A DNA stretch of 64,000 bases from Eubacteriales bacterium (lineage in GTDB: Bacteria; Bacillota; Clostridia; Oscillospirales; CAG-272), in contig JBGVPV010000067.1 of NCBI GenBank assembly GCA_045127215.1, positions 272-64,271 on the forward strand, in the 5' to 3' direction. Below the pieces are notes generated by a model that was not told the origin of the DNA, searched no databases, and saw only the letters and a list, made by a program, of their open reading frames with translations. Positions 1-64,000 of the stretch are shown here, piece by piece. Numbering within the stretch: the stretch's first letter is position 1; every line of letters starts with the position of its first letter. The position numbers and the translations under genes are program-made.

Positions 1-1116
1 GAGGATGCAGCTAAAGTGGTTCGTTATATTTTCGACCTCTGCCTTCAAGGTCTTGGACCGACGAAGATCGGACGTAGATTAGAGAACGAACAAATACTCT
101 CACCAACGGCTTACTTTATATCAGTGGGGCGTAAAACATCTAAAGATGTATCGAAACGCGGTGAATATGCTTGGACAACAAGTAGTATTGAGCATATCTT
201 GGCAAACCGACAGTACACAGGATGCACGGTCAATTTCAAAACTACTCTCGTCAGCTATAAAGTACACAAGACGGTTCACAACCCCGAGGAAGAATGGCAG
301 ATCATTCCTAATACGCAAGAAGCTATTATTGATGAGGATACCTTCAATCGCGTTCAAGAATTACGAGAGAACCGTAGAAGGAATACCGCTACGGGCAGAG
401 AAAGTCTGTTTTCGGGACTGCTTTACTGTGCTGATTGCAAATCCAAGCTTTATTTCTGTGCGGCAAAGAGCGTCGATGAAAATCAAGAATTTCATCGATG
501 CTCCGCATACAAAGAAAACCGAGGAACTTGCTCTATCCACTTTATTCGTGAGGTGGTTTTGAGAGAAACGATGCTTGAGCTTGTCAGACGAGTTGCAATA
601 TTCATTCAGCAGTACGAAGCGGTGTTTCTCTATATGTATTCCAAAAAGCACAGCTTAGCCAAGGCAGCCAATATGAGAACGTTAAAGGCAAATATCGAAA
701 AAAGTCAGCGAAGAATCGTGGAGCTTGATAAACTTATTGAGCGTATTTATGAGGATAACGTTCTCGGTAAAATTCCCGACGAGAGATTTTCTAAGATGAT
801 GGGTAATTATGAAGCGGAGCAAAAGGAACTGATAGCGTTTACGGCAAAGGCTGAAGAAACCTTAAAGGCAGCGGAGCAAGACAAGGTGGATCTTCGCGTT
901 TTTCTTGAAACCATTCGTAAGTGTACCGATATTAAGGAGCTAACTCCCGAAATCGTTAATCGACTTATAAGACGCATTGAAGTTCACAAGAGCGCGAAGA
1001 TAGACGGAAGAAAGCGCGTAAAGCTTGATGTTTATTTTACCGCTGTCGGACTGATTGACATTCCCGATGAAAAGGAATTGATTGAATTGATGGAAGAAAT
1101 CCGTAGAACCGCGTAA
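1..1116 (+). CDS. Large serine recombinase, C-terminal portion (5' end lies left of the window)
   Basis: Frame 1 is open from base 1 (EDAAKV precedes the tracked start at 16). It shows the large-serine-recombinase layout: a Cys cluster (LLYCADCKSKLYF...FHRCSAYKENRGTCS) followed by a long coiled-coil tail (KANIEKSQRRIVELDKLIERIYEDN). Family recalled from TndX/SpoIVCA/CcrB-like proteins. Confidence 0.8.
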   Translation, partial: EDAAKVVRYIFDLCLQGLGPTKIGRRLENEQILSPTAYFISVGRKTSKDVSKRGEYAWTTSSIEHILANRQYTGCTVNFKTTLVSYKVHKTVHNPEEEWQIIPNTQEAIIDEDTFNRVQELRENRRRNTATGRESLFSGLLYCADCKSKLYFCAAKSVDENQEFHRCSAYKENRGTCSIHFIREVVLRETMLELVRRVAIFIQQYEAVFLYMYSKKHSLAKAANMRTLKANIEKSQRRIVELDKLIERIYEDNVLGKIPDERFSKMMGNYEAEQKELIAFTAKAEETLKAAEQDKVDLRVFLETIRKCTDIKELTPEIVNRLIRRIEVHKSAKIDGRKRVKLDVYFTAVGLIDIPDEKELIELMEEIRRTA

Positions 1117-1121
1117 GATCT

Positions 1122-1171
1122 AAAAAAGCAAGAATACGGCATATCTCTTGCGAAATATACCGTATTCTTGC
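1122..1171 (-). terminator. Long hairpin just after the recombinase stop; terminator-shaped for a leftward transcript
   Basis: Arms gcaagaatacggcatat (1128-1144) and atataccgtattcttgc (1155-1171) pair with one mismatch. An A-run lies at 1122-1127, which is a T-run on the minus strand. The right end of the recombinase-bearing element is expected nearby. Confidence 0.4.
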
Positions 1172-1274
1172 AAAACTGTCCTTCCGAACGACGAGCGTCA
1201 GCTACCGATTTTTTGTTTTTCATGCGTTATTTCTGCATTTTATGCCATAAAATCTACCACTTATCAAAAAACTC

Positions 1275-1303
1275 TTTACAAATAATGAGAAAAATGATAA
1301 AAT
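1275..1303 (+). promoter_or_regulatory. Sigma-A-type promoter for the LytTR gene pair
   Basis: TTTACA (1275-1280), 17-nt spacer, TAAAAT (1298-1303) preceded by TGa (extended -10). Confidence 0.5.
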
Positions 1304-1326
1304 CAATACATCGGAGGTGATGTAGC

Positions 1327-1782
1327 TTGAGGATAAAAATAGAGATCTCAGACGAGAGTGAGGAGATAATCATTCGTTGCCGTGAGCATGATGATAAGAT
1401 CCTTGAAATTGAGCGCGCTATTGATAACGTTCTCAAAGGAAACGGCGAAATGGTGCTGTACTCCTCGGGTACGGAATTTTACGTTGCCAAAAGCGATATT
1501 TTATTCTTTGAAAGTGAAGGGGATAAAATATACGCGCAGACCGCAGGCAAAAGATACGTCACAACGTATAAGCTTTTCGAGCTTGAGGATCTGATGCCGA
1601 GTTATTTCGTGCGCATCTCAAAATCTACTATCGCCAACGTCAAGGCGATATCCTCGATGAGACGAGAGGTTATAGGAAACGGTGAGATCACGTTTAAAAA
1701 TTGCGAAAGACGCGCGTATTTCTCCCGTGGATATTTTAAGAGTTTAAGAGAAAAAATCGATGAAGTGAGGTTTGGAAAATGA
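1327..1782 (+). CDS. Stand-alone LytTR-domain DNA-binding regulator (no receiver domain)
   Basis: TTG start preceded by GGAGGTGA. The C-terminal two thirds read as a LytTR domain (ILFFESEGDKIYAQTAGKRYVTTYKLFELEDLMPSYFVRISKSTIANVKAI). At 151 aa it is too short to include a response-regulator receiver. Confidence 0.75.
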   Translation: MRIKIEISDESEEIIIRCREHDDKILEIERAIDNVLKGNGEMVLYSSGTEFYVAKSDILFFESEGDKIYAQTAGKRYVTTYKLFELEDLMPSYFVRISKSTIANVKAISSMRREVIGNGEITFKNCERRAYFSRGYFKSLREKIDEVRFGK

Positions 1783-2501
1783 AAATATCAAAAATAGTTT
1801 TGGGACTTGTGTTAATAGCGGCTGCCGTTTTGTTGATCTTAGAGGCGCTTGGCATTATATTGCCGATAACCGGTATGGTCGGAGAAATAGGATTCTGGCA
1901 AGCGGTAGGCGGAATATTCCTGATTTGCGGCATAGGCTCGCTTTTGAAGTCGGGAAAGTTTTGGGAAATATTCGTGCCGCTCGGCTTCTTGTTTATGATA
2001 TTTGAAAAAAATATCGCGTTTATTTGCGGTATAGAGAACGAGAATTTCATTAACAACTGGCTGGTATTCGGCTGTTCACTTTTACTTAGCGCAGGATTTA
2101 TGTTTATTTTTCCTGATAGAAAGAAAAAGAGGAAAAAGGATAAAAAAAGCAAATCGGGCGTGTTCGTTCACGTAAAGGACAACGAATTTGGCGCGGCTGT
2201 TGCATATATCGACTGTGAGGAATTTGGTAACACGGTGATGGAGCATAGCGTCAAAAACAAATTCGGCGCGCTTGAAGTGCGTTTTGATAACGTGGAATGC
2301 TATAAGGGCGGAGCTACCTTGTACGTAGAAAACCGTCTCGGCGCTCTGGAGATATGCATACCTAAGACCTGGAAGGTCGTTGATAAGATAGACGTAAGAC
2401 TCGGTGTTATCGATCTTGATGATGCTGAAGAGCAGGACGGTCCTACTCTTATAATTGACGGTGAGGTTTCCTTGGGCGCTATTGATATTGAGAGAATATA
2501 A
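1779..2501 (+). CDS. Membrane protein with LiaF-like/DUF2154-type C-terminal domain, translationally coupled to the LytTR gene
   Basis: ATGA overlap with the upstream stop. There are about 4 N-terminal TM helices, a KKKRKKDKK linker, then a beta-rich repeat tail (GALEVRFDN...GALEICIPKTW...LGVIDLD...LGAIDIE) like LiaF C-terminal domains. Confidence 0.6.
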   Translation: MKISKIVLGLVLIAAAVLLILEALGIILPITGMVGEIGFWQAVGGIFLICGIGSLLKSGKFWEIFVPLGFLFMIFEKNIAFICGIENENFINNWLVFGCSLLLSAGFMFIFPDRKKKRKKDKKSKSGVFVHVKDNEFGAAVAYIDCEEFGNTVMEHSVKNKFGALEVRFDNVECYKGGATLYVENRLGALEICIPKTWKVVDKIDVRLGVIDLDDAEEQDGPTLIIDGEVSLGAIDIERI

Positions 2502-2507
2502 AATTTA

Positions 2508-2549
2508 ACGTCATCACAAGCGAATGTGCGCTTGTGATGACGTTTTTTT
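2508..2549 (+). terminator. Rho-independent terminator
   Basis: A 15-bp perfect stem (2508-2522 with 2529-2543) followed by a T-run. Confidence 0.8.
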
Positions 2550-2635
2550 GTTATAAAAACGTGCCAACAATTGTTTTAAATTTAATAAATTATATCGGGA
2601 ATAATATTATCAGTTGAAAGAAAGGAGGTTAAAAA

Positions 2636-3409
2636 ATGAGCAAAAAAGTTTTGTTTTCCGTTATGATTTTGTTAATTATATCCGCTATGTCAATAAACGT
2701 ATTAGCTTCAGACAGTAAGAGCTGGTATTGCAAAAGAAACAGTGAACACAAGCAACCCGTTCTTGATTCTGGTATGCGGTTTATAGAGCAATATGGTGGA
2801 TACTACGTTGACCGCGCGCATGCTGACGATTGCTCTGATAAGGTGGTATATCTGACCTTTGATGCGGGGTATGAGAACGGAAACGTCGAAAAAATACTCG
2901 ACGTTTTAGCAAAAAAACAAGTAAAGGGCGCATTTTTTGTTTTGGGGCATCTTGTGGAAGATAACACTTCTCTCGTGATGCGTATGGCAAACGACGGACA
3001 TCTGGTGTGCAACCACACGTACAGTCATCCCGATATGTCAAAGAAGTCTACGTTCGAAGAATTCAAGACGGAAATTTCCGCGCTTGAAGATGTTTACCGC
3101 GAGAAAACGGGCAGGGAGCTTTGCAAATTCTTCCGCCCACCTGAAGGACGATTTTCCGAAAAGACACTTGAGTTTGCGAATGAATTAGGATATAAAACTA
3201 TATTCTGGAGCTTTGCGTATGCCGATTGGGATAATAATTCTCAGATGCCGTACGATGCCGCAAAGCGTAAGATACTTGATAATATTCATAACGGAGCTAT
3301 AATTTTGCTGCATCCTACTTCTGCAACTAACGCCGCCATTCTCGGTGATATCATTGATGAGCTTAAAGCTCAGGGCTATCGCTTTGGTACACTTGATGAG
3401 TTGGTGTGA
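2636..3409 (+). CDS. pdaA: Polysaccharide deacetylase, PdaA-type (delta-lactam-biosynthetic de-N-acetylase, spore cortex)
   Basis: Signal peptide, then NodB-domain motifs (YLTFDAGYENG, NHTYSHPDM, FRPPEG, ILLHP). The stretch SWYCKRNSEHKQP...YY matches my memory of B. subtilis PdaA. RBS GGAGG lies upstream. Confidence 0.8.
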   Translation: MSKKVLFSVMILLIISAMSINVLASDSKSWYCKRNSEHKQPVLDSGMRFIEQYGGYYVDRAHADDCSDKVVYLTFDAGYENGNVEKILDVLAKKQVKGAFFVLGHLVEDNTSLVMRMANDGHLVCNHTYSHPDMSKKSTFEEFKTEISALEDVYREKTGRELCKFFRPPEGRFSEKTLEFANELGYKTIFWSFAYADWDNNSQMPYDAAKRKILDNIHNGAIILLHPTSATNAAILGDIIDELKAQGYRFGTLDELV

Positions 3410-3413
3410 CAAA

Positions 3414-3456
3414 GTAAAAAATCAGGCTGTGCGTTTATACGCACAGCCTGTAAGCT
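3414..3456. terminator. Bidirectional terminator between pdaA and the pot operon
   Basis: Stem caggctgtgcg (3423-3433) with cgcacagcctg (3440-3450). It is flanked by an A-run on the left and T-rich sequence on the right. Confidence 0.7.
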
Positions 3457-5634
3457 TTAAAATCTTCTTTTTTTCTTTTTGTTGACGAGTGTCACGGTTG
3501 TAATAACTGCAACGATTATCGCAACTACGATAAGTGAAACTATCTCGGACGAAACAGCATCATCCACCGCGCCTTCTTCGCCTTCAATAACGACTCCGGT
3601 CTTGAATTTTTCCCACAGGGAATTCAGATATTGCTTGGTATCCTTATCAAGATCCTTGTAGCAGTTGGCGTCGTATTTCTCGGCAAAATTAAAGTTGTCG
3701 GGGTAGAGTATTGCTATTGCGTCCTCTCCCATATCCTCAATATAGGTCTCGTTATTATAAACGAGCGAGTTGGGGGAAGCGTAGCAGATGTATTCGGCGT
3801 TGGCGATAGCGGCTTCTTCTGAGAGCATAAAGTTGATATATGCCTCAGCGAGATCCTTGTTTTGAGCGCAGGTAGGAATACACATAGCGTCAACAAAGAG
3901 GTTGGTGTTTTCGGGATAATAGAATTGCAGGTCGACGTTTTCCGCCTGATTTTCGATCATCGTAAGATAATCTCCCGCGTAGTACGCACCGATTGCAGCC
4001 TCTCCGGATTCCATTATGTTGAATATTTCATCCATAACGAGCTTTTTGAGTAAGGGCTTCTGGCTTTGAAGCTCCTTAAGACCCTGATCCCAAATTGCGC
4101 GGTCGGAGGTGTTGACGTCAAGTCCAAGCTTGTAAAATGCTGATCCGAATGCGTCACGCGCGTTGTTGAACTGTACGATCTGCCCCGAATATTTAGAATT
4201 CCACATAAGATCCCACGAGCCAATATCATTCTCGTCTACACGGTTAGCGTCGTAAATAACGCCTACCATTCCGTAGGTGTAGGGAACAGAGTACTTATTA
4301 TCGGGATCGTAGTAGAGATTTCTGAAATCATCGGAAATACAATCCTTATAGTTGGGAATATTATCGTAATTCAACTCCATAAGATAGCCCTCGTTTGCAA
4401 GTCGTGCTATCATATAGTCGGAGGGGATAATAACGTCGTAGCTTACGGCCTCGGAGGATAGCTTTGCATAAAGGTCTTCGTTAGAGGTGTAAGTCACGTA
4501 GTTTACCTTAACCTTCATCCCAAGAGTCTCTCGACAATACTCTTCAAACGCTTCGTTAACGTCGAGCGTGCCCTCAGAGCCGTCGGAGATATATTCGCCC
4601 CAGTTGTATACGTTGAGCGTGATAGTATCCTTGGAATAAACGCTTATCATAACACACGTGGACACTATGAAAACGAAAGCGCATATTACGGCAACAAGCT
4701 TTCCCGTATACGCGGGAAGTGTCTTCTGACGCGTTTTGTGCGCGTTTGCCGTGACGTGTGCGTCGTCTGCCTTGCTTGATTTGTGCTTCTTGGCGTCCTC
4801 GATAGCCGCCTTACGCTTTTTATCAGCCTTTTTCTTTTTAGCTTCCAGACGCTCAGCAGAGGATTTTTCTCTGTTGGTGATAAGAAGCAGGGTGAGAATT
4901 ATTACGAAAACGATAGACGAAAGCGCGTATATCGTAGGCTTTACGGATTTCTTTGTCATACTGTAAATAAGTATAGGCAAGGTCTGGAAATCCGTACCCG
5001 AGGTAAAGTAGCTGATTACAAAGTCGTCAAAGGATAAAGTGAAGGACATTGTAAGTCCTGTTATGATACCGGGAAGTATTGCGGGGAGCTGAACCTTGAA
5101 AAACGACTGCATCGGAGTGCAACCAAGGTCAAGCGCCGCCTCGGGTAATGCCTTGCTCATCTGTTTGAACTTGGGGAGTACGTTGAGAATAACGTAGGGC
5201 AAGCAAAACGTTACGTGAGCTATAAGCATAGTCCAAAAATTAAGCTTTGTGCTAAGTCCTATAATTCCACCTACGAAAACGAAGAGGAACATCATGGATA
5301 TACCCGTTATGATCTCGGGATTCATCAACGGAATATTCGTGACGGTCATAAGTGACTGACGCAAATATTTGTTTTTCATGTGATGAATTCCAAATGCCGC
5401 GGCAGTTCCGATCACGGTTGCTATCGCGGATGCCGTTACGGCAAGAATGAGCGAGTTCCTGAGGGCATTCAGTATTTCACTGTTTTCTATAAGCTCCGCG
5501 TACCATTTGTATGAAAATCCCGAAAAAACTGCGGTACTTTTTCCTTCATTGAAGGAAAAGAATATCATTACGAGTATAGGAGCGAACAGCAGGAAGAGAA
5601 TGAGTCCGATGTAAAATTTAGAAAATTTTTTCAT
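3457..5634 (-). CDS. Fused spermidine/putrescine ABC permease (PotC-like) plus substrate-binding protein (PotD-like), with an extra C-terminal TM anchor
   Basis: Residues 1 to ~265 are a 6-TM binding-protein-dependent permease with an EAA-loop-like motif (EAALDLGCTPMQSFFKVQLP). A Lys-rich linker and one TM follow. Then comes a ~370-aa PotD-like domain (LNVYNWGEYI..., VPYTYG). The protein ends with TM IVSLIVVAIIVAVITTVTLV plus KKKKRRF. Confidence 0.8.
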   Translation of the reverse strand: MKKFSKFYIGLILFLLFAPILVMIFFSFNEGKSTAVFSGFSYKWYAELIENSEILNALRNSLILAVTASAIATVIGTAAAFGIHHMKNKYLRQSLMTVTNIPLMNPEIITGISMMFLFVFVGGIIGLSTKLNFWTMLIAHVTFCLPYVILNVLPKFKQMSKALPEAALDLGCTPMQSFFKVQLPAILPGIITGLTMSFTLSFDDFVISYFTSGTDFQTLPILIYSMTKKSVKPTIYALSSIVFVIILTLLLITNREKSSAERLEAKKKKADKKRKAAIEDAKKHKSSKADDAHVTANAHKTRQKTLPAYTGKLVAVICAFVFIVSTCVMISVYSKDTITLNVYNWGEYISDGSEGTLDVNEAFEEYCRETLGMKVKVNYVTYTSNEDLYAKLSSEAVSYDVIIPSDYMIARLANEGYLMELNYDNIPNYKDCISDDFRNLYYDPDNKYSVPYTYGMVGVIYDANRVDENDIGSWDLMWNSKYSGQIVQFNNARDAFGSAFYKLGLDVNTSDRAIWDQGLKELQSQKPLLKKLVMDEIFNIMESGEAAIGAYYAGDYLTMIENQAENVDLQFYYPENTNLFVDAMCIPTCAQNKDLAEAYINFMLSEEAAIANAEYICYASPNSLVYNNETYIEDMGEDAIAILYPDNFNFAEKYDANCYKDLDKDTKQYLNSLWEKFKTGVVIEGEEGAVDDAVSSEIVSLIVVAIIVAVITTVTLVNKKKKRRF

Positions 5635-6485
5635 ATTATCATTCCACCTCCCTCATCGTTGTCGGTGTAGTGATTTACAATAGCCAATCCCACGATAAGT
5701 ATGAGCATAAGCACAAACGAAAGGGAAGCGGTCATATTGTAATTGGAAGCGGTATAATGCTGCTCTATAATATCACCGATAAGGAGAGTATCAACTCCGC
5801 CGAGCTTCTGGGAAATATAGAACGTGCTTATTGAGGGTACGAATACCATTGTTACACCCGAAATTACACCGGAGATGCTAAGGGGAAGTATCACCTTGCA
5901 CAAAACTCCGAATCCGTTACAGCCAAGATCGGACGCGGCTTCGATAAGCCTGTGATCCATCTTGGACATAACCGAATAAATGGGCAGTATCATATACGGC
6001 AAAAAGTCGTAAACCATACCGATCACAACGGCAGTTTCAGTTCCGATGATATGAATAGGCTCAAGTCCTATGGCGCTGAGGATCGAGTTGATAATACCCG
6101 TATCCTGCAACAAAGTCATAAGCGCGTAGGTTCTGATAAGGAAGTTCATCCACATGGGAAGCATAAGCAGAACCACGAGCAGCTTTTGAGTTTTAGGCTT
6201 GCAGGTGGTTATAAAATACGCCACGGGATAACCGAGCAGTAAGCATATTGCCGTAGCAATTATTGCAAGTCTTACTGATTTCCAGAAGATGAGCAAGTAG
6301 TCCTTTGTGAAAAAGGCGGAAATATTGCTCATTGTAAAGGAATTGGTGCTTACGTCAGTAAATGCATAATATGCAACGAATATCAGGGGAACGAGTATAA
6401 AAAGCACAGACCAAACGATATGGGGAGCTGCCGCATATCGCTGTAAAAGCGATCTGTGAGGCTTTACAGATACGTTTCGTGTCAT
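5631..6485 (-). CDS. potB: Spermidine/putrescine ABC transporter permease PotB
   Basis: 6-TM permease with the EAA loop [21 protein letters not shown]. It overlaps both neighbouring genes by 4 nt. Confidence 0.85.
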
Positions 6486-7603
6486 TCCTCGTCGTCCTCC
6501 GTGACTTCGGACAGATGGTCCATTTCGTCAGAGAAGGTAGAATAGTCACCAAACATATTGGAATACTCGGATCTTTTCATGATATGTATCGCATCGGGTT
6601 CAATATATACGCCGATGGTAGAGTCAGGAGCAACGTAGTCCGTAGTCTGTATCATCCACTTGAAGCCGTCGATATCAACGATGACCTCGTAGTGAACACC
6701 CTTGAATGTAACCGAGGTTACAAGTCCCGAGAGCATACCTTTTTCTACGGGAACGACGTCAACGTCCTCAGGACGAACTACAACGTCGACCGCCTCGTTA
6801 GGCGCAAATCCGCCGTCAAGGCACTCAAAAACGTGAGATGCGAATTTAACGGAGAAGTCCTTCAGCATAACGCCGTCAAGAATATTGGATTCACCGATAA
6901 AGTCTGCAACGAATGCGTTTACCGGCTCGTTGTAAATATCAATAGGAGTGCCGATCTGCTGTATCTTACCGTTAGCCATAACTACTACGGTGTCAGACAT
7001 AGAGAGCGCTTCTTCCTGGTCGTGTGTTACGTAAATAAAGGTAATTCCCGTTTTTGTCTGAATGTTCTTAAGCTCGACCTGCATGTCCTTACGGAGCTTG
7101 AGGTCAAGCGCGGCGAGAGGCTCGTCCAAAAGGAGAACCTTAGGCTCGTTGATAAGTGCACGCGCGATAGCAACTCGCTGCTGCTGACCGCCGGAGAGCA
7201 GAGAAACGTTACGGCGTTCAAAGCCGCGAAGGTTTACAAGCTCGAGCATTGCGGCAACTCGCTCTGCGATCTCCTGTTCCTTAACCTTCTTTATACGCAG
7301 ACCGAACGCGATATTATCATATACGTTCAGATGCGGGAAAAGCGCATATCTCTGGAAAACGGTGTTTACGTTTCTTTTGTATGCGGGAACGTCATTTATA
7401 AGTTGACCGTCAAAATACACCTCTCCGTCATCCGGGACTTCAAAGCCTCCGATTATACGCAGAGTAGTGGTTTTTCCACAGCCGGAAGGACCAAGAAAGG
7501 TAATGAATTCGTGGTCGTAAATGTCAAGGTCAATGTTAGATAATACCTGCTCGCCGTCAAACGCCTTGCAGATATTTTTGAGTTCTATCAGCTTTCTTTT
7601 CAT
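6482..7603 (-). CDS. potA: Spermidine/putrescine ABC transporter ATP-binding protein PotA
   Basis: Walker [10 protein letters not shown], signature LSGGQQQR, Walker B LLLDEP, and a TOBE-like C-terminus. I moved the start to ATG 7603 ([11 protein letters not shown]), which follows AGGAG. The tracked start at 7699 adds an implausible leader. Confidence 0.9.
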
Positions 7604-7831
7604 TCCACATAAAAGCTCCTTTGAATAAATAGAATGGGGGCAGCAAAAAAGCAAAAAACGCCCATTAAATATTGTAGCAGATTTTGATATAAAATGCAAT
7701 ATATTTTCTAAAAAATTCTTTAAAATATGCCATATCTTTTAATTATTCGGGATTATTCCGAATAAAAAAGCATAATTTTACAAAAATCTTTGTTTTTCTC
7801 TTTAAATCTCCCGAATTCTTTAAAATGCTCT

Positions 7832-8407
7832 TTAAGAATCGGGGAGAAAAATTTTGGCAAAAACAGCAACCGAAAAAACGAACAGGGAAACGGATGAGGA
7901 GATTTTAAGAAGTAAGTAGACCGATACCGACCACAATGTAAATATCAGTATAAATGAGGTGAGGTTGAGTATGCTTTCCACGGTCTTCGGCGATAGCTTG
8001 CATAAAAGAAGTGAGGAAAATATTCTGCCGCCGTCAAAGCTTTTTATCGGCAGCAGATTCAGTATCCCGAGTGAGAGAGAGTATAGCCAAAATGAGCGGC
8101 AAAGCACTGAAGCGTCGCAAAAAGGATATATGATCAGCGCTGACAGAAAATTTGCAAGCGGTCCGCCGATGCACATTATACATTCCTTCATATAAGAATA
8201 CAGTGATCGTTGTACAACGATAGTCGCCCCTAAAAATCCGAGCTTGAATTGATCCGGGCTGATGCCGCATAGCCTTGCCGCGAGTAAGTGTCCGAGCTCG
8301 TGTACGGTAACGGCAAGTATTATTGCGGGGGCAATTTGGGGTGAAAAATATAACGTTACTAACAGCAAAAATACGAATAAAAGGCTCACGTGTATTTTTG
8401 ATCTCAT
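7832..8407 (-). CDS. Small site-2 protease (peptidase M50) family membrane protein
   Basis: HELGH within a TM helix plus the second S2P motif NLLPIKSFDGG. It has about 6 TM helices in 191 aa and no PDZ or CBS domain. Confidence 0.7.
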   Translation of the reverse strand: MRSKIHVSLLFVFLLLVTLYFSPQIAPAIILAVTVHELGHLLAARLCGISPDQFKLGFLGATIVVQRSLYSYMKECIMCIGGPLANFLSALIIYPFCDASVLCRSFWLYSLSLGILNLLPIKSFDGGRIFSSLLLCKLSPKTVESILNLTSFILIFTLWSVSVYLLLKISSSVSLFVFSVAVFAKIFLPDS

Positions 8408-8502
8408 ATCTGCGTATCTCCTTAATAAGTTTTTATTGCAAATATATGAGCTTTGTGATATAATTATTTTATCAGGAAAACTTGTGGATATAGGAGAACA
8501 AA

Positions 8503-9039
8503 ATGAAAAAGCAATTCTTTGTCAACTCATTGATATATTTTATCGCAATAGTTGCGGCGTGCCTTGTGAACTTTATCGGAGTTTCGTCACTCGCAGTAAA
8601 AATAGTAAATCTGTTTATAGTCGTGGATTTTTATATCTCGGCAATCATTTCTTCGGCGGTCGCATTTATGGTCTTAGGGGGAGTTGTTGGGGCGCTGGCG
8701 TATTTTGAAGCGTTTAAGAGTGAGGAATTCGCTCCGGCAAAGCTTTTTGGAACCGTTTCGGCAGCCGGAGTATTCCATCTTGCTATTTCCACCCTTATGG
8801 GTTTTCATCCGTTTATAGCGGGTGGTACTAAGTATCTTGCAGGCCTTATCAGTATGGGTGAGAAGTTTGACTCAGCAGGCAGCGCCGCAGATATTTACTT
8901 GTGGGAATATCTTGCCGCATTTGCAATATATTTGGTTTTTGAGATAATTGCCGTAGAGCTTGGCGCATACCTGGGCAAGCGCAGGAGAGCACAGCAGAAG
9001 GAGTCCTTGACAGCCTCAACTGATGATCTGAGAGCATAA
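8503..9039 (+). CDS. Hypothetical integral membrane protein
   Basis: ATG start with upstream GGAGAA. There are about 5 hydrophobic helices. No motif recognised. Confidence 0.5.
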   Translation: MKKQFFVNSLIYFIAIVAACLVNFIGVSSLAVKIVNLFIVVDFYISAIISSAVAFMVLGGVVGALAYFEAFKSEEFAPAKLFGTVSAAGVFHLAISTLMGFHPFIAGGTKYLAGLISMGEKFDSAGSAADIYLWEYLAAFAIYLVFEIIAVELGAYLGKRRRAQQKESLTASTDDLRA

Positions 9040-9126
9040 AACTCAGGTTATTTCGCAGTGCAAAATGGCACGTTCTAATACGTGCAAAAAAATAATAATT
9101 TTTTCAAAAAAATTTTGAAAAAGGTA

Positions 9127-9154
9127 TTGACATTTTTGAAAAAAAGAGTATAAT
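9127..9154 (+). promoter_or_regulatory. Sigma-A-type promoter for tRNA-Leu
   Basis: TTGACA (9127-9132), 16-nt spacer, TATAAT (9149-9154), about 30 nt upstream of the tRNA. Confidence 0.55.
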
Positions 9155-9184
9155 ATATATGTTGCCGTTAAAACGGTGGCAAAC

Positions 9185-9268
9185 GCGAGAGTGGCGGAAC
9201 TGGCAGACGCGCACGTTTGAGGGGCGTGTGGTTACACCGTACGGGTTCAAGTCCCGTTTCTCGCACCA
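9185..9268 (+). tRNA. tRNA-Leu (anticodon GAG), class II with long variable arm, CCA encoded
   Basis: Folded by hand. The acceptor arm gcgagag pairs with ttctcgc. The anticodon stem cacgt pairs with gcgtg, with loop ttGAGgg. There is a long variable arm, a T-arm acggg-ttcaagt-cccgt, and discriminator a plus CCA at 9265-9268. Confidence 0.85.
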
Positions 9269-9272
9269 AAAC

Positions 9273-9305
9273 AAAAGGACACCAATAGGTGTCCTTTTTG
9301 TTTTG
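9273..9305 (+). terminator. Rho-independent terminator after tRNA-Leu
   Basis: aaaaggacacc (9273-9283), loop aata, ggtgtcctttt (9288-9298), then a T-run. Confidence 0.8.
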
Positions 9306-9433
9306 CCGCGATAAATTGGCTCGCAAACCCACCCGACGCAAAGCGTCGGCGCGGGCAACGTTTGCCGATTTGCGTAGCAAATGACGGACTTTGTCCGTCA
9401 AGACAAACTTGCCGATTCGCTTCAGCGAATCCT

Positions 9434-9499
9434 GTTCAAGTACGTCCCGTTTCTCGTAGTAAAACAAAAGGACACCAATTGGTGTCCTTTTGCTTTGCC
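9434..9499 (+). repeat. Degenerate direct copy of the tRNA-Leu 3' end plus its terminator (att-like scar)
   Basis: Copy B, gttcaagtacgtcccgtttctcgtagtaaaacaaaaggacaccaattggtgtccttttgctttgcc, aligns with copy A at 9245-9307 (gttcaagtcccgtttctcgcaccaaaacaaaaggacaccaataggtgtcctttttgttttgcc). Confidence 0.8.
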
Positions 9500-9625
9500 T
9501 GTTTTTATTCTTAGTTTACGTCAAATAAAGACAATCGTTCTATTGACAAATTCTCGTTTTTGTGCTAATATATATTTATCTGACGATTTATAAAAAATAC
9601 AAAAAAAGAAAATGGAAGTAACGTT

Positions 9626-11377
9626 ATGAAAAGAAAGTATTTGAGAGTAGTATGCGTGTTTGCAACATTACTCCTTGCGTTTGCAGCACTCGCATCCTGC
9701 AATAACTCAGGAGATGATCAATCGGATGATACACCAAAGAAGATCACCTACAATATTATAAATGACGGAAAGGGGGAGTTTTCGATGATATATCCCGATA
9801 ACGCAGAGCCCGAGCTTTCTGCTCGAGTTTCGGCACTTTGGAAGCACATTAAAGCAAAATACGGTGTTACTGTCAAGTCGGAGAGCGATTGGAGCGTGGA
9901 TAATGAGACAAACGAAACAGTTACTTCAGACTCGAGCGTTCACGAAATACTTATCGGAGATACTAACCGTGAGGAAAGCCGCTTGGTTGCCAAAGAATAT
10001 AAGGATCTGCGCGGATTTGTCGTAAAGGTCGTCAACGGAAAAATAGTCATATGGGGTAACGATCTTTTGCAGACACTTGAAGCAATTCAGTATTTTGAGG
10101 ACATCTTCCTTCAGTCTGATGCTCCTGCCATTGACGAGGACTTTTGCTTTGTCCACGACATGAGCGAGTACGGTTCAATAAGCTACATCCTCGCTAATGA
10201 GTTTTCTGTAACTTACTCTCAGGAACGCAGCAGCCGTGAGCTTATGAGCGCAAGATCGTTGGCAAAATATCTTCAGGGTATCACGGGAACAAAGCCTGTA
10301 ACGCATTCCGATGCAGGTGAGATCATAGGCAAGGAAATACTTATCGGCGCTACTAACAGAGAACAGTCGATTGAGATCGATAAAACGCTTAATTATATGG
10401 ACTATTACGTCAAGGTATCCTCCGACTGCGTAGTCCTTATCGGCGGAAGCCCTTTGGCGACTGAGAGTGCGGTCAATCATTTCAAGAACGCTATTGAGAC
10501 CGGCGAGATAACTTCGCTTTATCAGGGATACGAATACAGCTTTGATTTTGATCTTTATATCAAGGATTCGTTGATGTATAATGTAGATTCCTTCGTTCCC
10601 GTATGGGCAAACAATTTTACCGTTCCCGAGTGGCTTACGGATTTTGATGAAAAGCTGTACGCTATGACCTGCCCGACAGGCAGACTTGTGGGAGACGCTC
10701 ACCGTGGAGATACACAGCATTACCCTGAAAACTCTCTCCCCGCTATCCTCAGCGCAATTATGCTTGGTGCGGATTCTGTGGAGATCGATATCAGACTTAC
10801 CAAGGATAACATAATGGTGCTTTTGCACGACGAACATCTTAAGCGTGCAACTAACTGGAATGAAATGCGAGGCAAGAACGGTCTGCCGACCTCTGAGAAA
10901 GTTAGTGACTGGACTTATGAGCAGCTTCTTCAGTTGAATCTTATGCACAACGGTAATGTTACCGAGTATAAGATCGCTACTGTTTACGAGGCGGTAAGCT
11001 TATTCGATGGACGCACTCAGATACACTTTGACTGTAAGGATGAGTCAATAGACAAGAATTCGGATGTTTATTTGCTTGCTGAGGAGCTTGACGTCAAGGA
11101 GTGCTTTATATACTATTACGGAATAGATACTATGAAGCAGTGGGTATCCTATAACCCCGAAGACACCGAGTTTGAGAAAATAGTTAATAGAGTTAGCGGC
11201 TATCTCGAGCTTCCCGATCATGCTTTGCGTAATCGTAAATTTGAGCTTATTGCTTTGTACGGCGATCATGCTGAAGGATGGCATAAGCAGTACAGTCTCG
11301 GATATAAGATGGTATTTACCAACAAGATCTATGATTTTTGCCGTTACGTTGCTAAAAACCAATCCCCCATTGTTTAG
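9626..11377 (+). CDS. Lipoprotein with C-terminal glycerophosphodiester phosphodiesterase (GDPD) domain
   Basis: Lipobox LAFAALASC. The C-terminal part has the GDPD signature (HRGDTQHYPENSLPAILSAIMLGADSVEIDIRLTKDNIMVLLHDEHL). The ~330-aa N-terminal region was not recognised. Confidence 0.7.
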   Translation: MKRKYLRVVCVFATLLLAFAALASCNNSGDDQSDDTPKKITYNIINDGKGEFSMIYPDNAEPELSARVSALWKHIKAKYGVTVKSESDWSVDNETNETVTSDSSVHEILIGDTNREESRLVAKEYKDLRGFVVKVVNGKIVIWGNDLLQTLEAIQYFEDIFLQSDAPAIDEDFCFVHDMSEYGSISYILANEFSVTYSQERSSRELMSARSLAKYLQGITGTKPVTHSDAGEIIGKEILIGATNREQSIEIDKTLNYMDYYVKVSSDCVVLIGGSPLATESAVNHFKNAIETGEITSLYQGYEYSFDFDLYIKDSLMYNVDSFVPVWANNFTVPEWLTDFDEKLYAMTCPTGRLVGDAHRGDTQHYPENSLPAILSAIMLGADSVEIDIRLTKDNIMVLLHDEHLKRATNWNEMRGKNGLPTSEKVSDWTYEQLLQLNLMHNGNVTEYKIATVYEAVSLFDGRTQIHFDCKDESIDKNSDVYLLAEELDVKECFIYYYGIDTMKQWVSYNPEDTEFEKIVNRVSGYLELPDHALRNRKFELIALYGDHAEGWHKQYSLGYKMVFTNKIYDFCRYVAKNQSPIV

Positions 11378-11429
11378 TCGGGCTAAAGGCAATTCAACGA
11401 AAGGTTTATAGCATTCAACTTTCAGTTGC

Positions 11430-11458
11430 TTGACAGCACCCGAATCGAGTGTTATAAT
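11430..11458 (+). promoter_or_regulatory. Consensus sigma-A promoter
   Basis: TTGACA (11430-11435), 17-nt spacer, TATAAT (11453-11458). Confidence 0.6.
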
Positions 11459-11490
11459 AGCGTTGTAATCATTGTTTTGGAGGTTGCCTT

Positions 11491-12078
11491 ATGAAAAATC
11501 AAAACGTGGCAGAGAAGTATCTGACTCAGAAAAAGACGGGGGCGCTGGAGATCATATTTGCCGTTATAACCGCAATAGGCGCGCTGCTGTTTTTTATGCA
11601 CTGGAGATATTACGGCGTTCCTGCGCTTGCTGTGGGTATCGGCGGACTGATATTTACCAACGCCGCAAAGATCAAGGATGCCGAGTTTGACGGCCTGATA
11701 GACAGAATAATTATAGACAAGCGGATCGAGCTTCAAAAGGATAACGTTCTTCGTACCTTTGATGCTGAGAAAGAGCCGCGTGTGATCGGTAAGGATAAGT
11801 CTATACGTACTTCTACGTACTATATCGCGGAATTGAATTATAAAAAGAGTGAGGCTCAGATCACACTCCACGAATTTGATCTTTGTAAGATGGATGCTGT
11901 TACAAGGACAGTAAAGCTACCTTATGAGTGTCACGTGGAGCTCGTTGAGAGTGAGATGATGACGGATATAGGCAGAAAGAAGCTTTATCACATCGTATGC
12001 GAGGAGCAATCATTCAGAATTCCCGTCGAAACGGATTCGATCGACGTCGATAATTTCATTTCTCATTTTAATAAATAA
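11491..12078 (+). CDS. Hypothetical protein with two N-terminal TM helices
   Basis: ATG start after GGAGG. Two hydrophobic segments are followed by a soluble domain. No motif recognised. Confidence 0.5.
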   Translation: MKNQNVAEKYLTQKKTGALEIIFAVITAIGALLFFMHWRYYGVPALAVGIGGLIFTNAAKIKDAEFDGLIDRIIIDKRIELQKDNVLRTFDAEKEPRVIGKDKSIRTSTYYIAELNYKKSEAQITLHEFDLCKMDAVTRTVKLPYECHVELVESEMMTDIGRKKLYHIVCEEQSFRIPVETDSIDVDNFISHFNK

Positions 12079-12079
12079 C

Positions 12080-12114
12080 AAAATGGCTGTTGCATACGCA
12101 ACAGCCATTTTTTG
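12080..12114. terminator. Bidirectional terminator
   Basis: aaaatggctgttgc, loop atac, gcaacagccatttt, with an A-run and T-run on either side. Confidence 0.8.
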
Positions 12115-12135
12115 TGGGGATAATCAGCCCTGTTT

Positions 12136-12339
12136 TTATTTATCCTTCTTTAAGCTCTTTCTTGAACCGTCGGGATACTGTATAACAGTGTTATCAAGCA
12201 TCGCACCGAATGAAGCACGTATCTCGTTGATATACTCTTGACGGAGCTCTGCCTGCTCTTGCTTTTCCGCGGGAGTCAGCTCCTCGGTCTTGGATTTTTT
12301 AGCAAGCTCGTTTATTCTGTCCAGCTTCTGCTTTTCCAT
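12136..12339 (-). CDS. DUF896/UPF0291 family small protein (YnzC-like)
   Basis: 67 aa. INELAKKSKTEELTPAEKQEQAELRQEYI is the typical DUF896 helical-hairpin sequence. Confidence 0.75.
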   Translation of the reverse strand: MEKQKLDRINELAKKSKTEELTPAEKQEQAELRQEYINEIRASFGAMLDNTVIQYPDGSRKSLKKDK

Positions 12340-12343
12340 AGGG

Positions 12344-14734
12344 TTATCCTCTCAGAGTAATGCCGAGCTGAGCTTCCATAGCCTTAAGTATCTTTGCGGC
12401 GCACTTTTCCGCTTCTTCAACGGTAAGTGTTCTGTCACTTGCGCGAAGAGTAACCCTGATGGAAACTGACTTCTTGTTTTCTCCGATCTGATGTCCTCTG
12501 TAAATATCAAAGAGAGAAACGTCCTCAACGAGCTTACCGCCTGCCTTCTTGACCTCAGCAAATACCGCGCCGACTTCAAGAGATTCCTCGCAAACGAATG
12601 AGAAGTCACGGGTCGTAGCAGGGTACTTGGGAAGAGGCGTGTAGATCTTGTTAGGATCCATAAGCGCGAATATCTCATCAAAATCAAGCTCTGCGGCGTA
12701 TACGGGTGTGTTTACGTCGTAGTTTTTGAGTGCGAGGGGATGGATTTCACCGAATACGCCGATGCACTTGTCACCTACGGTGATCTTTGCGCATCTGCCG
12801 GGGTGATAGGAAACGTTATCGCTGCAAGCGGTTACGGTGTAATTCTTGATCTGTGCGAGCGCGAGAATGTTCTCGCATACACCCTTTGTGGTGTAGAAAT
12901 CACAGTCGCCGTACATACCGAGTACGATAACCTTATTCTCATTGGGAAGCTTATCGGGTGTGGTGGGAATATATACGGTAGCAACCTCAAAGAGTTTGAC
13001 GTTCGTATTGTTGAAGTTATAGTTTCTCGCAAGAACCTCAAGCATGGAGGGAAGCGCAGTTGTTCTCATGATGCTTGTGTCCTCGCCAAGAGGATTGGAG
13101 ATCACGACGGAATTTCTGAGTGCGCTGTCAGCGGGAAGTCTTACCTTGTCGTAGTACTTGGGGCTGATGAAGGAGAATGTCTCTATCTGATTGAGTCCCA
13201 TACCGCACATAGCGTTTTCAACGTCAACCTCAAATTTTTGCTTGGGTGTGCGTCCGCCCTGCGTGGTCTCACCCTTGATCTGACTCGAGGTGATGCGGTT
13301 ATAGCCGTAAATTCTCGCGATCTCCTCGGCGATATCGTTCATACATCCAAGGTCAGCGCGGAATGAGGGAACGGTGATCGTGCCGTCAGAAACCTTGCAC
13401 TCAAGTGTTTCAAGGATCTTTATCATTTCATCGGCAGGAACGTCTGTGCCAAGGAAATTGTTGATAACCGCGGGGTTGAAGGGAAGTGTTGTGGGCGCCT
13501 GTTTGCCGGGATATACGTCAATAAACTCATTTACAACGTCACCGGCACCGAGAAGCTCAACAAGCTCGCATGCGCGCTCAAGACCTGCATAGCAGTTCTC
13601 GGGATCAAGTCCTTTTTCAAATCTCGCAGAGCTTTCGGTACGCATACCGTTTTTCTTAGCGGTTACTCTTACGGAAGAACCGAGGAAGCAAGCGGACTCA
13701 AAAACTACGGTAGTAGTGCTGTCCTTTATCTCGCTGTTTGCTCCACCCATAACACCTGCCAAAGCAACTGCCTTTTTGCCGTCGGCAATAACCAGCATGG
13801 AGTTGTCAAGCGTGTGCTTCTGATCGTCAAGAGACATAAACTCTTCGCCGTCAGCTGCTCTGCGTACGATGATCGAGGAGTCGTCAAGGCAAGCGTAATC
13901 AAATGCGTGCATAGGCTGACCGTACTCAAGCATAACGTAGTTGGTTATATCAACGATATTGTTGATAGGACGAACGCCGCTTGCGCGGAGTCTCATACGC
14001 AACCAAAGGGGAGAAGGAGCGATCTTAACGTTCTTTACCACTCTCGCCATATATCTCTGGCAGAGCTCGGGAGCGTCTATTTTAACGGAGAGATGATTAC
14101 TTACGGTGTCGCCGTCGTTCGTGCCCTTAACTGTGGGCGTGGGGAGCTTGAATTCTCTGCCAAAGGAAACGGCGCTCTCACGCGCAAGACCTATAACGGA
14201 GAGACAGTCGGGACGGTTAGAGGTGATCTCAAACTCAACGACGGTGTCCTTGAGAAGAAGCGCATCTCTTATGTCCATACCGAGCTTGTCTGCATATTCA
14301 TCGTCAAGAATGAGTATGCCGTTGGGCTCCTTGCCGGGCATATCGTGCTCGGTAAGCTCAAGCTCGCCGATAGAGCAGAGCATTCCGTTTGATTCAACGC
14401 CACGGAGCTTGCCTGCCTTGATAACTACGTCGCCGGGGAGCTTTGCCACGGGAATAGCCGCGGGAACGATAGCGCCCTCAAATACGTTTTGCGCGCCGGT
14501 TACTATCTGTACTACCTCAGAACCGATATCCACCTGACAGATCTGCAGGTGATCGCTGTTTTCGTGAGGAGTGATCTTTAATATTTTTGCAACGACTACG
14601 TTTTCTATGTTTGCACCAAGCTCTTCAAAGCACTCAACCTTAGAGCCCGTGTCAGTCATTCTGTCGCAGTAATCCTTTGAGGATATATCGCTTACGTCAA
14701 CGAAGTCGGAAAGCCAATTTCTTGATAAATTCAT
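12344..14734 (-). CDS. pheT: Phenylalanine--tRNA ligase beta subunit
   Basis: 796 aa. It has the tRNA-binding N-domain (MNLSRNWLSDFVD...), B3/4 and B5 regions, and an FDX-ACB C-terminus. It lies directly downstream of pheS. Confidence 0.95.
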   Translation of the reverse strand: MNLSRNWLSDFVDVSDISSKDYCDRMTDTGSKVECFEELGANIENVVVAKILKITPHENSDHLQICQVDIGSEVVQIVTGAQNVFEGAIVPAAIPVAKLPGDVVIKAGKLRGVESNGMLCSIGELELTEHDMPGKEPNGILILDDEYADKLGMDIRDALLLKDTVVEFEITSNRPDCLSVIGLARESAVSFGREFKLPTPTVKGTNDGDTVSNHLSVKIDAPELCQRYMARVVKNVKIAPSPLWLRMRLRASGVRPINNIVDITNYVMLEYGQPMHAFDYACLDDSSIIVRRAADGEEFMSLDDQKHTLDNSMLVIADGKKAVALAGVMGGANSEIKDSTTTVVFESACFLGSSVRVTAKKNGMRTESSARFEKGLDPENCYAGLERACELVELLGAGDVVNEFIDVYPGKQAPTTLPFNPAVINNFLGTDVPADEMIKILETLECKVSDGTITVPSFRADLGCMNDIAEEIARIYGYNRITSSQIKGETTQGGRTPKQKFEVDVENAMCGMGLNQIETFSFISPKYYDKVRLPADSALRNSVVISNPLGEDTSIMRTTALPSMLEVLARNYNFNNTNVKLFEVATVYIPTTPDKLPNENKVIVLGMYGDCDFYTTKGVCENILALAQIKNYTVTACSDNVSYHPGRCAKITVGDKCIGVFGEIHPLALKNYDVNTPVYAAELDFDEIFALMDPNKIYTPLPKYPATTRDFSFVCEESLEVGAVFAEVKKAGGKLVEDVSLFDIYRGHQIGENKKSVSIRVTLRASDRTLTVEEAEKCAAKILKAMEAQLGITLRG

Positions 14735-14759
14735 ATGTTAGACCTACCTTTCTACCAAA

Positions 14760-15773
14760 TCAGAACTGCTCGAGGAAACGGGTATCGTTTTCGTAGAGCA
14801 AACGCATATCGTCAATACCATAATACTTCATGGCAATTCTTTCAACGCCCATTCCAAATGCAAATCCGCTGTATTCTTCAGGGTCTATTCCGCAGTTGGA
14901 AAGAACGTAGGGGTGAACCATTCCCGCGCCGAGTATCTCGATCCAACCCTCGTTTTTACAAACGCGGCAACCGTTTCCGCCACAAACGAAGCAAGAAACG
15001 TCAACCTCAGCGGAGGGCTCTGTGAACGGGAAGTGGTGGGGACGGAAGCGGAGCTTGGTATTGTTGCCAAAGAGTGTCTTTGCAAAGGTTTCAAGCATAC
15101 CCTTGAGGTCGCCCATAGTAATGCCCTTATCTACAACGAGACCTTCGATCTGATGGAAAAGGGGAGAGTGAGTAGCGTCAACCGCATCGGAACGGTAAAC
15201 GCGACCGGGAGAGATTATTCTTATCGGAGGCTTCTGATGCTCCATAGTTCTTACCTGAACGGGAGATGTCTGAGAACGGAGAAGAATGTTCTCGGTGATA
15301 TAGAAGGTATCCTGTGTGTCGCGTGCCGGGTGATTCTCGGGAATGTTAAGCGCCTGGAAGTTGTAGTAGTCGTATTCAACCTCAGGGCCTTCTGCGATGG
15401 AGAAGCCCATTCCTATGAATATGTCCTCGATGGTTCTCTGTACCTGGATAAGGGGATGAAGCTTACCGGGAGCAGAAACCTTGGCAGGCATGGTTACGTC
15501 AATTTTCTCGGATATCAATCTCTTTTCAAGCTCTGCGTTTTGCTGAGCCTCTGCCTTGACCTTGAGGGATGCCTCAATTTCCGCGCGAACTTCGTTGGCA
15601 ACCTGTCCGATAATAGGTCTTTCCTCCGCAGTGAGCGCGCCCATTCCGCGCAAAACGGCAGTCAGCTCGCCCTTTTTACCAAGGTATTGGATTCTGATCT
15701 GCTCAAGATCTGCGCCATCAGCCTCGATAGCGGCAAGTGCCTGAGCTTTAATGCTTTGAAGCTTTTCTTTCAT
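14760..15773 (-). CDS. pheS: Phenylalanine--tRNA ligase alpha subunit
   Basis: 337 aa. Class II aaRS motifs are present ([41 protein letters not shown]). Confidence 0.95.
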
Positions 15774-15820
15774 TGCAATCGTCCTTTCAAAATATATGAT
15801 AATTTAATTTTGATATTTAT

Positions 15821-16080
15821 AAAAAATAACCCCGTCCTACAAACATAGGACGGGGTAAAATACTCCGCGGTACCACCTAAATTTCGCGCCAAAGACGCGA
15901 CACTTAAACGAATAACGGCTCGTAACCGGATCTTACTAATTGCACGGGCGTTCACAAGACCTGCTCCGAAGTGAAATGCAATTTTTTCTATCCGTACTCG
16001 CTTCCAGCCGTGGCGAGCTCTCTGTTACGGAAGTGCGAAAAAAAGCTATCTTCATCAACGCATTTGAATATTAAAACATC
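15821..16080 (-). promoter_or_regulatory. T-box riboswitch leader of pheST (Phe specifier likely)
   Basis: The minus strand carries AATTTAGGTGGTACCGCGG (15865-15883) and the stem I elements CAGAGAGC...GGCTGGAAGC. A candidate specifier UUC followed by A lies in GCATTTCAC. The terminator is ccccgtcct/aggacgggg plus a T-run (15821-15856). Confidence 0.85.
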
Positions 16081-16087
16081 ATTAAAT

Positions 16088-16116
16088 ATTATAACACAAA
16101 CATTGCGGTTTTGCAA
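16088..16116 (-). promoter_or_regulatory. Sigma-A-type promoter of the pheST leader
   Basis: The minus strand reads TTGCAA, 17-nt spacer, TATAAT. Confidence 0.55.
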
Positions 16117-16136
16117 TAGATTTTTACATTTTTTTA

Positions 16137-16178
16137 TAAAAAATAGAGGCTGTCTCAAATTTGCATTTGAGACAGCCT
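16137..16178 (-). terminator. Rho-independent terminator of the solute-binding-protein gene
   Basis: A 14-bp stem, aggctgtctcaaat with atttgagacagcct (16147-16178), followed by a T-run on the minus strand. Confidence 0.8.
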
Positions 16179-16189
16179 GATAAAAAGCA

Positions 16190-18127
16190 TTAGTCTTCTT
16201 TTTCCTCTGCAGGAATGTAGAGCTCATAGTTCTTGAGCTTGGTATCGGTGAATACGAACGTGCCGTAGTACGTTGTCTTTACCTTGGAAAGATCCTTGCT
16301 CTGGAGATATGCATTCTGGTTGAATACGATCGGTATCACGGGGAGATCTTCCATCAGTATCTTTTCAGCATCGTGAAGAATGGAAGCGCGAGCTTCGATA
16401 TCCTTCTGCTTGAATGCTTCTTCTATCTTTGCGTTATATGCCTCGCTGTTGTATCCGGAAATATGTGCGGGGATCTCAAAGGAGGTGCTGTTAAGGCTAG
16501 AAGCCGCGCCGCCTGTGAAGCATTTAGCAAAGGGAGCAAGTACGCCGAATGCATCGGCAGAGATTGCAACGTAGTCGATAGCGGCTACTTCAAAGAGACC
16601 TGCGCGATAGCTTTCTGCCCATATATCATCACGGATATCCTTGGGAGTTTCATCAATGGTCTTCATGTAGTCGTCATTTTCGATAACTTCAATAGGATTG
16701 ATGCAAACGTGAAGTCCGAGAGTTTCCCAAGCTGCCGCAACCATCTCTGCAATCGCCATGTGAACATCGTCGTATGCAGCAACGGAAATAGTGAACATAT
16801 ATTCCTTGTTTCCGAGTGCATTCTTAATGAGTGTCTGAGCTTCAGCAATCTGCGAAGCATTTCCACCGGAAATAAGATCGCCACCGATCTCACGGAAGAG
16901 ATCTGCCTTTGAGAAGAGTCCGCCCTTACCGTCGGTGTCAAATACACCGTAGGGAACGAGTCCCGTAGCCGCGCGAGCGAAAACTACCTTTTCAGCGATT
17001 GCGTTACGGTCGATGACCATAGACATTGCTTTTCTTACGTCGGGATTAGCGAAGATCTTATCTCCGTCAACGCCCTCAACGAGAACTCTGTCCTCGATCT
17101 TGTCGCTCTTCTTATCAGCGGGAGCGAGACAGTTGGTTATGTATGCGGTCTGGTCTTTTGCAAGGCTATTGAATCCCGATGCGGAGTAATACTCTATTAC
17201 AGCGTTCTGGTTAAGAACGTAGGTGTGAGTGCTCATAGCATCGCTCACCTTTGCCTTATCCTTGTACTGACCTCTTACAGAAAGCGGGATATCGCCAACG
17301 AAGAAGAGCTTACCTTCGTTGTAAGCCGCCATTATCTGCTCATCATTCATGGTGTAGTTGATGATGATTCTGTAAGGTCTTACGCTCTCATCAACGTCAT
17401 CCTTTTCGATGTCGCGGTAGTAGTAGGGATTTCTCTCGAGAGTGATATGCTCGTCGCCTGCCTTGTAGGAAACCTCTCTGAGTCTGAAAGGACCGCTGGA
17501 GCAAATGGTTGCAGGCTTCTTAGCCCAGTCAGCAGTCTTGGACACGATATCCTCACGGATCGGAGCAAGAGCGTAGCTGGAGATCTTGATCAAGAACTGA
17601 TCGTAGTCTATCTTTTCTTCGAAGAGGATTCTTATCTGCTTCTCGTTGATAGCGCTTATAGCAACGTCGTCAATAGAAACGTCGCCTTCCTTAGCGGCAC
17701 GCGCATTCTTTATGTCAAAGAGAAGAGAAGCGGCTTCAAAGGAGCTGTCAGACTGGAGAACGCGGGTCCATGCAAAATAAACGTCATTTGCGGTGATCGC
17801 GGTACCGTCAGTCCAGCAGGTATCCTGAAGTGTTATTATCATCTCGTATTCTTTTGTGTTATCATCTTCGCGGATAGTGTAATCCTTAGCCAAGGATTTT
17901 TTTACTTTTCCGTCATCGTCGAGAACGAAGAGATTGTCGAATACAAGGCTTACTATCTTGAGTGCGGATTCATTTCCGAATGCATACGCGGGATCAAGAT
18001 CATAGATCTGATCGGTGAGATACATATCGATATAAGCACCCAGATCGTCTTCGTCTTTTGCACAACCCGCGAATACGGATGCAACAATAAGCAAGCACAG
18101 GGTCAAAGAAATAATTCTTTTGATCAT
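16190..18127 (-). CDS. ABC transporter substrate-binding lipoprotein, family 5 (peptide/nickel, OppA-like); no permease or ATPase genes adjacent
   Basis: Lipobox VFAGC. At 645 aa its length and sequence are typical of SBP family 5 (LFDNLFVLDDDGKVKKSLAKDY...). Confidence 0.7.
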   Translation of the reverse strand: MIKRIISLTLCLLIVASVFAGCAKDEDDLGAYIDMYLTDQIYDLDPAYAFGNESALKIVSLVFDNLFVLDDDGKVKKSLAKDYTIREDDNTKEYEMIITLQDTCWTDGTAITANDVYFAWTRVLQSDSSFEAASLLFDIKNARAAKEGDVSIDDVAISAINEKQIRILFEEKIDYDQFLIKISSYALAPIREDIVSKTADWAKKPATICSSGPFRLREVSYKAGDEHITLERNPYYYRDIEKDDVDESVRPYRIIINYTMNDEQIMAAYNEGKLFFVGDIPLSVRGQYKDKAKVSDAMSTHTYVLNQNAVIEYYSASGFNSLAKDQTAYITNCLAPADKKSDKIEDRVLVEGVDGDKIFANPDVRKAMSMVIDRNAIAEKVVFARAATGLVPYGVFDTDGKGGLFSKADLFREIGGDLISGGNASQIAEAQTLIKNALGNKEYMFTISVAAYDDVHMAIAEMVAAAWETLGLHVCINPIEVIENDDYMKTIDETPKDIRDDIWAESYRAGLFEVAAIDYVAISADAFGVLAPFAKCFTGGAASSLNSTSFEIPAHISGYNSEAYNAKIEEAFKQKDIEARASILHDAEKILMEDLPVIPIVFNQNAYLQSKDLSKVKTTYYGTFVFTDTKLKNYELYIPAEEKED

Positions 18128-18306
18128 GGATAGGGATCCTCCTATAGGTAAAAACTATTAGTCACAATTATGGACTTTACTCATAGTATTATAACATTTT
18201 TCTTCTATAAAATCAATGAAAAATAATATAAGATTTTAATATTTGGCTAAGTGCACAATTGTGAGGGTGCTGCATTGTATGTTTTGTCAAGAATAAAGGG
18301 GTTTTT

Positions 18307-19194
18307 ATGGAAAAATATCTTACAAGTAATCTCGTGATGGAGAGCTCTTCGATAAAAAAATCATTTTTATCTGAAACAGACAGAGATTTTTATTCGAGTG
18401 AGATTCGCGGTGGAGTCGAAATATGCCGCTTGAAGATACGTGATGATGAAGATAAAAAGCGGACCGGAATAGACATAGGCAGCTATACGACGATATATAC
18501 ACAGCCTATCACAAGCTACGGCGAGAGCGAGCTTGAAGGCATTTCGGAAATAGTGGCAGACGAGCTTATGCGACTGATATCGGTGCAGCCTAATGAAAAA
18601 AATAAAAGGCTGAGAGTTCTCGTCGTGGGGCTTGGGAACAGGGAGATCACTTCGGATTCTTTAGGCGTCAGGACGGTAGACGTTTTAAACGTTACGAGGC
18701 ACGTCGAATTGCTTGACGAAAAAATGTTTTTGGCTACACGTTCTAATTCCGTTTGTGCAATTGCCTGCGGCGTGCTGGGGAAAACGGGGATCGAAACGCT
18801 TGAGATCCTGCGTGGGATAGTATCACAGATATCTCCCGACGTCATTGTTGCCGTTGATGCCTTAGCGGCTCGTGAGCACGGAAGGCTTGTATCGGTGATC
18901 CAGCTATCCGACGCGGGAATAGTGCCGGGGGCAGGGATAGGTAACAGACGCGACGAGCTGAGCGCGCGAACGCTCGATGTCCCCGTGATATCGATAGGAG
19001 TTCCCACGGTGATCTCGGCGGCGACGTTTGTGTGCGATAGCTTTGAAAAATGCGGTATTTCCAAAATTGACGCAAAGGCAGAGCGGACGCTGAAGGAGCT
19101 CGGCACTCTTTTTGTCACGCCTAAGGATTGCGATGCCCTTGTGAAGACTTGTTCAGATCTTTTGGCGCGATCGATTGAAGCGGCGCTGATGTAA
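18307..19194 (+). CDS. gpr: GPR endopeptidase (spore germination protease, peptidase A25)
   Basis: VLVVGLGNREITSDSLG, IVAVDALAAREHGRL, and IQLSDAGIVPGAGIGNRR...DVPVISIGVPTV match the GPR family as I remember it. Confidence 0.85.
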   Translation: MEKYLTSNLVMESSSIKKSFLSETDRDFYSSEIRGGVEICRLKIRDDEDKKRTGIDIGSYTTIYTQPITSYGESELEGISEIVADELMRLISVQPNEKNKRLRVLVVGLGNREITSDSLGVRTVDVLNVTRHVELLDEKMFLATRSNSVCAIACGVLGKTGIETLEILRGIVSQISPDVIVAVDALAAREHGRLVSVIQLSDAGIVPGAGIGNRRDELSARTLDVPVISIGVPTVISAATFVCDSFEKCGISKIDAKAERTLKELGTLFVTPKDCDALVKTCSDLLARSIEAALM

Positions 19195-19259
19195 TAAAAA
19201 ATCCTTTTCGCAAATATATTGTTACTGACGTAGTATTTATTTTTGCGAAAGGATCGGAT

Positions 19260-20480
19260 ATGGATAAAAATTTGCTGAAATATAACGGTAAAAATCAAGT
19301 ATGCCATTATACTGCCGAGAAGTATCAGGATTTTAAAGGAGTACGCGGAGGGGCGCATCAATTCGCTTCGAGATACAGACGCTGGTATATAAGCTATCTC
19401 GTAACGGGCACGCTCGTGCTTTTCTGTACGCTGTTACTGTTTCTCTTTGGCGTTGGCGGATCGGGAGAAAATCTAATAGGGGATTTTGGCTTTGAGAAGA
19501 TAGCGGACAAGGTGATAGGCTTTATCGCAGATATCGGCTTCGCTGAAGTGCCGAATACTGATAGCGGAAATGGGGAGTTGCCAAAGCCCAATACGGATAA
19601 GGATAAAAATAATTCCTCGCAGGATAAATCTCCGACGGATGATAACAAGGATCAGAACGGAGATATTTACGATTTTGATTATTCCTTAGTGCCTGACGGT
19701 CACATACCGATAATACCTATGGATCTTTCGTTGACATCATACGGAGATAAATATATCAATAATTCCACGGGGTACTCACCCGCCTTGGAGTATCTTCTGA
19801 ACAAGGAGCTTTTCGTGGGGAATACTAACGCAGGATTTTCTCCGGATAAGCCGAGAGTGCTTGTCCTTCATACGCATTCCACTGAGGCGTATTCCAAGAA
19901 AGACGCTGTTTCCTGCGAGTCCTTTGATGAGTACGGACGGAGTAACGATAAGTCAGAAAACGTCGTAGCTGTCGGTAAGCTGATCTCCGACGAGCTTAAT
20001 CGGCAGGGAATTTGGTCGGTACATTGTACCGTAATGCACGATAGCACGCAGTATAAAGATTCCTACGCAAACGCCGCCGAGACTATAAAGAAATATCTTG
20101 AAAAATATCCTTCGATCGAGCTTGTTATAGACGTTCATCGCGACGCGGTGATAAAATCAAGCGGGGAAGTGGTCAAAGCCGTCACCGAGGTCGACGGCAA
20201 AGCGGCGGCACAGGTTATGTGCGTGGTTGGTACGGATTTTGGCGGTGAGGAGTGTCCGCGTTGGGAGGATAATCTTTCATTGGCTCTGAAGCTCAGAAGT
20301 GCTCTGAACGACAGCTATGAAAATATATGCCGCCCCGTGACGCTCAAATCCTCTACATACAATCAGGAGTTCTCAAAATACTCGATTTTACTCGAGATCG
20401 GAACGAGCGGAAACAGTCTTGAGGAAGCAAAAATATCCGCTGAGCTTGTCGCACAGGCGATAGCCGACCTTTTAAAATAA
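19260..20480 (+). CDS. spoIIP: Stage II sporulation protein P (SpoIIP amidase/peptidase); start codon uncertain
   Basis: N-terminal TM, a low-complexity linker, then the SpoIIP core (VLVLHTHSTEAY, LVIDVHRDA, ILLEIGTSGNSLEEA). Confidence 0.8.
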   Translation: MDKNLLKYNGKNQVCHYTAEKYQDFKGVRGGAHQFASRYRRWYISYLVTGTLVLFCTLLLFLFGVGGSGENLIGDFGFEKIADKVIGFIADIGFAEVPNTDSGNGELPKPNTDKDKNNSSQDKSPTDDNKDQNGDIYDFDYSLVPDGHIPIIPMDLSLTSYGDKYINNSTGYSPALEYLLNKELFVGNTNAGFSPDKPRVLVLHTHSTEAYSKKDAVSCESFDEYGRSNDKSENVVAVGKLISDELNRQGIWSVHCTVMHDSTQYKDSYANAAETIKKYLEKYPSIELVIDVHRDAVIKSSGEVVKAVTEVDGKAAAQVMCVVGTDFGGEECPRWEDNLSLALKLRSALNDSYENICRPVTLKSSTYNQEFSKYSILLEIGTSGNSLEEAKISAELVAQAIADLLK

Positions 20481-20515
20481 TTTTTCAAAAATGGAAAAAA
20501 TATTTCAAAAAACAC

Positions 20516-20544
20516 TTTACAAATAAGAAAAAGTATGCTATAAT
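20516..20544 (+). promoter_or_regulatory. Sigma-A-type promoter with extended -10
   Basis: TTTACA (20516-20521), 17-nt spacer ending in TGc, TATAAT (20539-20544). Confidence 0.55.
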
Positions 20545-20573
20545 TATTCCATAAATGGAATAGGCGGTGGCGT

Positions 20574-21365
20574 ATGAATTACATTGATAGAATTAAAAAG
20601 ATAAAAAACGAGAAGAAGATCACCAATGATAAGCTTTCCGAGATCACGGGAATACCGCTGAGTACGCTCAGTAAGATAATGGCGGGTATCAGTGATTCTC
20701 CCAAGCTTTCTAATATCGTATCTATTGCAGATGCGCTCGGTTGCTCTCTTGATTATATCGTGAGCGGTACTCCCGAGAATCATAATAATTGCACTCTTTC
20801 GGCAGATGAATTGTCATTGATCGATCTTTACAGAAAGCTCGATGCTCATTCTAAAGAGCTTGTGACTATGGTTGCAAATAAGGAATCTCAGCGTGTTGTT
20901 GCCGCAAGCACAGCTACGACCTCTGTTCGCAGGGAGCGCGCTACAAAGACCGCGAAGATTCTTTCCGCAGTCAACTCTGTATCCGGACTTGCTAAGCGAA
21001 GCATACTTCTGTATGATCTTTCCGTATCCGCAGGTACGGGTGTTTATCTTGATGACGCTGAAACTGAAGAGATCATGATTCCCGAAAATGAAAAGACGAG
21101 GATTGCGGATTTTGCATTGCGTATTAACGGTAACAGTATGGAGCCTAAATACCATGACGGAGACATTGTTCTCGTTGAAGATACAGATTCCGTTGAGGTT
21201 GGCGAGCTTGGTATTTTCGTGCTTGACGGAAACGGATACTTTAAAAAGTTTGGCGGCGACCGCCTGATCTCTCTTAACGAAGATTACGGCGATATTCTTC
21301 TCGACGGATATACCGAGATCGTATGCTGCGGTCGAGTAGTTGGAAAGCTTAAAAAGAGAGTATAA
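20574..21365 (+). CDS. XRE-family HTH fused to an S24 (LexA/CI-type) self-cleaving peptidase domain
   Basis: N-terminal HTH (KITNDKLSEITGIPLSTLSKIMAG). C-terminal S24 motifs: GNSMEPKYHDGDIVLVE and a Lys in YFKKFGG. The DNA-binding domain is XRE-type, not the LexA winged helix. Confidence 0.75.
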   Translation: MNYIDRIKKIKNEKKITNDKLSEITGIPLSTLSKIMAGISDSPKLSNIVSIADALGCSLDYIVSGTPENHNNCTLSADELSLIDLYRKLDAHSKELVTMVANKESQRVVAASTATTSVRRERATKTAKILSAVNSVSGLAKRSILLYDLSVSAGTGVYLDDAETEEIMIPENEKTRIADFALRINGNSMEPKYHDGDIVLVEDTDSVEVGELGIFVLDGNGYFKKFGGDRLISLNEDYGDILLDGYTEIVCCGRVVGKLKKRV

Positions 21366-21378
21366 TATTTCAAAAACA

Positions 21379-21411
21379 AAAACAAGGCTATGACTCATAG
21401 CCTTGTTTTTT
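21379..21411. terminator. Bidirectional terminator
   Basis: caaggcta, loop tgactca, tagccttg, flanked by an A-run and a T-run. Confidence 0.75.
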
Positions 21412-21423
21412 ATTATTCGGTTA

Positions 21424-22134
21424 TTATAAAATACTAAAACAAAACGGATTTGCCGCATTTTCCATTCCAAACATTTTTACTGCCATTCGATACATCGCTT
21501 TTGCGTGAATACGGTCGTGCCAAATAAAGCGGCGGAGAACTTTGCGAAGCGACCAAAGCTCACCGTAGCTACCTTCTATAACTGCATTGTTAAGAAAATC
21601 GGCTTTTGCTTCAAGAAGTTCAAAACCTCGTTTTCTGCATTCGTAAATATTGCCGTTGTTATCGGCATCAACACCTATTTCGGCGAAATAATATCCGTTT
21701 ACATTTTTAGTATGCTCGTACATTTCCTCAGCAGAACGCGGTACATTGCCGTAAAAAGTTTTACGCTCGGGTGACGCAGTAGCACTCTTATTGGGGATAG
21801 ACTCATACAATGCGATAAAATCCTTTGATGATTTCAATGCAATGGTTTTTAATATCTCATATTCCTCTGCCGTGAGCGGTGTTTTTTCACTATCAAAAAG
21901 TACGTCGGAATCAGCATCTTTGATTGTCAGATCTGATTCTTTTTCTTGTACGATAATTACTTCTATGTTGTCGTTTGCATCTTTGCCTGACCATTTGAGA
22001 TACGAAAGAATCTCTCCGGGCATCTTTGCTTTTGCAATTTCGAGGTTTTCTCCACGGGTATATGCGCCGATATAATCTACCGCATAAAGCAACGTGTCGT
22101 TGCCGTTATGTTCCCATACGCACTTTATAATCAT
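21424..22134 (-). CDS. DinB/YfiT-like superfamily protein with an extra N-terminal domain
   Basis: Start set to ATG 22134 (MIIKCVWEH), which follows AAGGAG. His residues are spaced as in a DinB-type metal triad (MYEHT ... WHDRIHAKAM). Function unknown. Confidence 0.5.
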   Translation of the reverse strand: MIIKCVWEHNGNDTLLYAVDYIGAYTRGENLEIAKAKMPGEILSYLKWSGKDANDNIEVIIVQEKESDLTIKDADSDVLFDSEKTPLTAEEYEILKTIALKSSKDFIALYESIPNKSATASPERKTFYGNVPRSAEEMYEHTKNVNGYYFAEIGVDADNNGNIYECRKRGFELLEAKADFLNNAVIEGSYGELWSLRKVLRRFIWHDRIHAKAMYRMAVKMFGMENAANPFCFSIL

Positions 22135-22138
22135 AGTT

Positions 22139-22624
22139 TTACTCCTTATAAACAAAGTACACGATCTCATCAGGCAGATTCATAATGTACTCCTTCGCTT
22201 GTGGGGGATAGATGCTCTTGTTAGGTATATCTTCGAGCGGTATCCAACACATATTCAGCTCGATACGCTCATTGCCCAAATCGTCGAGCGCCTTGAAATT
22301 TCTATTAAGAGGAATTTGCGTTTCGTCCTTCAAGGAAATCAGATAGTACAAATTGATCTGCTGACAAGGACGATTTCCCCAAGGGAAGAAATTTTCATTC
22401 ACCATAAGCAATCTTTCGATCTTGATGTCTGCGCCGATCTCTTCCTTGAACTCTCGCACAAGGGTCTCGTCGGTCGTTTCTCCAAAGGCAACGTGACCAC
22501 CGATAAAGGCATAGCCATCGTCTCCCTCTGCATTTTGCATAAGCACCTTCCCGTTATGTATAAGCACACCGCCGACACGGTACGAAAAGATATAATCGTT
22601 AGTTTTGAAAAGTATATCTGACAT
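22139..22624 (-). CDS. NUDIX hydrolase (1 of 3 in tandem)
   Basis: Nudix box GGHVAFGETTDETLVREFKEEIG. Confidence 0.8.
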   Translation of the reverse strand: MSDILFKTNDYIFSYRVGGVLIHNGKVLMQNAEGDDGYAFIGGHVAFGETTDETLVREFKEEIGADIKIERLLMVNENFFPWGNRPCQQINLYYLISLKDETQIPLNRNFKALDDLGNERIELNMCWIPLEDIPNKSIYPPQAKEYIMNLPDEIVYFVYKE

Positions 22625-22647
22625 TTTGTATCACCGCTTTTATTAAA

Positions 22648-23067
22648 TCAATGTGATTGAATAAACAATTCCGCATCTCTGAGAATATTTTTTGTTTCTT
22701 CGAATGTTAACATTTTTATGGCATCCTCATAAGGAATGAATTCCGCTGAGTCAACCTCTGCTTCTTGGCGAACAATGTTTTCCGATGTGCATTTGCCGAG
22801 GAAGTAAACAGATTGTTTTATCGAGTCGGGAACGCGGGGAAGCGGATATTCGATTTGATATCTGAAGCCCGATATAACCTCTACTTCCGCACCGGTTTCT
22901 TCTTTCAATTCGCGAATAGCCGTTTGCAATTCGCTCTCCCCGATCTCCATGTGACCTTTTGGAAAGCCAATATCACCGTTTAAGCTTTTAATTATCAAAT
23001 AATAATTTTTGTTTTCAATTTGCTTGTAAGCAACGAAACCGCAGGATTTTATGTATCTCATTTTCAT
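22648..23067 (-). CDS. NUDIX hydrolase (2 of 3), Ap4A-hydrolase-like size
   Basis: Nudix box FPKGHMEIGESELQTAIRELKEETG. Confidence 0.8.
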   Translation of the reverse strand: MKMRYIKSCGFVAYKQIENKNYYLIIKSLNGDIGFPKGHMEIGESELQTAIRELKEETGAEVEVISGFRYQIEYPLPRVPDSIKQSVYFLGKCTSENIVRQEAEVDSAEFIPYEDAIKMLTFEETKNILRDAELFIQSH

Positions 23068-23513
23068 TTCAAATCATACAGCCACTTGCCGTCTTTTTGA
23101 TAGTAGAAAAACTCGCTTAAATTATCCTCTGTAAAAACACGAATCATATCTTTCATATCAAGCGAAAGATTGAGATTGGGAAGATTATCAATTTCTTCCC
23201 ACCACACTTTTCCTTCCGCAGAAGAAACAAGCTCACCCTCAAAACGAGTCGCTTTATAGAGTAAAACAACGTATCTGCATTCGTTTTCGTACCAATCCTT
23301 TATTCCACACAGTTGAGGTGAGTAAATTTTTAATCCAGTTTCTTCTTGAACCTCACGAATTACCGCATCTGTAAATGACTCTCCGTGCTCTACGTGACCA
23401 CCCGGGAAAGTAATTCCAGGCCAATCTTTTTTCTGTCGGTCTATAACGACTATCTTATTCCCGTCGCAAACCATACACATATTTGTAAATTCAACTTTTT
23501 CTATTCTTGGCAT
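23064..23513 (-). CDS. NUDIX hydrolase (3 of 3), MutT/8-oxo-dGTPase-like
   Basis: Nudix box FPGGHVEHGESFTDAVIREVQEETG. Start set to ATG 23513 (MPRIEK), which follows AAGGAGAA. It overlaps the next gene by 4 nt. Confidence 0.8.
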   Translation of the reverse strand: MPRIEKVEFTNMCMVCDGNKIVVIDRQKKDWPGITFPGGHVEHGESFTDAVIREVQEETGLKIYSPQLCGIKDWYENECRYVVLLYKATRFEGELVSSAEGKVWWEEIDNLPNLNLSLDMKDMIRVFTEDNLSEFFYYQKDGKWLYDLK

Positions 23514-23669
23514 AATAATTCTCCTTATGGCGAGTATCAAAAGCGTGTAGTACTCAAAAAGTTGCCGTTTCGATAATTATATCATAAAGGCCGACAATAT
23601 TCAAGACCATTATCAAGGATTAAATCTCATATTTTCGGACACTATATCTTTGATGAGGAGGGATTTGAT

Positions 23670-24782
23670 ATGATAAAGGTACTCGAGGTTATCAGCGACA
23701 CGAATATAGGCGGGGCAGGGGTGCTTTTGATAAACCGTTTGAAGCACGTTGATCGGTCAAAATTTGATACGCGCGTTCTTCTTCCGTCGGGAAGTGCGCT
23801 TACGTCAAAATTTCGTGACATAGGTATTAAATGTATTGAAATGGATATATGCGGCGACCGTTCTATGGACATGAGAGCCGTCAAAAAGTTTTGCAGAGTT
23901 ATCGGTAAATATTCTCCCGATATAATAAATTCTCACGGATGTATGAGTGCTCGTATAGCCGCAAAGCTTTGCGGAGTGCCTGTAAAAATATGCACGCGTC
24001 ACTGCGTGTTTCCCGTTTCTCACAAATACCGTGCTATAAAGCCGTTTGCCGCTTTATTTAACGCTTATTTATCGGATCGTTTTATTGCGGTTGCAGAGTC
24101 AGCAAAGGGAAATTTACTTGCGCTTGGTGTTCCCGAAAATAAAATATCCGTTATAATAAACGGCGCTGAGCCACTTAAATTGCTCGATCAAAATGAAAAA
24201 CACGCTTTTCGCCAAAAACTCGGAATATCCGACGCTGCTTGTGTATTGAGTTTTTGTGCGCGGCTTGAGAGGTGCAAGGGGCACGAGTGGTTTTTGGACG
24301 TTGTGTCTGAGCTTAAAAAGCGAGGCGTGCATTTTGTTGTATTGTTTATCGGTGACGGCAGTCAAAGGCAATTTTTGATGAGGAAATGCAGGGAACTTGG
24401 GATTTGGAGCTTTGTAAGATTTATTGGCTTTGTTGACGATACGTCACCGTATATGAATATTGCCGATATAAATATAAACTGTTCCGTAGGAACGGAGACG
24501 TCCTCGCTTGCGCTTTCCGAGGGAATGAGCGTGGGGCTGCCTGCCATCGTCAGCGATTACGGTGGCAACTCGTATATGATAAAACACGGTGTGAACGGTT
24601 TAGTCTGCAAATGCTATGACTATATGGCTATGGCATATAGTATTGAAAGACTTATTGATGACGGCGAATTGTATTCGCAATTATCTTATCATGCTTACCG
24701 TCGATTTTATAAGGAGTTGAACGCCGCTAATATGGCGCGGCAGACCTACCGACTATACGAAAAGCTTTACAAAAAAATATAA
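23670..24782 (+). CDS. Glycosyltransferase family 4 (GT-B fold)
   Basis: N-terminal SDTNIGGAGVLL and a C-terminal E-x7-E-like region (ETSSLALSEGMSVGLPAIVSDYGGNSYMIKHGVNG). Confidence 0.75.
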   Translation: MIKVLEVISDTNIGGAGVLLINRLKHVDRSKFDTRVLLPSGSALTSKFRDIGIKCIEMDICGDRSMDMRAVKKFCRVIGKYSPDIINSHGCMSARIAAKLCGVPVKICTRHCVFPVSHKYRAIKPFAALFNAYLSDRFIAVAESAKGNLLALGVPENKISVIINGAEPLKLLDQNEKHAFRQKLGISDAACVLSFCARLERCKGHEWFLDVVSELKKRGVHFVVLFIGDGSQRQFLMRKCRELGIWSFVRFIGFVDDTSPYMNIADININCSVGTETSSLALSEGMSVGLPAIVSDYGGNSYMIKHGVNGLVCKCYDYMAMAYSIERLIDDGELYSQLSYHAYRRFYKELNAANMARQTYRLYEKLYKKI

Positions 24783-24812
24783 ACGGAGCAGTAAAAACTG
24801 CTCCGTTTATAT
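24781..24812. terminator. Bidirectional terminator
   Basis: aaacggagcag, loop taaaaa, ctgctccgttt. Confidence 0.8.
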
Positions 24813-24820
24813 TTAGAGTC

Positions 24821-25069
24821 TTAATCTCTGATAACAACACTGACTTCCTTATTGTCGGTTGAAGCGGCGGCTCTCATAACTGTTCTGATAGCCTTTGCAA
24901 TCTTTCCGCCCTTACCGATTACCATACCCATGTCACTTTCAGCAACACTGAGAACGAGAGTAACTTTGCCGTTCTCCTCGGTTTCAAGTATCTGGACATC
25001 GTCGGGATGATCGACAATAGCCTTGGCAATGTTGCACAGGGTTTCTTTTAAATCGGTCATCTGATACAC
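24821..25069 (-). CDS. KH-domain RNA-binding protein (YlqC/UPF0109)
   Basis: 82 aa with DMGMVIGKGGKIAKAIRTV, a GxxG KH motif. It holds the conserved position after rpsP. Confidence 0.85.
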   Translation of the reverse strand: MYQMTDLKETLCNIAKAIVDHPDDVQILETEENGKVTLVLSVAESDMGMVIGKGGKIAKAIRTVMRAAASTDNKEVSVVIRD

Positions 25070-25077
25070 CCGTCCGA

Positions 25078-25317
25078 TCAGTCAATTATGTTGGACTTCT
25101 TAAGGAGTGCCTTTACGGTGTCAGTGGGCTGTGCACCGTTGGAGAGCCAGGTCTTAGCCTTATCAGCGTCGATCTTGAGCTCATCGCTGCGGGGATTGAA
25201 GTAACCGAGCTCCTCGATGAAACGACCGTCTCTGGGAGAACGGCTATCAGCTACGATAACACGGTATGTGGGAGCCTTCTTTGCGCCCATTCTTCTAAGT
25301 CTCATTTTTACTGCCAT
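25078..25317 (-). CDS. rpsP: 30S ribosomal protein bS16
   Basis: [42 protein letters not shown] is canonical bS16. Confidence 0.95.
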
Positions 25318-25382
25318 TTTTTGTTTCCTCCAAAAATATATTTTTTATAAATTTATTAAAAATCCGTGCCGAATTTTATCGG

Positions 25383-26723
25383 TTAATTGAACGGAATTTT
25401 CATACCCTTTTTCCCAAATCTCGAAAACTGCTTGGGATTTGAAAACTGTTTCATCAGCTTTCTGATCTGCTCGAACTGCTTGAGCAGCTTGTTTACTTCC
25501 TCAACGGTAGTTCCGCTGCCTGCGGCAATTCTTTTCTTACGGGATGCGTTGAGAAGCTCGGGCTTCTGACGCTCCTGCTTTGTCATCGACTTTATAATAG
25601 CCTCGGTTCTTGCAAGCGCTTTTTCATCAAGTTGTGCGTCCTTGAATGCTCCCGGCTTCACCCCGGGCATCATACCCATGATCTGTTCAAGGCTTCCCAT
25701 ATTTTTGATCTGAGCAAACTGATCGAGATAGTCGTCAAGAGTGAAGGTGGACTCTCGTATTTTCTTTTCAAGCTCCTGCGCCTTCTTCTCGTCGTAAGCC
25801 TGCTCAGCCTTTTCGATAAGGGAGAGAACGTCGCCCATTCCAAGAATTCTCGATGCCATTCTGTCGGGGTGGAAGGGCTCGATCGCGTCAAGCTTCTCTC
25901 CGACACCGATGAACTTTATGGGCTTGCCCGTAACATGCTTTACGGAAAGCGCCGCACCACCTCTCGTGTCACCGTCAAGCTTTGTGAGAATTACGCCCGT
26001 TACGTCAAGAAGCTCGTTAAATGTCTTTGCAACTGTAACGGCGTCCTGACCGATCATTGCGTCGATGGTCAGCAGTATCTCGGTGGGTTTAACGTTTGCC
26101 TTTATATTCTGAAGCTCTTCCATGAGCTGCTCGTCGATGTGCAGACGTCCTGCGGTATCGATGAACACCATGTCGTAGCCCTTTTGAATAGCATACTTAA
26201 CGCCTTCTGTGGCGATCTTTACGGGAGATACCTGATCACCCATTGTGAAAACGGGAATATCAAGCTTCTCGCCAACTATCTGGAGCTGCTTGATCGCGGC
26301 AGGACGGTAGATGTCACAAGCAACGAGCAGGGGATGCTTGCCTTGCTTTTTGTACATTCCCGCAAGTTTACCCGCGTGCGTGGTCTTACCCGCGCCCTGA
26401 AGACCTACCATCATAATTACCGTGGGAGGATTTGAAGCTATGGTAAGCTTGGACTGAGATCCGCCCATCAGATTGATAAGCTCTTCATTAACTATTTTTA
26501 CTATGTGTTGAGCAGGGAGCAGGGATTCAAGAACTTCTGCGCCAACGGCTCTTTCAGAAACGCTGTTTATAAAATCCTTAACAACTTTAAAGTTAACGTC
26601 AGCCTCAAGGAGCGCAAGCTTGATCTCGCGCATACCCGCTTTGATATCGGCCTCAGTGAGTTTTCCCTTGTTTTTGAATTTTTTGAAGGCATTTTCTAAT
26701 TTTTCACTCAAGCTCTGAAACAT
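25383..26723 (-). CDS. ffh: Signal recognition particle protein Ffh
   Basis: N-domain, SRP GTPase G-domain (GLQGAGKTT, DTAGR, TKLDGD), and a Met-rich M-domain. Confidence 0.95.
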   Translation of the reverse strand: MFQSLSEKLENAFKKFKNKGKLTEADIKAGMREIKLALLEADVNFKVVKDFINSVSERAVGAEVLESLLPAQHIVKIVNEELINLMGGSQSKLTIASNPPTVIMMVGLQGAGKTTHAGKLAGMYKKQGKHPLLVACDIYRPAAIKQLQIVGEKLDIPVFTMGDQVSPVKIATEGVKYAIQKGYDMVFIDTAGRLHIDEQLMEELQNIKANVKPTEILLTIDAMIGQDAVTVAKTFNELLDVTGVILTKLDGDTRGGAALSVKHVTGKPIKFIGVGEKLDAIEPFHPDRMASRILGMGDVLSLIEKAEQAYDEKKAQELEKKIRESTFTLDDYLDQFAQIKNMGSLEQIMGMMPGVKPGAFKDAQLDEKALARTEAIIKSMTKQERQKPELLNASRKKRIAAGSGTTVEEVNKLLKQFEQIRKLMKQFSNPKQFSRFGKKGMKIPFN

Positions 26724-26749
26724 TTTATACCTCCTAATAAATCAATTTT

Positions 26750-27085
26750 TTATTGCTTTACAAGCTCCGCAAGCTCGGCAATCTGCCTCTGTGTTTCGGG
26801 CGGGGCATTTTGCATTATCGCTTTGTCGTAAAGAGCGGTAACGGCGGATTCCACAGCCTGAAGCTTTTTTGCAAGTCCAAGCTTTTCCTCATAAAAGTGC
26901 AGATCCTCTTCGGATTTTTTTATGATGTCTCTTACGCCCTGGCGTGATATTCCGATTTGCTCAGCTATCTCGGCAAGTGAAAGATCCTCATTGAAATACA
27001 TATCCATCACGGTTCTTTTTCTATCGGAAAGAAGCTCGCCGTAGAAGTCCAAAAGGTAGCTGATATTAAGATCCTTTTCAAACAT
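26750..27085 (-). CDS. ylxM: YlxM/UPF0122 putative DNA-binding protein (sigma-70 region-4-like HTH)
   Basis: LLDFYGELLSDRKRTVMDMYFNEDLSLAEIAEQIGISRQGVRD. It lies in the conserved position upstream of ffh. Confidence 0.85.
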   Translation of the reverse strand: MFEKDLNISYLLDFYGELLSDRKRTVMDMYFNEDLSLAEIAEQIGISRQGVRDIIKKSEEDLHFYEEKLGLAKKLQAVESAVTALYDKAIMQNAPPETQRQIAELAELVKQ

Positions 27086-27265
27086 AAAACGTACGCCCTG
27101 TAAGTGATTTTTTGATGTAAAGCAAAATACTTTACATAGTATACCACATTATTTTTGATCTGTCAACACTATTTTTGCATTTTTTTGTAATTTTTTTAAA
27201 AAAAATTGAGGTATTTTTTCGTCAAAATACTTGACAAGCAATGACAAAAAGTGTATTATAATTAT

Positions 27266-27545
27266 GATAACTATAAGGCGTTGATAAGGAGCGGTAGTGA
27301 CACGGATTTCAGAGAGCTGTTGGTTGGTGTGAAACAGTTTCACGGTCATATACTATATCACCTTTGAGCTTGCCGTCGAAAGCGTTGAAATATCACAAGT
27401 AGAACGGTACGTATTCCTGCGTTAAAGGATAATGTATTTATTGTACATAAGTGGTCTTGTGACAAAAAGAGTGGTACCGCGGATGCAGTTTTTGCCTTCG
27501 TCTCTTGTGATTATATAAGAGATGGGGCTTATTTTTTTAGAAAAA
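27266..27545 (+). promoter_or_regulatory. T-box riboswitch leader of the ilv operon
   Basis: Stem I elements (TCAGAGAGCTGTTGGTTGGTGTGAAAC) and the T-box core AGAGTGGTACCGCGG (27467-27483). The terminator is ccttcgtctctt/aagagatgggg plus a T-run (27494-27537). A possible Ile specifier AUC followed by A lies in TATATCACC. A candidate promoter is TTGACA at 27231-27236 with TATTAT at 27254-27259. Confidence 0.8.
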
Positions 27546-27562
27546 GAACGTGAGGTGTTTAA

Positions 27563-28756
27563 ATGTTGACTCTTGATAAGATATATCACGCCGCTTTTGT
27601 GTTGAAGGACGTTGTCCGAGAGACGACCTTGATACCTTCACCCAAAATAAGCGTAAATAATAACGTATATCTTAAAACCGAAAATCTCCAAGTGACCGGA
27701 TCCTTTAAGGTTCGTGGCGCGGGATATATGATATCACAGCTCTCGGAAGAGGAAAAGGCAAGGGGAGTTGTGGCGTGTTCCGCGGGAAATCACGCGCAGG
27801 GCGTTGCGTTGGCGGCGCAGAAGTACGGTATTAAGGCTACGATATGCTTGCCGGACGGCGCGCCGATATCAAAGGTCGAGGCGACCAAGAGCTACGGCGC
27901 TGAGGTCGTTATGGTCAAGGGCGTTTATGATGATGCGTATAAACGCGCTCTGGAGCTCAGAGACGAGAAGGGGCTCACCTTTGTTCATCCGTTTGACGAC
28001 GATGATGTTATTGCAGGTCAGGCTACCATCGCGTTGGAGATACTTAATAATATGAAGAATATAGACGCTATCGTCGTACCTATCGGCGGAGGCGGTCTGA
28101 TAGCGGGTATTGCCTATGCCGTCAAGCATCTCGCTCCGAATATAAAGGTTTACGGCGTTCAGGCAGTCGGCGCTCCGAGTATGTATAACGCCTTGAAGAA
28201 CGGAAGCATTGAAGCGCTTACCTCGGTATCTACCATTGCTGACGGTATCGCTGTCAAGCGTCCGGGAGAAAATACCTTCCGATTGTGTTCGCAGTACGTT
28301 GATGAGGTGGTTACAGTTACCGACGGTGAGATCTCGTCAGCGATACTTGCGCTTATTGAACAGCATAAGATGATAGCCGAGGGCGCGGGCGCGGTAGCGG
28401 TTGCGGCGGTTATGTTTGATAAGATACCTATGAAGAATAAGAATATTGTCTGCGTTGTGTCAGGCGGTAATATTGACGTTACCATTCTTTCCAGAGTTAT
28501 AGAGCGAGGACTTCTTACTTCGGGAAGAACCTGTAACCTCTGTATTGAGCTTATGGATAAGCCCGGACAGCTTCAGGCTGTTTCCGCAATATTCGCGTCA
28601 CTTGGCGCTAACATTATTTCGGTGCATCACGAAAGAGCGAGTGAGGCAATGGATATCAACGGCTGTTATTTGCGTATAGTATTGGAAACGCGCAACTACG
28701 AGCATATTGATATGATAACGGCGGCGCTTAAGAATGCCGGCTTCAGACTTGTTTAA
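27563..28756 (+). CDS. ilvA: Threonine ammonia-lyase (biosynthetic threonine dehydratase, single ACT-like domain)
   Basis: The PLP lysine motif LQVTGSFKVRGA and SAGNHAQG. The C-terminal regulatory domain is about 75 aa. Confidence 0.9.
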   Translation: MLTLDKIYHAAFVLKDVVRETTLIPSPKISVNNNVYLKTENLQVTGSFKVRGAGYMISQLSEEEKARGVVACSAGNHAQGVALAAQKYGIKATICLPDGAPISKVEATKSYGAEVVMVKGVYDDAYKRALELRDEKGLTFVHPFDDDDVIAGQATIALEILNNMKNIDAIVVPIGGGGLIAGIAYAVKHLAPNIKVYGVQAVGAPSMYNALKNGSIEALTSVSTIADGIAVKRPGENTFRLCSQYVDEVVTVTDGEISSAILALIEQHKMIAEGAGAVAVAAVMFDKIPMKNKNIVCVVSGGNIDVTILSRVIERGLLTSGRTCNLCIELMDKPGQLQAVSAIFASLGANIISVHHERASEAMDINGCYLRIVLETRNYEHIDMITAALKNAGFRLV

Positions 28757-28770
28757 AAGGAGAGTAAAAA

Positions 28771-29145
28771 ATGGAAAAGATATATACTAAAAATGCCCCC
28801 GACGCAATCGGGCCTTACACTCAGGCGATCAAAGCAGGAGGATTCGTCTTTACCTCGGGACAAATTGCTATCGTTCCCGAAAGCGCGACCGTTGAGGCTA
28901 CCGATATCAAGGGACAGACGGCTCAGGTCTGTAAGAATCTGTCCGCGGTTCTTGAGGCGGCAGGAACTTCGCTTGATAACGTTGTTAAAACGACTTGTTT
29001 CTTGGCTGACATGGCTGACTTTGCGGCGTTCAACGAGGTCTACGGTGAATATTTCGTTTCAAAGCCTGCGCGTTCTTGCGTAGCCGCAAAGCAATTGCCG
29101 AGAAACGTTCTCGTTGAGATCGAGGTAGTTGCACAGATAGTTTGA
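28771..29145 (+). CDS. ridA: RidA family reactive enamine/imine deaminase (YjgF/TdcF)
   Basis: 124 aa. APDAIGPYTQAIKAGGFVFTSGQI...RSCVAAKQLPRNVLVEIEVVA is typical RidA. Confidence 0.9.
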   Translation: MEKIYTKNAPDAIGPYTQAIKAGGFVFTSGQIAIVPESATVEATDIKGQTAQVCKNLSAVLEAAGTSLDNVVKTTCFLADMADFAAFNEVYGEYFVSKPARSCVAAKQLPRNVLVEIEVVAQIV

Positions 29146-29179
29146 ACGTAAGGCATTTGTTCTTAAATAAGGAGAAAAT

Positions 29180-30841
29180 ATGATTTTAAATGGTTCTGAA
29201 ATACTTGTAAACGTTCTGCTTGAGCAGGGCGTTGACACCGTTTTCGGTTATCCCGGGGGCGGAGTATTAAACATTTACGATGCGTTGTATAAATACAGTG
29301 ACAAGATTTGTCACGTTATGACCGCTCACGAGCAGGGAGCGTGTCACGCCGCTGACGGATACGCGAGATCTACGGGTAAGACCGGAGTTGTTATCGCGAC
29401 AAGCGGCCCCGGTGCTACCAATCTCGTAACGGGAATTGCGACGGCTTACATGGATAGCGTTCCTCTTGTGGCGATCACAGGTAACGTGCCTACTCCCCTT
29501 ATAGGCCGTGACAGCTTCCAGGAGGTTTATATCGCAGGTATTACAATGCCCGTAACCAAGCACAATTTTGTAGTCCGCAGAGTTGAGGATCTTGCTGACA
29601 CCTTGCGCGATGCCTTTCGTATAGCGGCAAGCGGACGCCCGGGCCCCGTCCTTGTGGATATCCCTAAGGATATTACCGCAAATAAAACTACGTATATCCC
29701 TGCGAATGCACCTGCCGGAACGTTCCCGGGCAAGGGTATCTCCGGTGATATTGAAAAGATCGCAGATATCATCAACAGAGCAGAGCGTCCGTTTATTTAT
29801 TTTGGCGGCGGCGTTCGTATTTCTTGCGCCTCGGACAAGCTCAGAGAGCTGATCTACAAGGCTGATATTCCTGCGGCGTATACTCTTATGGCGGCAGGAT
29901 CGCTTTCTTACGGCGAGAAGCATAACCTCGGGCTTATGGGTATGCACGGCTGTTATTCAGCCAACTGCGCGGCAAACCGTGCTGACGTAATGATCGCAAT
30001 CGGTACTCGTTTTAGTGATCGAGTTGCTTTGAATACCGAGAAGTTCGGTCGTAACTCTAAGATAATACATATTGATATAGACCCCGGTGAGATCGGAAAG
30101 AACGTCGTTCCCGATTACAGCATCGTTGGCGACGTTGGAGAAGTTATTGCGGAGCTTATCAAGCATATCAAGCCCGCAAAGCACGACGAGTGGATGGCAC
30201 AGATAGCGAGATGGAAGCAGGACGATTATATTCCCGAGGATAGTGATACCGAGCTCAAGCCTCATTATATTATTGAAAAGACCTGCAAGCTCGCAGGTGA
30301 GGACGCGATATACGTCACCGACGTAGGACAGCATCAGATGTGGGCGGCGCAATATTTGCATCACGTCCGTCCGCGTAATTTTTTGACAAGCGGCGGACTC
30401 GGTACTATGGGATACGGATACGGCGCGGCGATCGGAGCTAAGATAGCAAACCCCGACGTTCCCGTTATTCACTTTACGAGTGACGGCTCTCTTCACATGA
30501 ATATGAATGAGCTTTGTACTGCGGTCAGCTATAACGTCCCGGTTATTACAGTTATTCTTAACAACGCCGTTCTCGGCATGGTAAGACAGTGGCAGGGTGT
30601 GTTTTACGGACGCAGATATTCATCGAGTGAGCCCGAGCGAGTTACCGATTACGTAAAAGTTGCAGAGGCGTTTGGGGCAAAGGGTTACCGTTGCTATACA
30701 CCCGCGGAATTCGACGCCGCTATCGAAAAGGCGATGACTGACGGTTGTCCTGTTTGGATAGAGTGCGTTGTGGACAGAGAAGAGAAGGTTTTGCCTATGA
30801 TACCCGCGGGCGGAACCGTTCACGATACTATTTTTCAGTAA
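29180..30841 (+). CDS. ilvB: Acetolactate synthase large subunit (biosynthetic type)
   Basis: ThDP enzyme (VFGYPGGGVLNIYDAL..., GLGTMGYGYGAAIGAK, GDGSLHMN-type motif). Confidence 0.9.
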   Translation: MILNGSEILVNVLLEQGVDTVFGYPGGGVLNIYDALYKYSDKICHVMTAHEQGACHAADGYARSTGKTGVVIATSGPGATNLVTGIATAYMDSVPLVAITGNVPTPLIGRDSFQEVYIAGITMPVTKHNFVVRRVEDLADTLRDAFRIAASGRPGPVLVDIPKDITANKTTYIPANAPAGTFPGKGISGDIEKIADIINRAERPFIYFGGGVRISCASDKLRELIYKADIPAAYTLMAAGSLSYGEKHNLGLMGMHGCYSANCAANRADVMIAIGTRFSDRVALNTEKFGRNSKIIHIDIDPGEIGKNVVPDYSIVGDVGEVIAELIKHIKPAKHDEWMAQIARWKQDDYIPEDSDTELKPHYIIEKTCKLAGEDAIYVTDVGQHQMWAAQYLHHVRPRNFLTSGGLGTMGYGYGAAIGAKIANPDVPVIHFTSDGSLHMNMNELCTAVSYNVPVITVILNNAVLGMVRQWQGVFYGRRYSSSEPERVTDYVKVAEAFGAKGYRCYTPAEFDAAIEKAMTDGCPVWIECVVDREEKVLPMIPAGGTVHDTIFQ

Positions 30842-30852
30842 GGAGGGTCGAT

Positions 30853-31350
30853 ATGAAAAAACAGTGTATGGTGCTTCTGGTTGATAATAACGCCGGAGTA
30901 CTTGCCCGAATCAGCTCCTTGTTTATGCAAAGAGGATTTAATATTGATTCTTTGACGGTTTCTTCTACTGAAAACCCCGACGTGTCGAGAATAACCATTA
31001 TGGCTACGGGAGACCAGAAGATATTCAGTCAGATAATGAAGCAGACCGGAAAGCTTGTGGAAACTAAGACCATGTTTTCAGTTGAGCCGGATTCCACATT
31101 TATACGCGAATTGTTGCTCGTCAAGGTATCTACCGCAGATGCTGACGACAGAGAGATTAAATCTATTATTGACGATTACGGCGCTACCGTTTTGGAAACC
31201 GCTTCTGGATGCCTTGTGGCTGAGCTTGCGGCAACGTCATCGGTAATTGACGATTTTCTTGATGCTATATCGCATTTCAAAATGCTTGAGATGTGTCGTT
31301 CGGGTGCCATCGCAATGGAGCGCGGCAACGTACTACGCGATTTCAAATAA
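30853..31350 (+). CDS. ilvN: Acetolactate synthase small (regulatory) subunit
   Basis: Start set to ATG 30853 (MKKQCMVLLVDNNAGVLARISSLFMQRGFNIDSLTV, an ACT domain), which follows AGGAGG. The tracked TTG start at 30745 lies inside ilvB. Confidence 0.9.
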   Translation: MKKQCMVLLVDNNAGVLARISSLFMQRGFNIDSLTVSSTENPDVSRITIMATGDQKIFSQIMKQTGKLVETKTMFSVEPDSTFIRELLLVKVSTADADDREIKSIIDDYGATVLETASGCLVAELAATSSVIDDFLDAISHFKMLEMCRSGAIAMERGNVLRDFK

Positions 31351-31398
31351 GTCTAACAACAGTTTTCTTAACTATAAATATTTTTTAAGGAGAAATAA

Positions 31399-32412
<1,014 letters not shown>

Positions 32413-32550
32413 TAGTTTTGTATGCTTGGGGGGCTTTATTGAAAGCTTCCCAAGCTATCTGAGTTTTTAGCGTATCTATTTAAATTTCGAAAATAACAGT
32501 TATATTCGGCTGTTTATATAAATTGTAAAAGTACTTTTTGAGGTGGAAAT

Positions 32551-33168
32551 ATGAAAAACAAAAACCGAAAAATATTGAGTATGGTAGAGATGGCAATGCT
32601 TGTCGCGCTTGTCGTGGTTCTCCAGCTTTTCGGAGGAATGATAAAAATCCCGTTCCTTCCGTTCTCCTTTTCACTCGTACTTATTCCCATAGTGATCGGT
32701 TCTATAATTTTAAGCTATAAGCACGGAGCGGCACTTGGCTTTATTTTCGGATTCGTTGTCGTTATTCAGTGCGCTACCGGCACTGATGCAGGCGGATTTA
32801 TTCTGTGGGGAATAAACCCATTTCTTACGGCTCTTATATGTCTTATAAAGGGAACTGCGGCAGGTATTGTGCCGGGTGTTATTTACAGGTCGATCGCAGG
32901 TAGGGGCGTGAATAAAAAAACTGCGCTTGCGGGGGCTGCTCTGGCATCGGTTTCCGCGCCTATCGTTAATACCGGTATCTTTCTTATCGGACTCTCTACC
33001 TGCTTTTATTCAACTCTCGTTGAATGGGCGGCAGGAACCGACGTTCTCGCTTACGTAATTACGGGACTTGTCGGAATCAATTTTATTGTGGAGTTTTTAC
33101 TGAATCTTATTCTTGCTCCTGCTATTTGCACGGTAATTGACGTCATCAGCGGCAAGATCAACAAATAA
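32551..33168 (+). CDS. ECF-transporter S (substrate-capture) component, substrate unknown
   Basis: 205 aa with about 6 TM helices. The N-terminus (KILSMVEMAMLVALVVVLQLF) and Gly-rich helices are as in ECF S components. No EcfA or EcfT genes are in the window. Confidence 0.55.
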   Translation: MKNKNRKILSMVEMAMLVALVVVLQLFGGMIKIPFLPFSFSLVLIPIVIGSIILSYKHGAALGFIFGFVVVIQCATGTDAGGFILWGINPFLTALICLIKGTAAGIVPGVIYRSIAGRGVNKKTALAGAALASVSAPIVNTGIFLIGLSTCFYSTLVEWAAGTDVLAYVITGLVGINFIVEFLLNLILAPAICTVIDVISGKINK

Positions 33169-33183
33169 TTTGTGAGGTTTAAT

Positions 33184-34848
33184 ATGTCACTTCGTTCGGA
33201 TAACGTAACCAAAGGCGCGGAAAGAGCGCCCAACAGAAGTTTATTTTATGCAATGGGATATACAAAGGAGGAGCTTGAGCGTCCTCTTATCGGTGTAGTC
33301 AGCGCACATAGCGAGATCGTACCGGGACACATGCATCTTGACAAAATAGCAGATGCGGTAAAGGCAGGCATCAGAATGGCGGGGGGAACTCCCGTGCTGA
33401 TCCCGTCTATCGGCGTTTGCGACGGAATTGCGATGGGACACGTGGGAATGAAATATTCTCTGGCAAGCCGAGAGCTTATTTGTGACAGCGTTGAAACTAT
33501 GACTATGGCGCATCAGCTTGACGGACTCGTATTGGTTCCCAACTGTGATAAGATCGTTCCCGGTATGGTAATGGCGGCGGTCAGAATGAACGTTCCCGCT
33601 ATCGTGTGTAGCGGTGGCCCTATGCTTGCAGGTACGTATAACGGAGAGGAAGTCAGCCTTTCAAAGCTGTTTGAGGCGGTTGGCGCGTACAAGGCAGGTA
33701 TGATAGACGAGTGTAAGCTCGAGGAGTGTGAAACGGGCGCATGTCCTGGATGCGGAAGCTGTGCGGGTATGTACACCGCTAACAGCATGAACTGTCTTTG
33801 TGAGGCGGTTGGTATCGCGCTTCCCGGTAACGGAACTATTCCTGCGGTAAGCAATAAGAGAGTCATACTTGCGAAGCACGCAGGTATGGCAATTATGGAG
33901 CTTGTACGTAAAAATATTTGCGCACGCGATATCATCAATCAGAAGTCGATTGAAAATGCGCTTGCTTGTGATATGGCGCTCGGTTGCAGCTCTAACAGCG
34001 TTCTCCATTTGCTTGCCATAGCAAATGAGGCAGGAGTTGAGCTTGATCTCGAGCTTTTCAATAAGATGAGCGAAAGAGTTCCTAATCTTTGTCATCTTGC
34101 TCCCGCAGGACCTACGCACATGCAGGATCTTGATGCGGCGGGCGGAATCCCTGCCGTACAGGCAGAGCTTATCAAGCAAGGGCTCCTTGACACGTCGGCA
34201 CTTACCGTAACGGGCAAGACTCTCGGTGAGAACGTCGCAGGTGCGTATATCAAAGATAAGAATTCCATACGTCCTATTGACGATCCTTACAGCACAACCG
34301 GCGGTATTCAGATCCTTTGGGGAAATATTGCGCAAAACGGTTGCGTAGTTAAACGCAGCGCGGTAGCTCCCGAGATGCTCAGACACAGCGGTCCTGCGAG
34401 AGTATTCAACTCCGAGGACGAGGCTATTACGGCAATATATGCGGGTAAAATAGTTGACGGAGACGTCGTGGTTATCAGATATGAGGGCCCCAAGGGCGGC
34501 CCCGGAATGAGAGAGATGCTCAATCCCACGAGCGCGCTTGCGGGAATGAAGCTTGATAAGACGGTCGCACTTATAACCGACGGACGTTTTTCGGGCGCGA
34601 GCCGCGGCGCGTCTATCGGACACGTCTCCCCCGAAGCCGCTGACGGAGGTAATATAGCTCTCATTGAGGAAGGCGATATCATAGAGATAAACATTCCCGA
34701 CGCTTCTATAAATGTGCTTGTGAGTGATGAGGTGCTTTCTGTACGCAGAGAAAAATACGTAGCCCCCGAGCCAAACGTAAAGAGTGGCTGGTTGGCGAGA
34801 TATTCAAGGCTTGTAAGCGGCGCTGATAAGGGCGCGGTTATGAAGTAA
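33184..34848 (+). CDS. ilvD: Dihydroxy-acid dehydratase
   Basis: Start set to ATG 33184 ([20 protein letters not shown]). Fe-S ligand region ([15 protein letters not shown]). Confidence 0.95.
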
Positions 34849-34865
34849 ACTAAGGAGAACAGCAG

Positions 34866-35936
34866 ATGCTTAATATAAAATACGATCTGACAACACAGAA
34901 AAAAACAAAGCCCGATCCGAACAGTCTCGGCTTCGGAAGATATTTTACTGATCACATGTTCGTTATGGACTATCATAAAGGACAGGGCTGGCACGATGCA
35001 AGAATAGTACCTTATCAGAATCTTTCCCTTGACCCTGCTTGTATGGTATTCCATTATGCGCAGGAGATGTTTGAGGGACTTAAGGCATACAGAACACCCG
35101 ATGGAAACGTTCAGCTTTTCCGTCCCGACAGAAATATTGCGAGAATGAATAATACCTGCGAGCGTCTTTGCATTCCTCAGCTTGATCCTTGTGACGTTCT
35201 TGACGCGCTTAAGGCGCTTATATCCGTTGAAAAGGAATGGGTTCCCGCGCTGGAAGGCACGTCCTTGTATATACGTCCGTTTATAATCGCGACCGACGTT
35301 CAGCTCGGAGTTCATCCCTCGAATAGCTATAAGTTTATTATCATTCTTTGTCCCGTGGGCTCTTATTATCCCGAGGGTATTAAGCCCGTTAAGATATTTG
35401 TTGAACGCGAATACGTAAGAGCCGTAAAAGGCGGCACGGGATTTGCTAAGGTTGGCGGAAACTATGCCTGCTCACTTATCGGTCAGCAGAAGGCTGAGCA
35501 GATGGGCTATTCCCAGGTGCTTTGGCTTGATGGAATAGAGCATAAATATATCGATGAGGTTGGCGCGATGAACGTATTTTTCGTTATAGACGGAAAGATC
35601 GTTACCCCCGCGCTTGAGGACGGAAGTATACTTCCCGGAGTAACTCGCGCATCCTGTATTCATATTCTTAAAAATATGGGTTATACGGTAGAGGAAAGAA
35701 AGCTCTCACTCGACGAGGTGGTTGACGCATATAAGAATGGCGTACTTGAGGAAGCCTTTGGAACGGGAACTGCTGCGGTAATCTCCCCGATAGGTCTGCT
35801 TGATACGGGTGATTTGAAAATGACCATCAATAATGGCGAGATCGGCACGGTATCAAAGAAGCTGTACGATACCTTGACGGATATTCAGTGGGGAAGAGCT
35901 ACCGACGAATACGGCTGGACGGTAAAGGTTGACTAA
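34866..35936 (+). CDS. ilvE: Branched-chain-amino-acid aminotransferase (class IV)
   Basis: 356 aa with YAQEMFEGLKAYR and GTGTAAVISPIG. Confidence 0.9.
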   Translation: MLNIKYDLTTQKKTKPDPNSLGFGRYFTDHMFVMDYHKGQGWHDARIVPYQNLSLDPACMVFHYAQEMFEGLKAYRTPDGNVQLFRPDRNIARMNNTCERLCIPQLDPCDVLDALKALISVEKEWVPALEGTSLYIRPFIIATDVQLGVHPSNSYKFIIILCPVGSYYPEGIKPVKIFVEREYVRAVKGGTGFAKVGGNYACSLIGQQKAEQMGYSQVLWLDGIEHKYIDEVGAMNVFFVIDGKIVTPALEDGSILPGVTRASCIHILKNMGYTVEERKLSLDEVVDAYKNGVLEEAFGTGTAAVISPIGLLDTGDLKMTINNGEIGTVSKKLYDTLTDIQWGRATDEYGWTVKVD

Positions 35937-36010
35937 ATTATAGCGATGAGAGGTTCTCTTGTCGCCACGATTATAAGGTATTTAAAAACCGTAATTTAAG
36001 GAGAGTTTAA

Positions 36011-37228
36011 ATGAAGCTTAATAACGTTGATTTTGATAATTATTTTAAAAAATATCCCGATGAGAAAGGTTATTTCGGGAAATACGGCGGAGCCTACGTT
36101 TCCGACGAGTTAAGAGTCGCAATGGACGAGATAACCGAGGCGTATTTCACGATTTGTAAATCCTCTAAGTTTATAAGTGAGCTCAGACGTATAAGAAGAG
36201 AGTTTCAGGGCAGACCTACTCCGATATCACATCTTGAGCGTCTTTCGGCTTCTCTTGGAAACGTTCAGCTTTACGTCAAGCGTGAGGATCTCAACCATAC
36301 GGGTGCGCATAAGCTTAATCACTGTATGGGTGAGGCGCTGCTTGCAAAATATATGGGAAAGAAAAAGGTCATTGCCGAAACGGGTGCGGGTCAGCACGGC
36401 GTTGCGCTTGCGACGGCAGCCGCCTATTTCGGACTTGAATGCGACATCTATATGGGGGCTGTGGATATTAAGAAGCAAGCGCCGAATGTTGCCCGAATGA
36501 AGATACTCGGTGCTAACGTTATCGAAGTTACCGACGGCTTACAAACGCTTAAGGAAGCTGTTGATGCCGCTTTTGACGCATATAGCAAGGACTATAAAGA
36601 CAGCATTTACTGCATAGGCTCGGTAGTCGGCCCGCATCCTTTTCCTATGATGGTCAGAGACTTTCAGAGTGTTGTGGGTATCGAAGCAAGAGAGCAGTTT
36701 TTGCAAATGACGGGTGAGCTTCCCGATGCGATAGTAGCCTGCGTTGGCGGCGGATCAAATGCGGCGGGATTCTTTGCCGGATTTTTGAACGATCGCGTTG
36801 ATATCTACGGAGTCGAGCCGCTTGGTCGCGGTACGGCGCTCGGAGATCATGCGGCAAGCTTGCAGTATGGAACTGAGGGCGTAATGCACGGATTTAACAG
36901 CATTATGCTTAAGGATGAAAATGGAGAGCCAGCGCCCGTTTATTCGGTGGCAAGTGGACTTGATTATCCTTCATCGGGACCCGAGCACGCATTTTTACAC
37001 GATATCGGCAGGGTAAAATACGGAGTTGCCGATGACGAGGAAACTATTGACGCTTTCTTCAAGCTTTCAAGACTTGAGGGTATAATTCCCGCAATAGAAA
37101 GCTCACACGCCGTGGCGTATGCGATAAAGCTTGCCGAAAAAATGGGTAAGGGATCTATTCTTATAAATCTCTCGGGCAGAGGTGATAAGGATATGGATTA
37201 TATAATTGAAAAGTACGGTATAAGATAA
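36011..37228 (+). CDS. Tryptophan synthase beta-chain family PLP enzyme (TrpB-like), no trpA nearby
   Basis: [26 protein letters not shown] (PLP Lys), [12 protein letters not shown], and GGGSNAAG are collinear with TrpB. Confidence 0.8.
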
Positions 37229-37276
37229 ATCAGTTCGGGACGCTGTGTATACGGCGTCCTGATTTTTTGAATGCAC

Positions 37277-37305
37277 TTGACTTTTTTGGCTTTTGGTGTT
37301 AAAAT
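37277..37305 (+). promoter_or_regulatory. Sigma-A-type promoter with extended -10, upstream of the cobalamin riboswitch
   Basis: TTGACT (37277-37282), 17-nt spacer, TGt-TAAAAT (37300-37305). Confidence 0.5.
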
Positions 37306-37311
37306 TGTATA

Positions 37312-37460
37312 AGCGTATAGGGGCGCACACGGTGCTTAATAAGGAATTCGGTGAGAAGCCGAAACGAGCGTGTCGCCGTAAGTAAAAGGGAATTCAAAAC
37401 GGGATAGCCGCATATCCTGCATCCATTGGGCCGAAAGCCTGAGAAGGTTTTTGAATTTAT
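37312..37460 (+). ncRNA. Cobalamin (B12) riboswitch aptamer
   Basis: AAGGAATTCGGTGAGAAGCCGAAACGAGCGTGTCGCCGTAAGT resembles the conserved core AAGGGAA..GGTGAAAATCC...CCCGC.ACTGTAAG. TCCATTGGGCCGAAAGCCTGAGAAGG resembles the B12-box region GCCACTGG...CTGGGAAGG. The downstream genes fit. The expression platform was not resolved. Confidence 0.6.
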
Positions 37461-37577
37461 ATACCTTTACGAGTCGGAAGACTTACCCCGCACGGATCTT
37501 TTGTTGCACGGACCAACTACGACTTTTTGTTGTGAGATTCGAATACGTAAAAAAATAAAATATTTAGGAGAAAAAAG

Positions 37578-37991
37578 ATGAACAGAACCAGAAAATTTTA
37601 TCGCATTCTGTCACTTGTACTCTTGATATCGCTTGTTGCGGCTATGGCGATCTCTTTTGTTGCATGTGACAAACCAAATGACAGCGGCGACGAAAACGTT
37701 GCCAAGACCTTTACCTTCGTCGTGAAATTCGCTGACGGTACAAGCAAAACCTATACCGTAGAGACTACCAAGAGTACCGTAGGAGAGGCGCTCATCGACG
37801 AGGGATTGATCTCAGGCGAAGACGGCCCTTACGGACTGTACGTGAAAACGGTTGACGGTGAGACGCACGACTACAATACCGACGGTATGTACTGGGCGTT
37901 TTATGTAGGCGGTCAGTATGCAAACAGCGGAGTTGAAAAAACAAATATAGTTGACGGCGAAACCTATTCGTTTGAGGCTACTGCGGGATAA
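37578..37991 (+). CDS. DUF4430-family lipoprotein (transcobalamin-like fold family, commonly B12-riboswitch regulated)
   Basis: Lipobox FVAC. The motifs GLISGEDGPYGLYVKTVDG and MYWAFYVGGQYANSGV are typical of DUF4430. Confidence 0.65.
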   Translation: MNRTRKFYRILSLVLLISLVAAMAISFVACDKPNDSGDENVAKTFTFVVKFADGTSKTYTVETTKSTVGEALIDEGLISGEDGPYGLYVKTVDGETHDYNTDGMYWAFYVGGQYANSGVEKTNIVDGETYSFEATAG

Positions 37992-37997
37992 AAAATT

Positions 37998-38549
37998 ATG
38001 ACTCTCACAAAATCCGGCAATACTCTCAGAAAGCTGATAATTTTTGCCCTCTTTGCCGATCTTATGTTTGTGTCTAAGATCTTTATGGAGTTTTTGCCAA
38101 ATTTCCATTTACTTGCAACTCTGATAACGGTGATAACTATCGTTTATCGTTGGCAGGCGCTTATTCCTATATATATGTTCGTATTTCTTATGGGCTTGTA
38201 TTACGGATTTGCGCTTTGGTGGGTGCCGTATTTGTATATATGGACTATTCTTTGGGTCATTGTTATGCTGTTGCCGAAGAAAATGCCTCGCAAGATAGCA
38301 ATACCTGTCTATATATCCGTTACTGTACTGCACGGCTTGTTATATGGGGTGTTGTACGCTCCGTTTCAGGCGTGGGCGTTTCACTTGGATTTTAATGCGG
38401 CTATTGCCTGGATAGTGGCAGGATTGCCGTGGGATCTGATGCACGGAGTCGGCAACGCAGTTGTCGGTCTGCTTATCTGGCCACTTGCTGATACTTTGAA
38501 AAAATTGGAATCGAGATTTGTCGTTTCTCAAAGACACCGTGTCCAATAA
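37998..38549 (+). CDS. ECF-transporter S component, putatively cobalamin-specific (CbrT-like)
   Basis: 183 aa with about 6 TM helices. It follows the DUF4430 gene behind the B12 riboswitch. Substrate is inferred from context only. Confidence 0.5.
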   Translation: MTLTKSGNTLRKLIIFALFADLMFVSKIFMEFLPNFHLLATLITVITIVYRWQALIPIYMFVFLMGLYYGFALWWVPYLYIWTILWVIVMLLPKKMPRKIAIPVYISVTVLHGLLYGVLYAPFQAWAFHLDFNAAIAWIVAGLPWDLMHGVGNAVVGLLIWPLADTLKKLESRFVVSQRHRVQ

Positions 38550-38558
38550 AACAAAAAT

Positions 38559-38600
38559 GCCCGGATCATTCCTGCGGGAATGATACCGGGCAATTTTTTT
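38559..38600 (+). terminator. Rho-independent terminator
   Basis: gcccggatcattcc, loop tgcg, ggaatgataccgggc (one bulge), followed by a T-run. Confidence 0.75.
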
Positions 38601-38663
38601 ATGATTGACTTTTTTGAATAAAGATGTTATAATTGACTTAACTAAATGTTTTCGGAGGAATTT

Positions 38664-39989
38664 ATGAAGACTTTCGGTAAGAAAAATTGGTGGATACTTA
38701 TACTTTTTGGAATTATAGGTCAGCTTGCGTGGTCGGTTGAAAACATGTATTTTAACCTCTTCGTATTCGATACTATTGCTCCCTCACTTGAGACTGTTAC
38801 GCTTATGGTACAGTGCAGCGGTATAGTGGCTACGGTTGCTACTCTCATCGCGGGCACGCTTTCGGATAAAACGGGTAACAGACGCGCGTACATTTCCTGG
38901 GGATACATAATCTGGGGTGTTACCGTTGCGTTGTTCGGCTCAATTTCAACGGAGAATATCTCAAAGATACTTGGTAGCGAGCCCGTACAGGTGGTAGGCG
39001 TTACTCTGATAATCGTTGTCGTGGCTGACTGTATTATGACACTTTTCGGCTCTACCGCAAACGATGCAAGCTTTAACGCGTGGGTTACTGATAATACCGA
39101 ATCGCATTTCCGCGGAAGCGTTGAGAGCGTACTTGCGGTTCTCCCTATGTTCGCTATGCTTATAGTTGCGGGCGGCTTTGGAATACTCGTTGAGATAATC
39201 GGTTACTCCTTGCTCTTTGCGATCCTTGGCGTTGTTATCAGCCTTTGCGGTATTCTTGGATTGTTTATGATCAAGGATAGTCCCAAGCTTGAAAAGAGCG
39301 GAACGTTTAAGGATATCTTCTTTGGCTTTAAGCCGAGCGTTATCAAGAATAACAAGCCGTTTTATCTGACCTTGGTCATCGTCATGATCTACGGTGTAGC
39401 TTGTCAGATATTTATGCCTTACCTGATCATATATATGAAGGAATATCTTAAATTCAGCGTTGTTGAATACAGCGTTGTATTTGGCGCGGCTATTATAATC
39501 GGAGCTGTGATCAACGTATTTCTCGGTAAGGTCTCCGATAAGAAGGATAAAAACACTCTCTTGTACTATGCCTCTGCAATTATGGCAATAGGGCTTTTCG
39601 GTATGTTTATGTTTAAGGACGGCGGTAAGCTGTCGCTTCTGCTTGGTTTCGGTATAGCAGGCTTTGTAATGATCACAGGATATATTTTTGTTTCCGCGCT
39701 CAGCGGATCAATAGTGCGTGACAATACCCCTGTGGGTGCGGTTGGAAAGCTGCAGGGAATCCGTATGGTATTCAGCGTGCTTATTCCCATGCTTGTCGGT
39801 CCTATGATAGGTAATGCTATAAACAAAGCAAGAAATATTCCTCTGCCTGACCTTGGTTCTGCTGACGTTATGACAACCGAGTACATTCCCGCACCCGAGA
39901 TATTCCTTGCAGGAGCCGTATGCACGTTGCTTATGTTTGCATTCATTCCCGTACTTAGTAAAATTTCCAAGGAGAAAGAAGAAAAATAA
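38664..39989 (+). CDS. MFS transporter (glycoside/cation-symporter-like)
   Basis: Start set to ATG 38664 (MKTFGKKNWW), which follows GGAGG. It has 12 predicted TM helices and LSDKTGNRR-type loop motifs. It is coupled to the GH2 gene (ATAATG overlap). Confidence 0.7.
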   Translation: MKTFGKKNWWILILFGIIGQLAWSVENMYFNLFVFDTIAPSLETVTLMVQCSGIVATVATLIAGTLSDKTGNRRAYISWGYIIWGVTVALFGSISTENISKILGSEPVQVVGVTLIIVVVADCIMTLFGSTANDASFNAWVTDNTESHFRGSVESVLAVLPMFAMLIVAGGFGILVEIIGYSLLFAILGVVISLCGILGLFMIKDSPKLEKSGTFKDIFFGFKPSVIKNNKPFYLTLVIVMIYGVACQIFMPYLIIYMKEYLKFSVVEYSVVFGAAIIIGAVINVFLGKVSDKKDKNTLLYYASAIMAIGLFGMFMFKDGGKLSLLLGFGIAGFVMITGYIFVSALSGSIVRDNTPVGAVGKLQGIRMVFSVLIPMLVGPMIGNAINKARNIPLPDLGSADVMTTEYIPAPEIFLAGAVCTLLMFAFIPVLSKISKEKEEK

Positions 39990-41719
39990 TGTTATTGAAA
40001 ACAAATTATGAAATAGGAAAGATTCCTCATTCTGAATATCCGAGACCTCAGCTCGTCAGAGATAGTTATCTCACGCTTAACGGCGAGTGGGATCTGAGTA
40101 AAAAGTGCGAGGATAACAGCATAAAAGATTACGGAAAAATATTGGTTCCGTTTTCTCCCGAGTCACAAAATAGCGGAGTAGGTGCTGACTTTACCCTTGG
40201 CGGCAAGGAAACGCTTATATATAACCGTGAATTTACGGTGGAGGAAGGATTTATCAAGGGCGCTACGGTTATCCATTTCGGAGCGGTGGACTGCAAGTGC
40301 GCGGTATATCTTAACGGCGAGCGCGTATGTGAGCACGTTGGCGGATTTACACCTTTTTCAGCGGACGTTTCCAAATATATCAAGTCGGGTGTCAATAAGA
40401 TAACCGTGGAGTGTTGGGATAATATCGAAGGATATCAGGGCGCAAGAGGTAAGCAAAGCGCAAACCCCGGTACTATCTGGTACACGCCGCAAAGCGGCAT
40501 CTGGCAGAGCGTATGGCTTGAGAGTATGCCCGAAAAATATATTACTGATATTACAGTTAAGACCGACCCAATAGCGAAGAGCGTCAGCATCGTTGACGAT
40601 TATGACGGTGAGCAAACGGTTTGCGTTTATGATAACGGTAAAGTGATATTCGAGCAGAAGTTCCACAATGCAATAGAGATAAAATATGACTTTGAAATAT
40701 GGTCGCCCGAAAATCCCAAGCTGTATGATTTTGAGATAACGACGGACAGCGGTGATAAGATCAGATCTTACTTTGGCGTTCGTTCGTTTGGCATCGGCAA
40801 GGATAAGAACGGAATTGCCCGCTTGCTTCTCAACGGAAAGCCGTACTTCTTCAACGGCCTTTTGGATCAGGGATATTGGAGCGACGGATTGCTTACTCAC
40901 CCTTGTGACCAAGCAATATTTGATGAGCTTAAGATGCTTAAGGATATGGGCTTCAATATGATAAGAAAGCATATAAAGCTCGAGCCGCTTCGTTGGTATT
41001 ATCACTGTGACAGACTCGGACTTGTCGTATGGCAGGATTTTGTCAATGGTGGTGGTGAGTACAAGTTTATGAGAATTGCCGCCGTGCCGTTCATTGGTTT
41101 AAAGCATGATGACTCCGATTACAAATACTTCAGTAGAGACGACGAGGCAGGCAGACGCGAGTATGAGGCGGCGGTTTATGAAACCGTAGGCGCGCTTAAA
41201 AACTGTACCTGTATCGGCGTTTGGGTACCCTTCAACGAGGGCTGGGGACAGTTCGATTCCGCAAAATATACTCGGCTCGTAAAGCAGCTTGACGATACGA
41301 GAGTCATCGATTCCGTCAGCGGTTGGTACGATCAGGGCGTAGGGAAGACCGAGCTTAAGAGCTTGCATACCTATTATACACCTCTTAAAGTACCTAAGGA
41401 TACTCGCCCCGTGGTGCTCAGTGAGTTCGGCGGATACTCGCTTCAGATAAAGGATCACGTATTTAGTGAGAAGATTTTTGGATATAAAGTATTCAAAACC
41501 GAAGCAGAGTTTTGCGATGCCATTGAAAAGCTTTATCTTGAAAAGCTCATGCCCCTCATATCCAAAGGATTGTGCGCGTGCGTTTATACGCAGGTGTCTG
41601 ACGTAGAGGAAGAGATAAACGGTCTCGTTACGTATGACAGAAAGCACGTTAAGATCCCTATAGAACGTATGGCGGCTATCAATAAGCGTATCGCTGAAGA
41701 ATCTGAAAAAGTAGAATAA
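39989..41719 (+). CDS. Glycoside hydrolase family 2 (beta-galactosidase/beta-glucuronidase-like)
   Basis: Sugar-binding N-domain (VYLNGERVCEHVGGFTPFSADVS). TIM barrel with NMIRKH and the acid/base motif WVPFNEGWG. 576 aa. Confidence 0.75.
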   Translation: MLLKTNYEIGKIPHSEYPRPQLVRDSYLTLNGEWDLSKKCEDNSIKDYGKILVPFSPESQNSGVGADFTLGGKETLIYNREFTVEEGFIKGATVIHFGAVDCKCAVYLNGERVCEHVGGFTPFSADVSKYIKSGVNKITVECWDNIEGYQGARGKQSANPGTIWYTPQSGIWQSVWLESMPEKYITDITVKTDPIAKSVSIVDDYDGEQTVCVYDNGKVIFEQKFHNAIEIKYDFEIWSPENPKLYDFEITTDSGDKIRSYFGVRSFGIGKDKNGIARLLLNGKPYFFNGLLDQGYWSDGLLTHPCDQAIFDELKMLKDMGFNMIRKHIKLEPLRWYYHCDRLGLVVWQDFVNGGGEYKFMRIAAVPFIGLKHDDSDYKYFSRDDEAGRREYEAAVYETVGALKNCTCIGVWVPFNEGWGQFDSAKYTRLVKQLDDTRVIDSVSGWYDQGVGKTELKSLHTYYTPLKVPKDTRPVVLSEFGGYSLQIKDHVFSEKIFGYKVFKTEAEFCDAIEKLYLEKLMPLISKGLCACVYTQVSDVEEEINGLVTYDRKHVKIPIERMAAINKRIAEESEKVE

Positions 41720-41773
41720 TTGATAAAGGAGCTGATTCATTCAGCGCAGAACAAAAACGCACTAAATAGAAAT

Positions 41774-41821
41774 AAAAAAAGCAGTTTTGGCTATGTAAAA
41801 ACGTAGTCAAAACTGTTTTTT
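41774..41821 (+). terminator. Rho-independent terminator after the GH2 gene
   Basis: cagttttggcta ... tagtcaaaactg followed by a T-run. Confidence 0.7.
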
Positions 41822-42044
41822 CGTAGGAATTTTCGAGACATAGCACTCTCTTAAATTCCATTTTTATGTGCGTTTTTTAGCCGCGCTCTCAGTCTCTGGC
41901 GTACCTTTGTATGCCGACGAGATCACGTCTTCTGCATCTTAATGACTCAGCCCTTTTTTAATTTAAATATCCTTTTCTCCCTCTGCGGCATATTATGACA
42001 ATGAGGGATTTTCCCCTTATAATTTTCAAGAGAGGTACAAAAAT

Positions 42045-42287
42045 ATGTATATGGATTTTGATTCGTCCCCTACATGCGGATGCGGCGGACGAAATACAAA
42101 CGGCTGCGGTGAGCGCAGAACGTGGGGCGTTGAAGGATATCCGCTCGCTTCTATGTATGCGCCGCTTCAGAATTTTGATAAGCTGTATGATGAGAAGACC
42201 GCGCTTAAAAAGGGAACTATATTTTCAGAATTAGATCTGCCGTTTATGGGAGAGAGTGTTTACAGAGGAGGTTGTAATCGTGGTTGA
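42045..42287 (+). CDS. cotJA: Spore coat-associated protein CotJA
   Basis: GYPLASMYAPLQNFDKLYDEKTALKKGTIFSELDLPF is the conserved CotJA core. Confidence 0.85.
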   Translation: MYMDFDSSPTCGCGGRNTNGCGERRTWGVEGYPLASMYAPLQNFDKLYDEKTALKKGTIFSELDLPFMGESVYRGGCNRG

Positions 42288-42609
42288 TAGATTTTGCGGA
42301 CGCACGGTAGCCAGAAACGCGTGCAATAAACAAGCGTGCGCGATCGCGCCTCAGAACGACTGTATGAAGCTCAAGAAACAGCTCCGTATAGTTGATTTTT
42401 CAATTATTGATACGGTTTTGTATTTGAATGCATATCCCGAGTCCAAGGAAGCTCTTAAATATTATCATAAGCTCAGAGAAGAGAGAAAGATGATAATGGA
42501 TACACTTGCCGAGAGCTGTAATACACCCGTGACACATTTTGACAATTGCGCCGAGGACAGATGGACGTGGATCGATTCACCTTGGCCCTGGCAGATCGCC
42601 GCAAACTGA
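42280..42609 (+). CDS. cotJB: Spore coat protein CotJB (start uncertain: GTG 42280 after GAGGAGG, or ATG 42364)
   Basis: LKKQLRIVDFSIIDTVLYLNAYPESKEALKYYHKL matches the CotJB helical core. Confidence 0.8.
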   Translation: MVDRFCGRTVARNACNKQACAIAPQNDCMKLKKQLRIVDFSIIDTVLYLNAYPESKEALKYYHKLREERKMIMDTLAESCNTPVTHFDNCAEDRWTWIDSPWPWQIAAN

Positions 42610-42627
42610 TGGGAGGAGGAAATATAT

Positions 42628-43050
42628 ATGTGGACATACGAGAAAAAGCTTGAATATCCTGTAAGGATCAAAACACCTAACCCTAAGCTCGCGCAGATAA
42701 TAATCACGCAGATGGGCGGACCTGACGGTGAGCTTGGCGCGTCGATGAGATATTTGCACCAGCGTTATTCCTGCCCCTACGATAAGGTCACGGGAGTACT
42801 TACGGATGTCGCTACGGAAGAGCTTGCGCATCTTGAGATGATAGCCGCGATCGTATATCAGCTCACGCGTAACCTGAGCCCTGACGAGATAGCGGGTACG
42901 CCTTTTGCGACCTATTTTGTCGATCATACCACAGGCGCTTATCCCATTGCGGCATCAGGCGTGCCGTTTGATATGAAATACGTAGGCGTTAAGGGTGATA
43001 TTCTCACAGATCTTAACGAAGACCTTGCGGCAGATGGCACGACCTTGTAA
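42628..43050 (+). pseudogene. cotJC: cotJC (manganese-catalase-family spore coat protein), truncated after ~134 codons at the ICE junction
   Basis: MWTYEKKLEYPV...GGPDGELGASMRYL...TEELAHLEM is collinear with CotJC. After ...DLNEDLAA the frame reads DGTTL-stop. Full-length CotJC is about 190 aa as I remember it. Confidence 0.75.
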
Positions 43051-43302
43051 GAACAACCTTTGAAAACGAAGTGCCGAAAGCCCTTGATTTTATTGGATTT
43101 TTTCGTTTTTGAAAGTAGTACAAGCCTTGCCGCCCTGCATACATATAAGGACAACAAACGTCTAAAATCATCAAAAATAACAAGAAAGGTGATAGGGACA
43201 AGCTGTTTCCTAAAAATCAAATAACACCGTAAAAGCGGCGTTCTTTCATTCCCTTACGGGAGATAGGACGCCGCTTTTTCTATTACAAAGGAGTGATACA
43301 CA

Positions 43303-44238
43303 ATGGCAGTTTTTCGGGTGGAGCGAAACGCGGGCTATACCGTAATGAGCAACCACCACTTACGAAACAAGGACTTGACCTTAAAGGCAAAGGGGCTGTT
43401 GTCGCAAATGCTCTCCCTACCCGAAGATTGGGACTTTACCCTTGCGGGGCTGTCGTACATCAACCGAGAAAAGATAGACGCTATCCGCGAAGCCATACGC
43501 GAGCTTGAAAAAGCGGGATATATCGTCCGATCAAGAGAACGCGACGAGAAAGGACGTTTGCGCGGTGCTGACTATGTGATCTATGAGCAACCACAACAGC
43601 CTACGTCGGATTTACCTACATTGGAAAATCCAACATTGGATAATCCTACGTTGGAAAAACCTACGTTGGAAAATCCAACGCAAATAAATAAAGATATATT
43701 AAATACTAACTTACCGAAAAAAGATAAATCAATTACGGATTTATCAAATACCGATTCCATTCCTATCCTTTCCCCGCGATTTGAAAAATCGCTGACCCCA
43801 TCACCTTTCGGGGAGGACGCGGCAGAGCCGACGGAACGGAAAGGAAAAAAAGCGGCAACAGAAAGCGCAGTAGAAATATATCGGGAGATCATCAAGGACA
43901 ATATCGACTATGATATTCTCCTACACGATAACAAATATGACAAAGACCGTATTGACGAAATTCTTGACCTCATTCTTGAAACGGTATGTACGGCAAGAAA
44001 GACGCTACGTATAGCGGGCGACGACTACCCCGCAGAGCTTGTCAAGTCAAAGTTTTTGAAGCTCAATAGCTCACATATAGAGTTTGTTTTGGATTGTATG
44101 AAGCAGAACACAACAAAGGTACGCAACATCAAGCAGTATCTACGGGCTGTTCTCTTTAACGCACCGTCCACCATAGACAACTACTATACCGCCCTTGTCG
44201 CTCACGATATGGCGGCGGGCTATTTCAAAAAAGAATAA
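43303..44238 (+). CDS. ICE-encoded winged-helix/HTH protein (replication-initiator or organiser-like; first gene of this ICE family)
   Basis: The N-terminus MAVFRVERNAGYTVMSNHHLRNKDLTLKAKGLLSQMLSLPEDWDFTLAGL is the conserved start of proteins I recall at this position in Clostridial ICEs. It contains a PTLxN pentapeptide array. Confidence 0.5.
   Translation: MAVFRVERNAGYTVMSNHHLRNKDLTLKAKGLLSQMLSLPEDWDFTLAGLSYINREKIDAIREAIRELEKAGYIVRSRERDEKGRLRGADYVIYEQPQQPTSDLPTLENPTLDNPTLEKPTLENPTQINKDILNTNLPKKDKSITDLSNTDSIPILSPRFEKSLTPSPFGEDAAEPTERKGKKAATESAVEIYREIIKDNIDYDILLHDNKYDKDRIDEILDLILETVCTARKTLRIAGDDYPAELVKSKFLKLNSSHIEFVLDCMKQNTTKVRNIKQYLRAVLFNAPSTIDNYYTALVAHDMAAGYFKKE
43615..43680 (+). repeat. 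Tandem 15-nt repeat (4.4 copies) encoding P-T-L-E/D-N/K pentapeptides
   Basis: cctacattggaaaat / ccaacattggataat / cctacgttggaaaaa / cctacgttggaaaat / ccaacg. Confidence 0.9.
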
Positions 44239-44326
44239 TCCGAGGGGGTGATACCGTATGACAAATCCGTACCGTTCGGGGGTACCGCCCTAACACAGAA
44301 ATTTACCTTGCGAAAGGAGGAACATA

Positions 44327-44803
44327 ATGCAAGACCAGGTAAACGAAAAAGTGGTAGCCGTTTCAATCAAAACAACCAAGCTGACCGCTTCCGTTCTGCA
44401 AGCGGCTATCAAGCAAGTGCTTGCGAAAATGAAAGCACAGAGGGGCAAACAGCCACGCGGCAAGCAGACCCTAAAACAGCTTATGAAGCAGAATACGGGC
44501 ATTTCAAACATTGAGATCACCGACAGCAATATTAAGGACTTTACCGCAACGGCGAAAAAGTACGGCATAGATTTCGCGCTGAAAAAAGACGCAACCGAAA
44601 ACCCGCCCCGCTATCTTGTATTTTTCAAAGGGCGCGACGCTGACGTTCTGACGGCGGCATTTAAGGAGTTTTCCGCAAAGAAGCTGACAAAGGAACAGAA
44701 GCCGTCTATCAAGAAACTGCTTGCCACAATGAAAGAAAAAGCGGCGGCGCGGAACGCACAGCGCGAGAAAGTGAACAAGAAAGATCGGGGGCTGACGCTA
44801 TGA
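44327..44803 (+). CDS. PcfB-family (DUF3801) conjugation protein
   Basis: KDFTATAKKYGIDFALKKD...PPRYLVFFKGRDADVLTAAFKEF is typical PcfB. It precedes the coupling protein with an ATGA overlap. Confidence 0.75.
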   Translation: MQDQVNEKVVAVSIKTTKLTASVLQAAIKQVLAKMKAQRGKQPRGKQTLKQLMKQNTGISNIEITDSNIKDFTATAKKYGIDFALKKDATENPPRYLVFFKGRDADVLTAAFKEFSAKKLTKEQKPSIKKLLATMKEKAAARNAQREKVNKKDRGLTL

Positions 44804-46563
44804 AAAAGAAATCAATCAAGCCTATTTTGTTAAAGCTCCCGTATCTCGCTTTTGTCTATCTCTTTGACAAGCTAACCCAAGCAATCCGTCTTTCCTTGCG
44901 GGACGACGTTATGGAAACGCTGTTAGCTATGGGCGAGGGCTTTGCAGAAGCGTTTGACACATTCGCGCCGAGCTTCCACCCCGTAGATTTGACCATCGCC
45001 GTGATCGGAACGGGGCTTATATTCCTTGTGATGTATGCACGCGGGCTTGAAGCCCGGAAGTACCGCAAAGGAATGGAATACGGCTCGGCACGTTGGGGCA
45101 ACGCCGAGGATATTGCGCCGTACATAGACCCCGTATTTGAAAATAACGTACTGCTTACCAACACCGAGCGTCTTATGATGTCAAGCCGTCCGTCCCACCC
45201 GAAATATGCAAGAAACAAAAACGTGCTTGTAGTCGGCGGTAGCGGAAGCGGTAAAACCCGCTTTTACGTCAAACCGAACTTAATGCAAATGCACAGTAGC
45301 TACGTTGTAACAGACCCGAAAGGCACCGTCCTCATTGAGTGCGGAAAAATGTTGCAGCGCGGCGGATATCGGATAAAGGTACTCAATACGATCAATTTCA
45401 AAAAATCTATGCACTATAACCCGTTTGCGTATATCCACAACGAAACCGATATTTTGAAGCTCGTAAATACCTTGATTGAGAACACCAAGGGCGACGGCGA
45501 AAAAAGCGGCGAGGATTTTTGGGTAAAAGCCGAAAAGCTCTATTACTGTGCGCTGATCGGGTATATCCATTACGAAGCCCCCGAAAGCGAAAAGAATATA
45601 TCCACCCTGCTTGATATGATTAACGCTTCCGAAGCCCGCGAGGACGACGAGGAATTTCAAAATCCCGTTGACCTTATGTTTGAGAGATTAGAGGAAAAAG
45701 ACCCTGAACACTTTGCCGTGAAGCAATACAAGAAATACAAACTCGCGGCGGGCAAAACGGCAAAATCAATCCTCATATCGTGCGGTGCGCGGCTTGCTCC
45801 CTTTGATATAAAAGAGTTGCGCGAGCTTATGGAAACCGACGAAATGGAGCTTGATACTCTCGGAGATCGTAAGACGGCGTTATTCATCATTTCAAGTGAT
45901 ACCAACAGTACCTTTGACTTTGTAAACGCGCTGATCTGCTCACAGCTTTTCAACGTACTGTGTACCAAAGCCGATGATGTGTACGGCGGGCGGCTTCCCG
46001 TTCACGTCCGCTGTCTGCTCGACGAATTTGCAAATATCAAAATCCCCGATATGCAACGTCTGATCGCGGTACTCCGAAGCCGTGAAATCTCTTGCTCCCT
46101 TGTGGTGCAATCGCAAAGTCAGCTAAAAGCCATTTACAAAGATCACGCAGATACCATTGTCGGCAACTGTGATACTATGCTGTTTCTCGGCGGCAAGGAA
46201 AAAACGACGCTCAAAGAAATCTCCGAAATCTTGGGTAAGGAAACAATCGACAGCTTTAATAAAAGCGAAAACCGAGGACGCGAGGTGTCCCACGGGCTGA
46301 ACTTCCAAAAGCTCGGTAAAGAGCTTATGACCCAAGACGAAATTGCCACAATGGACGGCAGTAAATGTATTCTGCAAGTGCGCGGTGTGCGCCCCTTTAT
46401 CTCGGATAAATTCGATATTACCGCGCACCCGAACTATAAATACCTCTCTGACTTCGACAAGAAAAACACCTTTGACCCTGAAAAGGAGTTAAAGCGTCGC
46501 CCCGCAATCGTCGGGCAAAACGAAGTCTTTGACTATTACGAAATCGACGTTAGCGAGGGCTGA
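44800..46563 (+). CDS. Type IV secretion coupling protein (VirD4/TraG-like, CD1115-type)
   Basis: Two N-terminal TM helices, Walker A VVGGSGSGKT, and Walker B-like LLDEFAN. 587 aa. Confidence 0.9.
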   Translation: MKKKSIKPILLKLPYLAFVYLFDKLTQAIRLSLRDDVMETLLAMGEGFAEAFDTFAPSFHPVDLTIAVIGTGLIFLVMYARGLEARKYRKGMEYGSARWGNAEDIAPYIDPVFENNVLLTNTERLMMSSRPSHPKYARNKNVLVVGGSGSGKTRFYVKPNLMQMHSSYVVTDPKGTVLIECGKMLQRGGYRIKVLNTINFKKSMHYNPFAYIHNETDILKLVNTLIENTKGDGEKSGEDFWVKAEKLYYCALIGYIHYEAPESEKNISTLLDMINASEAREDDEEFQNPVDLMFERLEEKDPEHFAVKQYKKYKLAAGKTAKSILISCGARLAPFDIKELRELMETDEMELDTLGDRKTALFIISSDTNSTFDFVNALICSQLFNVLCTKADDVYGGRLPVHVRCLLDEFANIKIPDMQRLIAVLRSREISCSLVVQSQSQLKAIYKDHADTIVGNCDTMLFLGGKEKTTLKEISEILGKETIDSFNKSENRGREVSHGLNFQKLGKELMTQDEIATMDGSKCILQVRGVRPFISDKFDITAHPNYKYLSDFDKKNTFDPEKELKRRPAIVGQNEVFDYYEIDVSEG

Positions 46564-46649
46564 CAGAAAGGAGGTCTATTTTGACACAAGTAAATACGGG
46601 CTATGAGGTACGCGCTCCCACTCGGCAGCGCGTAACATAGCACCCCCGC

Positions 46650-46678
46650 AACCGCCGCAGAAATACGGCGGTTTTCTT
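46650..46678 (+). terminator. Hairpin plus T-run between the coupling-protein and Maff2 genes (attenuator/terminator)
   Basis: aaccgccg, loop cagaaata, cggcggtt, then ttc. Confidence 0.5.
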
Positions 46679-46753
46679 ATATCCTAAATCAAAAACACAA
46701 AATCAAAACAATAATTTTTACAGCCGCAAAGCGGCAGAAAGTAAGGAAAATAT

Positions 46754-46972
46754 ATGTCATTTTTTACTTCGGCAGTTGGTGTACTTCAAACCCTTGTAAT
46801 CGCGCTCGGTGCAGGTCTTGCCATTTGGGGCGTTGTCAATCTTATGGAGGGCTACGGCAACGATAACCCCGGCGCAAAGTCGCAGGGTATGAAACAGCTT
46901 ATGGCGGGCGGCGGTGTTGCGCTGATCGGTCTTACCCTTGTACCGCTTCTTTCGGGACTTTTCACCGTATAA
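46754..46972 (+). CDS. Maff2-family small membrane protein
   Basis: 72 aa with 2 TM helices. LMEGYGNDNPGAKSQGMKQLMAGGG is the characteristic loop. Confidence 0.75.
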   Translation: MSFFTSAVGVLQTLVIALGAGLAIWGVVNLMEGYGNDNPGAKSQGMKQLMAGGGVALIGLTLVPLLSGLFTV

Positions 46973-46990
46973 GCCCGTAAGGTACCGCTT

Positions 46991-47860
46991 ATGAAAGGCA
47001 TACTTGACTCGATTAACGAATGGATAAGGGAAATTCTCATAGGAGCCATAAACGGTAATCTGTCAACTATGTTCGGGGACGTAAACGAAAAGGTCGGAAG
47101 CATAGCGGGCGAAGTCGGACAGACCCCGCAAGCGTGGAACGCAAGCATATTTTCTATGATACGGACGCTATCGGAGAATGTGATCGTTCCCGTTGCGGGG
47201 CTTGTCATTACCTACGTTCTTTGTTATGAGTTAATCACGATGATAACGGAAAAGAACAATATGCACGACGTTGACACGTTTATGTTTTTCAAGTGGTTTT
47301 TCAAATCGTGGGTAGCGGTCTATCTCGTTACCCACACCTTTGATATAACAATGGCGGTATTTGAGCTTGCACAGCACGTTGTAGGCGGCGCGGCGGGTGT
47401 CATTGGTGGAAACACAAGTATCAATGTCAATGCCGCGCTTTCCTCAATGCAATCACAGCTTGGCTCAATGGAGATCCCCGAACTGCTTTTGCTCGTTATG
47501 GAAACAAGCCTTGTCAGCTTATGTATGAAAATAATGTCAATTCTGATAACGGTTATTCTGTACGGGCGTATGATAGAAATTTACCTTTACTGCTCCGTCG
47601 CTCCCATTCCGTTCGCAACAATGACAAACCGCGAATGGGGACAGATCGGAAACAACTATTTGCGAAGCCTTTTTGCACTCGGTTTTCAAGGCTTCCTCAT
47701 TATGATTTGCGTGGGTATCTATGCCGTACTTGTAAACACGATGATTATAGCGAACAATCTGCACAGCGCGATATTCTCCCTCGCGTCGTACACGGTGATT
47801 CTTTGCTTCTCGCTGTTCAAGTCGGGCGCACTCGCAAAATCAATTTTTAACGCACACTAA
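46991..47860 (+). CDS. VirB6/TrbL-like T4SS channel protein (CD1112-type)
   Basis: 289 aa and polytopic. It holds the conserved position between Maff2 and PrgI. Confidence 0.7.
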   Translation: MKGILDSINEWIREILIGAINGNLSTMFGDVNEKVGSIAGEVGQTPQAWNASIFSMIRTLSENVIVPVAGLVITYVLCYELITMITEKNNMHDVDTFMFFKWFFKSWVAVYLVTHTFDITMAVFELAQHVVGGAAGVIGGNTSINVNAALSSMQSQLGSMEIPELLLLVMETSLVSLCMKIMSILITVILYGRMIEIYLYCSVAPIPFATMTNREWGQIGNNYLRSLFALGFQGFLIMICVGIYAVLVNTMIIANNLHSAIFSLASYTVILCFSLFKSGALAKSIFNAH

Positions 47861-47884
47861 CGGGCGCAGAAAGGAGGTCAGATA

Positions 47885-48301
47885 ATGGCTTACGTTCCCG
47901 TTCCGAAAGACTTAACCAAAGTCAAAAGCAAATTCGCTTTTAATCTCACGAAGCGTCAAATATTCTGTTTCGGACTTGCGGCGGCTATCGGGCTACCGCT
48001 TTTCTTTTTACTCAAAGGGGCGACGGGTACAACCGTTGCGGCGTTTGCAATGATACTTGTAATGCTCCCTTGCTTCCTCTTTGCTATGTATGAGAAAAAC
48101 GGTATGCCGCTTGAAAAGGTACTACGAAACGTCATACAGACAAAATTCATTCGCCCGAAAGAGCGACCGTATAAAACACAGAACTTTTACGCCGTCGTAG
48201 AACGGCAGACGAAACTAACAAAGGAGGTATCAGCTATTGTCAAAGGTACAGACAGTAAAACCAAGAGCGCAGACGGCAAGCGCACCGAGCGTAAGCCGTA
48301 A
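47885..48301 (+). CDS. PrgI-family (VirB3-like) T4SS membrane protein
   Basis: MAYVPVPKDLTKVKSKFAFNLTKRQ plus a two-TM hairpin. It lies directly upstream of VirB4. Confidence 0.75.
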   Translation: MAYVPVPKDLTKVKSKFAFNLTKRQIFCFGLAAAIGLPLFFLLKGATGTTVAAFAMILVMLPCFLFAMYEKNGMPLEKVLRNVIQTKFIRPKERPYKTQNFYAVVERQTKLTKEVSAIVKGTDSKTKSADGKRTERKP

Positions 48302-50678
48302 GCTCTCCCGCGCCGAACAAAATCAAATTGCCGCCGCGATCAAACGCGCAAAGGGCGACGGCAAGGCGAAAACGGCACAGCAGACAATCCCGTATCAGCA
48401 GATGTACCGCGACGGCGTTTGTCATATCGGCGGGAAGAAATACAGTAAAAGCGTTCAGTTTGAGGATATAAACTATCAGCTTGCACAGCCCGACGAAAAG
48501 AGCGCGATTTTCGACCATTGGTGCGATTTTCTCAACTACTTTGACGCTTCCGTGTCGGTACAGTTATCTTTCATCAATCAAGGCACAAAAAGCGACGAAG
48601 CCGAAAAAGCGATTGAGATCACCCCGAAAGGCGACGACTTTGACAGCATACGCGCAGAGTACGCGGATATGCTGAAAGGTCAGCTTGCAAAAGGCAATAA
48701 CGGCATAGTCAAAGCAAAATATATTACCTTTTCCGTCGAAGCGGAAAACATCAAGGCGGCAAGGGCCCGACTTGCCCGCATTGAAACCGATATTTTAAGC
48801 AATTTCAAGGTGCTTGGTGTAGCGGCAAAGCCTATGACGGGCTATGACCGTTTGGAAACCCTACACGGCACGTTCCACCCCGACGGCGAGCCGTTCCGCT
48901 TCTCTTGGAATTGGCTTGCCCCGTCGGGACTATCCACAAAGGATTTTATCGCGCCGTCCTCGTTTGCGTTCGGTGATGGGCGCACGTTCAAAATGGGGCG
49001 TAAGCTCGGCGCGGTGTCATTCTTGCAAATCCTTGCCCCCGAACTGAACGACCGTATGCTTGCGGATATTCTCGATCTAGAATCGGGTATTATCGTCAAT
49101 CTGCATATTAAGAGTATCGACCAGGGCGAAGCAATCAAGACCATTAAGCGAAAGATCACAGACCTTGACAAGATGAAGATTGAGGAACAGAAAAAGGCGG
49201 TACGCAACGGTTACGATATGGATATTATTCCGTCCGACCTTGCCACATTCGGCAACGAAGCAAAAAATCTGTTGCAGGAGTTACAGAGCCGCAACGAGCG
49301 AATGTTTTTACTCACGTTCCTTGTCGTCAACCTTGCCGACACGAAACAAAAGCTCGACAATGAAATTTTCTCGGTATCGGGTATCGCGCAGAAATACAAC
49401 TGTGCCTTGACCCGCCTTGACTTTCAGCAAGAAGCGGGCTTTATGTCAAGTCTGCCCCTCGGAGATAATCAGATTGAAATACAGCGCGGGCTGACGACCT
49501 CAAGCACAGCAATTTTTATCCCCTTTATCACACAAGAGCTATTCCAAACGGGCGAAGCTCTTTACTACGGACTTAACGCACTATCAAATAATATGATTAT
49601 GTGCGACCGCAAGAAGCTCAAAAACCCGAACGGGCTAATCCTTGGCACCCCCGGAAGCGGTAAATCTTTCTCGGCAAAGCGCGAAATGACAAACGCCTTT
49701 CTGATTACCGATGACGATATTATCATTTGCGACCCCGAAGCCGAGTATTTCCCCCTTGTTGAGCGTTTACACGGTCAAGTTATCCGTCTGTCGCCGTCGG
49801 GTATTGGTAACGACGGAAAGCCGCAGTACATAAACCCTATGGATATAAACCTTGAATACGACGAAAACCCGCTTGCGCTGAAATCCGACTTTATCCTTTC
49901 TCTGTGTGAGCTGATCGTCGGCGGCAAGACGGGGCTTGAACCCGTGGAAAAGACGGTCATTGACCGCGCTGTGCGGAACGTGTACCGCCCTTTTATGGCA
50001 AACCCCGACCCCGCACAAATGCCTATCTTGGGCGATCTCTACAACGAGCTTTTGAAGCAACCCGAACCCGAAGCTATGCGTATCGCGTCGGCGTTGGAGC
50101 TTTACGTTTCGGGAAGTCTGAACGTCTTTAACCACCGTACCAACGTAGAGCTTACAAACCGCCTTGTCTGCTTTGACATCAAACAGCTTGGCAAGCAGTT
50201 AAAGAAGATCGGTATGCTCATTGTGCAAGATCAAGTGTGGAATCGCGTTACCGTCAACCGCGACGCAAAGAAGTCAACAAGATACTATATCGACGAAATG
50301 CACCTACTCTTAAAAGAAGAACAGACCGCCGCTTACACGGTGGAAATTTGGAAGCGTTTTAGAAAATGGGGTGGTATTCCGTCGGGGCTGACGCAGAACG
50401 TCAAGGACTTGCTTGCTTCAAAGGAAGTGGAAAACATCTTTGAAAACAGCGACTTTATCCTTATGCTCAATCAAGCGGCGGGAGATCGCGCTATCCTTGC
50501 AAAACAGCTTAATATCTCCCCGCGTCAGATGAAGTACGTTACGCAAGCCGACGCGGGCGAGGGACTAATCTTTTACGGAAATGTCATACTTCCGTTTGTT
50601 GACCGCTTCCCGAAGGACACCGAGCTTTACCGCGTTATGACGACCAAGCCCGAAGAAGTGGGAGAAAACACGGTATGA
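48237..50678 (+). CDS. VirB4-like conjugal transfer ATPase (CD1110/PrgJ-type); start uncertain (TTG 48237 overlaps prgI)
   Basis: IPYQQMYRDGVC...FEDINYQLA N-domain, Walker A GTPGSGKS, Walker B YYIDE. Confidence 0.9.
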   Translation: MSKVQTVKPRAQTASAPSVSRKLSRAEQNQIAAAIKRAKGDGKAKTAQQTIPYQQMYRDGVCHIGGKKYSKSVQFEDINYQLAQPDEKSAIFDHWCDFLNYFDASVSVQLSFINQGTKSDEAEKAIEITPKGDDFDSIRAEYADMLKGQLAKGNNGIVKAKYITFSVEAENIKAARARLARIETDILSNFKVLGVAAKPMTGYDRLETLHGTFHPDGEPFRFSWNWLAPSGLSTKDFIAPSSFAFGDGRTFKMGRKLGAVSFLQILAPELNDRMLADILDLESGIIVNLHIKSIDQGEAIKTIKRKITDLDKMKIEEQKKAVRNGYDMDIIPSDLATFGNEAKNLLQELQSRNERMFLLTFLVVNLADTKQKLDNEIFSVSGIAQKYNCALTRLDFQQEAGFMSSLPLGDNQIEIQRGLTTSSTAIFIPFITQELFQTGEALYYGLNALSNNMIMCDRKKLKNPNGLILGTPGSGKSFSAKREMTNAFLITDDDIIICDPEAEYFPLVERLHGQVIRLSPSGIGNDGKPQYINPMDINLEYDENPLALKSDFILSLCELIVGGKTGLEPVEKTVIDRAVRNVYRPFMANPDPAQMPILGDLYNELLKQPEPEAMRIASALELYVSGSLNVFNHRTNVELTNRLVCFDIKQLGKQLKKIGMLIVQDQVWNRVTVNRDAKKSTRYYIDEMHLLLKEEQTAAYTVEIWKRFRKWGGIPSGLTQNVKDLLASKEVENIFENSDFILMLNQAAGDRAILAKQLNISPRQMKYVTQADAGEGLIFYGNVILPFVDRFPKDTELYRVMTTKPEEVGENTV

Positions 50679-51625
50679 GCGAGAACATCATTATCAACCG
50701 CGATTGTCTTGCCGCTCTCCGCGACCTACCCGACGAAAGCGTGAATTGCTGTGTAACGTCGCCGCCGTATTACGCCTTGCGGGATTATGGTATGGACGCG
50801 CAGATCGGACGCGAGGACAACCCCGAAGAATATATACGGCGGCTTGTTCTTGTGTTCCGAGAGGTGCGCCGCGTGCTGACCGCCGACGGCACTTTATGGC
50901 TGAATATCGCAGATACCTATTGCGGAACGGGCAACAAGGGCGGCTATCTTGACCCGAAAAATCCCAAAGGCAGAAACGGGCAAAGCGTTTCACTTGCGCG
51001 TCGTGCGAGCGAGTGCAAGCAAAAGGATATGATCGGTATTCCGTGGCTGCTTGCATTCGCTCTCCGCGCCGACGGGTGGTATTTGCGAAGCGACATTATA
51101 TGGTGCAAGGCAAACCCTATGCCCGAAAGTTGCAAAGACCGTCCGAGCCGTTGCTATGAACACGTCTTTTTGCTCACCAAGTCAAAGAAGTATTACTATG
51201 ACGCGCTCGCCATAGCCGAGCCGATTGCCGAGGGTACGGCGGCAAGGTATAAAGGCGGGCGAAGTGCAAGCAGTAAATACGCCGAGGAAATCCCCGGACA
51301 AGGTAAGGTGCAAAAGCTCAACGCGGCGCGGGCGGCGGGTACGATCATCGACGCGGATATATCCCCCGTCAGAAACGCCCGCGACGTGTGGCATATCAAC
51401 ACCGTACCATACAAGGGCGGGCATTTTGCCGCCTACCCGCCGAAGCTCGCGGAAAGGTGTATTTTAGCGGGCTGTCCTCGCGGCGGTATCGTTCTTGACC
51501 CCTTTTTCGGAAGCGGCACAACGGGGCTTGCGGCAGTTAAGAATGACCGCCGCTATATCGGTATCGAGTTAAACAGCGAGTATTGCGAGCTTGCAAAAGA
51601 ACGTATTGGAGGTGTGAAGTTATGA
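50675..51625 (+). CDS. Orphan DNA methyltransferase (N6-adenine/N4-cytosine, beta class)
   Basis: Motif IV CVTSPPY is N-terminal and motif I DPFFGSGTT is C-terminal. It has 4-nt overlaps with both neighbours. No restriction gene is adjacent. Confidence 0.85.
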   Translation: MSENIIINRDCLAALRDLPDESVNCCVTSPPYYALRDYGMDAQIGREDNPEEYIRRLVLVFREVRRVLTADGTLWLNIADTYCGTGNKGGYLDPKNPKGRNGQSVSLARRASECKQKDMIGIPWLLAFALRADGWYLRSDIIWCKANPMPESCKDRPSRCYEHVFLLTKSKKYYYDALAIAEPIAEGTAARYKGGRSASSKYAEEIPGQGKVQKLNAARAAGTIIDADISPVRNARDVWHINTVPYKGGHFAAYPPKLAERCILAGCPRGGIVLDPFFGSGTTGLAAVKNDRRYIGIELNSEYCELAKERIGGVKL

Positions 51626-52950
51626 GCGAGCCGCAAAAGCCCAAAAGCTACCGCTTACAATTCACCGATGAAGAACGGGCAAGCCCCGAGCTTGACAAGT
51701 TCATCAAGAAATCGGAGAAAGCGGCTGACCGCTACGACAAGGCAAGTGCGGCTATCCCGAAGAAAAACAAAATAGTCAAGGAACGTACTTTTGACGAAGC
51801 AACGGGCAAGGCAAAAACGCGGCTTCACTTTGAAAAACAGGACAAGCCGCCGAGCGACGCGAGGGGCAAGCACAAAATCCCCTTGCGCCCCGTCGCCCAA
51901 GCCGAGTTATACGTTCACGGCAAAATACACGAAGTTGAGAAAGACAATTCGGGCGTGGAAGCGGCGCACAAGAGCGAGGAACTTGCCGAGGGCGCGGCGA
52001 AGTACGGGGCGCGGAAGCTCAAAGAGGGCTACCACAGCCGCAAGCTCAAACCCTATCGAGCCGCCGCCAAAGACGAAAAAGCGGCTATCAAGGCAAACGC
52101 AGAATTTAAGTATCAAAAAGCACTCCAAGATAACCCGCAGATCGCCGCATCAAATCCATTTTCCCGCTTTATGCAAAAACAGCGTATCAAGCGCGAGTAT
52201 GCAAAGGCGGCGAAAAAAGGCGGTATCAAATCGGCAAAGAAAACCGCCGAGAACGCGGGCAAAGCCGCAAAGAAAACGGCACAAACAACCAAAAACACCG
52301 TTTCATTTGTAGCGCGTCATTGGAAAGGCGTATTGATCGGTATTTGTGCGCTACTGCTTTTCGTGATAATCTCGGCGGGCGTTACCTCTTGCGTATCACT
52401 TTTAACGGGCGGTATGTCAACCGTCGTTGGAAGCTCCTACGTTGCCGAGGACGCGGATATGCTCGGTGCGGAAGCCGATTACAAGTCAAAGGAAGCGGCA
52501 TTACAAAGCCGTATTGACAATATCGAGCGCACATATAGCGGCTACAACGAGTACCGCTATTTCCTTGACAGTATCGGACACGACCCTTATGTGCTGACTT
52601 CCATTCTGACGACCTTGCACATTGACTATACCCGCGCGGGCGTACAAGACACCTTGCAGACGATTTTTGATATGCAATACAGCTTAACGCTCACGTCCGA
52701 AACCGAAGTACGCTACCGCACCGAAACCCGCATTGGAAGCTATCAAGTAACCGATGAGGAAACGGACGAGGTATCAACCGTTTACTACGAATACGAGGTA
52801 GAAGTGCCATACAACTATTACATTCTGAACGTCAGCTTAACAAGTGAGGATATGGCGGGGCTGACCGCTTACCTTATGACCGATGAACAGTTTGACGCCT
52901 ACCTTGTGTATATGCAGACAAAGGGCAACCGCCCCGACCTATTCCCATAA
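51622..52950 (+). CDS. T4SS-associated membrane protein resembling the N-terminal part of CD1108-type mobile-element proteins; no hydrolase domain seen
   Basis: Start set to ATG 51622 (MSEPQKPKSYRLQFTDEE), an ATGA overlap. It has a Lys/Ala-rich N-region, one TM (VLIGICALLLFVIISAGV), then about 190 aa. No NlpC/P60, CHAP, M23 or lysozyme motif was found. Confidence 0.5.
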   Translation: MSEPQKPKSYRLQFTDEERASPELDKFIKKSEKAADRYDKASAAIPKKNKIVKERTFDEATGKAKTRLHFEKQDKPPSDARGKHKIPLRPVAQAELYVHGKIHEVEKDNSGVEAAHKSEELAEGAAKYGARKLKEGYHSRKLKPYRAAAKDEKAAIKANAEFKYQKALQDNPQIAASNPFSRFMQKQRIKREYAKAAKKGGIKSAKKTAENAGKAAKKTAQTTKNTVSFVARHWKGVLIGICALLLFVIISAGVTSCVSLLTGGMSTVVGSSYVAEDADMLGAEADYKSKEAALQSRIDNIERTYSGYNEYRYFLDSIGHDPYVLTSILTTLHIDYTRAGVQDTLQTIFDMQYSLTLTSETEVRYRTETRIGSYQVTDEETDEVSTVYYEYEVEVPYNYYILNVSLTSEDMAGLTAYLMTDEQFDAYLVYMQTKGNRPDLFP

Positions 52951-52974
52951 TTTTTGAAAGGAGATTTACAGCCT

Positions 52975-53232
52975 ATGGCAAACAGCAAAATTAACCGTAT
53001 CGACAAAGAGATTTTGAAAACCCGTGAGAAGATCAGCGAGTACCAAAACAAATTGCGCTCCCTTGAAGCGCAAAAGGCAGAAGCCGAAAACTTGCAGATC
53101 GTACAGCTTGTACGCGCTATGCACCTAACCCCCGCCGAGCTTTCCGCTTTGCTTGCGGGCGGTGGAATCCCCGGCATTGCAACAGTACCCGCAGAAGATG
53201 AAAACGAGGAGGACAGCGACAATGAAGAATAA
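52975..53232 (+). CDS. DUF4315-family coiled-coil protein
   Basis: Start set to ATG 52975 (MANSKINRIDKEILKTREKISEYQNKLRSLE), which follows AAAGGAG. Confidence 0.7.
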   Translation: MANSKINRIDKEILKTREKISEYQNKLRSLEAQKAEAENLQIVQLVRAMHLTPAELSALLAGGGIPGIATVPAEDENEEDSDNEE

Positions 53233-54049
53233 AAACATATTCCGTATGACGAGTGTATTGCTCATTTCAATACTTTGCGTATGCGGGCTTTCCCTTAACG
53301 CTTACGCAAGCGACGGCGGCGATTATTACAGCACCGAGCCGACCGAAGAAACAACCAACCCGCCCGTTATCGTTATTCCCGCAGAGAGCGAGGACGACGA
53401 GCAGACAGACGAGCCTATCATCATCAAGCCCGAAAACGCCTTTACCCCTGACGGCAATATGACGCTGATTGATAACGTCGAGGGCGAGGACGAAGGACAG
53501 AAGCAGTTTATCATTGTTCAGAGTAAAAACGGACACTATTTTTATATCGTGATCGACTACTCTGCCGAGGGCGAAAACACGGTACATTTTCTTAACCAAG
53601 TGGACGAAGCCGACCTTATGGCAATTTTAGCCGAGAAAGAAATCACCCTTTCCCCCGCCGAGTGTACTTGTACCGATAAATGCGCCGTGGGCGACATTGA
53701 CACCACTTGCTCCGTATGTATTGCGGCTATGAATGATTGCGCGGGCGCGGAAGCAACGACGCCCGATGAAACAAACCCGCCTGCAGACGATGAACAGCCC
53801 GCCCCAAGCGGACTAAACACGGGCGCGATTATCGGCATTGTTGCTATTCTTGCACTTGCGGGCGGCGGTATCTTCTACTATTTCAAGGTGTTAAAGCCCA
53901 AACAGCAGAAGAACAAACAGCCGCAGGACGCGGAGCTTTCCGAGCTTGAATATGACGAGTACGACGAGGACGAGGAATATACCGAAGCACTTGAAGAAAT
54001 TGCCGACGAAATGAGCTACGATACCGACGACACGGACGATAAAGAATAA
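53222..54049 (+). CDS. DUF4366-family (CD1107-type) surface protein with signal peptide and C-terminal TM anchor
   Basis: Start set to ATG 53222 (MKNKNIFRMTSVLLISILCV). FTPDGNMTLIDN...KQFIIVQSKNGHYFYIVIDY is the DUF4366 core. The TM is IIGIVAILALAGGGIFYYF and the tail is acidic. Confidence 0.75.
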   Translation: MKNKNIFRMTSVLLISILCVCGLSLNAYASDGGDYYSTEPTEETTNPPVIVIPAESEDDEQTDEPIIIKPENAFTPDGNMTLIDNVEGEDEGQKQFIIVQSKNGHYFYIVIDYSAEGENTVHFLNQVDEADLMAILAEKEITLSPAECTCTDKCAVGDIDTTCSVCIAAMNDCAGAEATTPDETNPPADDEQPAPSGLNTGAIIGIVAILALAGGGIFYYFKVLKPKQQKNKQPQDAELSELEYDEYDEDEEYTEALEEIADEMSYDTDDTDDKE

Positions 54050-54055
54050 AAAATT

Positions 54056-54077
54056 CCCTCTGCGATTTAGCAGAGGG
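54056..54077. terminator. Hairpin between DUF4366 and the AT-rich cargo gene
   Basis: ccctctgc, loop gattta, gcagaggg. Confidence 0.5.
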
Positions 54078-54083
54078 AAAACA

Positions 54084-54818
54084 TCATTTATTATCTTTTT
54101 TATTTTCTGTTTTATCGTCATTGTGGGATTTTTTTGCTCGTTCCAATAGTCTTTGGAATGTAACAACAAAAAGGCACATAACAATCATTGCCATAGTAAT
54201 GACAGTTATTATTATGACAGTTTCCATTCCATGAAGAGACCCTGACATAATAGGAAATACATCCAACATCACAAAAGAGAATAAAGTCAAGAAAGCTGAA
54301 AGCATTGCTACCATTATGCTGAAAGTAGATGAAAGTTTTTTTGAATATTCCATTTTATTTATTTTAGTGGAAACAATCAATTCCTTTTCTATTTCAGTAA
54401 CTAATAGTGATTTATCGCGCTCTTTGTTCAAGTTGTGAAGATATTCTCTTAAGTGAGCGGTATATTCTTGCTTTTTATCTGCAGAAACATATACATTTTC
54501 CACGATTTCTCGTATTAACTCCTCGCAGACAATACGAATTGAATATAATTCTTCGCTTTTAACCTTATATTTTCTTGCTGTCGAAAGAATAATTGCATCT
54601 ATAATTTCTTTTTCAGGCAATCCCTTTTCAGCAATATATGGTTTTAGAGAACGGATTATATCCAAGTTGGCGTTATTTATCTGTTCAAGATACTTTGTGT
54701 TTTCTTTTCGATGCAAAATACCTGCGGTTATAAAATAGACGATTATACCGCTGATAATTCCGCCACCAATGCCTACTACCCAAGCATTAGAAAATAACTT
54801 TACAAGGAAATCCCACAT
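54084..54818 (-). CDS. Hypothetical 3-TM membrane protein, AT-rich cargo gene on the opposite strand
   Basis: Start set to ATG 54818 (MWDFLVKLF), which follows GAGAGG. It has one N-terminal TM, a ~150-aa helical soluble region, and a C-terminal TM hairpin. A spot count on one 60-nt line gives ~30% G+C. Confidence 0.6.
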   Translation of the reverse strand: MWDFLVKLFSNAWVVGIGGGIISGIIVYFITAGILHRKENTKYLEQINNANLDIIRSLKPYIAEKGLPEKEIIDAIILSTARKYKVKSEELYSIRIVCEELIREIVENVYVSADKKQEYTAHLREYLHNLNKERDKSLLVTEIEKELIVSTKINKMEYSKKLSSTFSIMVAMLSAFLTLFSFVMLDVFPIMSGSLHGMETVIIITVITMAMIVMCLFVVTFQRLLERAKKSHNDDKTENKKDNK

Positions 54819-54898
54819 ATCATACCTCTCAATCAAGTGTCGTTTATTGTCTAAATTATATCATAAAAACTCGAAAAAATCAATAGAAAGGAAATAAT

Positions 54899-56971
54899 AT
54901 GAAACTTATTATCGCAGAAAAGCCGAGCGTCGCGCAGAATATCGCCGCCGCGCTGAACGTGGGCGGCAGAAAGGACGGATATATTGAGGGCGGCGGTTAT
55001 CTGATCTCTTGGTGTGTGGGGCATTTGGTAGGACTTGCGGCGGCTGACGCTTACGGCGAGCAGTACGCAAAATGGAACTATGATACGCTTCCCATTCTCC
55101 CGAAAGAATGGCAGTACACCGTCGCCACCGACAAAGGCAAGCAATTCAAAATCCTAAAAGAGCTTATGCACCGCGCCGACGTTTCCGAAGTCGTCAATGC
55201 TTGCGACGCGGGGCGCGAGGGTGAATTGATCTTCCGTTTTGTGTATAACGTAGCGAACTGTAAAAAGCCTATGCGCCGTCTTTGGATTTCCTCTATGGAA
55301 GCCGAAGCTATCCGCGCGGGCTTTGCTGATCTGAAGGACGGCGCAGACTATGACGCGCTCTATTCTTCCGCGCTGTGTCGTGCAAAGGCAGATTGGATTA
55401 TCGGTATCAATGCGACCCGCCTTTTCTCTTGTCTGTATCATAAGACCTTGAACGTAGGACGAGTGCAGACCCCGACCCTCAAAATGCTCGTTGACCGCGA
55501 AGCACAGATTATGAGCTTCAAGAAAGAAAAGTACCACATTGTACGCCTTGATCTTGACGGCACCGAAGCGACAAGCGCGAGGATCTCCGACAAGTCAGAA
55601 GCAGACAAGCTGACCGCCGCTTGCAAAACCTCAAGCGCGGTTTGCGTATCGGTCAGCCGCGAGAAAAAGAGCGTCGCACCGCCCAAGCTCTTTGACCTTA
55701 CCACCTTACAGCGAGAAGCAAACAAACTCTACGGCTACACAGCAAAGCAGACCCTTGATCTCGCGCAAGCTCTCTATGAAAAGCGTCTGCTTACATATCC
55801 GAGAACGGACAGCACCTATCTCACCGAGGATATGAGCAAAACGGCGGCAAGCGTCGCCGCTTTGCTCACGGCAAAACTACCCTTTATGAGAGGCGCGGAT
55901 TTTACCGCCGATCTTTCCCGTATGCTTGACAGTAAAAAGGTGTCAGACCACCACGCGATCATTCCCACAATGGAGCTTGAAAAGACCGAGCTTTCGGCAC
56001 TTCCCGAAACCGAGCGTAACATCTTATCTCTTGTCGGTGCGCGTCTGCTTTTTGCGGCCGCCGCACCGCACGTTTACGAAACGGTAAAAGCTATCTTCTG
56101 TTGTGCCGATACAGAGTTTACAGCAACGGGAAAGACGGTACTTTGCGGCGGGTGGAAAGAGCTTGAACGACGCTACCGCGCAACGCTCAAACAAAATCCC
56201 GACGACGAGGACGGCGACGTTCCCACACTCACCGTTTCCGAGGGACAGAGCTACGATAACCCCGCCGCGAGTGTTACCGAGCATTACACCACACCCCCGA
56301 AATCCCACACCGAAGATACCTTACTTTCGGCTATGGAACGGGCGGGCAACGAGGACACCGACGAGGACGCAGAACGTCGCGGGCTTGGTACTCCCGCCAC
56401 CCGCGCCGCCGTCATTGAAAAGCTCGTCAGCGCGGGATTTGCAGAGCGAAAAGGAAAACAGCTTATCCCCACCAAAGACGGCAACAACCTTGTGTGTGTT
56501 CTCCCCGACGTGCTGACAAGCCCGAAGCTGACGGCAGAATGGGAAAACACCTTGACGCAGATTGCAAAAGGAAACGCTGACGCAGACGTTTTTATTTGCG
56601 GTATCGAAGATATGACACGGGAGCTTGTAAAGATATATCCTTTCCTCTCCGACAGGGACAAAGCCCTTTTCAAAGAGGAAAAGCCCATTGTCGGTAAGTG
56701 TCCCCGTTGCGGTGAAAACGTCTTTGAGAGCAAGAAAAACTATTACTGCTCAAACAGAGATTGCGCCTTTGTGATGTGGAAAAATGACCGCTTCTTTGAG
56801 GAACGCAAGGTGAAGTTTACCCCCAAAATTGCCGCCGAGCTTTTGGAGGACGGCAAGGCGAAAGTCAAAAAGCTGTATTCTCACAAAACGGGCAAAACCT
56901 ACGACGGAACGGTACTACTCTCCGACACGGGCGGTAAATACGTCAATTATCGTATAGAGAAAACGAGGTAA
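54899..56971 (+). CDS. topB: DNA topoisomerase III
   Basis: Toprim start MKLIIAEKPS, GHL, catalytic region LLTYPRTDS, and a C-terminal C4 zinc ribbon (CPRCGENV...YYCSNRDC). Confidence 0.9.
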   Translation: MKLIIAEKPSVAQNIAAALNVGGRKDGYIEGGGYLISWCVGHLVGLAAADAYGEQYAKWNYDTLPILPKEWQYTVATDKGKQFKILKELMHRADVSEVVNACDAGREGELIFRFVYNVANCKKPMRRLWISSMEAEAIRAGFADLKDGADYDALYSSALCRAKADWIIGINATRLFSCLYHKTLNVGRVQTPTLKMLVDREAQIMSFKKEKYHIVRLDLDGTEATSARISDKSEADKLTAACKTSSAVCVSVSREKKSVAPPKLFDLTTLQREANKLYGYTAKQTLDLAQALYEKRLLTYPRTDSTYLTEDMSKTAASVAALLTAKLPFMRGADFTADLSRMLDSKKVSDHHAIIPTMELEKTELSALPETERNILSLVGARLLFAAAAPHVYETVKAIFCCADTEFTATGKTVLCGGWKELERRYRATLKQNPDDEDGDVPTLTVSEGQSYDNPAASVTEHYTTPPKSHTEDTLLSAMERAGNEDTDEDAERRGLGTPATRAAVIEKLVSAGFAERKGKQLIPTKDGNNLVCVLPDVLTSPKLTAEWENTLTQIAKGNADADVFICGIEDMTRELVKIYPFLSDRDKALFKEEKPIVGKCPRCGENVFESKKNYYCSNRDCAFVMWKNDRFFEERKVKFTPKIAAELLEDGKAKVKKLYSHKTGKTYDGTVLLSDTGGKYVNYRIEKTR

Positions 56972-57108
56972 GAAAAGAAACGTAGCAAGCATAGGAAAGG
57001 GGTACCCCTTCCGTAAATATCCCCGCTTTCGCTCTTAACGATTGCGGGGATATTCGTTTGCTGGGATATTCCCAAACCCTTATATAAAAATAGCGAAAGG
57101 AGCTTTAT

Positions 57109-60100
57109 ATGGACGAAACCTTTGCAATTCTAATTGACAGCAAAACCCGCTTTGAAACGGGTACAGCGGGCGGCTTTTGGCTTGATATGCCCGCTACGAA
57201 AGAACAGCTACACGCGGCGATGGAAAGTGTCGGGATTACGTCAAATAACCCGCAGGACTTTTTCATTCGCGGGTATATGGATAACGAACAAAATCACATA
57301 GCTTTGCCGCACGATCTTGTTTGTGCGGCAGACGTTGACGAGCTTAATTTTCTTGCGGCGCGTCTTGCCGAGCTTGACCCCGCAGAGATCGAAAAGCTCA
57401 ATGCCGCTTTGCAGAGCAAAATGGGCTTTGAGAACGTCGGGAAGATCATCGACTTTACCTATAACACCGATTTTTTTGTTCACGTTCCCGAAGCGCACAC
57501 GGCGCGGGAGCTTGGCGACTACTATCTAAACAAATCGGGTGCGGTGCAAATGCCCGAAGAATGGAAAGGCGGGATTGACCTTGCTATGTTCGGACAGCAC
57601 GCCGCCGAGCGCGAGGACGGCGCATTTACGCAGTACGGATATATCACCAAAAGCGGCGACGAGTGGGAGCGTCAATTTGAGGGGCGCGACGTTCCCGAAG
57701 AATACCGCATTATGAGTTATCCGCAACCGGCACGACTTGACCCCGAAAAGGTGGAATTTGATACGATTGCCACAAGGCAAGCGGCTGTCCTTACGGCAGA
57801 GCCGCCCGAAGCTATCCCCGTAAAACCGATCATTCCGACGGCGACAGACCCGAACGGAAAGCTGAAAGAGATTACTGACCGCTTGGAACAAGGTATTGCC
57901 GACCTTTTCAATAGCGAGCGTTTCAAAGAATACCTAAACGTAATGTCGAAATTCCACAATTACAGCTTTAACAATACGGTGCTGATTGCCTTGCAGAAGC
58001 CCGACGCTTCACTTGTTATGGGCTTTAACGCTTGGAAAGGAAAAGGCATTGAAAGGAACGTCAAAAAGGGCGAGCAAGGCATACGCATTTTTGCCCCCGC
58101 GCCTTATAAGATCAAGACCGAAGCGGAAAAGCTCGACCCCGACACAAAGAAGCCCATTATCGGTGAGGACGGCAAGCCGATCACCGAAACAAAAGAAATC
58201 ACCATACCCGCCTTTAAGGTGGTATGCGTCTATGACGTTTCGCAGACTGAGGGAAAGGAGCTACCGACGCTCGGTATTGATGAACTGCTCGGAAGCGTGG
58301 AAAATTACAAGGATTTTTTCGCCGCACTTGAAAAGACCTCTCCCGTCCCGATTGCCTTTGAGCAGATCGAGGGCGGCGCACACGGTTATTATCACCTTGA
58401 GGACAAGCGCATAGCTCTTGACGAGGGTATGAGCGAACTGCAAACCTTGAAAACGGCAATACACGAAATCGCACACGCAAAGCTACACGATATTGACCTT
58501 AACGCCCCCGCCGAGGAACGGGCGAACAGACCCGACAGACGCACACGCGAGGTTGAAGCGGAAAGCGTCGCCTATACCGTCTGTCAGCATTACGGGCTTG
58601 ATACGTCGGATTACTCTTTTGGCTACGTTGCGGGTTGGAGTAGCGGGCGTGAAATGTCGGAACTGAAAAGCTCCCTTGAAACTATCCGCGCAACCGCCGC
58701 CGAGATCATAGACAGCATTGACGCGCACATAGCGGAAATTCGAAAGGAGCGCGAAGCGGCACCGCCCGAACTTGACTCCAAAGGAGAACCGATGGTTACG
58801 ATCATTTGGAGTGAAAACAGCAAGCTCCGCGACGGTGAAACAATGCCCCTATCCCGCGCCAACGCTTTGTTTGAAGCTCTTGACGCGCAGAACAAAGATA
58901 CCCCCGGCTACGATAAAACAAAATTCCGTATTGACTTCACCCTTGACGGCAAGCCCGAACAGTATGAAGGACGCCAGGACTTAGGCGACGGCGAAGGATC
59001 CTTGATAGATCACATTGAAAAATTCAACGCCTATTATCTGAATAACGAGGAATGGCAGAATCAGCTATTACGGAGTGAGGGGCGCAAAGCTATGGAAGCA
59101 GACCGCGCCACACGCGGGCTTTTGGTGGGCGAGGTTGTCCCGTACTTGCGGCTTCATTGCAACCTCTCGGAAATGGAGCAAGCGGCGAAAAGTGCGCTCC
59201 ATAACACCGCAAGTCTGACACCCATTGATACAGCATATTTTACGGCAATTACCGAGTATGTTGCAGAGTGCCGCGCTATGCTCAACAGCGGGATCTACGA
59301 GCTTCCCGAAGCTCCGAAGCGGTCAGACTTTGACCCCGAATTGCAAGCATACAAAGCACAAGTTAAGGCAGAGGTCAAAAAGGAAACATACTTTGAGATT
59401 TACCAAATCGCAAACACCGAGCAGACGGCAGAAATCGTCTTTGAGCCATACGACCGATTGATAGCTACGGGGCATACTGTTGACCCCGCAAATTACGAAT
59501 TGGTGTACTCCGCGCCGCTTACGCCCGATATGACGCTTGAAGATATTTACACACGTTTCAATATCGACATTCCCGAAGATTACACGGGACGCAGTTTGTC
59601 GCTCTCTGATGTGGTGGTGCTTCATCAAGACGGCGACGTTAGCGCACATTACGTTGATAGCGTCGGCTTCCGCGAGGTACCGCAGTTTCTTGACCGCGAC
59701 AAAGCACAAGTGATTATCCCCGGCGAACACACGACGGGCGAAAAGATCACGACGCCGCGCGGCAGTTTCAGCGTTACCGATATGACCCGCGAGCAAATGG
59801 AAGTGGCGGGCTACGGCGTACATCATACGTCCGAGGACGGCAAGCACTTGATTATGGGAAATGGTACAAACGCTTTCGCCGTTGTCGCAGAAAATCCCAT
59901 AAAGCACGTTGAGGACACAATCGAGCAGAACGACAACAAGTTTGACGGTATCATCAACAACACGCCCGAACCACCCACCGTTGACGCATTGGAAGCAAAA
60001 GCAAAGGCGGGCGAGCCGATCTCCCTTGTCGATCTTGCAAATGCAATCAAGGCAGAGGAAAAGGGCGGCAAGAGTAAGCCTAAAGAGGAAAAACAATCTA

Positions 60101-60192
60101 TCCGCGCACAGCTTAAAAAGGACGCGGGCAAAGAAAAAGCCGCCCCGAAAAAAGCGGCGACCAAAAAGAAAAATAACGATTTGGAGGTATGA
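57109..60192 (+). CDS. Polyvalent ICE protein: ArdA-like(?) N-domain, ArdC-type ssDNA-binding domain, HExxH metalloprotease, YodL-like domain, Lys-rich tail
   Basis: ArdC N-domain FKEYLNVMSKFHNYSFNNTVLIALQKPDASLVMGFNAWKGKG. Zincin motif TAIHEIAHAKLHD. YodL-like YFEIYQI...LEDIYTRFNIDIPEDYTGRSLSLSDVVVL. The first ~200 aa (GGFWLDMPATKEQLHAAM...VDELNFLAARLAEL) resemble ArdA. Confidence 0.7.
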   Translation: MDETFAILIDSKTRFETGTAGGFWLDMPATKEQLHAAMESVGITSNNPQDFFIRGYMDNEQNHIALPHDLVCAADVDELNFLAARLAELDPAEIEKLNAALQSKMGFENVGKIIDFTYNTDFFVHVPEAHTARELGDYYLNKSGAVQMPEEWKGGIDLAMFGQHAAEREDGAFTQYGYITKSGDEWERQFEGRDVPEEYRIMSYPQPARLDPEKVEFDTIATRQAAVLTAEPPEAIPVKPIIPTATDPNGKLKEITDRLEQGIADLFNSERFKEYLNVMSKFHNYSFNNTVLIALQKPDASLVMGFNAWKGKGIERNVKKGEQGIRIFAPAPYKIKTEAEKLDPDTKKPIIGEDGKPITETKEITIPAFKVVCVYDVSQTEGKELPTLGIDELLGSVENYKDFFAALEKTSPVPIAFEQIEGGAHGYYHLEDKRIALDEGMSELQTLKTAIHEIAHAKLHDIDLNAPAEERANRPDRRTREVEAESVAYTVCQHYGLDTSDYSFGYVAGWSSGREMSELKSSLETIRATAAEIIDSIDAHIAEIRKEREAAPPELDSKGEPMVTIIWSENSKLRDGETMPLSRANALFEALDAQNKDTPGYDKTKFRIDFTLDGKPEQYEGRQDLGDGEGSLIDHIEKFNAYYLNNEEWQNQLLRSEGRKAMEADRATRGLLVGEVVPYLRLHCNLSEMEQAAKSALHNTASLTPIDTAYFTAITEYVAECRAMLNSGIYELPEAPKRSDFDPELQAYKAQVKAEVKKETYFEIYQIANTEQTAEIVFEPYDRLIATGHTVDPANYELVYSAPLTPDMTLEDIYTRFNIDIPEDYTGRSLSLSDVVVLHQDGDVSAHYVDSVGFREVPQFLDRDKAQVIIPGEHTTGEKITTPRGSFSVTDMTREQMEVAGYGVHHTSEDGKHLIMGNGTNAFAVVAENPIKHVEDTIEQNDNKFDGIINNTPEPPTVDALEAKAKAGEPISLVDLANAIKAEEKGGKSKPKEEKQSIRAQLKKDAGKEKAAPKKAATKKKNNDLEV

Positions 60193-60194
60193 GA

Positions 60195-60404
60195 ATGAAC
60201 ACAATATTTACCGTTGAGGAAACAAACCTTATCAGCATTTACATTTACGAAGATCGCGAAAGTCTGATAGAGGAAATGAGCGACGCGCTCCCCTATATGG
60301 ACGAGGATATGCGCGACCTTGCAAACTGTACCCTTGAAAAGCTCCGCACTATGACCGACGATGAATTTGCCGAGCTTGACATTTACGCGGCTGACGAGGA
60401 ATAA
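60195..60404 (+). CDS. Transposon-transfer assisting protein (TTRAP) family
   Basis: Start set to ATG 60195. MNTIFTVEETNLISIY...MTDDEFAEL is typical of the family. Confidence 0.7.
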   Translation: MNTIFTVEETNLISIYIYEDRESLIEEMSDALPYMDEDMRDLANCTLEKLRTMTDDEFAELDIYAADEE

Positions 60405-60515
60405 CGCCCACAAGCGCGAGGGCGCACCCTACGCGCCTTTCGCGCCGCAGACAGCAAACACACACGGCGCAGACAAACGCGCCCAAAACGAATTTTAGCG
60501 TACCCAAAACAAACA

Positions 60516-60558
60516 GACGGGGCGCGGCACCGATACGGCTGCCGCGTCCCGTCTTTTT
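60516..60558. terminator. Bidirectional terminator hairpin, left copy (flanks the AT-rich cassette)
   Basis: gacggggcgcggca (60516-60529) pairs with tgccgcgtcccgtc (60540-60553) with one G-U, followed by a T-run. It abuts the stop of the minus-strand HNH-like gene. Confidence 0.75.
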
Positions 60559-61489
60559 AATTTCGTTTATGTTCTTCTGCAAGTTTTCTTTCTTCAATTT
60601 CCCATTCTTTTGTGATTTCCTCAAAAGCCGCTTTTGTGCCAGGTTCTGCACCATTCCGCATTGCTGTGATTTCATCAAACATACTTTGTCCCCACGTTAC
60701 ATCAATCAAATTAAATAGGTGGTATGTTGTTTCACTTGTGCAACGTGAAAGTGTTGCTGTATTACTATCGGAAAGCATCGCATAGGGATATTGCAATTTT
60801 AAAATGGTATTGTTTCTTTCAAATATTTCATCGGTAATTCCTTTATCCCAACACAGAACAATGAACTGAACACTATTAAAGCGAAAAAGATATGATGTTG
60901 CAAGAGATTCAAAAGTTTCAACTTCGCGCGGCTCTCTAATATGTATTTGCCCCGTTTCGTAATTTATATGATCGACTATGCTGTTGCTTAAAAAGATAGG
61001 TGATTGACACCATTGCAATTTTTGATTGCCAAACATAAAATCGGGAGCAGGCGAATTATTTACCGCTAACCCCGCTAAAACTGTTACGTTTTTTAACGGC
61101 GCGGTTTCACTTTCATTCATCAAAAAATGTAAAATATCATCATCGAAAAAATCTGTATTTTCTCTTTTTGATCGCATATCGTTAAACGCATATTTTAATA
61201 GCATTTTTTGAATTAAAGCATAATCAAAGTTTATATTGAGTGTATCATCAACACCATACTTGGAAAGGAAATATTGACTGATAAAATTCTTTGCATAACT
61301 ATCAATGTATGAAATTCTTTGGTTGTTACACACGGCACATACATCGTTTACCATAGGGTCAGCAGGATATATTTTCCCTCTATTGCTATCTATGGTTAAA
61401 AAACATTCGGGGAATAAATCAAGTATGCCACTTGAAATGATATGTTCTTTTGTTGGCTTCGCTTCTTTTTTGCAGTACGCACACAGCAT
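60557..61489 (-). CDS. HNH-like nuclease domain protein with ~250-aa unknown C-terminal domain (AT-rich cargo)
   Basis: N-terminal pattern C3-x2-C6 ... E15-H16 ... N48 ... C51-x2-C54-N55 (MLCAYCKKEAKPTKEHIISSG...VNDVCAVCNN) fits a zinc-finger HNH/beta-beta-alpha-Me motif. RBS GGTGAGGTGA. Spot counts on two 60-nt lines give 27% and 33% G+C. Confidence 0.6.
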   Translation of the reverse strand: MLCAYCKKEAKPTKEHIISSGILDLFPECFLTIDSNRGKIYPADPMVNDVCAVCNNQRISYIDSYAKNFISQYFLSKYGVDDTLNINFDYALIQKMLLKYAFNDMRSKRENTDFFDDDILHFLMNESETAPLKNVTVLAGLAVNNSPAPDFMFGNQKLQWCQSPIFLSNSIVDHINYETGQIHIREPREVETFESLATSYLFRFNSVQFIVLCWDKGITDEIFERNNTILKLQYPYAMLSDSNTATLSRCTSETTYHLFNLIDVTWGQSMFDEITAMRNGAEPGTKAAFEEITKEWEIEERKLAEEHKRN

Positions 61490-61577
61490 AGTATCACCTC
61501 ACCTATTCAATCATTAACAATATAATTATAACATATTTTCGTGAATTTTTCTACCATTTTCCCGTTTTTCTATACCA

Positions 61578-61606
61578 TTGAAAAAAGCAAAAAAATATGG
61601 TATAAT
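61578..61606 (+). promoter_or_regulatory. Sigma-A-type promoter with extended -10 for the HExxH gene
   Basis: TTGAAA (61578-61583), 17-nt spacer ending in TGg, TATAAT (61601-61606). Confidence 0.55.
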
Positions 61607-61642
61607 ATTTTCAAAAGCCATAACAGAAAGGAAATTCTAACA

Positions 61643-62407
61643 ATGTGTATGGATATTTACAAAAACATAATAAACGAATATTTTAATGATATGAGTATTA
61701 CTCCGTTTGATATAAATATTGTTGAAACAACAGATGTAAAATCGGCTTATTATAAAATCCGTCCCGATCAAATTGGAAAAGATGATAAAAGTGACGGATA
61801 TTATAACGGCTTCTGTGTTCCTCCAAAAGATAACGACGGATTATTTACTATTCTGCTTGATAAAAATAATATCGACCGTTCCAAAGAGAACGGTAACTAT
61901 AATTGGGTAGGCACAATCGTTCACGAAACAACACACGCAGACGATTATATAAAATACCGCCAACTAATTTCTGCACAAAGCTATGACGAATTATATGATC
62001 ATAACAAACATCGAATATTTGGATTTTGGACAGAGTACCACTCTCGCGTTATGGGACAGCATTATGTTATAAAATACTCGATTGCAAACAATCACCCTTG
62101 TGGCAATGAAGAATATGTAATGAATACCGAAATGGAAAAATTACTAAAATGGTACAATGAAACTCCCGCAGAAAGTGGAGATAAATTATTGGAATTGTTG
62201 GCTACACTATTAGGTATGATTTCAGCGTGGGAAGATAATTTCCACGATTCCTTTAATAATTCTTTTGTTCACGAGCTATTTCAAGATACGCCAGATATGG
62301 AAAATCTATATGAGTTATTAAGAGAACATAATACCATTGAAAAAGCTGTTCCGCATTTTGATAAATTATATCAGCTTTTGAAAATATTATATCCTGAAAT
62401 GCCTTAA
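61643..62407 (+). CDS. Hypothetical protein with HExxH zincin-like motif (AT-rich cargo), divergent from the HNH-like gene
   Basis: Start set to ATG 61643 (MCMDIYKNII), which follows AAAGGAAA. The only recognisable motif is WVGTIVHETTHADDY. 254 aa with no signal peptide or TM. Confidence 0.55.
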   Translation: MCMDIYKNIINEYFNDMSITPFDINIVETTDVKSAYYKIRPDQIGKDDKSDGYYNGFCVPPKDNDGLFTILLDKNNIDRSKENGNYNWVGTIVHETTHADDYIKYRQLISAQSYDELYDHNKHRIFGFWTEYHSRVMGQHYVIKYSIANNHPCGNEEYVMNTEMEKLLKWYNETPAESGDKLLELLATLLGMISAWEDNFHDSFNNSFVHELFQDTPDMENLYELLREHNTIEKAVPHFDKLYQLLKILYPEMP

Positions 62408-62455
62408 AAAACGGGACGTGGTAACAAGTAAGTTTACCGCGTCCCGTCCTTTTTA
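62406..62455. terminator. Bidirectional terminator hairpin, right copy (flanks the AT-rich cassette)
   Basis: acgggacgtggtaa (62411-62424) pairs with ttaccgcgtcccgt (62434-62447) with one U-G. It is flanked by an A-run and a T-run. The arm sequence is shared with the hairpin at 60516-60553. Confidence 0.75.
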
Positions 62456-62458
62456 CGT

Positions 62459-63805
62459 TTATAGTATTGTTTCTTTCTTTTTCGCTTGCCCTCGGTCAAT
62501 CTTCAAAAAGCTGTCTATGTTCCGCTTCATTGTGTCATATTCCTTCACTTGCTTTTTGAGCTTGCCATAGTCAGCGTATAGGGCTTCTTTCTGCTCGGTC
62601 AGCTTTGCATATTCCGCTTGGAGCGCGGCAACGCTTGAGAGCTTACCGCCGACGTTAGCGGCGCGTAGTGCCTTTGCCGCCGCTTCATAGAGTATCAGAT
62701 CGCTTTCGTGAGAAGCGCGGAACTGCTCTTTGTTCTTCGCCTTTTTGTACGCTTCATAGACGGGCTTTGTCTTTTGGTACGTCGTGATATTCTTTATCAA
62801 AACCGCCATATCCGCAAGCCGCCTTTCGACACCCTTTAATGCGTCTGCCGCTTGCTCACTCGCCGCTGTGATTTCATCAATGCGGGCGATCAAATCCGTG
62901 TACTGCTCGATCTTATGCTCGGTTAAGAAATTGACCGTCTTTGCCGCTTGTTTGAGGTTATGAATTTTCGCCCATTGCTCATATCCTCGGCTCTGCTGTG
63001 CCTTGATACTGTTTTCAATATCAATGATAAGAGATACGCCCCTTTGCTCGATCTTGGGAGCTTTCGCGGCGCGGGTGCATTTGCCGTTGATACGCTCGGT
63101 AATTGCTTCCTCTGTATAGTCGGCACCGAGGGTTTTAAGACGGGTAAAACGCTCTTGACCTTGTGCGCGGCACGATATGTATTTACCGCGCTTGATCTCA
63201 TATCCCGCCGCCTGCAAACGCTGTAATAATTCTTCAAAGCTCGATACCTGGGGAATAAGCGCGTCCACCGCGATTTTGAGCTTGGATTTCCAACTCTTAC
63301 CCGCCTTGTCCGCTTGATACTCGGCGTAATGCTTGCCCTTGTTTTCGCTCGGCTCGACGACGGACAACCCGTTTTCGCGGCATAGCCGATCACTTGTATT
63401 TCGGATATTGTAATAGGTGCGCTTATTGGAATTGTACTTGTGATGATCTACGAAGTTTACGGCGCAAAAAATAATGTGATTGTGGATATGCCCCTTGTCA
63501 ATATGCGTCGTCAAAACGTATTCGTGCTGACCCTTTGTTACCGCGTCGGCAAGCTGATGCCCGATTTCGTGGGCTTTCTCATATTCCACTTCTCCCGGCG
63601 CAAAAGATTGTATCAAATGGTGGGCGAGATTATTGCCTTTCTCCATAGCTTGCGACAAGGTAAATCCGAACTCAATATCTGCCGTTTCATAGGAACAGCC
63701 GAACGAGGACACAAGGATTTTTTCGTCCGTCTTTGCGGGATTTTGGATATAGTCAAGTGCCTTGCTTAACGTGCTTTTAATAGGCTTAATCTTTGTAACC
63801 GCCAT
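62459..63805 (-). CDS. Relaxase (MobA/VirD2 family relaxase/mobilisation nuclease domain)
   Basis: N-terminal Tyr motif KALDYIQNP and histidine triad HIDKGHIHNHIIF. The C-terminal half is coiled-coil. Confidence 0.85.
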   Translation of the reverse strand: MAVTKIKPIKSTLSKALDYIQNPAKTDEKILVSSFGCSYETADIEFGFTLSQAMEKGNNLAHHLIQSFAPGEVEYEKAHEIGHQLADAVTKGQHEYVLTTHIDKGHIHNHIIFCAVNFVDHHKYNSNKRTYYNIRNTSDRLCRENGLSVVEPSENKGKHYAEYQADKAGKSWKSKLKIAVDALIPQVSSFEELLQRLQAAGYEIKRGKYISCRAQGQERFTRLKTLGADYTEEAITERINGKCTRAAKAPKIEQRGVSLIIDIENSIKAQQSRGYEQWAKIHNLKQAAKTVNFLTEHKIEQYTDLIARIDEITAASEQAADALKGVERRLADMAVLIKNITTYQKTKPVYEAYKKAKNKEQFRASHESDLILYEAAAKALRAANVGGKLSSVAALQAEYAKLTEQKEALYADYGKLKKQVKEYDTMKRNIDSFLKIDRGQAKKKETIL

Positions 63806-64000
63806 ATTTCCTCTAACGCTCCTTTGATCTCTGCAATATCCTCGGCGTACACGTTGCCCGTTGCATTGACGCGGCGGGCAATCTGATTGACGTTTACGCC
63901 GATCTTTTGTATCTCTGCCGTCATAGCTTTTATGTCGGTATGATCGACTTTGATAATATATCCGTCAATGGCAATCTTCCGCAGATATGCCGCCATATTG
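63766..64000 (-). CDS. mobC: MobC-family relaxosome accessory protein (N-terminus may lie beyond the window)
   Basis: IQKIGVNVNQIARRVNATG is the MobC signature. It overlaps the relaxase start by 40 nt. The frame is still open at the window edge. Confidence 0.75.
   Translation of the reverse strand, partial: NMAAYLRKIAIDGYIIKVDHTDIKAMTAEIQKIGVNVNQIARRVNATGNVYAEDIAEIKGALEEIWRLQRLSLLKAR

Follow-up and report, generated by a model that had tools for sequence, protein, structure and literature searches.

RESULTS

A truncated cotJC gene precedes a set of conjugation genes

The window, the 64,000-nucleotide stretch of DNA analyzed here, carries the spore coat genes cotJA and cotJB followed directly by a shortened cotJC and, after a spacer, by the genes of an integrative and conjugative element (ICE). 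The features of the coat operon and of the junction are as follows.

42045 to 42287, forward strand: cotJA, 80 aa (Pfam PF11007 CotJA, E = 1.6e-13)
42256 to 42609, forward strand: cotJB, longest ORF 117 aa (Pfam PF12652 CotJB, E = 7.7e-20)
42628 to 43050, forward strand: truncated cotJC ORF, 140 aa, directly 3' of cotJA and cotJB
42628 to 43034, forward strand: host part of cotJC, codons 1 to 135 plus the GA of the Glu136 codon
43033 to 43034, forward strand: proposed crossover dinucleotide GA, common to attB, attL, and attR
43035 to 43050, forward strand: five foreign codons and a stop (D-GTTL-stop, the D codon being GA+T), element DNA unlike the intact gene
43035 to 43119, forward strand: left end of the ICE, presumed attP-derived arm TGGCACGACCTTGTAAGAACAACCTTTG..., with an inverted repeat at 43053 to 43070 and 43102 to 43119
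43231 to 43283, forward strand: terminator-like hairpin and T-run between the cotJC fragment and the first ICE gene, 17-nt arms, 88% complementary

The true start of cotJB possibly lies further downstream; gene callers elsewhere give products of 81 to 117 aa. The gene order around cotJA is the same at an element-free locus, L002. The three genes were assigned to their families by Pfam matches to Mn_catalase, CotJA, and CotJB, by the cotJA-cotJB-cotJC order, and by intact cotJC alleles of 206 aa. The 140-aa product of the window copy begins MWTYEKKLEYPV and ends ...GDILTDLNEDLAADGTTL-stop (...NEDLAADGTTL). It consists of CotJC residues 1 to 135 and five foreign codons, and its residues 1 to 136 match positions 1 to 150 of the 284 positions of the Mn_catalase profile (E = 4e-35).

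Full-length homologues, 92 to 98% identical over the common part, run on ...NEDLAAEQKARTTYDNILRL... to 206 or 207 aa, and homologues of 200 to 207 aa in a large protein collection continue in the same way (...NEDLAAEQKARTTYDNILRL...). Since these homologues read on past LAA, the window cotJC is truncated, with 71 codons gone. The first metal-binding helix (TEELAHLE) is present, and the predicted second ligand set (Glu136 and His169) is absent. In the alignment ranges obtained with PDB Mn catalases, in which residues 1 to 176 are aligned, Glu136 and His169 correspond to the metal ligands Glu148 and His181 of the Lactobacillus plantarum Mn catalase (1jku). The 3' part of cotJC encodes the peptide EQKARTTYDNILRLVDDPDVRDPIKFLREREIVHYQRF.

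A sequence-only reading of the window had proposed that cotJC breaks off at about codon 135 beside a conjugative element and that the frame runs on to a DGTTL-stop at 43050. Both points were confirmed, by the end of identity with the L002 allele at 43034 and by the 140-aa ORF, respectively. Its placement of the second Glu/His set in the missing part agrees with the positions of Glu136 and His169, as far as the presumed 1jku numbering holds. Two of its details needed correction: CotJC of this lineage has 206 aa rather than about 185 to 190, so that 71 codons are missing instead of about 55, and the motif that follows LAA is EQKAR, not EKAR.

Identity with an uninterrupted allele ends at the Glu136 codon

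An empty site was found on contig L002, which encodes a 206-aa homologue (P0004) and lacks the element. Its gene order is that of the left side of the window (DUF4430, 183-aa ORF, MFS transporter, GH2 glycosidase, cotJA, cotJB, and cotJC), and its DNA is 93 to 98% identical to the window, with 98% nucleotide identity over the host part of cotJC up to 43034. In an ungapped nucleotide comparison, scattered single-base changes were seen up to 43034 and random-level matching thereafter. Aligned at the break, the window reads ..CTTGCGGCAGA|TGGCACGACC.. and the intact L002 gene ..CTTGCGGCAGA|GCAGAAGGCG... The break lies at 43034/43035, and the last common bases, GA (43033 to 43034), are bases 1 and 2 of the Glu136 codon. 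This supports the earlier proposal of an insertion at about 43033 to 43036, which would leave the rest of cotJC at the far junction. The same proposal had asked whether element-free relatives also end in DGTTL; the closely related, syntenic L002 carries the intact gene of 206 aa. The predicted 250-bp spacer with hairpins ahead of a first ICE gene at 43303 was likewise recovered, with the inverted repeat listed above and a strong terminator-like hairpin (43231 to 43278, followed by T5; -29.5 kcal/mol, z = -5.97, with 0 of 200 shuffled sequences as stable).

Five other contigs, from as many other assemblies made with different assemblers, encode the identical 140-aa product with the same left end and downstream genes; over 6.3 kb, one of them (L085) matches the window at 100% identity. 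Samples that contain the junction include SRR25030041, SRR27608054, ERZ27297561, and ERZ28633386. Among contigs 96 to 98% identical to the window, the site was found in three states: empty (L002), occupied by the ICE of the window, and occupied by another element (L088), where cotJC has a DAAI tail followed by a DUF6100 gene. The DGTT tail class is also present in other hosts. At locus L176, the left end of the window element (from 43035; alignment 43030 to 43207) recurs with 98.9% identity next to a cotJC that reads ..DLMEDMGA|D.. and has no detectable nucleotide similarity to that of the window. Such closely matching left ends beside dissimilar cotJC genes indicate recent transfer between distant hosts.

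The inserted DNA carries a complete conjugation module

The genes to the right of the junction are as follows.

43303 to 44238, forward strand: first ICE gene, DUF6017/HTH_36 protein, 311 aa (Pfam PF19481, E = 1.8e-71)
44327 to 50678, forward strand: transfer genes DUF3801, VirD4-type, Maff2, TrbL_2, PrgI, and VirB4-like (Pfam)
44800 to 46563, forward strand: VirD4-type coupling protein
48237 to 50678, forward strand: VirB4-like ATPase, 'CD1110 family' in records 65 to 81% identical (PLSDB)
50675 to 60192, mostly forward strand: N6/N4 DNA methylase, 455-aa unknown protein, CD1107-like protein, membrane protein (reverse strand), topoisomerase, and polyvalent protein (Pfam)
62459 to 63805, reverse strand: MobA/VirD2-type relaxase, 448 aa (Pfam PF03432, E = 7.6e-36)

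By Pfam, the conjugation module is complete across 43303 to 63805, with a coupling protein, a VirB4 ATPase, channel proteins, and a relaxase. The view that the intervening DNA is a full conjugative element was thus borne out (VirD4, VirB4, TrbL_2, and relaxase). The topoisomerase has Toprim and Topoisom_bac domains, and the polyvalent protein, of 1,027 aa, combines ArdA, ArdC-N, M78 peptidase, LPD25, YodL, and DUF4316 domains. The 'CD1110 family' homologues of the window VirB4 and its likeness to VirB4 of Enterococcus elements (65% identity) place the transfer module with Tn1549/CTn4-type elements. Tn1549 and Clostridioides difficile CTn4-type modules have in common with the window the DUF3801, VirD4, Maff2, TrbL_2, PrgI, VirB4 CD1110, CD1107-like, topoisomerase, and MobA/VirD2 relaxase genes. 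The integrase of Tn1549 is of the tyrosine type, unlike the serine recombinase that we infer for the window element. No integrase gene was present between 43303 and 64000. The element runs past 64000, and contig L001 shows a NikA/MobC gene immediately past the window end.

Right ends of related elements pair a serine recombinase with the 3' part of cotJC

The right junction and recombinase of the window element itself were not recovered; the only contig that reached past the relaxase, and the only one with the identical relaxase, was 2.9 kb long. A search for the window's own cotJC 3' fragment found none, and the best stand-alone fragments came from a different, related species. These were P0121 (loci L089/L090) and its cluster mate P0241, whose flanks are 83 to 85% identical to L002 with extra genes.

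A metagenome scan with the window relaxase identified locus L091 as the closest relative of the ICE. Its relaxase is 97% identical in amino acid sequence, and its DNA is 90 to 94% identical to positions 51791 to 64000 of the window, with one module replaced. The replaced region, 60558 to 62475, differs between the two, which indicates that right-hand modules can vary. Past the relaxase, L091 encodes NikA/MobC, a TetR-like protein, an ABC transporter pair, a sigma-70 region-4 protein, an HTH_16 protein, a 54-aa ORF, and, as its last gene, a 521-aa large serine recombinase with Resolvase, Recombinase, Zn_ribbon_recom, and DUF4368 domains. Within about 30 bp of the recombinase stop, the sequence reads ..GTTTGTTCTTATATGATTGCCCCA-GA-ACAGAAGGCGCGT.., which is the cotJC 3' fragment. 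The same right-end layout was found at L089/L090, L151, L164, L031, L177 (Subdoligranulum variabile), and L178.

By analogy with L091, the right end of the window element probably also consists of a recombinase gene followed by the cotJC 3' fragment, and the sequence before GA would be ..TTCTTATATGATTGCMCCA-GA-. On the same analogy, its far end would be reached some 7.1 kb beyond the start of the relaxase, for a length of about 28 kb. Joining the 5' part of the window cotJC in silico to the sequences that follow GA in L002, L089, and L091 gave uninterrupted ORFs of 206, 206, and 218 aa, respectively.

A 23.9-kb 'plasmid 18' of S. variabile, with a recombinase 71% identical, was considered as an excised circular form and rejected: it holds a right junction with a cotJC 3' fragment and no attP.

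The junctions define candidate att sites around a central GA

The junction sequences are given below.

attL: GCGGCAGATGGCACG
attB: GCGGCAGAGCAGAAGG
predicted attP: TTGCMCCAGATGGCACG

Around the break, attL reads ..GCGGCA-GA-TGGCAC.., attB ..GCGGCA-GA-GCAGAA.., and attR of the relatives ..GC(A/C)CCA-GA-(A/G)CAGAA... The attR sites of the relatives resume with the next cotJC base, with no target duplication beyond the 2-bp core. Because the att sites have CA-GA in common, the 2-bp core cannot be fixed by identity alone; crossover at GA is the placement that the sequences favor. Read as its reverse complement, the left end of the window element imperfectly matches the right ends of L089 and L091 (..AAAGTTTGTTCTTATATGATTGC(A/C)CCA). 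For ends taken from these two related elements, the reverse complement of the window left end, CAAAGGTTGTTCTTACAAGGTCGTGCCA, matches the L091 right end, AAAGTTTGTTCTTATATGATTGCCCCA. Together, the window left end and the L091 right end form an imperfect attP dyad around a central GA, as expected of a serine integrase. An exact-match search of one collection, IMG/VR, for the circular-element (attP) junction returned no match.

All 77 intact cotJC loci taken from species-representative genomes have this GA, and codon positions 1 and 2 on either side of it were almost invariant. The target is thus held constant by the metal-binding motif of CotJC.

One recombinase clade recurs at the same codon

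Among the 120 best-matching protein clusters on the N-terminal side, 45 stop right after ...LAA, with the tails DAAI (41), DGTT (3), and DATI (1). On the C-terminal side, 104 of the 120 best matches are stand-alone 3' fragments with foreign leaders such as MILT, VIVT, and MIAP. The clusters were formed at 90%, so that each distinct foreign tail founds its own cluster; counts of split forms therefore overstate prevalence, and 45 of 120 is no estimate of it. A contig scan of species-representative genomes with the 3' peptide found 4 of 80 loci without the 5' part and 76 intact. Only L031 among these 80 gave a usable right junction, since L051, L070, and L077 are cut by contig ends.

The eight recombinases found beside cotJC fragments show 60 to 95% identity among themselves; in full-length alignment with TndX the identity is about 31%, and the best PDB match is the N-terminal domain of TnpX (E = 1e-13). 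The clade is carried by unrelated elements, the window-type ICE being one of them. L031 is a small element that encodes FtsK-like coupling and Replic_Relax proteins, L171 is an island with radical-SAM and McrBC genes whose recombinase lies on the side of the 5' fragment, and L178 has no DNA similarity to the ICE of the window. Conversely, only L091, L151, and L164 of 80 relaxase-related loci carry a cotJC-type recombinase, and the related ICE backbones L102, L107, L144, and L154, which are not next to cotJC, have recombinases only 21 to 33% identical. The presence of the same clade on unrelated elements, and of other recombinases on related backbones, shows that the integration module is exchangeable and dedicated to the cotJC site. 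These data largely show that, in gut Clostridia, the Glu136 codon of cotJC has become a common landing pad through one clade of large serine recombinases, and that whole ICEs, small mobilizable elements, and defence-type islands all use it.

Short variants, assembly chimeras, and sporulation-timed excision

The 140-aa form could be explained without any insertion as a naturally short CotJC, or as an old pseudogene that has nothing to do with the adjoining element, and several homologues of 140 to 153 aa are present in the protein collection. Every short form, however, diverges at the same residue, after LAA, into the element-derived tails DGTT or DAAI. The predicted second metal-ligand set is missing from the 140-aa form. 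Identity to the intact allele of a close relative stops at exactly that base, and matching stand-alone 3' fragments adjoin recombinase genes, which leaves this explanation a negligible chance. An assembly or binning chimera of a host contig and an ICE contig is just as improbable. Metagenome assemblies often break at ICE borders, and three of the cotJC 3' fragments (L051, L070, and L077) do sit at contig ends, but the same junction was assembled independently in five other assemblies with different assemblers, exactly where related elements sit in other species.

A more serious alternative, which we still consider unlikely, is that the element behaves developmentally, as skin and SPbeta do. 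In that case sigma-E or sigma-K would direct its excision in the mother cell, either by way of the recombinase or with the 54-aa ORF as directionality factor; the intact cotJC would then be expressed for coat assembly, and the forespore would keep the element. The anatomy suits this alternative, since a mother-cell sporulation gene is split in frame, a large serine recombinase lies by one junction, and joining restores the ORF. Other insertions in sporulation genes have been reported to excise during sporulation. Split alleles are also frequent, which suggests little cost. Four right ends, with recombinases 88 to 95% identical to each other, have in common a 38-nt block, TGTTGTAATAGTGGACTTGCCGCwwTTCATATAGTGTA, that fits a relaxed sigma-E pattern, ATA-N17-CATATAGT. 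It is placed about 35 nt ahead of the 54-aa ORF, which itself lies before the recombinase gene. The match has one mismatch in the fuller -35 consensus, though, and, coming from homologous sequences, its occurrences count as one observation. The block is absent upstream of the recombinases of three other types of element at the cotJC site (L031, L171, and L177). A promoter shared by all cotJC-targeting elements was also considered and discarded, because scans for sigma-E and sigma-K sites upstream of the recombinases of the other elements gave only isolated -10-like strings. The recombinase gene itself has a near-consensus sigma-A-type promoter (ATGACA-17-TGgTATAAT, 11 of 12 positions, with an extended -10) within an inverted repeat, conserved in four right ends (L089, L091, L151, and L164). 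The same site is occupied in S. variabile, which is not known to sporulate. Selection for timed repair may moreover be weak if, as in B. subtilis, loss of CotJC has no obvious defect. Excision thus more probably follows the element's own regulation than a sporulation signal.

DISCUSSION

We consider it very likely that the conjugative element in the window, which has a transfer module of Tn1549/CTn4 type and an estimated length of about 28 kb, integrated site-specifically into cotJC at the GA of the Glu136 codon by means of a serine recombinase. In the mechanism that we propose, the integrase would be a large serine recombinase of 520 aa, of the TnpX/TndX type, encoded at the right end beyond the window. 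It would pair an imperfectly palindromic attP (..TTGTTCTTATATGATTGCMCCA-GA-TGGCACGACCTTGTAAGAACAA..) with an attB that encodes ..EDLAA-EQKAR... After transfer, the circular element would integrate and split cotJC into a 5' fragment with a 140-aa product and a 3' fragment beside the recombinase gene. Later excision by the same enzyme would rejoin cotJC exactly.

The gene may be a tolerant target. cotJC is counted among the widely conserved coat genes and is kept in most endospore-forming Clostridia. If B. subtilis is a guide, only the mother cell of a sporulating culture would need it, and even there it may be dispensable. Loss of CotJC is reported to cause no obvious defect in B. subtilis. A low cost of losing CotJC in the hosts considered here is suggested by published work on other hosts, B. 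subtilis and C. difficile. Near-invariant codon positions across Clostridia, combined with dispensability on the B. subtilis analogy, would make the site a conserved, low-cost landing pad, and such a site would give the recombinase module a wide host range.

Several known systems resemble parts of this arrangement. Tn5397 of C. difficile (TndX) and Tn4451 of Clostridium perfringens (TnpX), like the L091-type elements, have a large serine recombinase at one end, and the cotJC-side recombinases have the domain set Resolvase, Recombinase, Zn_ribbon, and DUF4368. The differences are the identity to TndX of about 31%, a transfer module of Tn1549/CTn4 type rather than Tn916 type, and a target that is one fixed cotJC codon across many hosts. 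The pair of sigma-like and HTH_16 genes ahead of the recombinase is comparable to orf7 and orf8 of Tn916 and Tn5397. GA is the reported crossover dinucleotide of TnpX and TndX, like the GA proposed here. Neither enzyme is known to need a directionality factor for excision, which speaks against the developmental alternative.

The likeness to skin in sigK and SPbeta in spsM, which the sequence-only reading had pointed out, holds for anatomy only. Here as in skin (sigK), SPbeta (spsM), vfbin (spoVFB), vrin (spoVR), gin (gerE), and yin (yabG), a sporulation gene is split within its ORF, in this case at codon 136 with restoration in silico. In each case the gene is mother-cell-expressed (in B. subtilis), a large serine recombinase lies by the junction (here, in relatives of the window element), and precise excision would rebuild the gene. 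Those elements, however, are prophages, remnants, or a small non-phage element, whereas the window element carries a full conjugation apparatus. Sporulation-timed excision is reported to have been measured for them, whereas for the present element it would be a prediction, and the recombinase promoter of its relatives looks vegetative.

cotJC has previously been named among the genes hit by phage- or transposon-related insertions (Abe 2013, Mol Microbiol 90:415, as cited in a preprint). In the literature that we searched, cotJC was linked to serine recombinases, attB, ICEs, or interruption only in one sentence, which cites that study. The same search found no account of the exact codon, the recombinase clade, the spread in gut Clostridia, or a complete ICE at cotJC, and no report of a conjugative element that acts as a developmental intervening element through mother-cell excision. 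In C. difficile, prophage phi027 adjoins a CotJC-like gene and does not interrupt it.

The analysis provides an attB/attP pair and a recombinase clade that lands in one nearly invariant coding sequence across many gut Clostridia. The att system is useful for setting the limits of ICEs and islands in metagenome assemblies, whose contigs often end here, and it is a candidate tool for site-specific integration in organisms that are difficult to engineer. Many 'short CotJC' proteins and 'manganese catalase family' proteins of 70 to 90 aa in databases are halves of the split gene. If excision were timed to sporulation after all, the part of a developmental intervening element would be played by a complete conjugative element. 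The junction sequences allow PCR or read counting to ask whether a self-transmissible element, not a prophage remnant, can act as a sporulation-timed gene switch.

Variable and conserved regions of the conjugative element

The right half of the Tn1549/CTn4-type integrative and conjugative element (ICE) that splits cotJC in the window was compared with its closest relative, L091, and a single stretch (60558-62475) had no similarity to it. This stretch carries two ORFs:

60557-61489, - strand: ORF dissimilar to L091
61541-62407, + strand: ORF dissimilar to L091

Neither ORF had a Pfam match. Because of this dissimilarity to L091 and the lack of Pfam matches for its ORFs, the stretch is probably an exchanged cargo module. 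The ICE also encodes a 1027-aa polyvalent protein (57109-60192) that combines ArdA, an ArdC N-terminal domain, an M78/zincin peptidase, LPD25, YodL, and DUF4316.

At the right ends of related ICEs, on the side of the cotJC 3′ fragment, a 54-aa ORF precedes the gene for the large serine recombinase. A conserved block, TGTTGTAATAGTGGACTTGCCGCwwTTCATATAGTGTA, lies ~35 nt upstream of this ORF in L089 (1100-1200) and is also found at the right ends of L091, L151, and L164. By its sequence, the block resembles a sigma-E promoter (ATA-N17-CATATAGT); alternatively, it could be the target of a sigma-like protein of the element itself. The same right end of L089 contains an Rfam "pemK RNA" motif (991-1084; 43.1 bits, gathering score 34.8), located within the 430-bp non-coding stretch that extends from an HTH_16 gene to the 54-aa ORF.

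Other elements at the same cotJC codon

L177 (OY725852.1) is listed in PLSDB as "plasmid 18" of Subdoligranulum variabile and was entered as a circular plasmid of 23.9 kb. It carries a recombinase gene followed by a cotJC 3′ fragment, which is a right junction of chromosomal type, and the plasmid label may therefore be an assembly artefact. In L171, an island that is not conjugative (10562-20423) interrupts cotJC at this codon; it carries genes for radical-SAM, metallophosphatase, EcsC, and McrBC proteins. Unlike in the window-type ICE, the recombinase gene of this island adjoins the cotJC 5′ fragment, the reverse arrangement.

L179 holds an element of the common DAAI class, in which a foreign tail follows ...LAA. 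This element encodes a 220-aa manganese-catalase-family paralogue (10639-11301, - strand). The paralogue's gene is located within the element, ~120 bp from its left junction, and runs in the opposite direction to the cotJC that the element splits. The paralogue might compensate for the loss of cotJC, or it may simply be cargo.

Regulatory elements in the host part of the window

Two T-box leaders and one cobalamin riboswitch, the latter upstream of a DUF4430 gene and a 183-aa ORF, were identified in the host part of the window at three sites:

15843-16067, - strand: T-box leader or cobalamin riboswitch
27272-27508, + strand: T-box leader or cobalamin riboswitch
37303-37504, + strand: T-box leader or cobalamin riboswitch

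The top promoter-like site upstream of cotJA (41995-42023) is of the sigma-A type (ATGACA-17-TATAAT, 11/12 match), whereas cotJ of B. subtilis is sigma-E dependent. Sporulation promoters in this host may therefore differ in appearance, or a second promoter may be present.

Follow-up and report, generated by a model that had tools for sequence, protein, structure and literature searches.

The AT-rich block that separates two backbone genes of an ICE raises the question of what its two genes encode, whether they act together and how they reached this position. The block, 1.9 kb in length, lies within positions 60405–62458 of the window (the whole stretch of DNA that was analysed, 64,000 nt), between the TTRAP gene (60189–60404, + strand; Pfam PF14203, E 6.8e-25) as its left and a MobA/VirD2-type relaxase gene (62459–63805, − strand; Pfam PF03432, E 7.6e-36) as its right backbone flank. 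The backbone is a genuine conjugative element and encodes a coupling protein, a VirB4-like ATPase, a topoisomerase and an ArdA/ArdC polyvalent protein. The G+C content of the cassette (60559–62436) is 33.1% (gene A 34.6%, intergenic region 25.5%, gene B 32.5%), which is 16 points below that of the ICE backbone (44000–60404, 49.2%); relaxase/mobC has 47.8%. We put at about 50% the probability that the block is horizontally acquired cargo in a slot of the ICE, made up of two independent single-gene modules which are probably of the defence type, as far as function can be read from the surroundings of their relatives.

The cargo consists of two separate single-gene modules standing back to back, each with its own promoter and evolutionary history. 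Gene A (60557–61489, − strand) encodes 310 amino acids and gene B (61643–62407, + strand) encodes 254. The two best promoter-like sites of the region stand back to back in the 153-bp A/B intergenic region. That of gene A (61525–61553, − strand; TAGAAA, 17 nt spacer, TG, TATAAT; 10/12 matches) precedes the ATG by ~35 nt, AGGTGAGGTGA being the predicted ribosome-binding site, and that of gene B (61578–61606, + strand; TTGAAA, 17 nt spacer, TG, TATAAT; 11/12 matches) is the region's best. The start of gene B was taken as the ATG, as in its homologues; a 288-aa variant of the ORF begins at a GTG inside the promoter. A preliminary description of the locus had reported an AT-rich block with a divergent gene pair under its own promoters, and these features were confirmed, as was the position of every element that it listed. 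No transposase-like ORF was detected in 60405–62458, and the repeat search found no terminal inverted repeats at the cassette ends. A transposon or insertion sequence was rejected on these two grounds and also because the 17-nt direct repeat described below is longer than typical transposase duplications. There is no integrase within or beside the slot in the window, and Rfam returned only chance hairpin matches, both for the cassette and for the R repeats found at the slot in some relatives.

The cassette is bracketed by two hairpins. The left one, GACGGGGCGCGGCA / TGCCGCGTCCCGTC (60516–60553), appears to be the ancestral bidirectional terminator and would now serve the TTRAP gene (+) and gene A (−); the right one, ACGGGACGTGGTAA / TTACCGCGTCCCGT (62411–62447), is the predicted terminator of gene B (+) and the relaxase gene (−). 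RNA folding gave −35.6 (+) and −34.5 (−) kcal/mol for the left hairpin, which has flanking A and T tracts, and −25.6 and −26.1 kcal/mol on the two strands for the right one. The z-scores range from −4.4 to −6.9, and no shuffle equalled either hairpin on either strand. A simple terminator scan listed neither of them, its loop limit being 3–8 nt against loops read as ~9–10 nt. The two hairpins with near-identical arms that had been pointed out earlier are therefore stable structures on both strands, and the 12-nt direct repeat of the same account extends to 17 nt, CCGCGTCCCGTC(T/C)TTTT, with 16 of the 17 positions identical between the copies. Copy 1, CCGCGTCCCGTCTTTTT (60542–60558), was obtained from the repeat search, and copy 2, CCGCGTCCCGTCCTTTT (62437–62453), from the repeat search and from alignment to empty-site relatives. 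The 12-mer core has only two occurrences in the 64-kb window. An exact 12-nt repeat is not unusual in shuffles of the region; the repeat is regarded as non-random because it forms the same arm of both bracketing hairpins and because of the empty-site comparison.

For this comparison, 384 relatives of the relaxase were found and 80 loci were fetched. In L030 and L038 the relaxase is 97% and TTRAP 90–92% identical to those of the window, and the two genes converge, 167–177 bp apart, with one hairpin copy between them. These cassette-free relatives support the suggestion, made at the outset, that TTRAP and relaxase genes ancestrally converged on a single terminator. The left hairpin of the window is the sole hairpin at these empty sites and is homologous across the ICE family to the hairpin after the relaxase stop, and ~25 nt of the L030/L038 hairpin aligns to both ends of the window cassette. 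The slot comprises only a few bases, from the relaxase stop codon to the conserved convergent hairpin, a predicted terminator. The right hairpin matches the family hairpin in one arm only, its loop and other arm being cassette-specific, and no similar 3′ hairpin was found at B homologues elsewhere; it therefore belongs to this ICE insertion in particular and was not brought by B from those places. The insertion spared one hairpin and rebuilt the second from the duplicated 17-nt arm and new sequence, and therefore all four genes retain a terminator. Among the fetched relatives with both genes, the relaxase–TTRAP gap ranges from 167 to 3491 bp, and the cargo found at the slot includes Mrr_cat (Mrr-like nuclease), BlaR1+BlaI, a metallo-beta-lactamase-fold protein, OmdA, a FAD oxidoreductase and a SEC-C protein.

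The reverse course of events would make the cassette the ancestral backbone of a sub-lineage and the empty relatives the products of precise deletion between the 17-nt direct repeats. Recombination between the repeat copies would give exactly the L038 sequence, and the junctions fit such a deletion equally well. Backbone divergence is about the same in filled and empty elements (94–96%), so that there is no phylogenetic polarity, and the direction of the event is read from composition and family-wide parsimony. The G+C deficit of the cassette argues against a deletion, and so do the hairpin position immediately behind the relaxase stop, shared by empty members of both ICE sub-families, the unrelated cargo at the same point in other relatives, and the closer or equal relatives that A and B have in unrelated elements. 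With these observations against it, deletion is given very little credence. Intermediate forms were sought by an exact match to the window's TTRAP protein, and no record was returned. For an insertion, the likeliest route of entry of the cassette would be recombination anchored in hairpin sequence.

Defence genes carried by ICEs and IMEs have been documented (PMC10201445). As in the hotspots of SXT/R391 ICEs and in this ICE/IME defence cargo, the position is fixed and intergenic, the backbone is conserved and the cargo is of foreign composition; it also differs among relatives, some of it having restriction-nuclease or resistance-related domains. Unlike SXT/R391-type hotspots, the slot is set by a convergent terminator hairpin and the insert is flanked by a duplicated 17-nt hairpin arm.

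In some relatives the slot contains duplicated R repeats of roughly 190–320 nt with cargo genes between them, and in L078 the repeat copies bracket three cargo genes. Integron gene cassettes consist of an ORF and a hairpin-forming attC site. Similarly, the ORFs of the slot, with or without a promoter, pile up at a single site between repeated sequences that form hairpins. Unlike in integrons, no integrase was found, the slot repeats are ordinary terminator hairpins plus up to ~300 nt of backbone sequence, and the window duplicates 17 nt only. It may be imagined that the hairpin just behind the relaxase stop serves actively as a capture site, and not only as a terminator, with integron-like arrays, as in L078, and that it delivered A and B as two new single-gene anti-phage families. 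Cargo would then enter as hairpin-bounded cassettes, for example by recombination of single-stranded or hairpin DNA during transfer or through repeat-carrying circular intermediates, and both the L078 repeats around three genes and the duplicated arm in the window would be explained; A would be a sensor-gated HNH nuclease of novel fold and B a Lit-like gluzincin with a hypervariable recognition patch. We consider such a capture site quite unlikely. The slot repeat arrays are so far better explained by homologous (Campbell-type) recombination or unequal exchange than by an integron-like route.

The distribution of A and B bears on whether they form one system. The preliminary description had seen in them a nuclease-plus-protease module, i.e. 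two parts of one defence, exclusion or addiction system in which a nuclease effector is joined by a protease as regulator or partner, and had named a lack of co-occurrence of the two genes elsewhere as a refutation of it. They are adjacent and divergent, their promoters are back to back, they are alike in foreign base composition and the pair is retained in a second ICE variant (L011, L012). Nevertheless, A adjoins B only in the window's ICE lineage, namely in L011 and L012 and, with the same layout though incomplete, on the shorter contigs L013 and L014. No A homologue was found at the inspected non-ICE contexts of B, no B homologue at those of A, and no gene, including a small ORF partner, is common to the neighbours of A or B homologues. 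The family sizes and distributions of A and B differ greatly, and the homology unit in L027 is gene A alone. The divergence between the window and L011 is a mosaic, with the 3′ two-thirds of A (680 nt) ~99% identical, the backbone 94–95% and a patch of B ~65%. As A and B are apart at all inspected loci outside the ICE lineage and have different divergence histories, the joint module was not borne out; the one-system explanation is largely refuted by distribution and appears very unlikely. A and B each occur elsewhere without the other, often beside anti-phage genes, and are therefore seen as stacked hotspot cargo and not as a dedicated two-gene system. A toxin–antitoxin or addiction module was also rejected, as the genes are divergent and both large (310 and 254 aa), their pairing is not conserved and there is no small ORF partner.

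In the gene A protein, C3, C6, E15, H16, C51, C54 and N55 are invariant in 43 homologues, which substantiates the N-terminal CxxC...EH...N...CxxCN pattern read earlier. In the model, residues 12–16 and 46–51 form strands and residues 52–58 a helix. Sequence and model together give the putative catalytic-His, metal-binding-Asn and Cys4 zinc-knuckle arrangement of an HNH / His-Me finger. The match of gene A to Pfam HNH_5 is sub-threshold (14.3 bits, E 0.039; curated cut-off 27.5 bits). The same profile matched 40 of the 43 relatives (E <= 0.1; best E 4.5e-6) as well as a distant Bacillus homologue (E 7.2e-5), and one relative has a precomputed PF14279 match. Like the HNH_5 His-Me finger nucleases, A has CxxC ... 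EH ... CxxCN with invariant residues; unlike them, only about its first 20 residues match the profile, the spacer from EH to the second CxxC is long (~33 aa), and it bears a 250-aa domain. The HNH_5 nucleases include the uncharacterised bacterial 'group 8' of the His-Me classification (PMC5714182). The C-terminal domain of ~250 aa is globular and shows strong conservation, many of its polar residues being invariant and its identity across Clostridia 54–83%; it had been called unrecognisable before, and the PDB indeed holds no counterpart. The predicted structures of both proteins are confident (pLDDT 92.9 and 95.6 for the A and B models). Foldseek of the whole A model against the PDB gave nothing at E <= 0.001 (best E 0.035), and the best 50 matches contain no HNH structure, a small motif that may be missed in a 310-aa query. 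The A profile likewise gave nothing against PDB sequences, and the one significant Foldseek match in BFVD is an uncharacterised Myoviridae protein.

The homologues of A fall into at least 293 clusters, in Clostridia prophages, IS-rich islands and plasmids. In C. difficile prophages they mostly adjoin a NACHT/nSTAND3 gene. Another homologue lies between McrBC and type I R-M genes. The gene that follows is REase-like (DUF4365) for one homologue in an IS-rich region and DUF4238-like for another, the latter match falling short of the Pfam cut-off; after a distant homologue on a Bacillus plasmid (hhalign probability 99.6%) comes a PDDEXK_4 gene that weakly matches PDC-S26. Searched by tblastn, plasmids gave only distant Bacillus and enterobacterial relatives; A is present on 6 IMG/VR contigs. 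In the nearest non-ICE copy, L027, the nucleotide homology spans gene A alone (60552–61501), ending 5 nt past its stop codon and 12 nt before its start codon. The 247-aa gene adjoining A in L027 was considered as a cryptic B and ruled out on comparison.

Such movement as a bare ORF would also suit a free-standing, selfish HNH endonuclease of the homing type, which spreads among intergenic sites with B as an unrelated passenger, neither gene serving the host. HNH group 1 of the His-Me classification takes in phage homing endonucleases (PMC5714182), and A homologues occupy intergenic positions in prophages, among them the gap that separates the tail genes Dit and Tal and a place ahead of the packaging genes. 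Some of these contexts, e.g. inside the prophage tail module, suit a selfish endonuclease equally well, and it points the same way that ICE variants with 5% backbone divergence are nearly identical over the 3′-terminal 680 nt of A. On the other hand, the C-terminal domain, conserved and unlike any solved PDB structure, is against a homing enzyme, and a tblastn search of 50,697 deposited phage genomes yielded no copy of A. For several copies the setting is a chromosomal R-M or McrBC island and not phage genes. On balance, a homing endonuclease is an unlikely explanation.

In gene B, H94, E95, H98 and E131 are the sole invariant columns in 85 diverse family members. The HETTH that had been given as the only motif of the 254-aa protein is thus upheld in H94, E95 and H98, and the further invariant E131 was missing from that account. 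The two zinc-ligand motifs lie on model helices 87–108 and 124–148, and the protein has the gluzincin pattern, with a conserved HExxH and a downstream Glu as the predicted third zinc ligand. The family numbered 7 by word search and 219 representatives by exhaustive HMMER. No Pfam or NCBIfam peptidase family matched the window's protein; scattered weak matches occur among family members (SprT-like in 7/85, PhageMetallopep in 3/85). Foldseek against the PDB found a zincin-like core, that of YbeY (1oz9), with a probability of 0.92, though the match is weak (E 0.5, TM 0.26/0.44, 104 columns). Hydrophobicity nowhere exceeds the usual threshold for transmembrane segments in the gene A or gene B protein, and B is predicted to be soluble. 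Compared with the sister ICE allele of L011, a hypervariable patch (~aa 146–225; 62079–62318, + strand) has ~65% nucleotide identity against ~94% in the rest of B, corresponding to 47% and 92–93% in amino acids. By tblastn, B has no match in the 50,697 deposited phage genomes and a single partial one in plasmids. One B homologue comes directly after a type II CBASS operon, another lies inside a type I R-M operon and adjoins a HEPN_AbiU2 gene, and a third has the end of a type IIG R-M gene on one side and a ParE/YafQ toxin gene on the other. In L001, the 151-aa gene upstream of B was considered as ToxN/AbiQ-like and was dropped, Pfam and PADLOC giving no support.

The Lit protease of prophage e14 (Peptidase_U49) is a single-gene abortive-infection zinc metalloprotease. 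Like Lit, B is a stand-alone, cytoplasmic HExxH protein of similar size borne on a mobile element, and because of this likeness Lit is the most economical working model for B. Unlike Lit, B has an invariant downstream Glu and a hypervariable helical patch, and an assignment to Lit by sequence was rejected, as no Pfam (U49) or PADLOC model matched. The best match among PDB sequence profiles was Pro-Pro endopeptidase/Zmp1. Like this enzyme of C. difficile and the ATLF-like (anthrax lethal factor-like) gluzincins, B aligns over HExxH(a)iD ... (W)xEFxA, i.e. over both zinc-ligand motifs; however, the E value is 0.12–1.3 only and Foldseek did not return these structures. Pro-Pro endopeptidase/Zmp1 and the ATLF-like enzymes are secreted, from which B differs in lacking a hydrophobic stretch of transmembrane strength. 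The CapP / ImmA-IrrE (M78) regulatory metallopeptidases are associated with CBASS and mobile elements (bioRxiv 10.1101/2022.04.27.489752). Like CapP, one B relative is an HExxH protein beside a CBASS operon, and B is found on mobile elements; unlike CapP, it lies downstream of that operon on the same strand, and no HTH repressor is adjacent in the window or in L008. An ImmA/IrrE-CapP protease was rejected, since neither B nor its family gave an M78 match and the cassette has no HTH gene.

The cassette adjoins the polyvalent ArdA/ArdC-N/metallopeptidase anti-restriction protein, which suggests that the genes may serve the ICE itself, B as an anti-defence or establishment protease similar to the ArdC type and A as a nuclease directed at resident competitors or acting in entry exclusion. 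Anti-defence genes are numerous on conjugative elements, and the weak SprT-like matches in the B family could be counted in favour. However, HExxH is all that B shares with the metallopeptidase of the neighbouring polyvalent protein, and a copy of that domain was ruled out (hhalign probability 6%). Moreover, B relatives are embedded in host defence operons (type I R-M, CBASS), where an anti-defence gene would be on the wrong side of the conflict. The position of the slot, downstream of the relaxase gene, is probably not that of a leading region. A service to the ICE is accordingly held to be improbable.

Returning to cargo of two independent defence-type modules, A and B would each be a stand-alone conflict gene that shields the host cell, and hence the ICE, from phages or rival elements. 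For A we envisage a Cys4 His-Me (HNH) nuclease that would lie latent, kept inactive by its C-terminal domain until an invader is sensed, and then cut nucleic acid. B, in this view a cytoplasmic HExxH...E zinc peptidase, would likewise be latent and work like the e14 Lit protease; its variable helical surface (aa 146–225) may recognise the trigger or the substrate, and the infection would be halted when B cleaves a protein of the host or the invader. PADLOC-DB v2.0.0 gave 0 families at E <= 1 for A and B, in agreement with the initial remark that they match no named system, and Pfam, NCBIfam and PHROGs gave no family at threshold. Since PADLOC finds nothing, the defence role is something we infer, and the role in defence or exclusion proposed at first is plausible gene by gene, from the neighbourhoods, and not for a joint module. 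These neighbourhoods are ~15 hand-inspected loci and not a statistical enrichment, and cargo regions of mobile elements are rich in defence genes anyway.

Defence systems of gut Clostridia are poorly explored experimentally, and no published description of the gene A family, the gene B family or the slot was found in the literature. If A and B were confirmed as stand-alone immunity genes, they would represent two compact single-gene families with confident folds and no close PDB match, and a widespread family of conjugative elements in gut Bacillota would be using the post-relaxase terminator as a plug-in site for immunity genes. No current idea is overturned by the finding. Its practical value is modest and lies in two defined candidates with clear putative catalytic residues (H16 and N55 in A; E95 and H94 in B) and in a slot for surveying ICE cargo. 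The slot also hosts domains of beta-lactam-sensing or resistance type, BlaR1/BlaI and the metallo-beta-lactamase-fold protein.

We show that two genes of foreign composition, each mobile by itself and each with a promoter of its own, occupy a slot at the convergent terminator of a conjugative element. The cassette lies between a TTRAP gene on the plus strand (60189-60404, PF14203, E 6.8e-25) at its left flank and a relaxase gene on the minus strand (62459-63805, PF03432, E 7.6e-36) at its right flank. It consists of gene A (60557-61489, minus strand), encoding a 310-aa HNH-like protein, and gene B (61643-62407, plus strand), encoding a 254-aa HExxH protein. The AT-rich block noticed in the preliminary description is real, as its G+C content is 33.1% compared with 49.2% in the ICE backbone and 44.8% in the chromosomal part of the window. 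The two divergent genes had been credited with promoters of their own, and the 153-bp region between them indeed contains the region's two best sigma-70-like sites, placed back to back, scoring 11/12 and 10/12 and both carrying an extended -10 TG.

The hairpins with near-identical arms reported at the two ends fold stably on either strand (left, -35.6/-34.5 kcal/mol; right, -25.6/-26.1 kcal/mol) with folding z-scores of -4.4 to -6.9, and since A and T tracts flank each of them on both sides, they resemble bidirectional intrinsic terminators. The accompanying direct repeat extends to 17 nt (60542-60558 and 62437-62453; 16/17 identical), and its 12-nt core has no third occurrence in the window. 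Separately, a perfect 18-nt inverted repeat was observed at 61601-61618 and 62374-62391 with arms 755 nt apart, one holding the -10 box of the gene B promoter and the other falling within the 3′-terminal codons of that gene (LLKILY). This length was reached by 0/300 dinucleotide shuffles, and in the allele of L011, a sister ICE copy, the arms agree at only 16/18 positions; the repeat could be an inversion switch or a product of chance.

The flanks of the cassette are part of a genuine conjugative element, which includes a VirD4/TraG-type coupling protein (44800-46563), a VirB4-like ATPase (48237-50678) and a topoisomerase (54899-56971). Directly upstream of TTRAP, on the plus strand, a polyvalent protein of 1027 aa (57109-60192) combines ArdA, ArdC-N, zincin-like metallopeptidase (M78/DUF6782/MPTase-PolyVal), LPD25, YodL and DUF4316 domains. 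Up to ~42 kb, the window consists of ordinary chromosomal DNA, on which pheT, ilvD and an acetolactate-synthase-like gene are found.

A relaxase scan with one genome per species gave 384 relatives, and 80 loci were fetched. In two close ICE relatives, L030 and L038 (relaxase 97% and TTRAP 90-92% identical to the window), the slot is empty: the TTRAP and relaxase genes converge on one hairpin at a distance of 167-177 bp, which is the arrangement anticipated for cassette-free relatives and supports insertion of the cassette at a formerly single terminator. In their intergenic sequence, the left junction of the window, with the whole hairpin and its T tract, passes directly into the right flank of the window, and ~25 nt of L030 aligns with each end of the cassette. 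In the direction of relaxase transcription, the hairpin next to the relaxase gene has only its 5′ arm, AAAAAG(G)ACGGGACGCGG, in common with the hairpin conserved across this ICE family, its loop and 3′ arm being cassette-specific; the cassette is therefore a 1.88-kb segment between two copies of one hairpin arm. TTRAP and gene A now share the complete ancestral hairpin, and gene B and the relaxase share the rebuilt one. Taken by themselves, the junctions fit insertion and precise deletion between repeats alike, so that an ancestral cassette later deleted in the empty relatives would leave the same ends. Acquisition is favored by the foreign base composition, by the hairpin lying just past the relaxase stop codon in members of both sub-families whose slot is empty and by the unrelated cargo found in other members of the ICE family.

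Relatives at a greater distance, whose relaxase is ~80% identical, have a Cys_rich_VLP gene after TTRAP, and from ~560 to 3491 bp separate their relaxase stop codon from TTRAP. G+C in this additional DNA is low (0.40-0.46), and its products are an Mrr_cat nuclease, BlaR1 with BlaI, proteins of the OmdA, SEC-C and metallo-beta-lactamase-fold types, an FAD oxidoreductase and several proteins that belong to no family. Such varied low-G+C cargo at the same site makes the cassette of the window one case of a general pattern. Cargo and candidate defence genes in a conjugative-element hotspot were already known (e.g., PMC10201445). The two proteins here lie outside Pfam, NCBIfam, PHROGs and PADLOC-DB v2, in agreement with the earlier failure to match them to a named system, and the gene A fold lies outside the PDB.

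The nuclease and protease genes had been proposed as one module, an idea tied in advance to their co-occurrence across genomes. A true pair would suit the full arrangement in the sister copies L011 and L012 and the same, though truncated, layout on the shorter contigs L013 and L014. Adjacency is confined to this ICE lineage; in the inspected non-ICE contexts, no gene B homologue adjoins gene A and no gene A homologue adjoins gene B. Because the two are not together in any inspected context outside it, the paired module fails on its own terms. In the closest non-ICE copy of gene A (83% aa identity), homology spans 60552-61501, that is, the ORF and ribosome-binding site only. Comparison with L011 revealed mosaic divergence: the backbone is 94-96% identical, the 3′ 680 nt of gene A (60559-61238) ~99%, the gene A 5′ end and intergenic region 70-90% and the first two-thirds of gene B ~94%. 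A patch of 240 nt in gene B (62079-62318, aa 146-225) falls to ~65% nt and 47% aa identity, the protein outside it being 92-93% identical. Genes A and B, and even parts of each, have been exchanged separately, and the L011 alignment suggests a recent exchange of gene A and a hypervariable surface in gene B.

The gene A protein has no family at threshold in any of the four databases. Its homologues form at least 293 clusters, nearly all of ~310 aa, with named representatives in Clostridium novyi, C. butyricum, C. haemolyticum, Clostridioides difficile and Tissierella. The family is 54-83% identical with 54 invariant positions, among them C3, C6, E15, H16, C51, C54 and N55, the pattern of a Cys4 His-Me finger; HNH_5 matches 40/43 relatives (best E 4.5e-6), the window protein being sub-threshold. 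The single-chain AlphaFold model is confident (pLDDT 92.9, pTM 0.92) and has no significant PDB match, which places the fold outside the PDB, and its one match in BFVD is an uncharacterised Myoviridae protein. A distant full-length homologue occurs on Bacillus plasmids (hhalign probability 99.6%), on one of which it is followed by a PDDEXK_4 gene (weak PDC-S26 match) and XerS. In five C. difficile prophage variants, gene A lies between replication/RusA genes and terminase, with a NACHT/nSTAND3/SNaCT5 gene beside it in four. It was also found between McrBC and type I R-M genes, in an IS-rich region before a DUF4365 REase-like gene and in a serine-recombinase element before a weak DUF4238-like gene. 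A selfish homing-type HNH gene is a less likely alternative here; it would be compatible with the HNH-like site and with a mobile unit of ORF and ribosome-binding site. In another prophage (L114:4444-8537), the homologue sits between the Dit (distal tail) and tail endopeptidase (Tal) genes, an unusual position for a moron.

The gene B protein likewise has no family in these databases. A word-based search gave only 7 clusters and an exhaustive profile search 219 representatives, nearly all of them 250-270 aa long with a single domain. Only H94, E95, H98 and E131 never vary across 85 diverse members, and at the sequence level they make a gluzincin pattern. The best PDB sequence-profile matches are C. 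difficile Pro-Pro endopeptidase/Zmp1 and an ATLF-like domain, with both motifs aligned (E 0.12-1.3); SprT-like or phage metallopeptidase models match a few members weakly. The model is confident (pLDDT 95.6), Foldseek recovers only a zincin-like core (YbeY, probability 0.92, TM 0.44 on target), and no hydrophobic stretch exceeds the usual transmembrane threshold. A type II CBASS operon (L008:1614-6907), composed of CD-NTase, E1/E2-like, JAB and a final Metallophos-SAVED-Peptidase_S24 fusion gene, is followed after 68 bp by one homologue and has a DUF4238 gene upstream. In a type I R-M operon (L111:1466-8289), the start of the homologue overlaps the hsdS stop, and four genes, namely this homologue, the HEPN_AbiU2 gene that follows it and two unknowns, separate hsdS from hsdR. 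A further homologue has the end of a type IIG R-M/methylase gene on one side and a ParE/YafQ toxin gene on the other, and others lie after a serine recombinase or beside SH3-domain, sigma-factor and HTH genes.

Each gene may be a stand-alone conflict gene. Gene A would be a self-contained sensor-plus-nuclease, held inactive until triggered, which fits its invariant His-Me/Cys4 site, large conserved domain and lack of a conserved partner. Gene B would be a latent protease with a recognition surface subject to diversifying selection or to exchange between alleles, which fits the invariant zinc site and hypervariable helical surface. Its nearest working model is the e14 Lit protease; the gene B protein itself falls outside the Lit family. 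We give the defence-type reading about an even chance (roughly 0.5), the neighborhoods being suggestive and non-statistical. Alternatively, and less probably, both genes might serve ICE establishment or anti-defence, which would suit their carriage by a conjugative element; the gene B homologues associated with type I R-M and CBASS operons are to be set against this.

Repeats at the slot were also observed in five ICE relatives, each with two to four direct copies of a ~190-320-nt unit (L078:7330-10490; L105:7699-9995; L040:8462-9290; L047:7330-8577; L091:7330-8021). The unit starts with the family hairpin, includes the last ~48 nt of the Cys_rich_VLP gene and has no Rfam family. In L078, each of three cargo genes lies between copies of the unit and a shared promoter-like segment is partly repeated as well, an arrangement resembling a cassette array. 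Such arrays could arise by Campbell-type homologous integration of repeat-carrying circles or by a hairpin-directed mechanism, and the 17-nt duplication of the window may be a miniature of this process. In each of its two copies, the flanking repeat has T in the window (CCGCGTCCCGTC; 60542-60553 and 62437-62448) and C in L011 and L012 (CCGCGCCCCGTC; L011:~815-830 and ~2725-2740), and on our pairing of the arms this C weakens the relaxase-side hairpin of L011 by an A-C mismatch. The same base in both copies suggests homogenisation or independent local target duplication. A second, decayed copy of the region was found at L031:389-1691, with an internally deleted relaxase. Gene B and the second hairpin are absent, window position 62474 being joined to 61571, and gene A breaks off at 60977 and continues into ICE sequence from ~53268.
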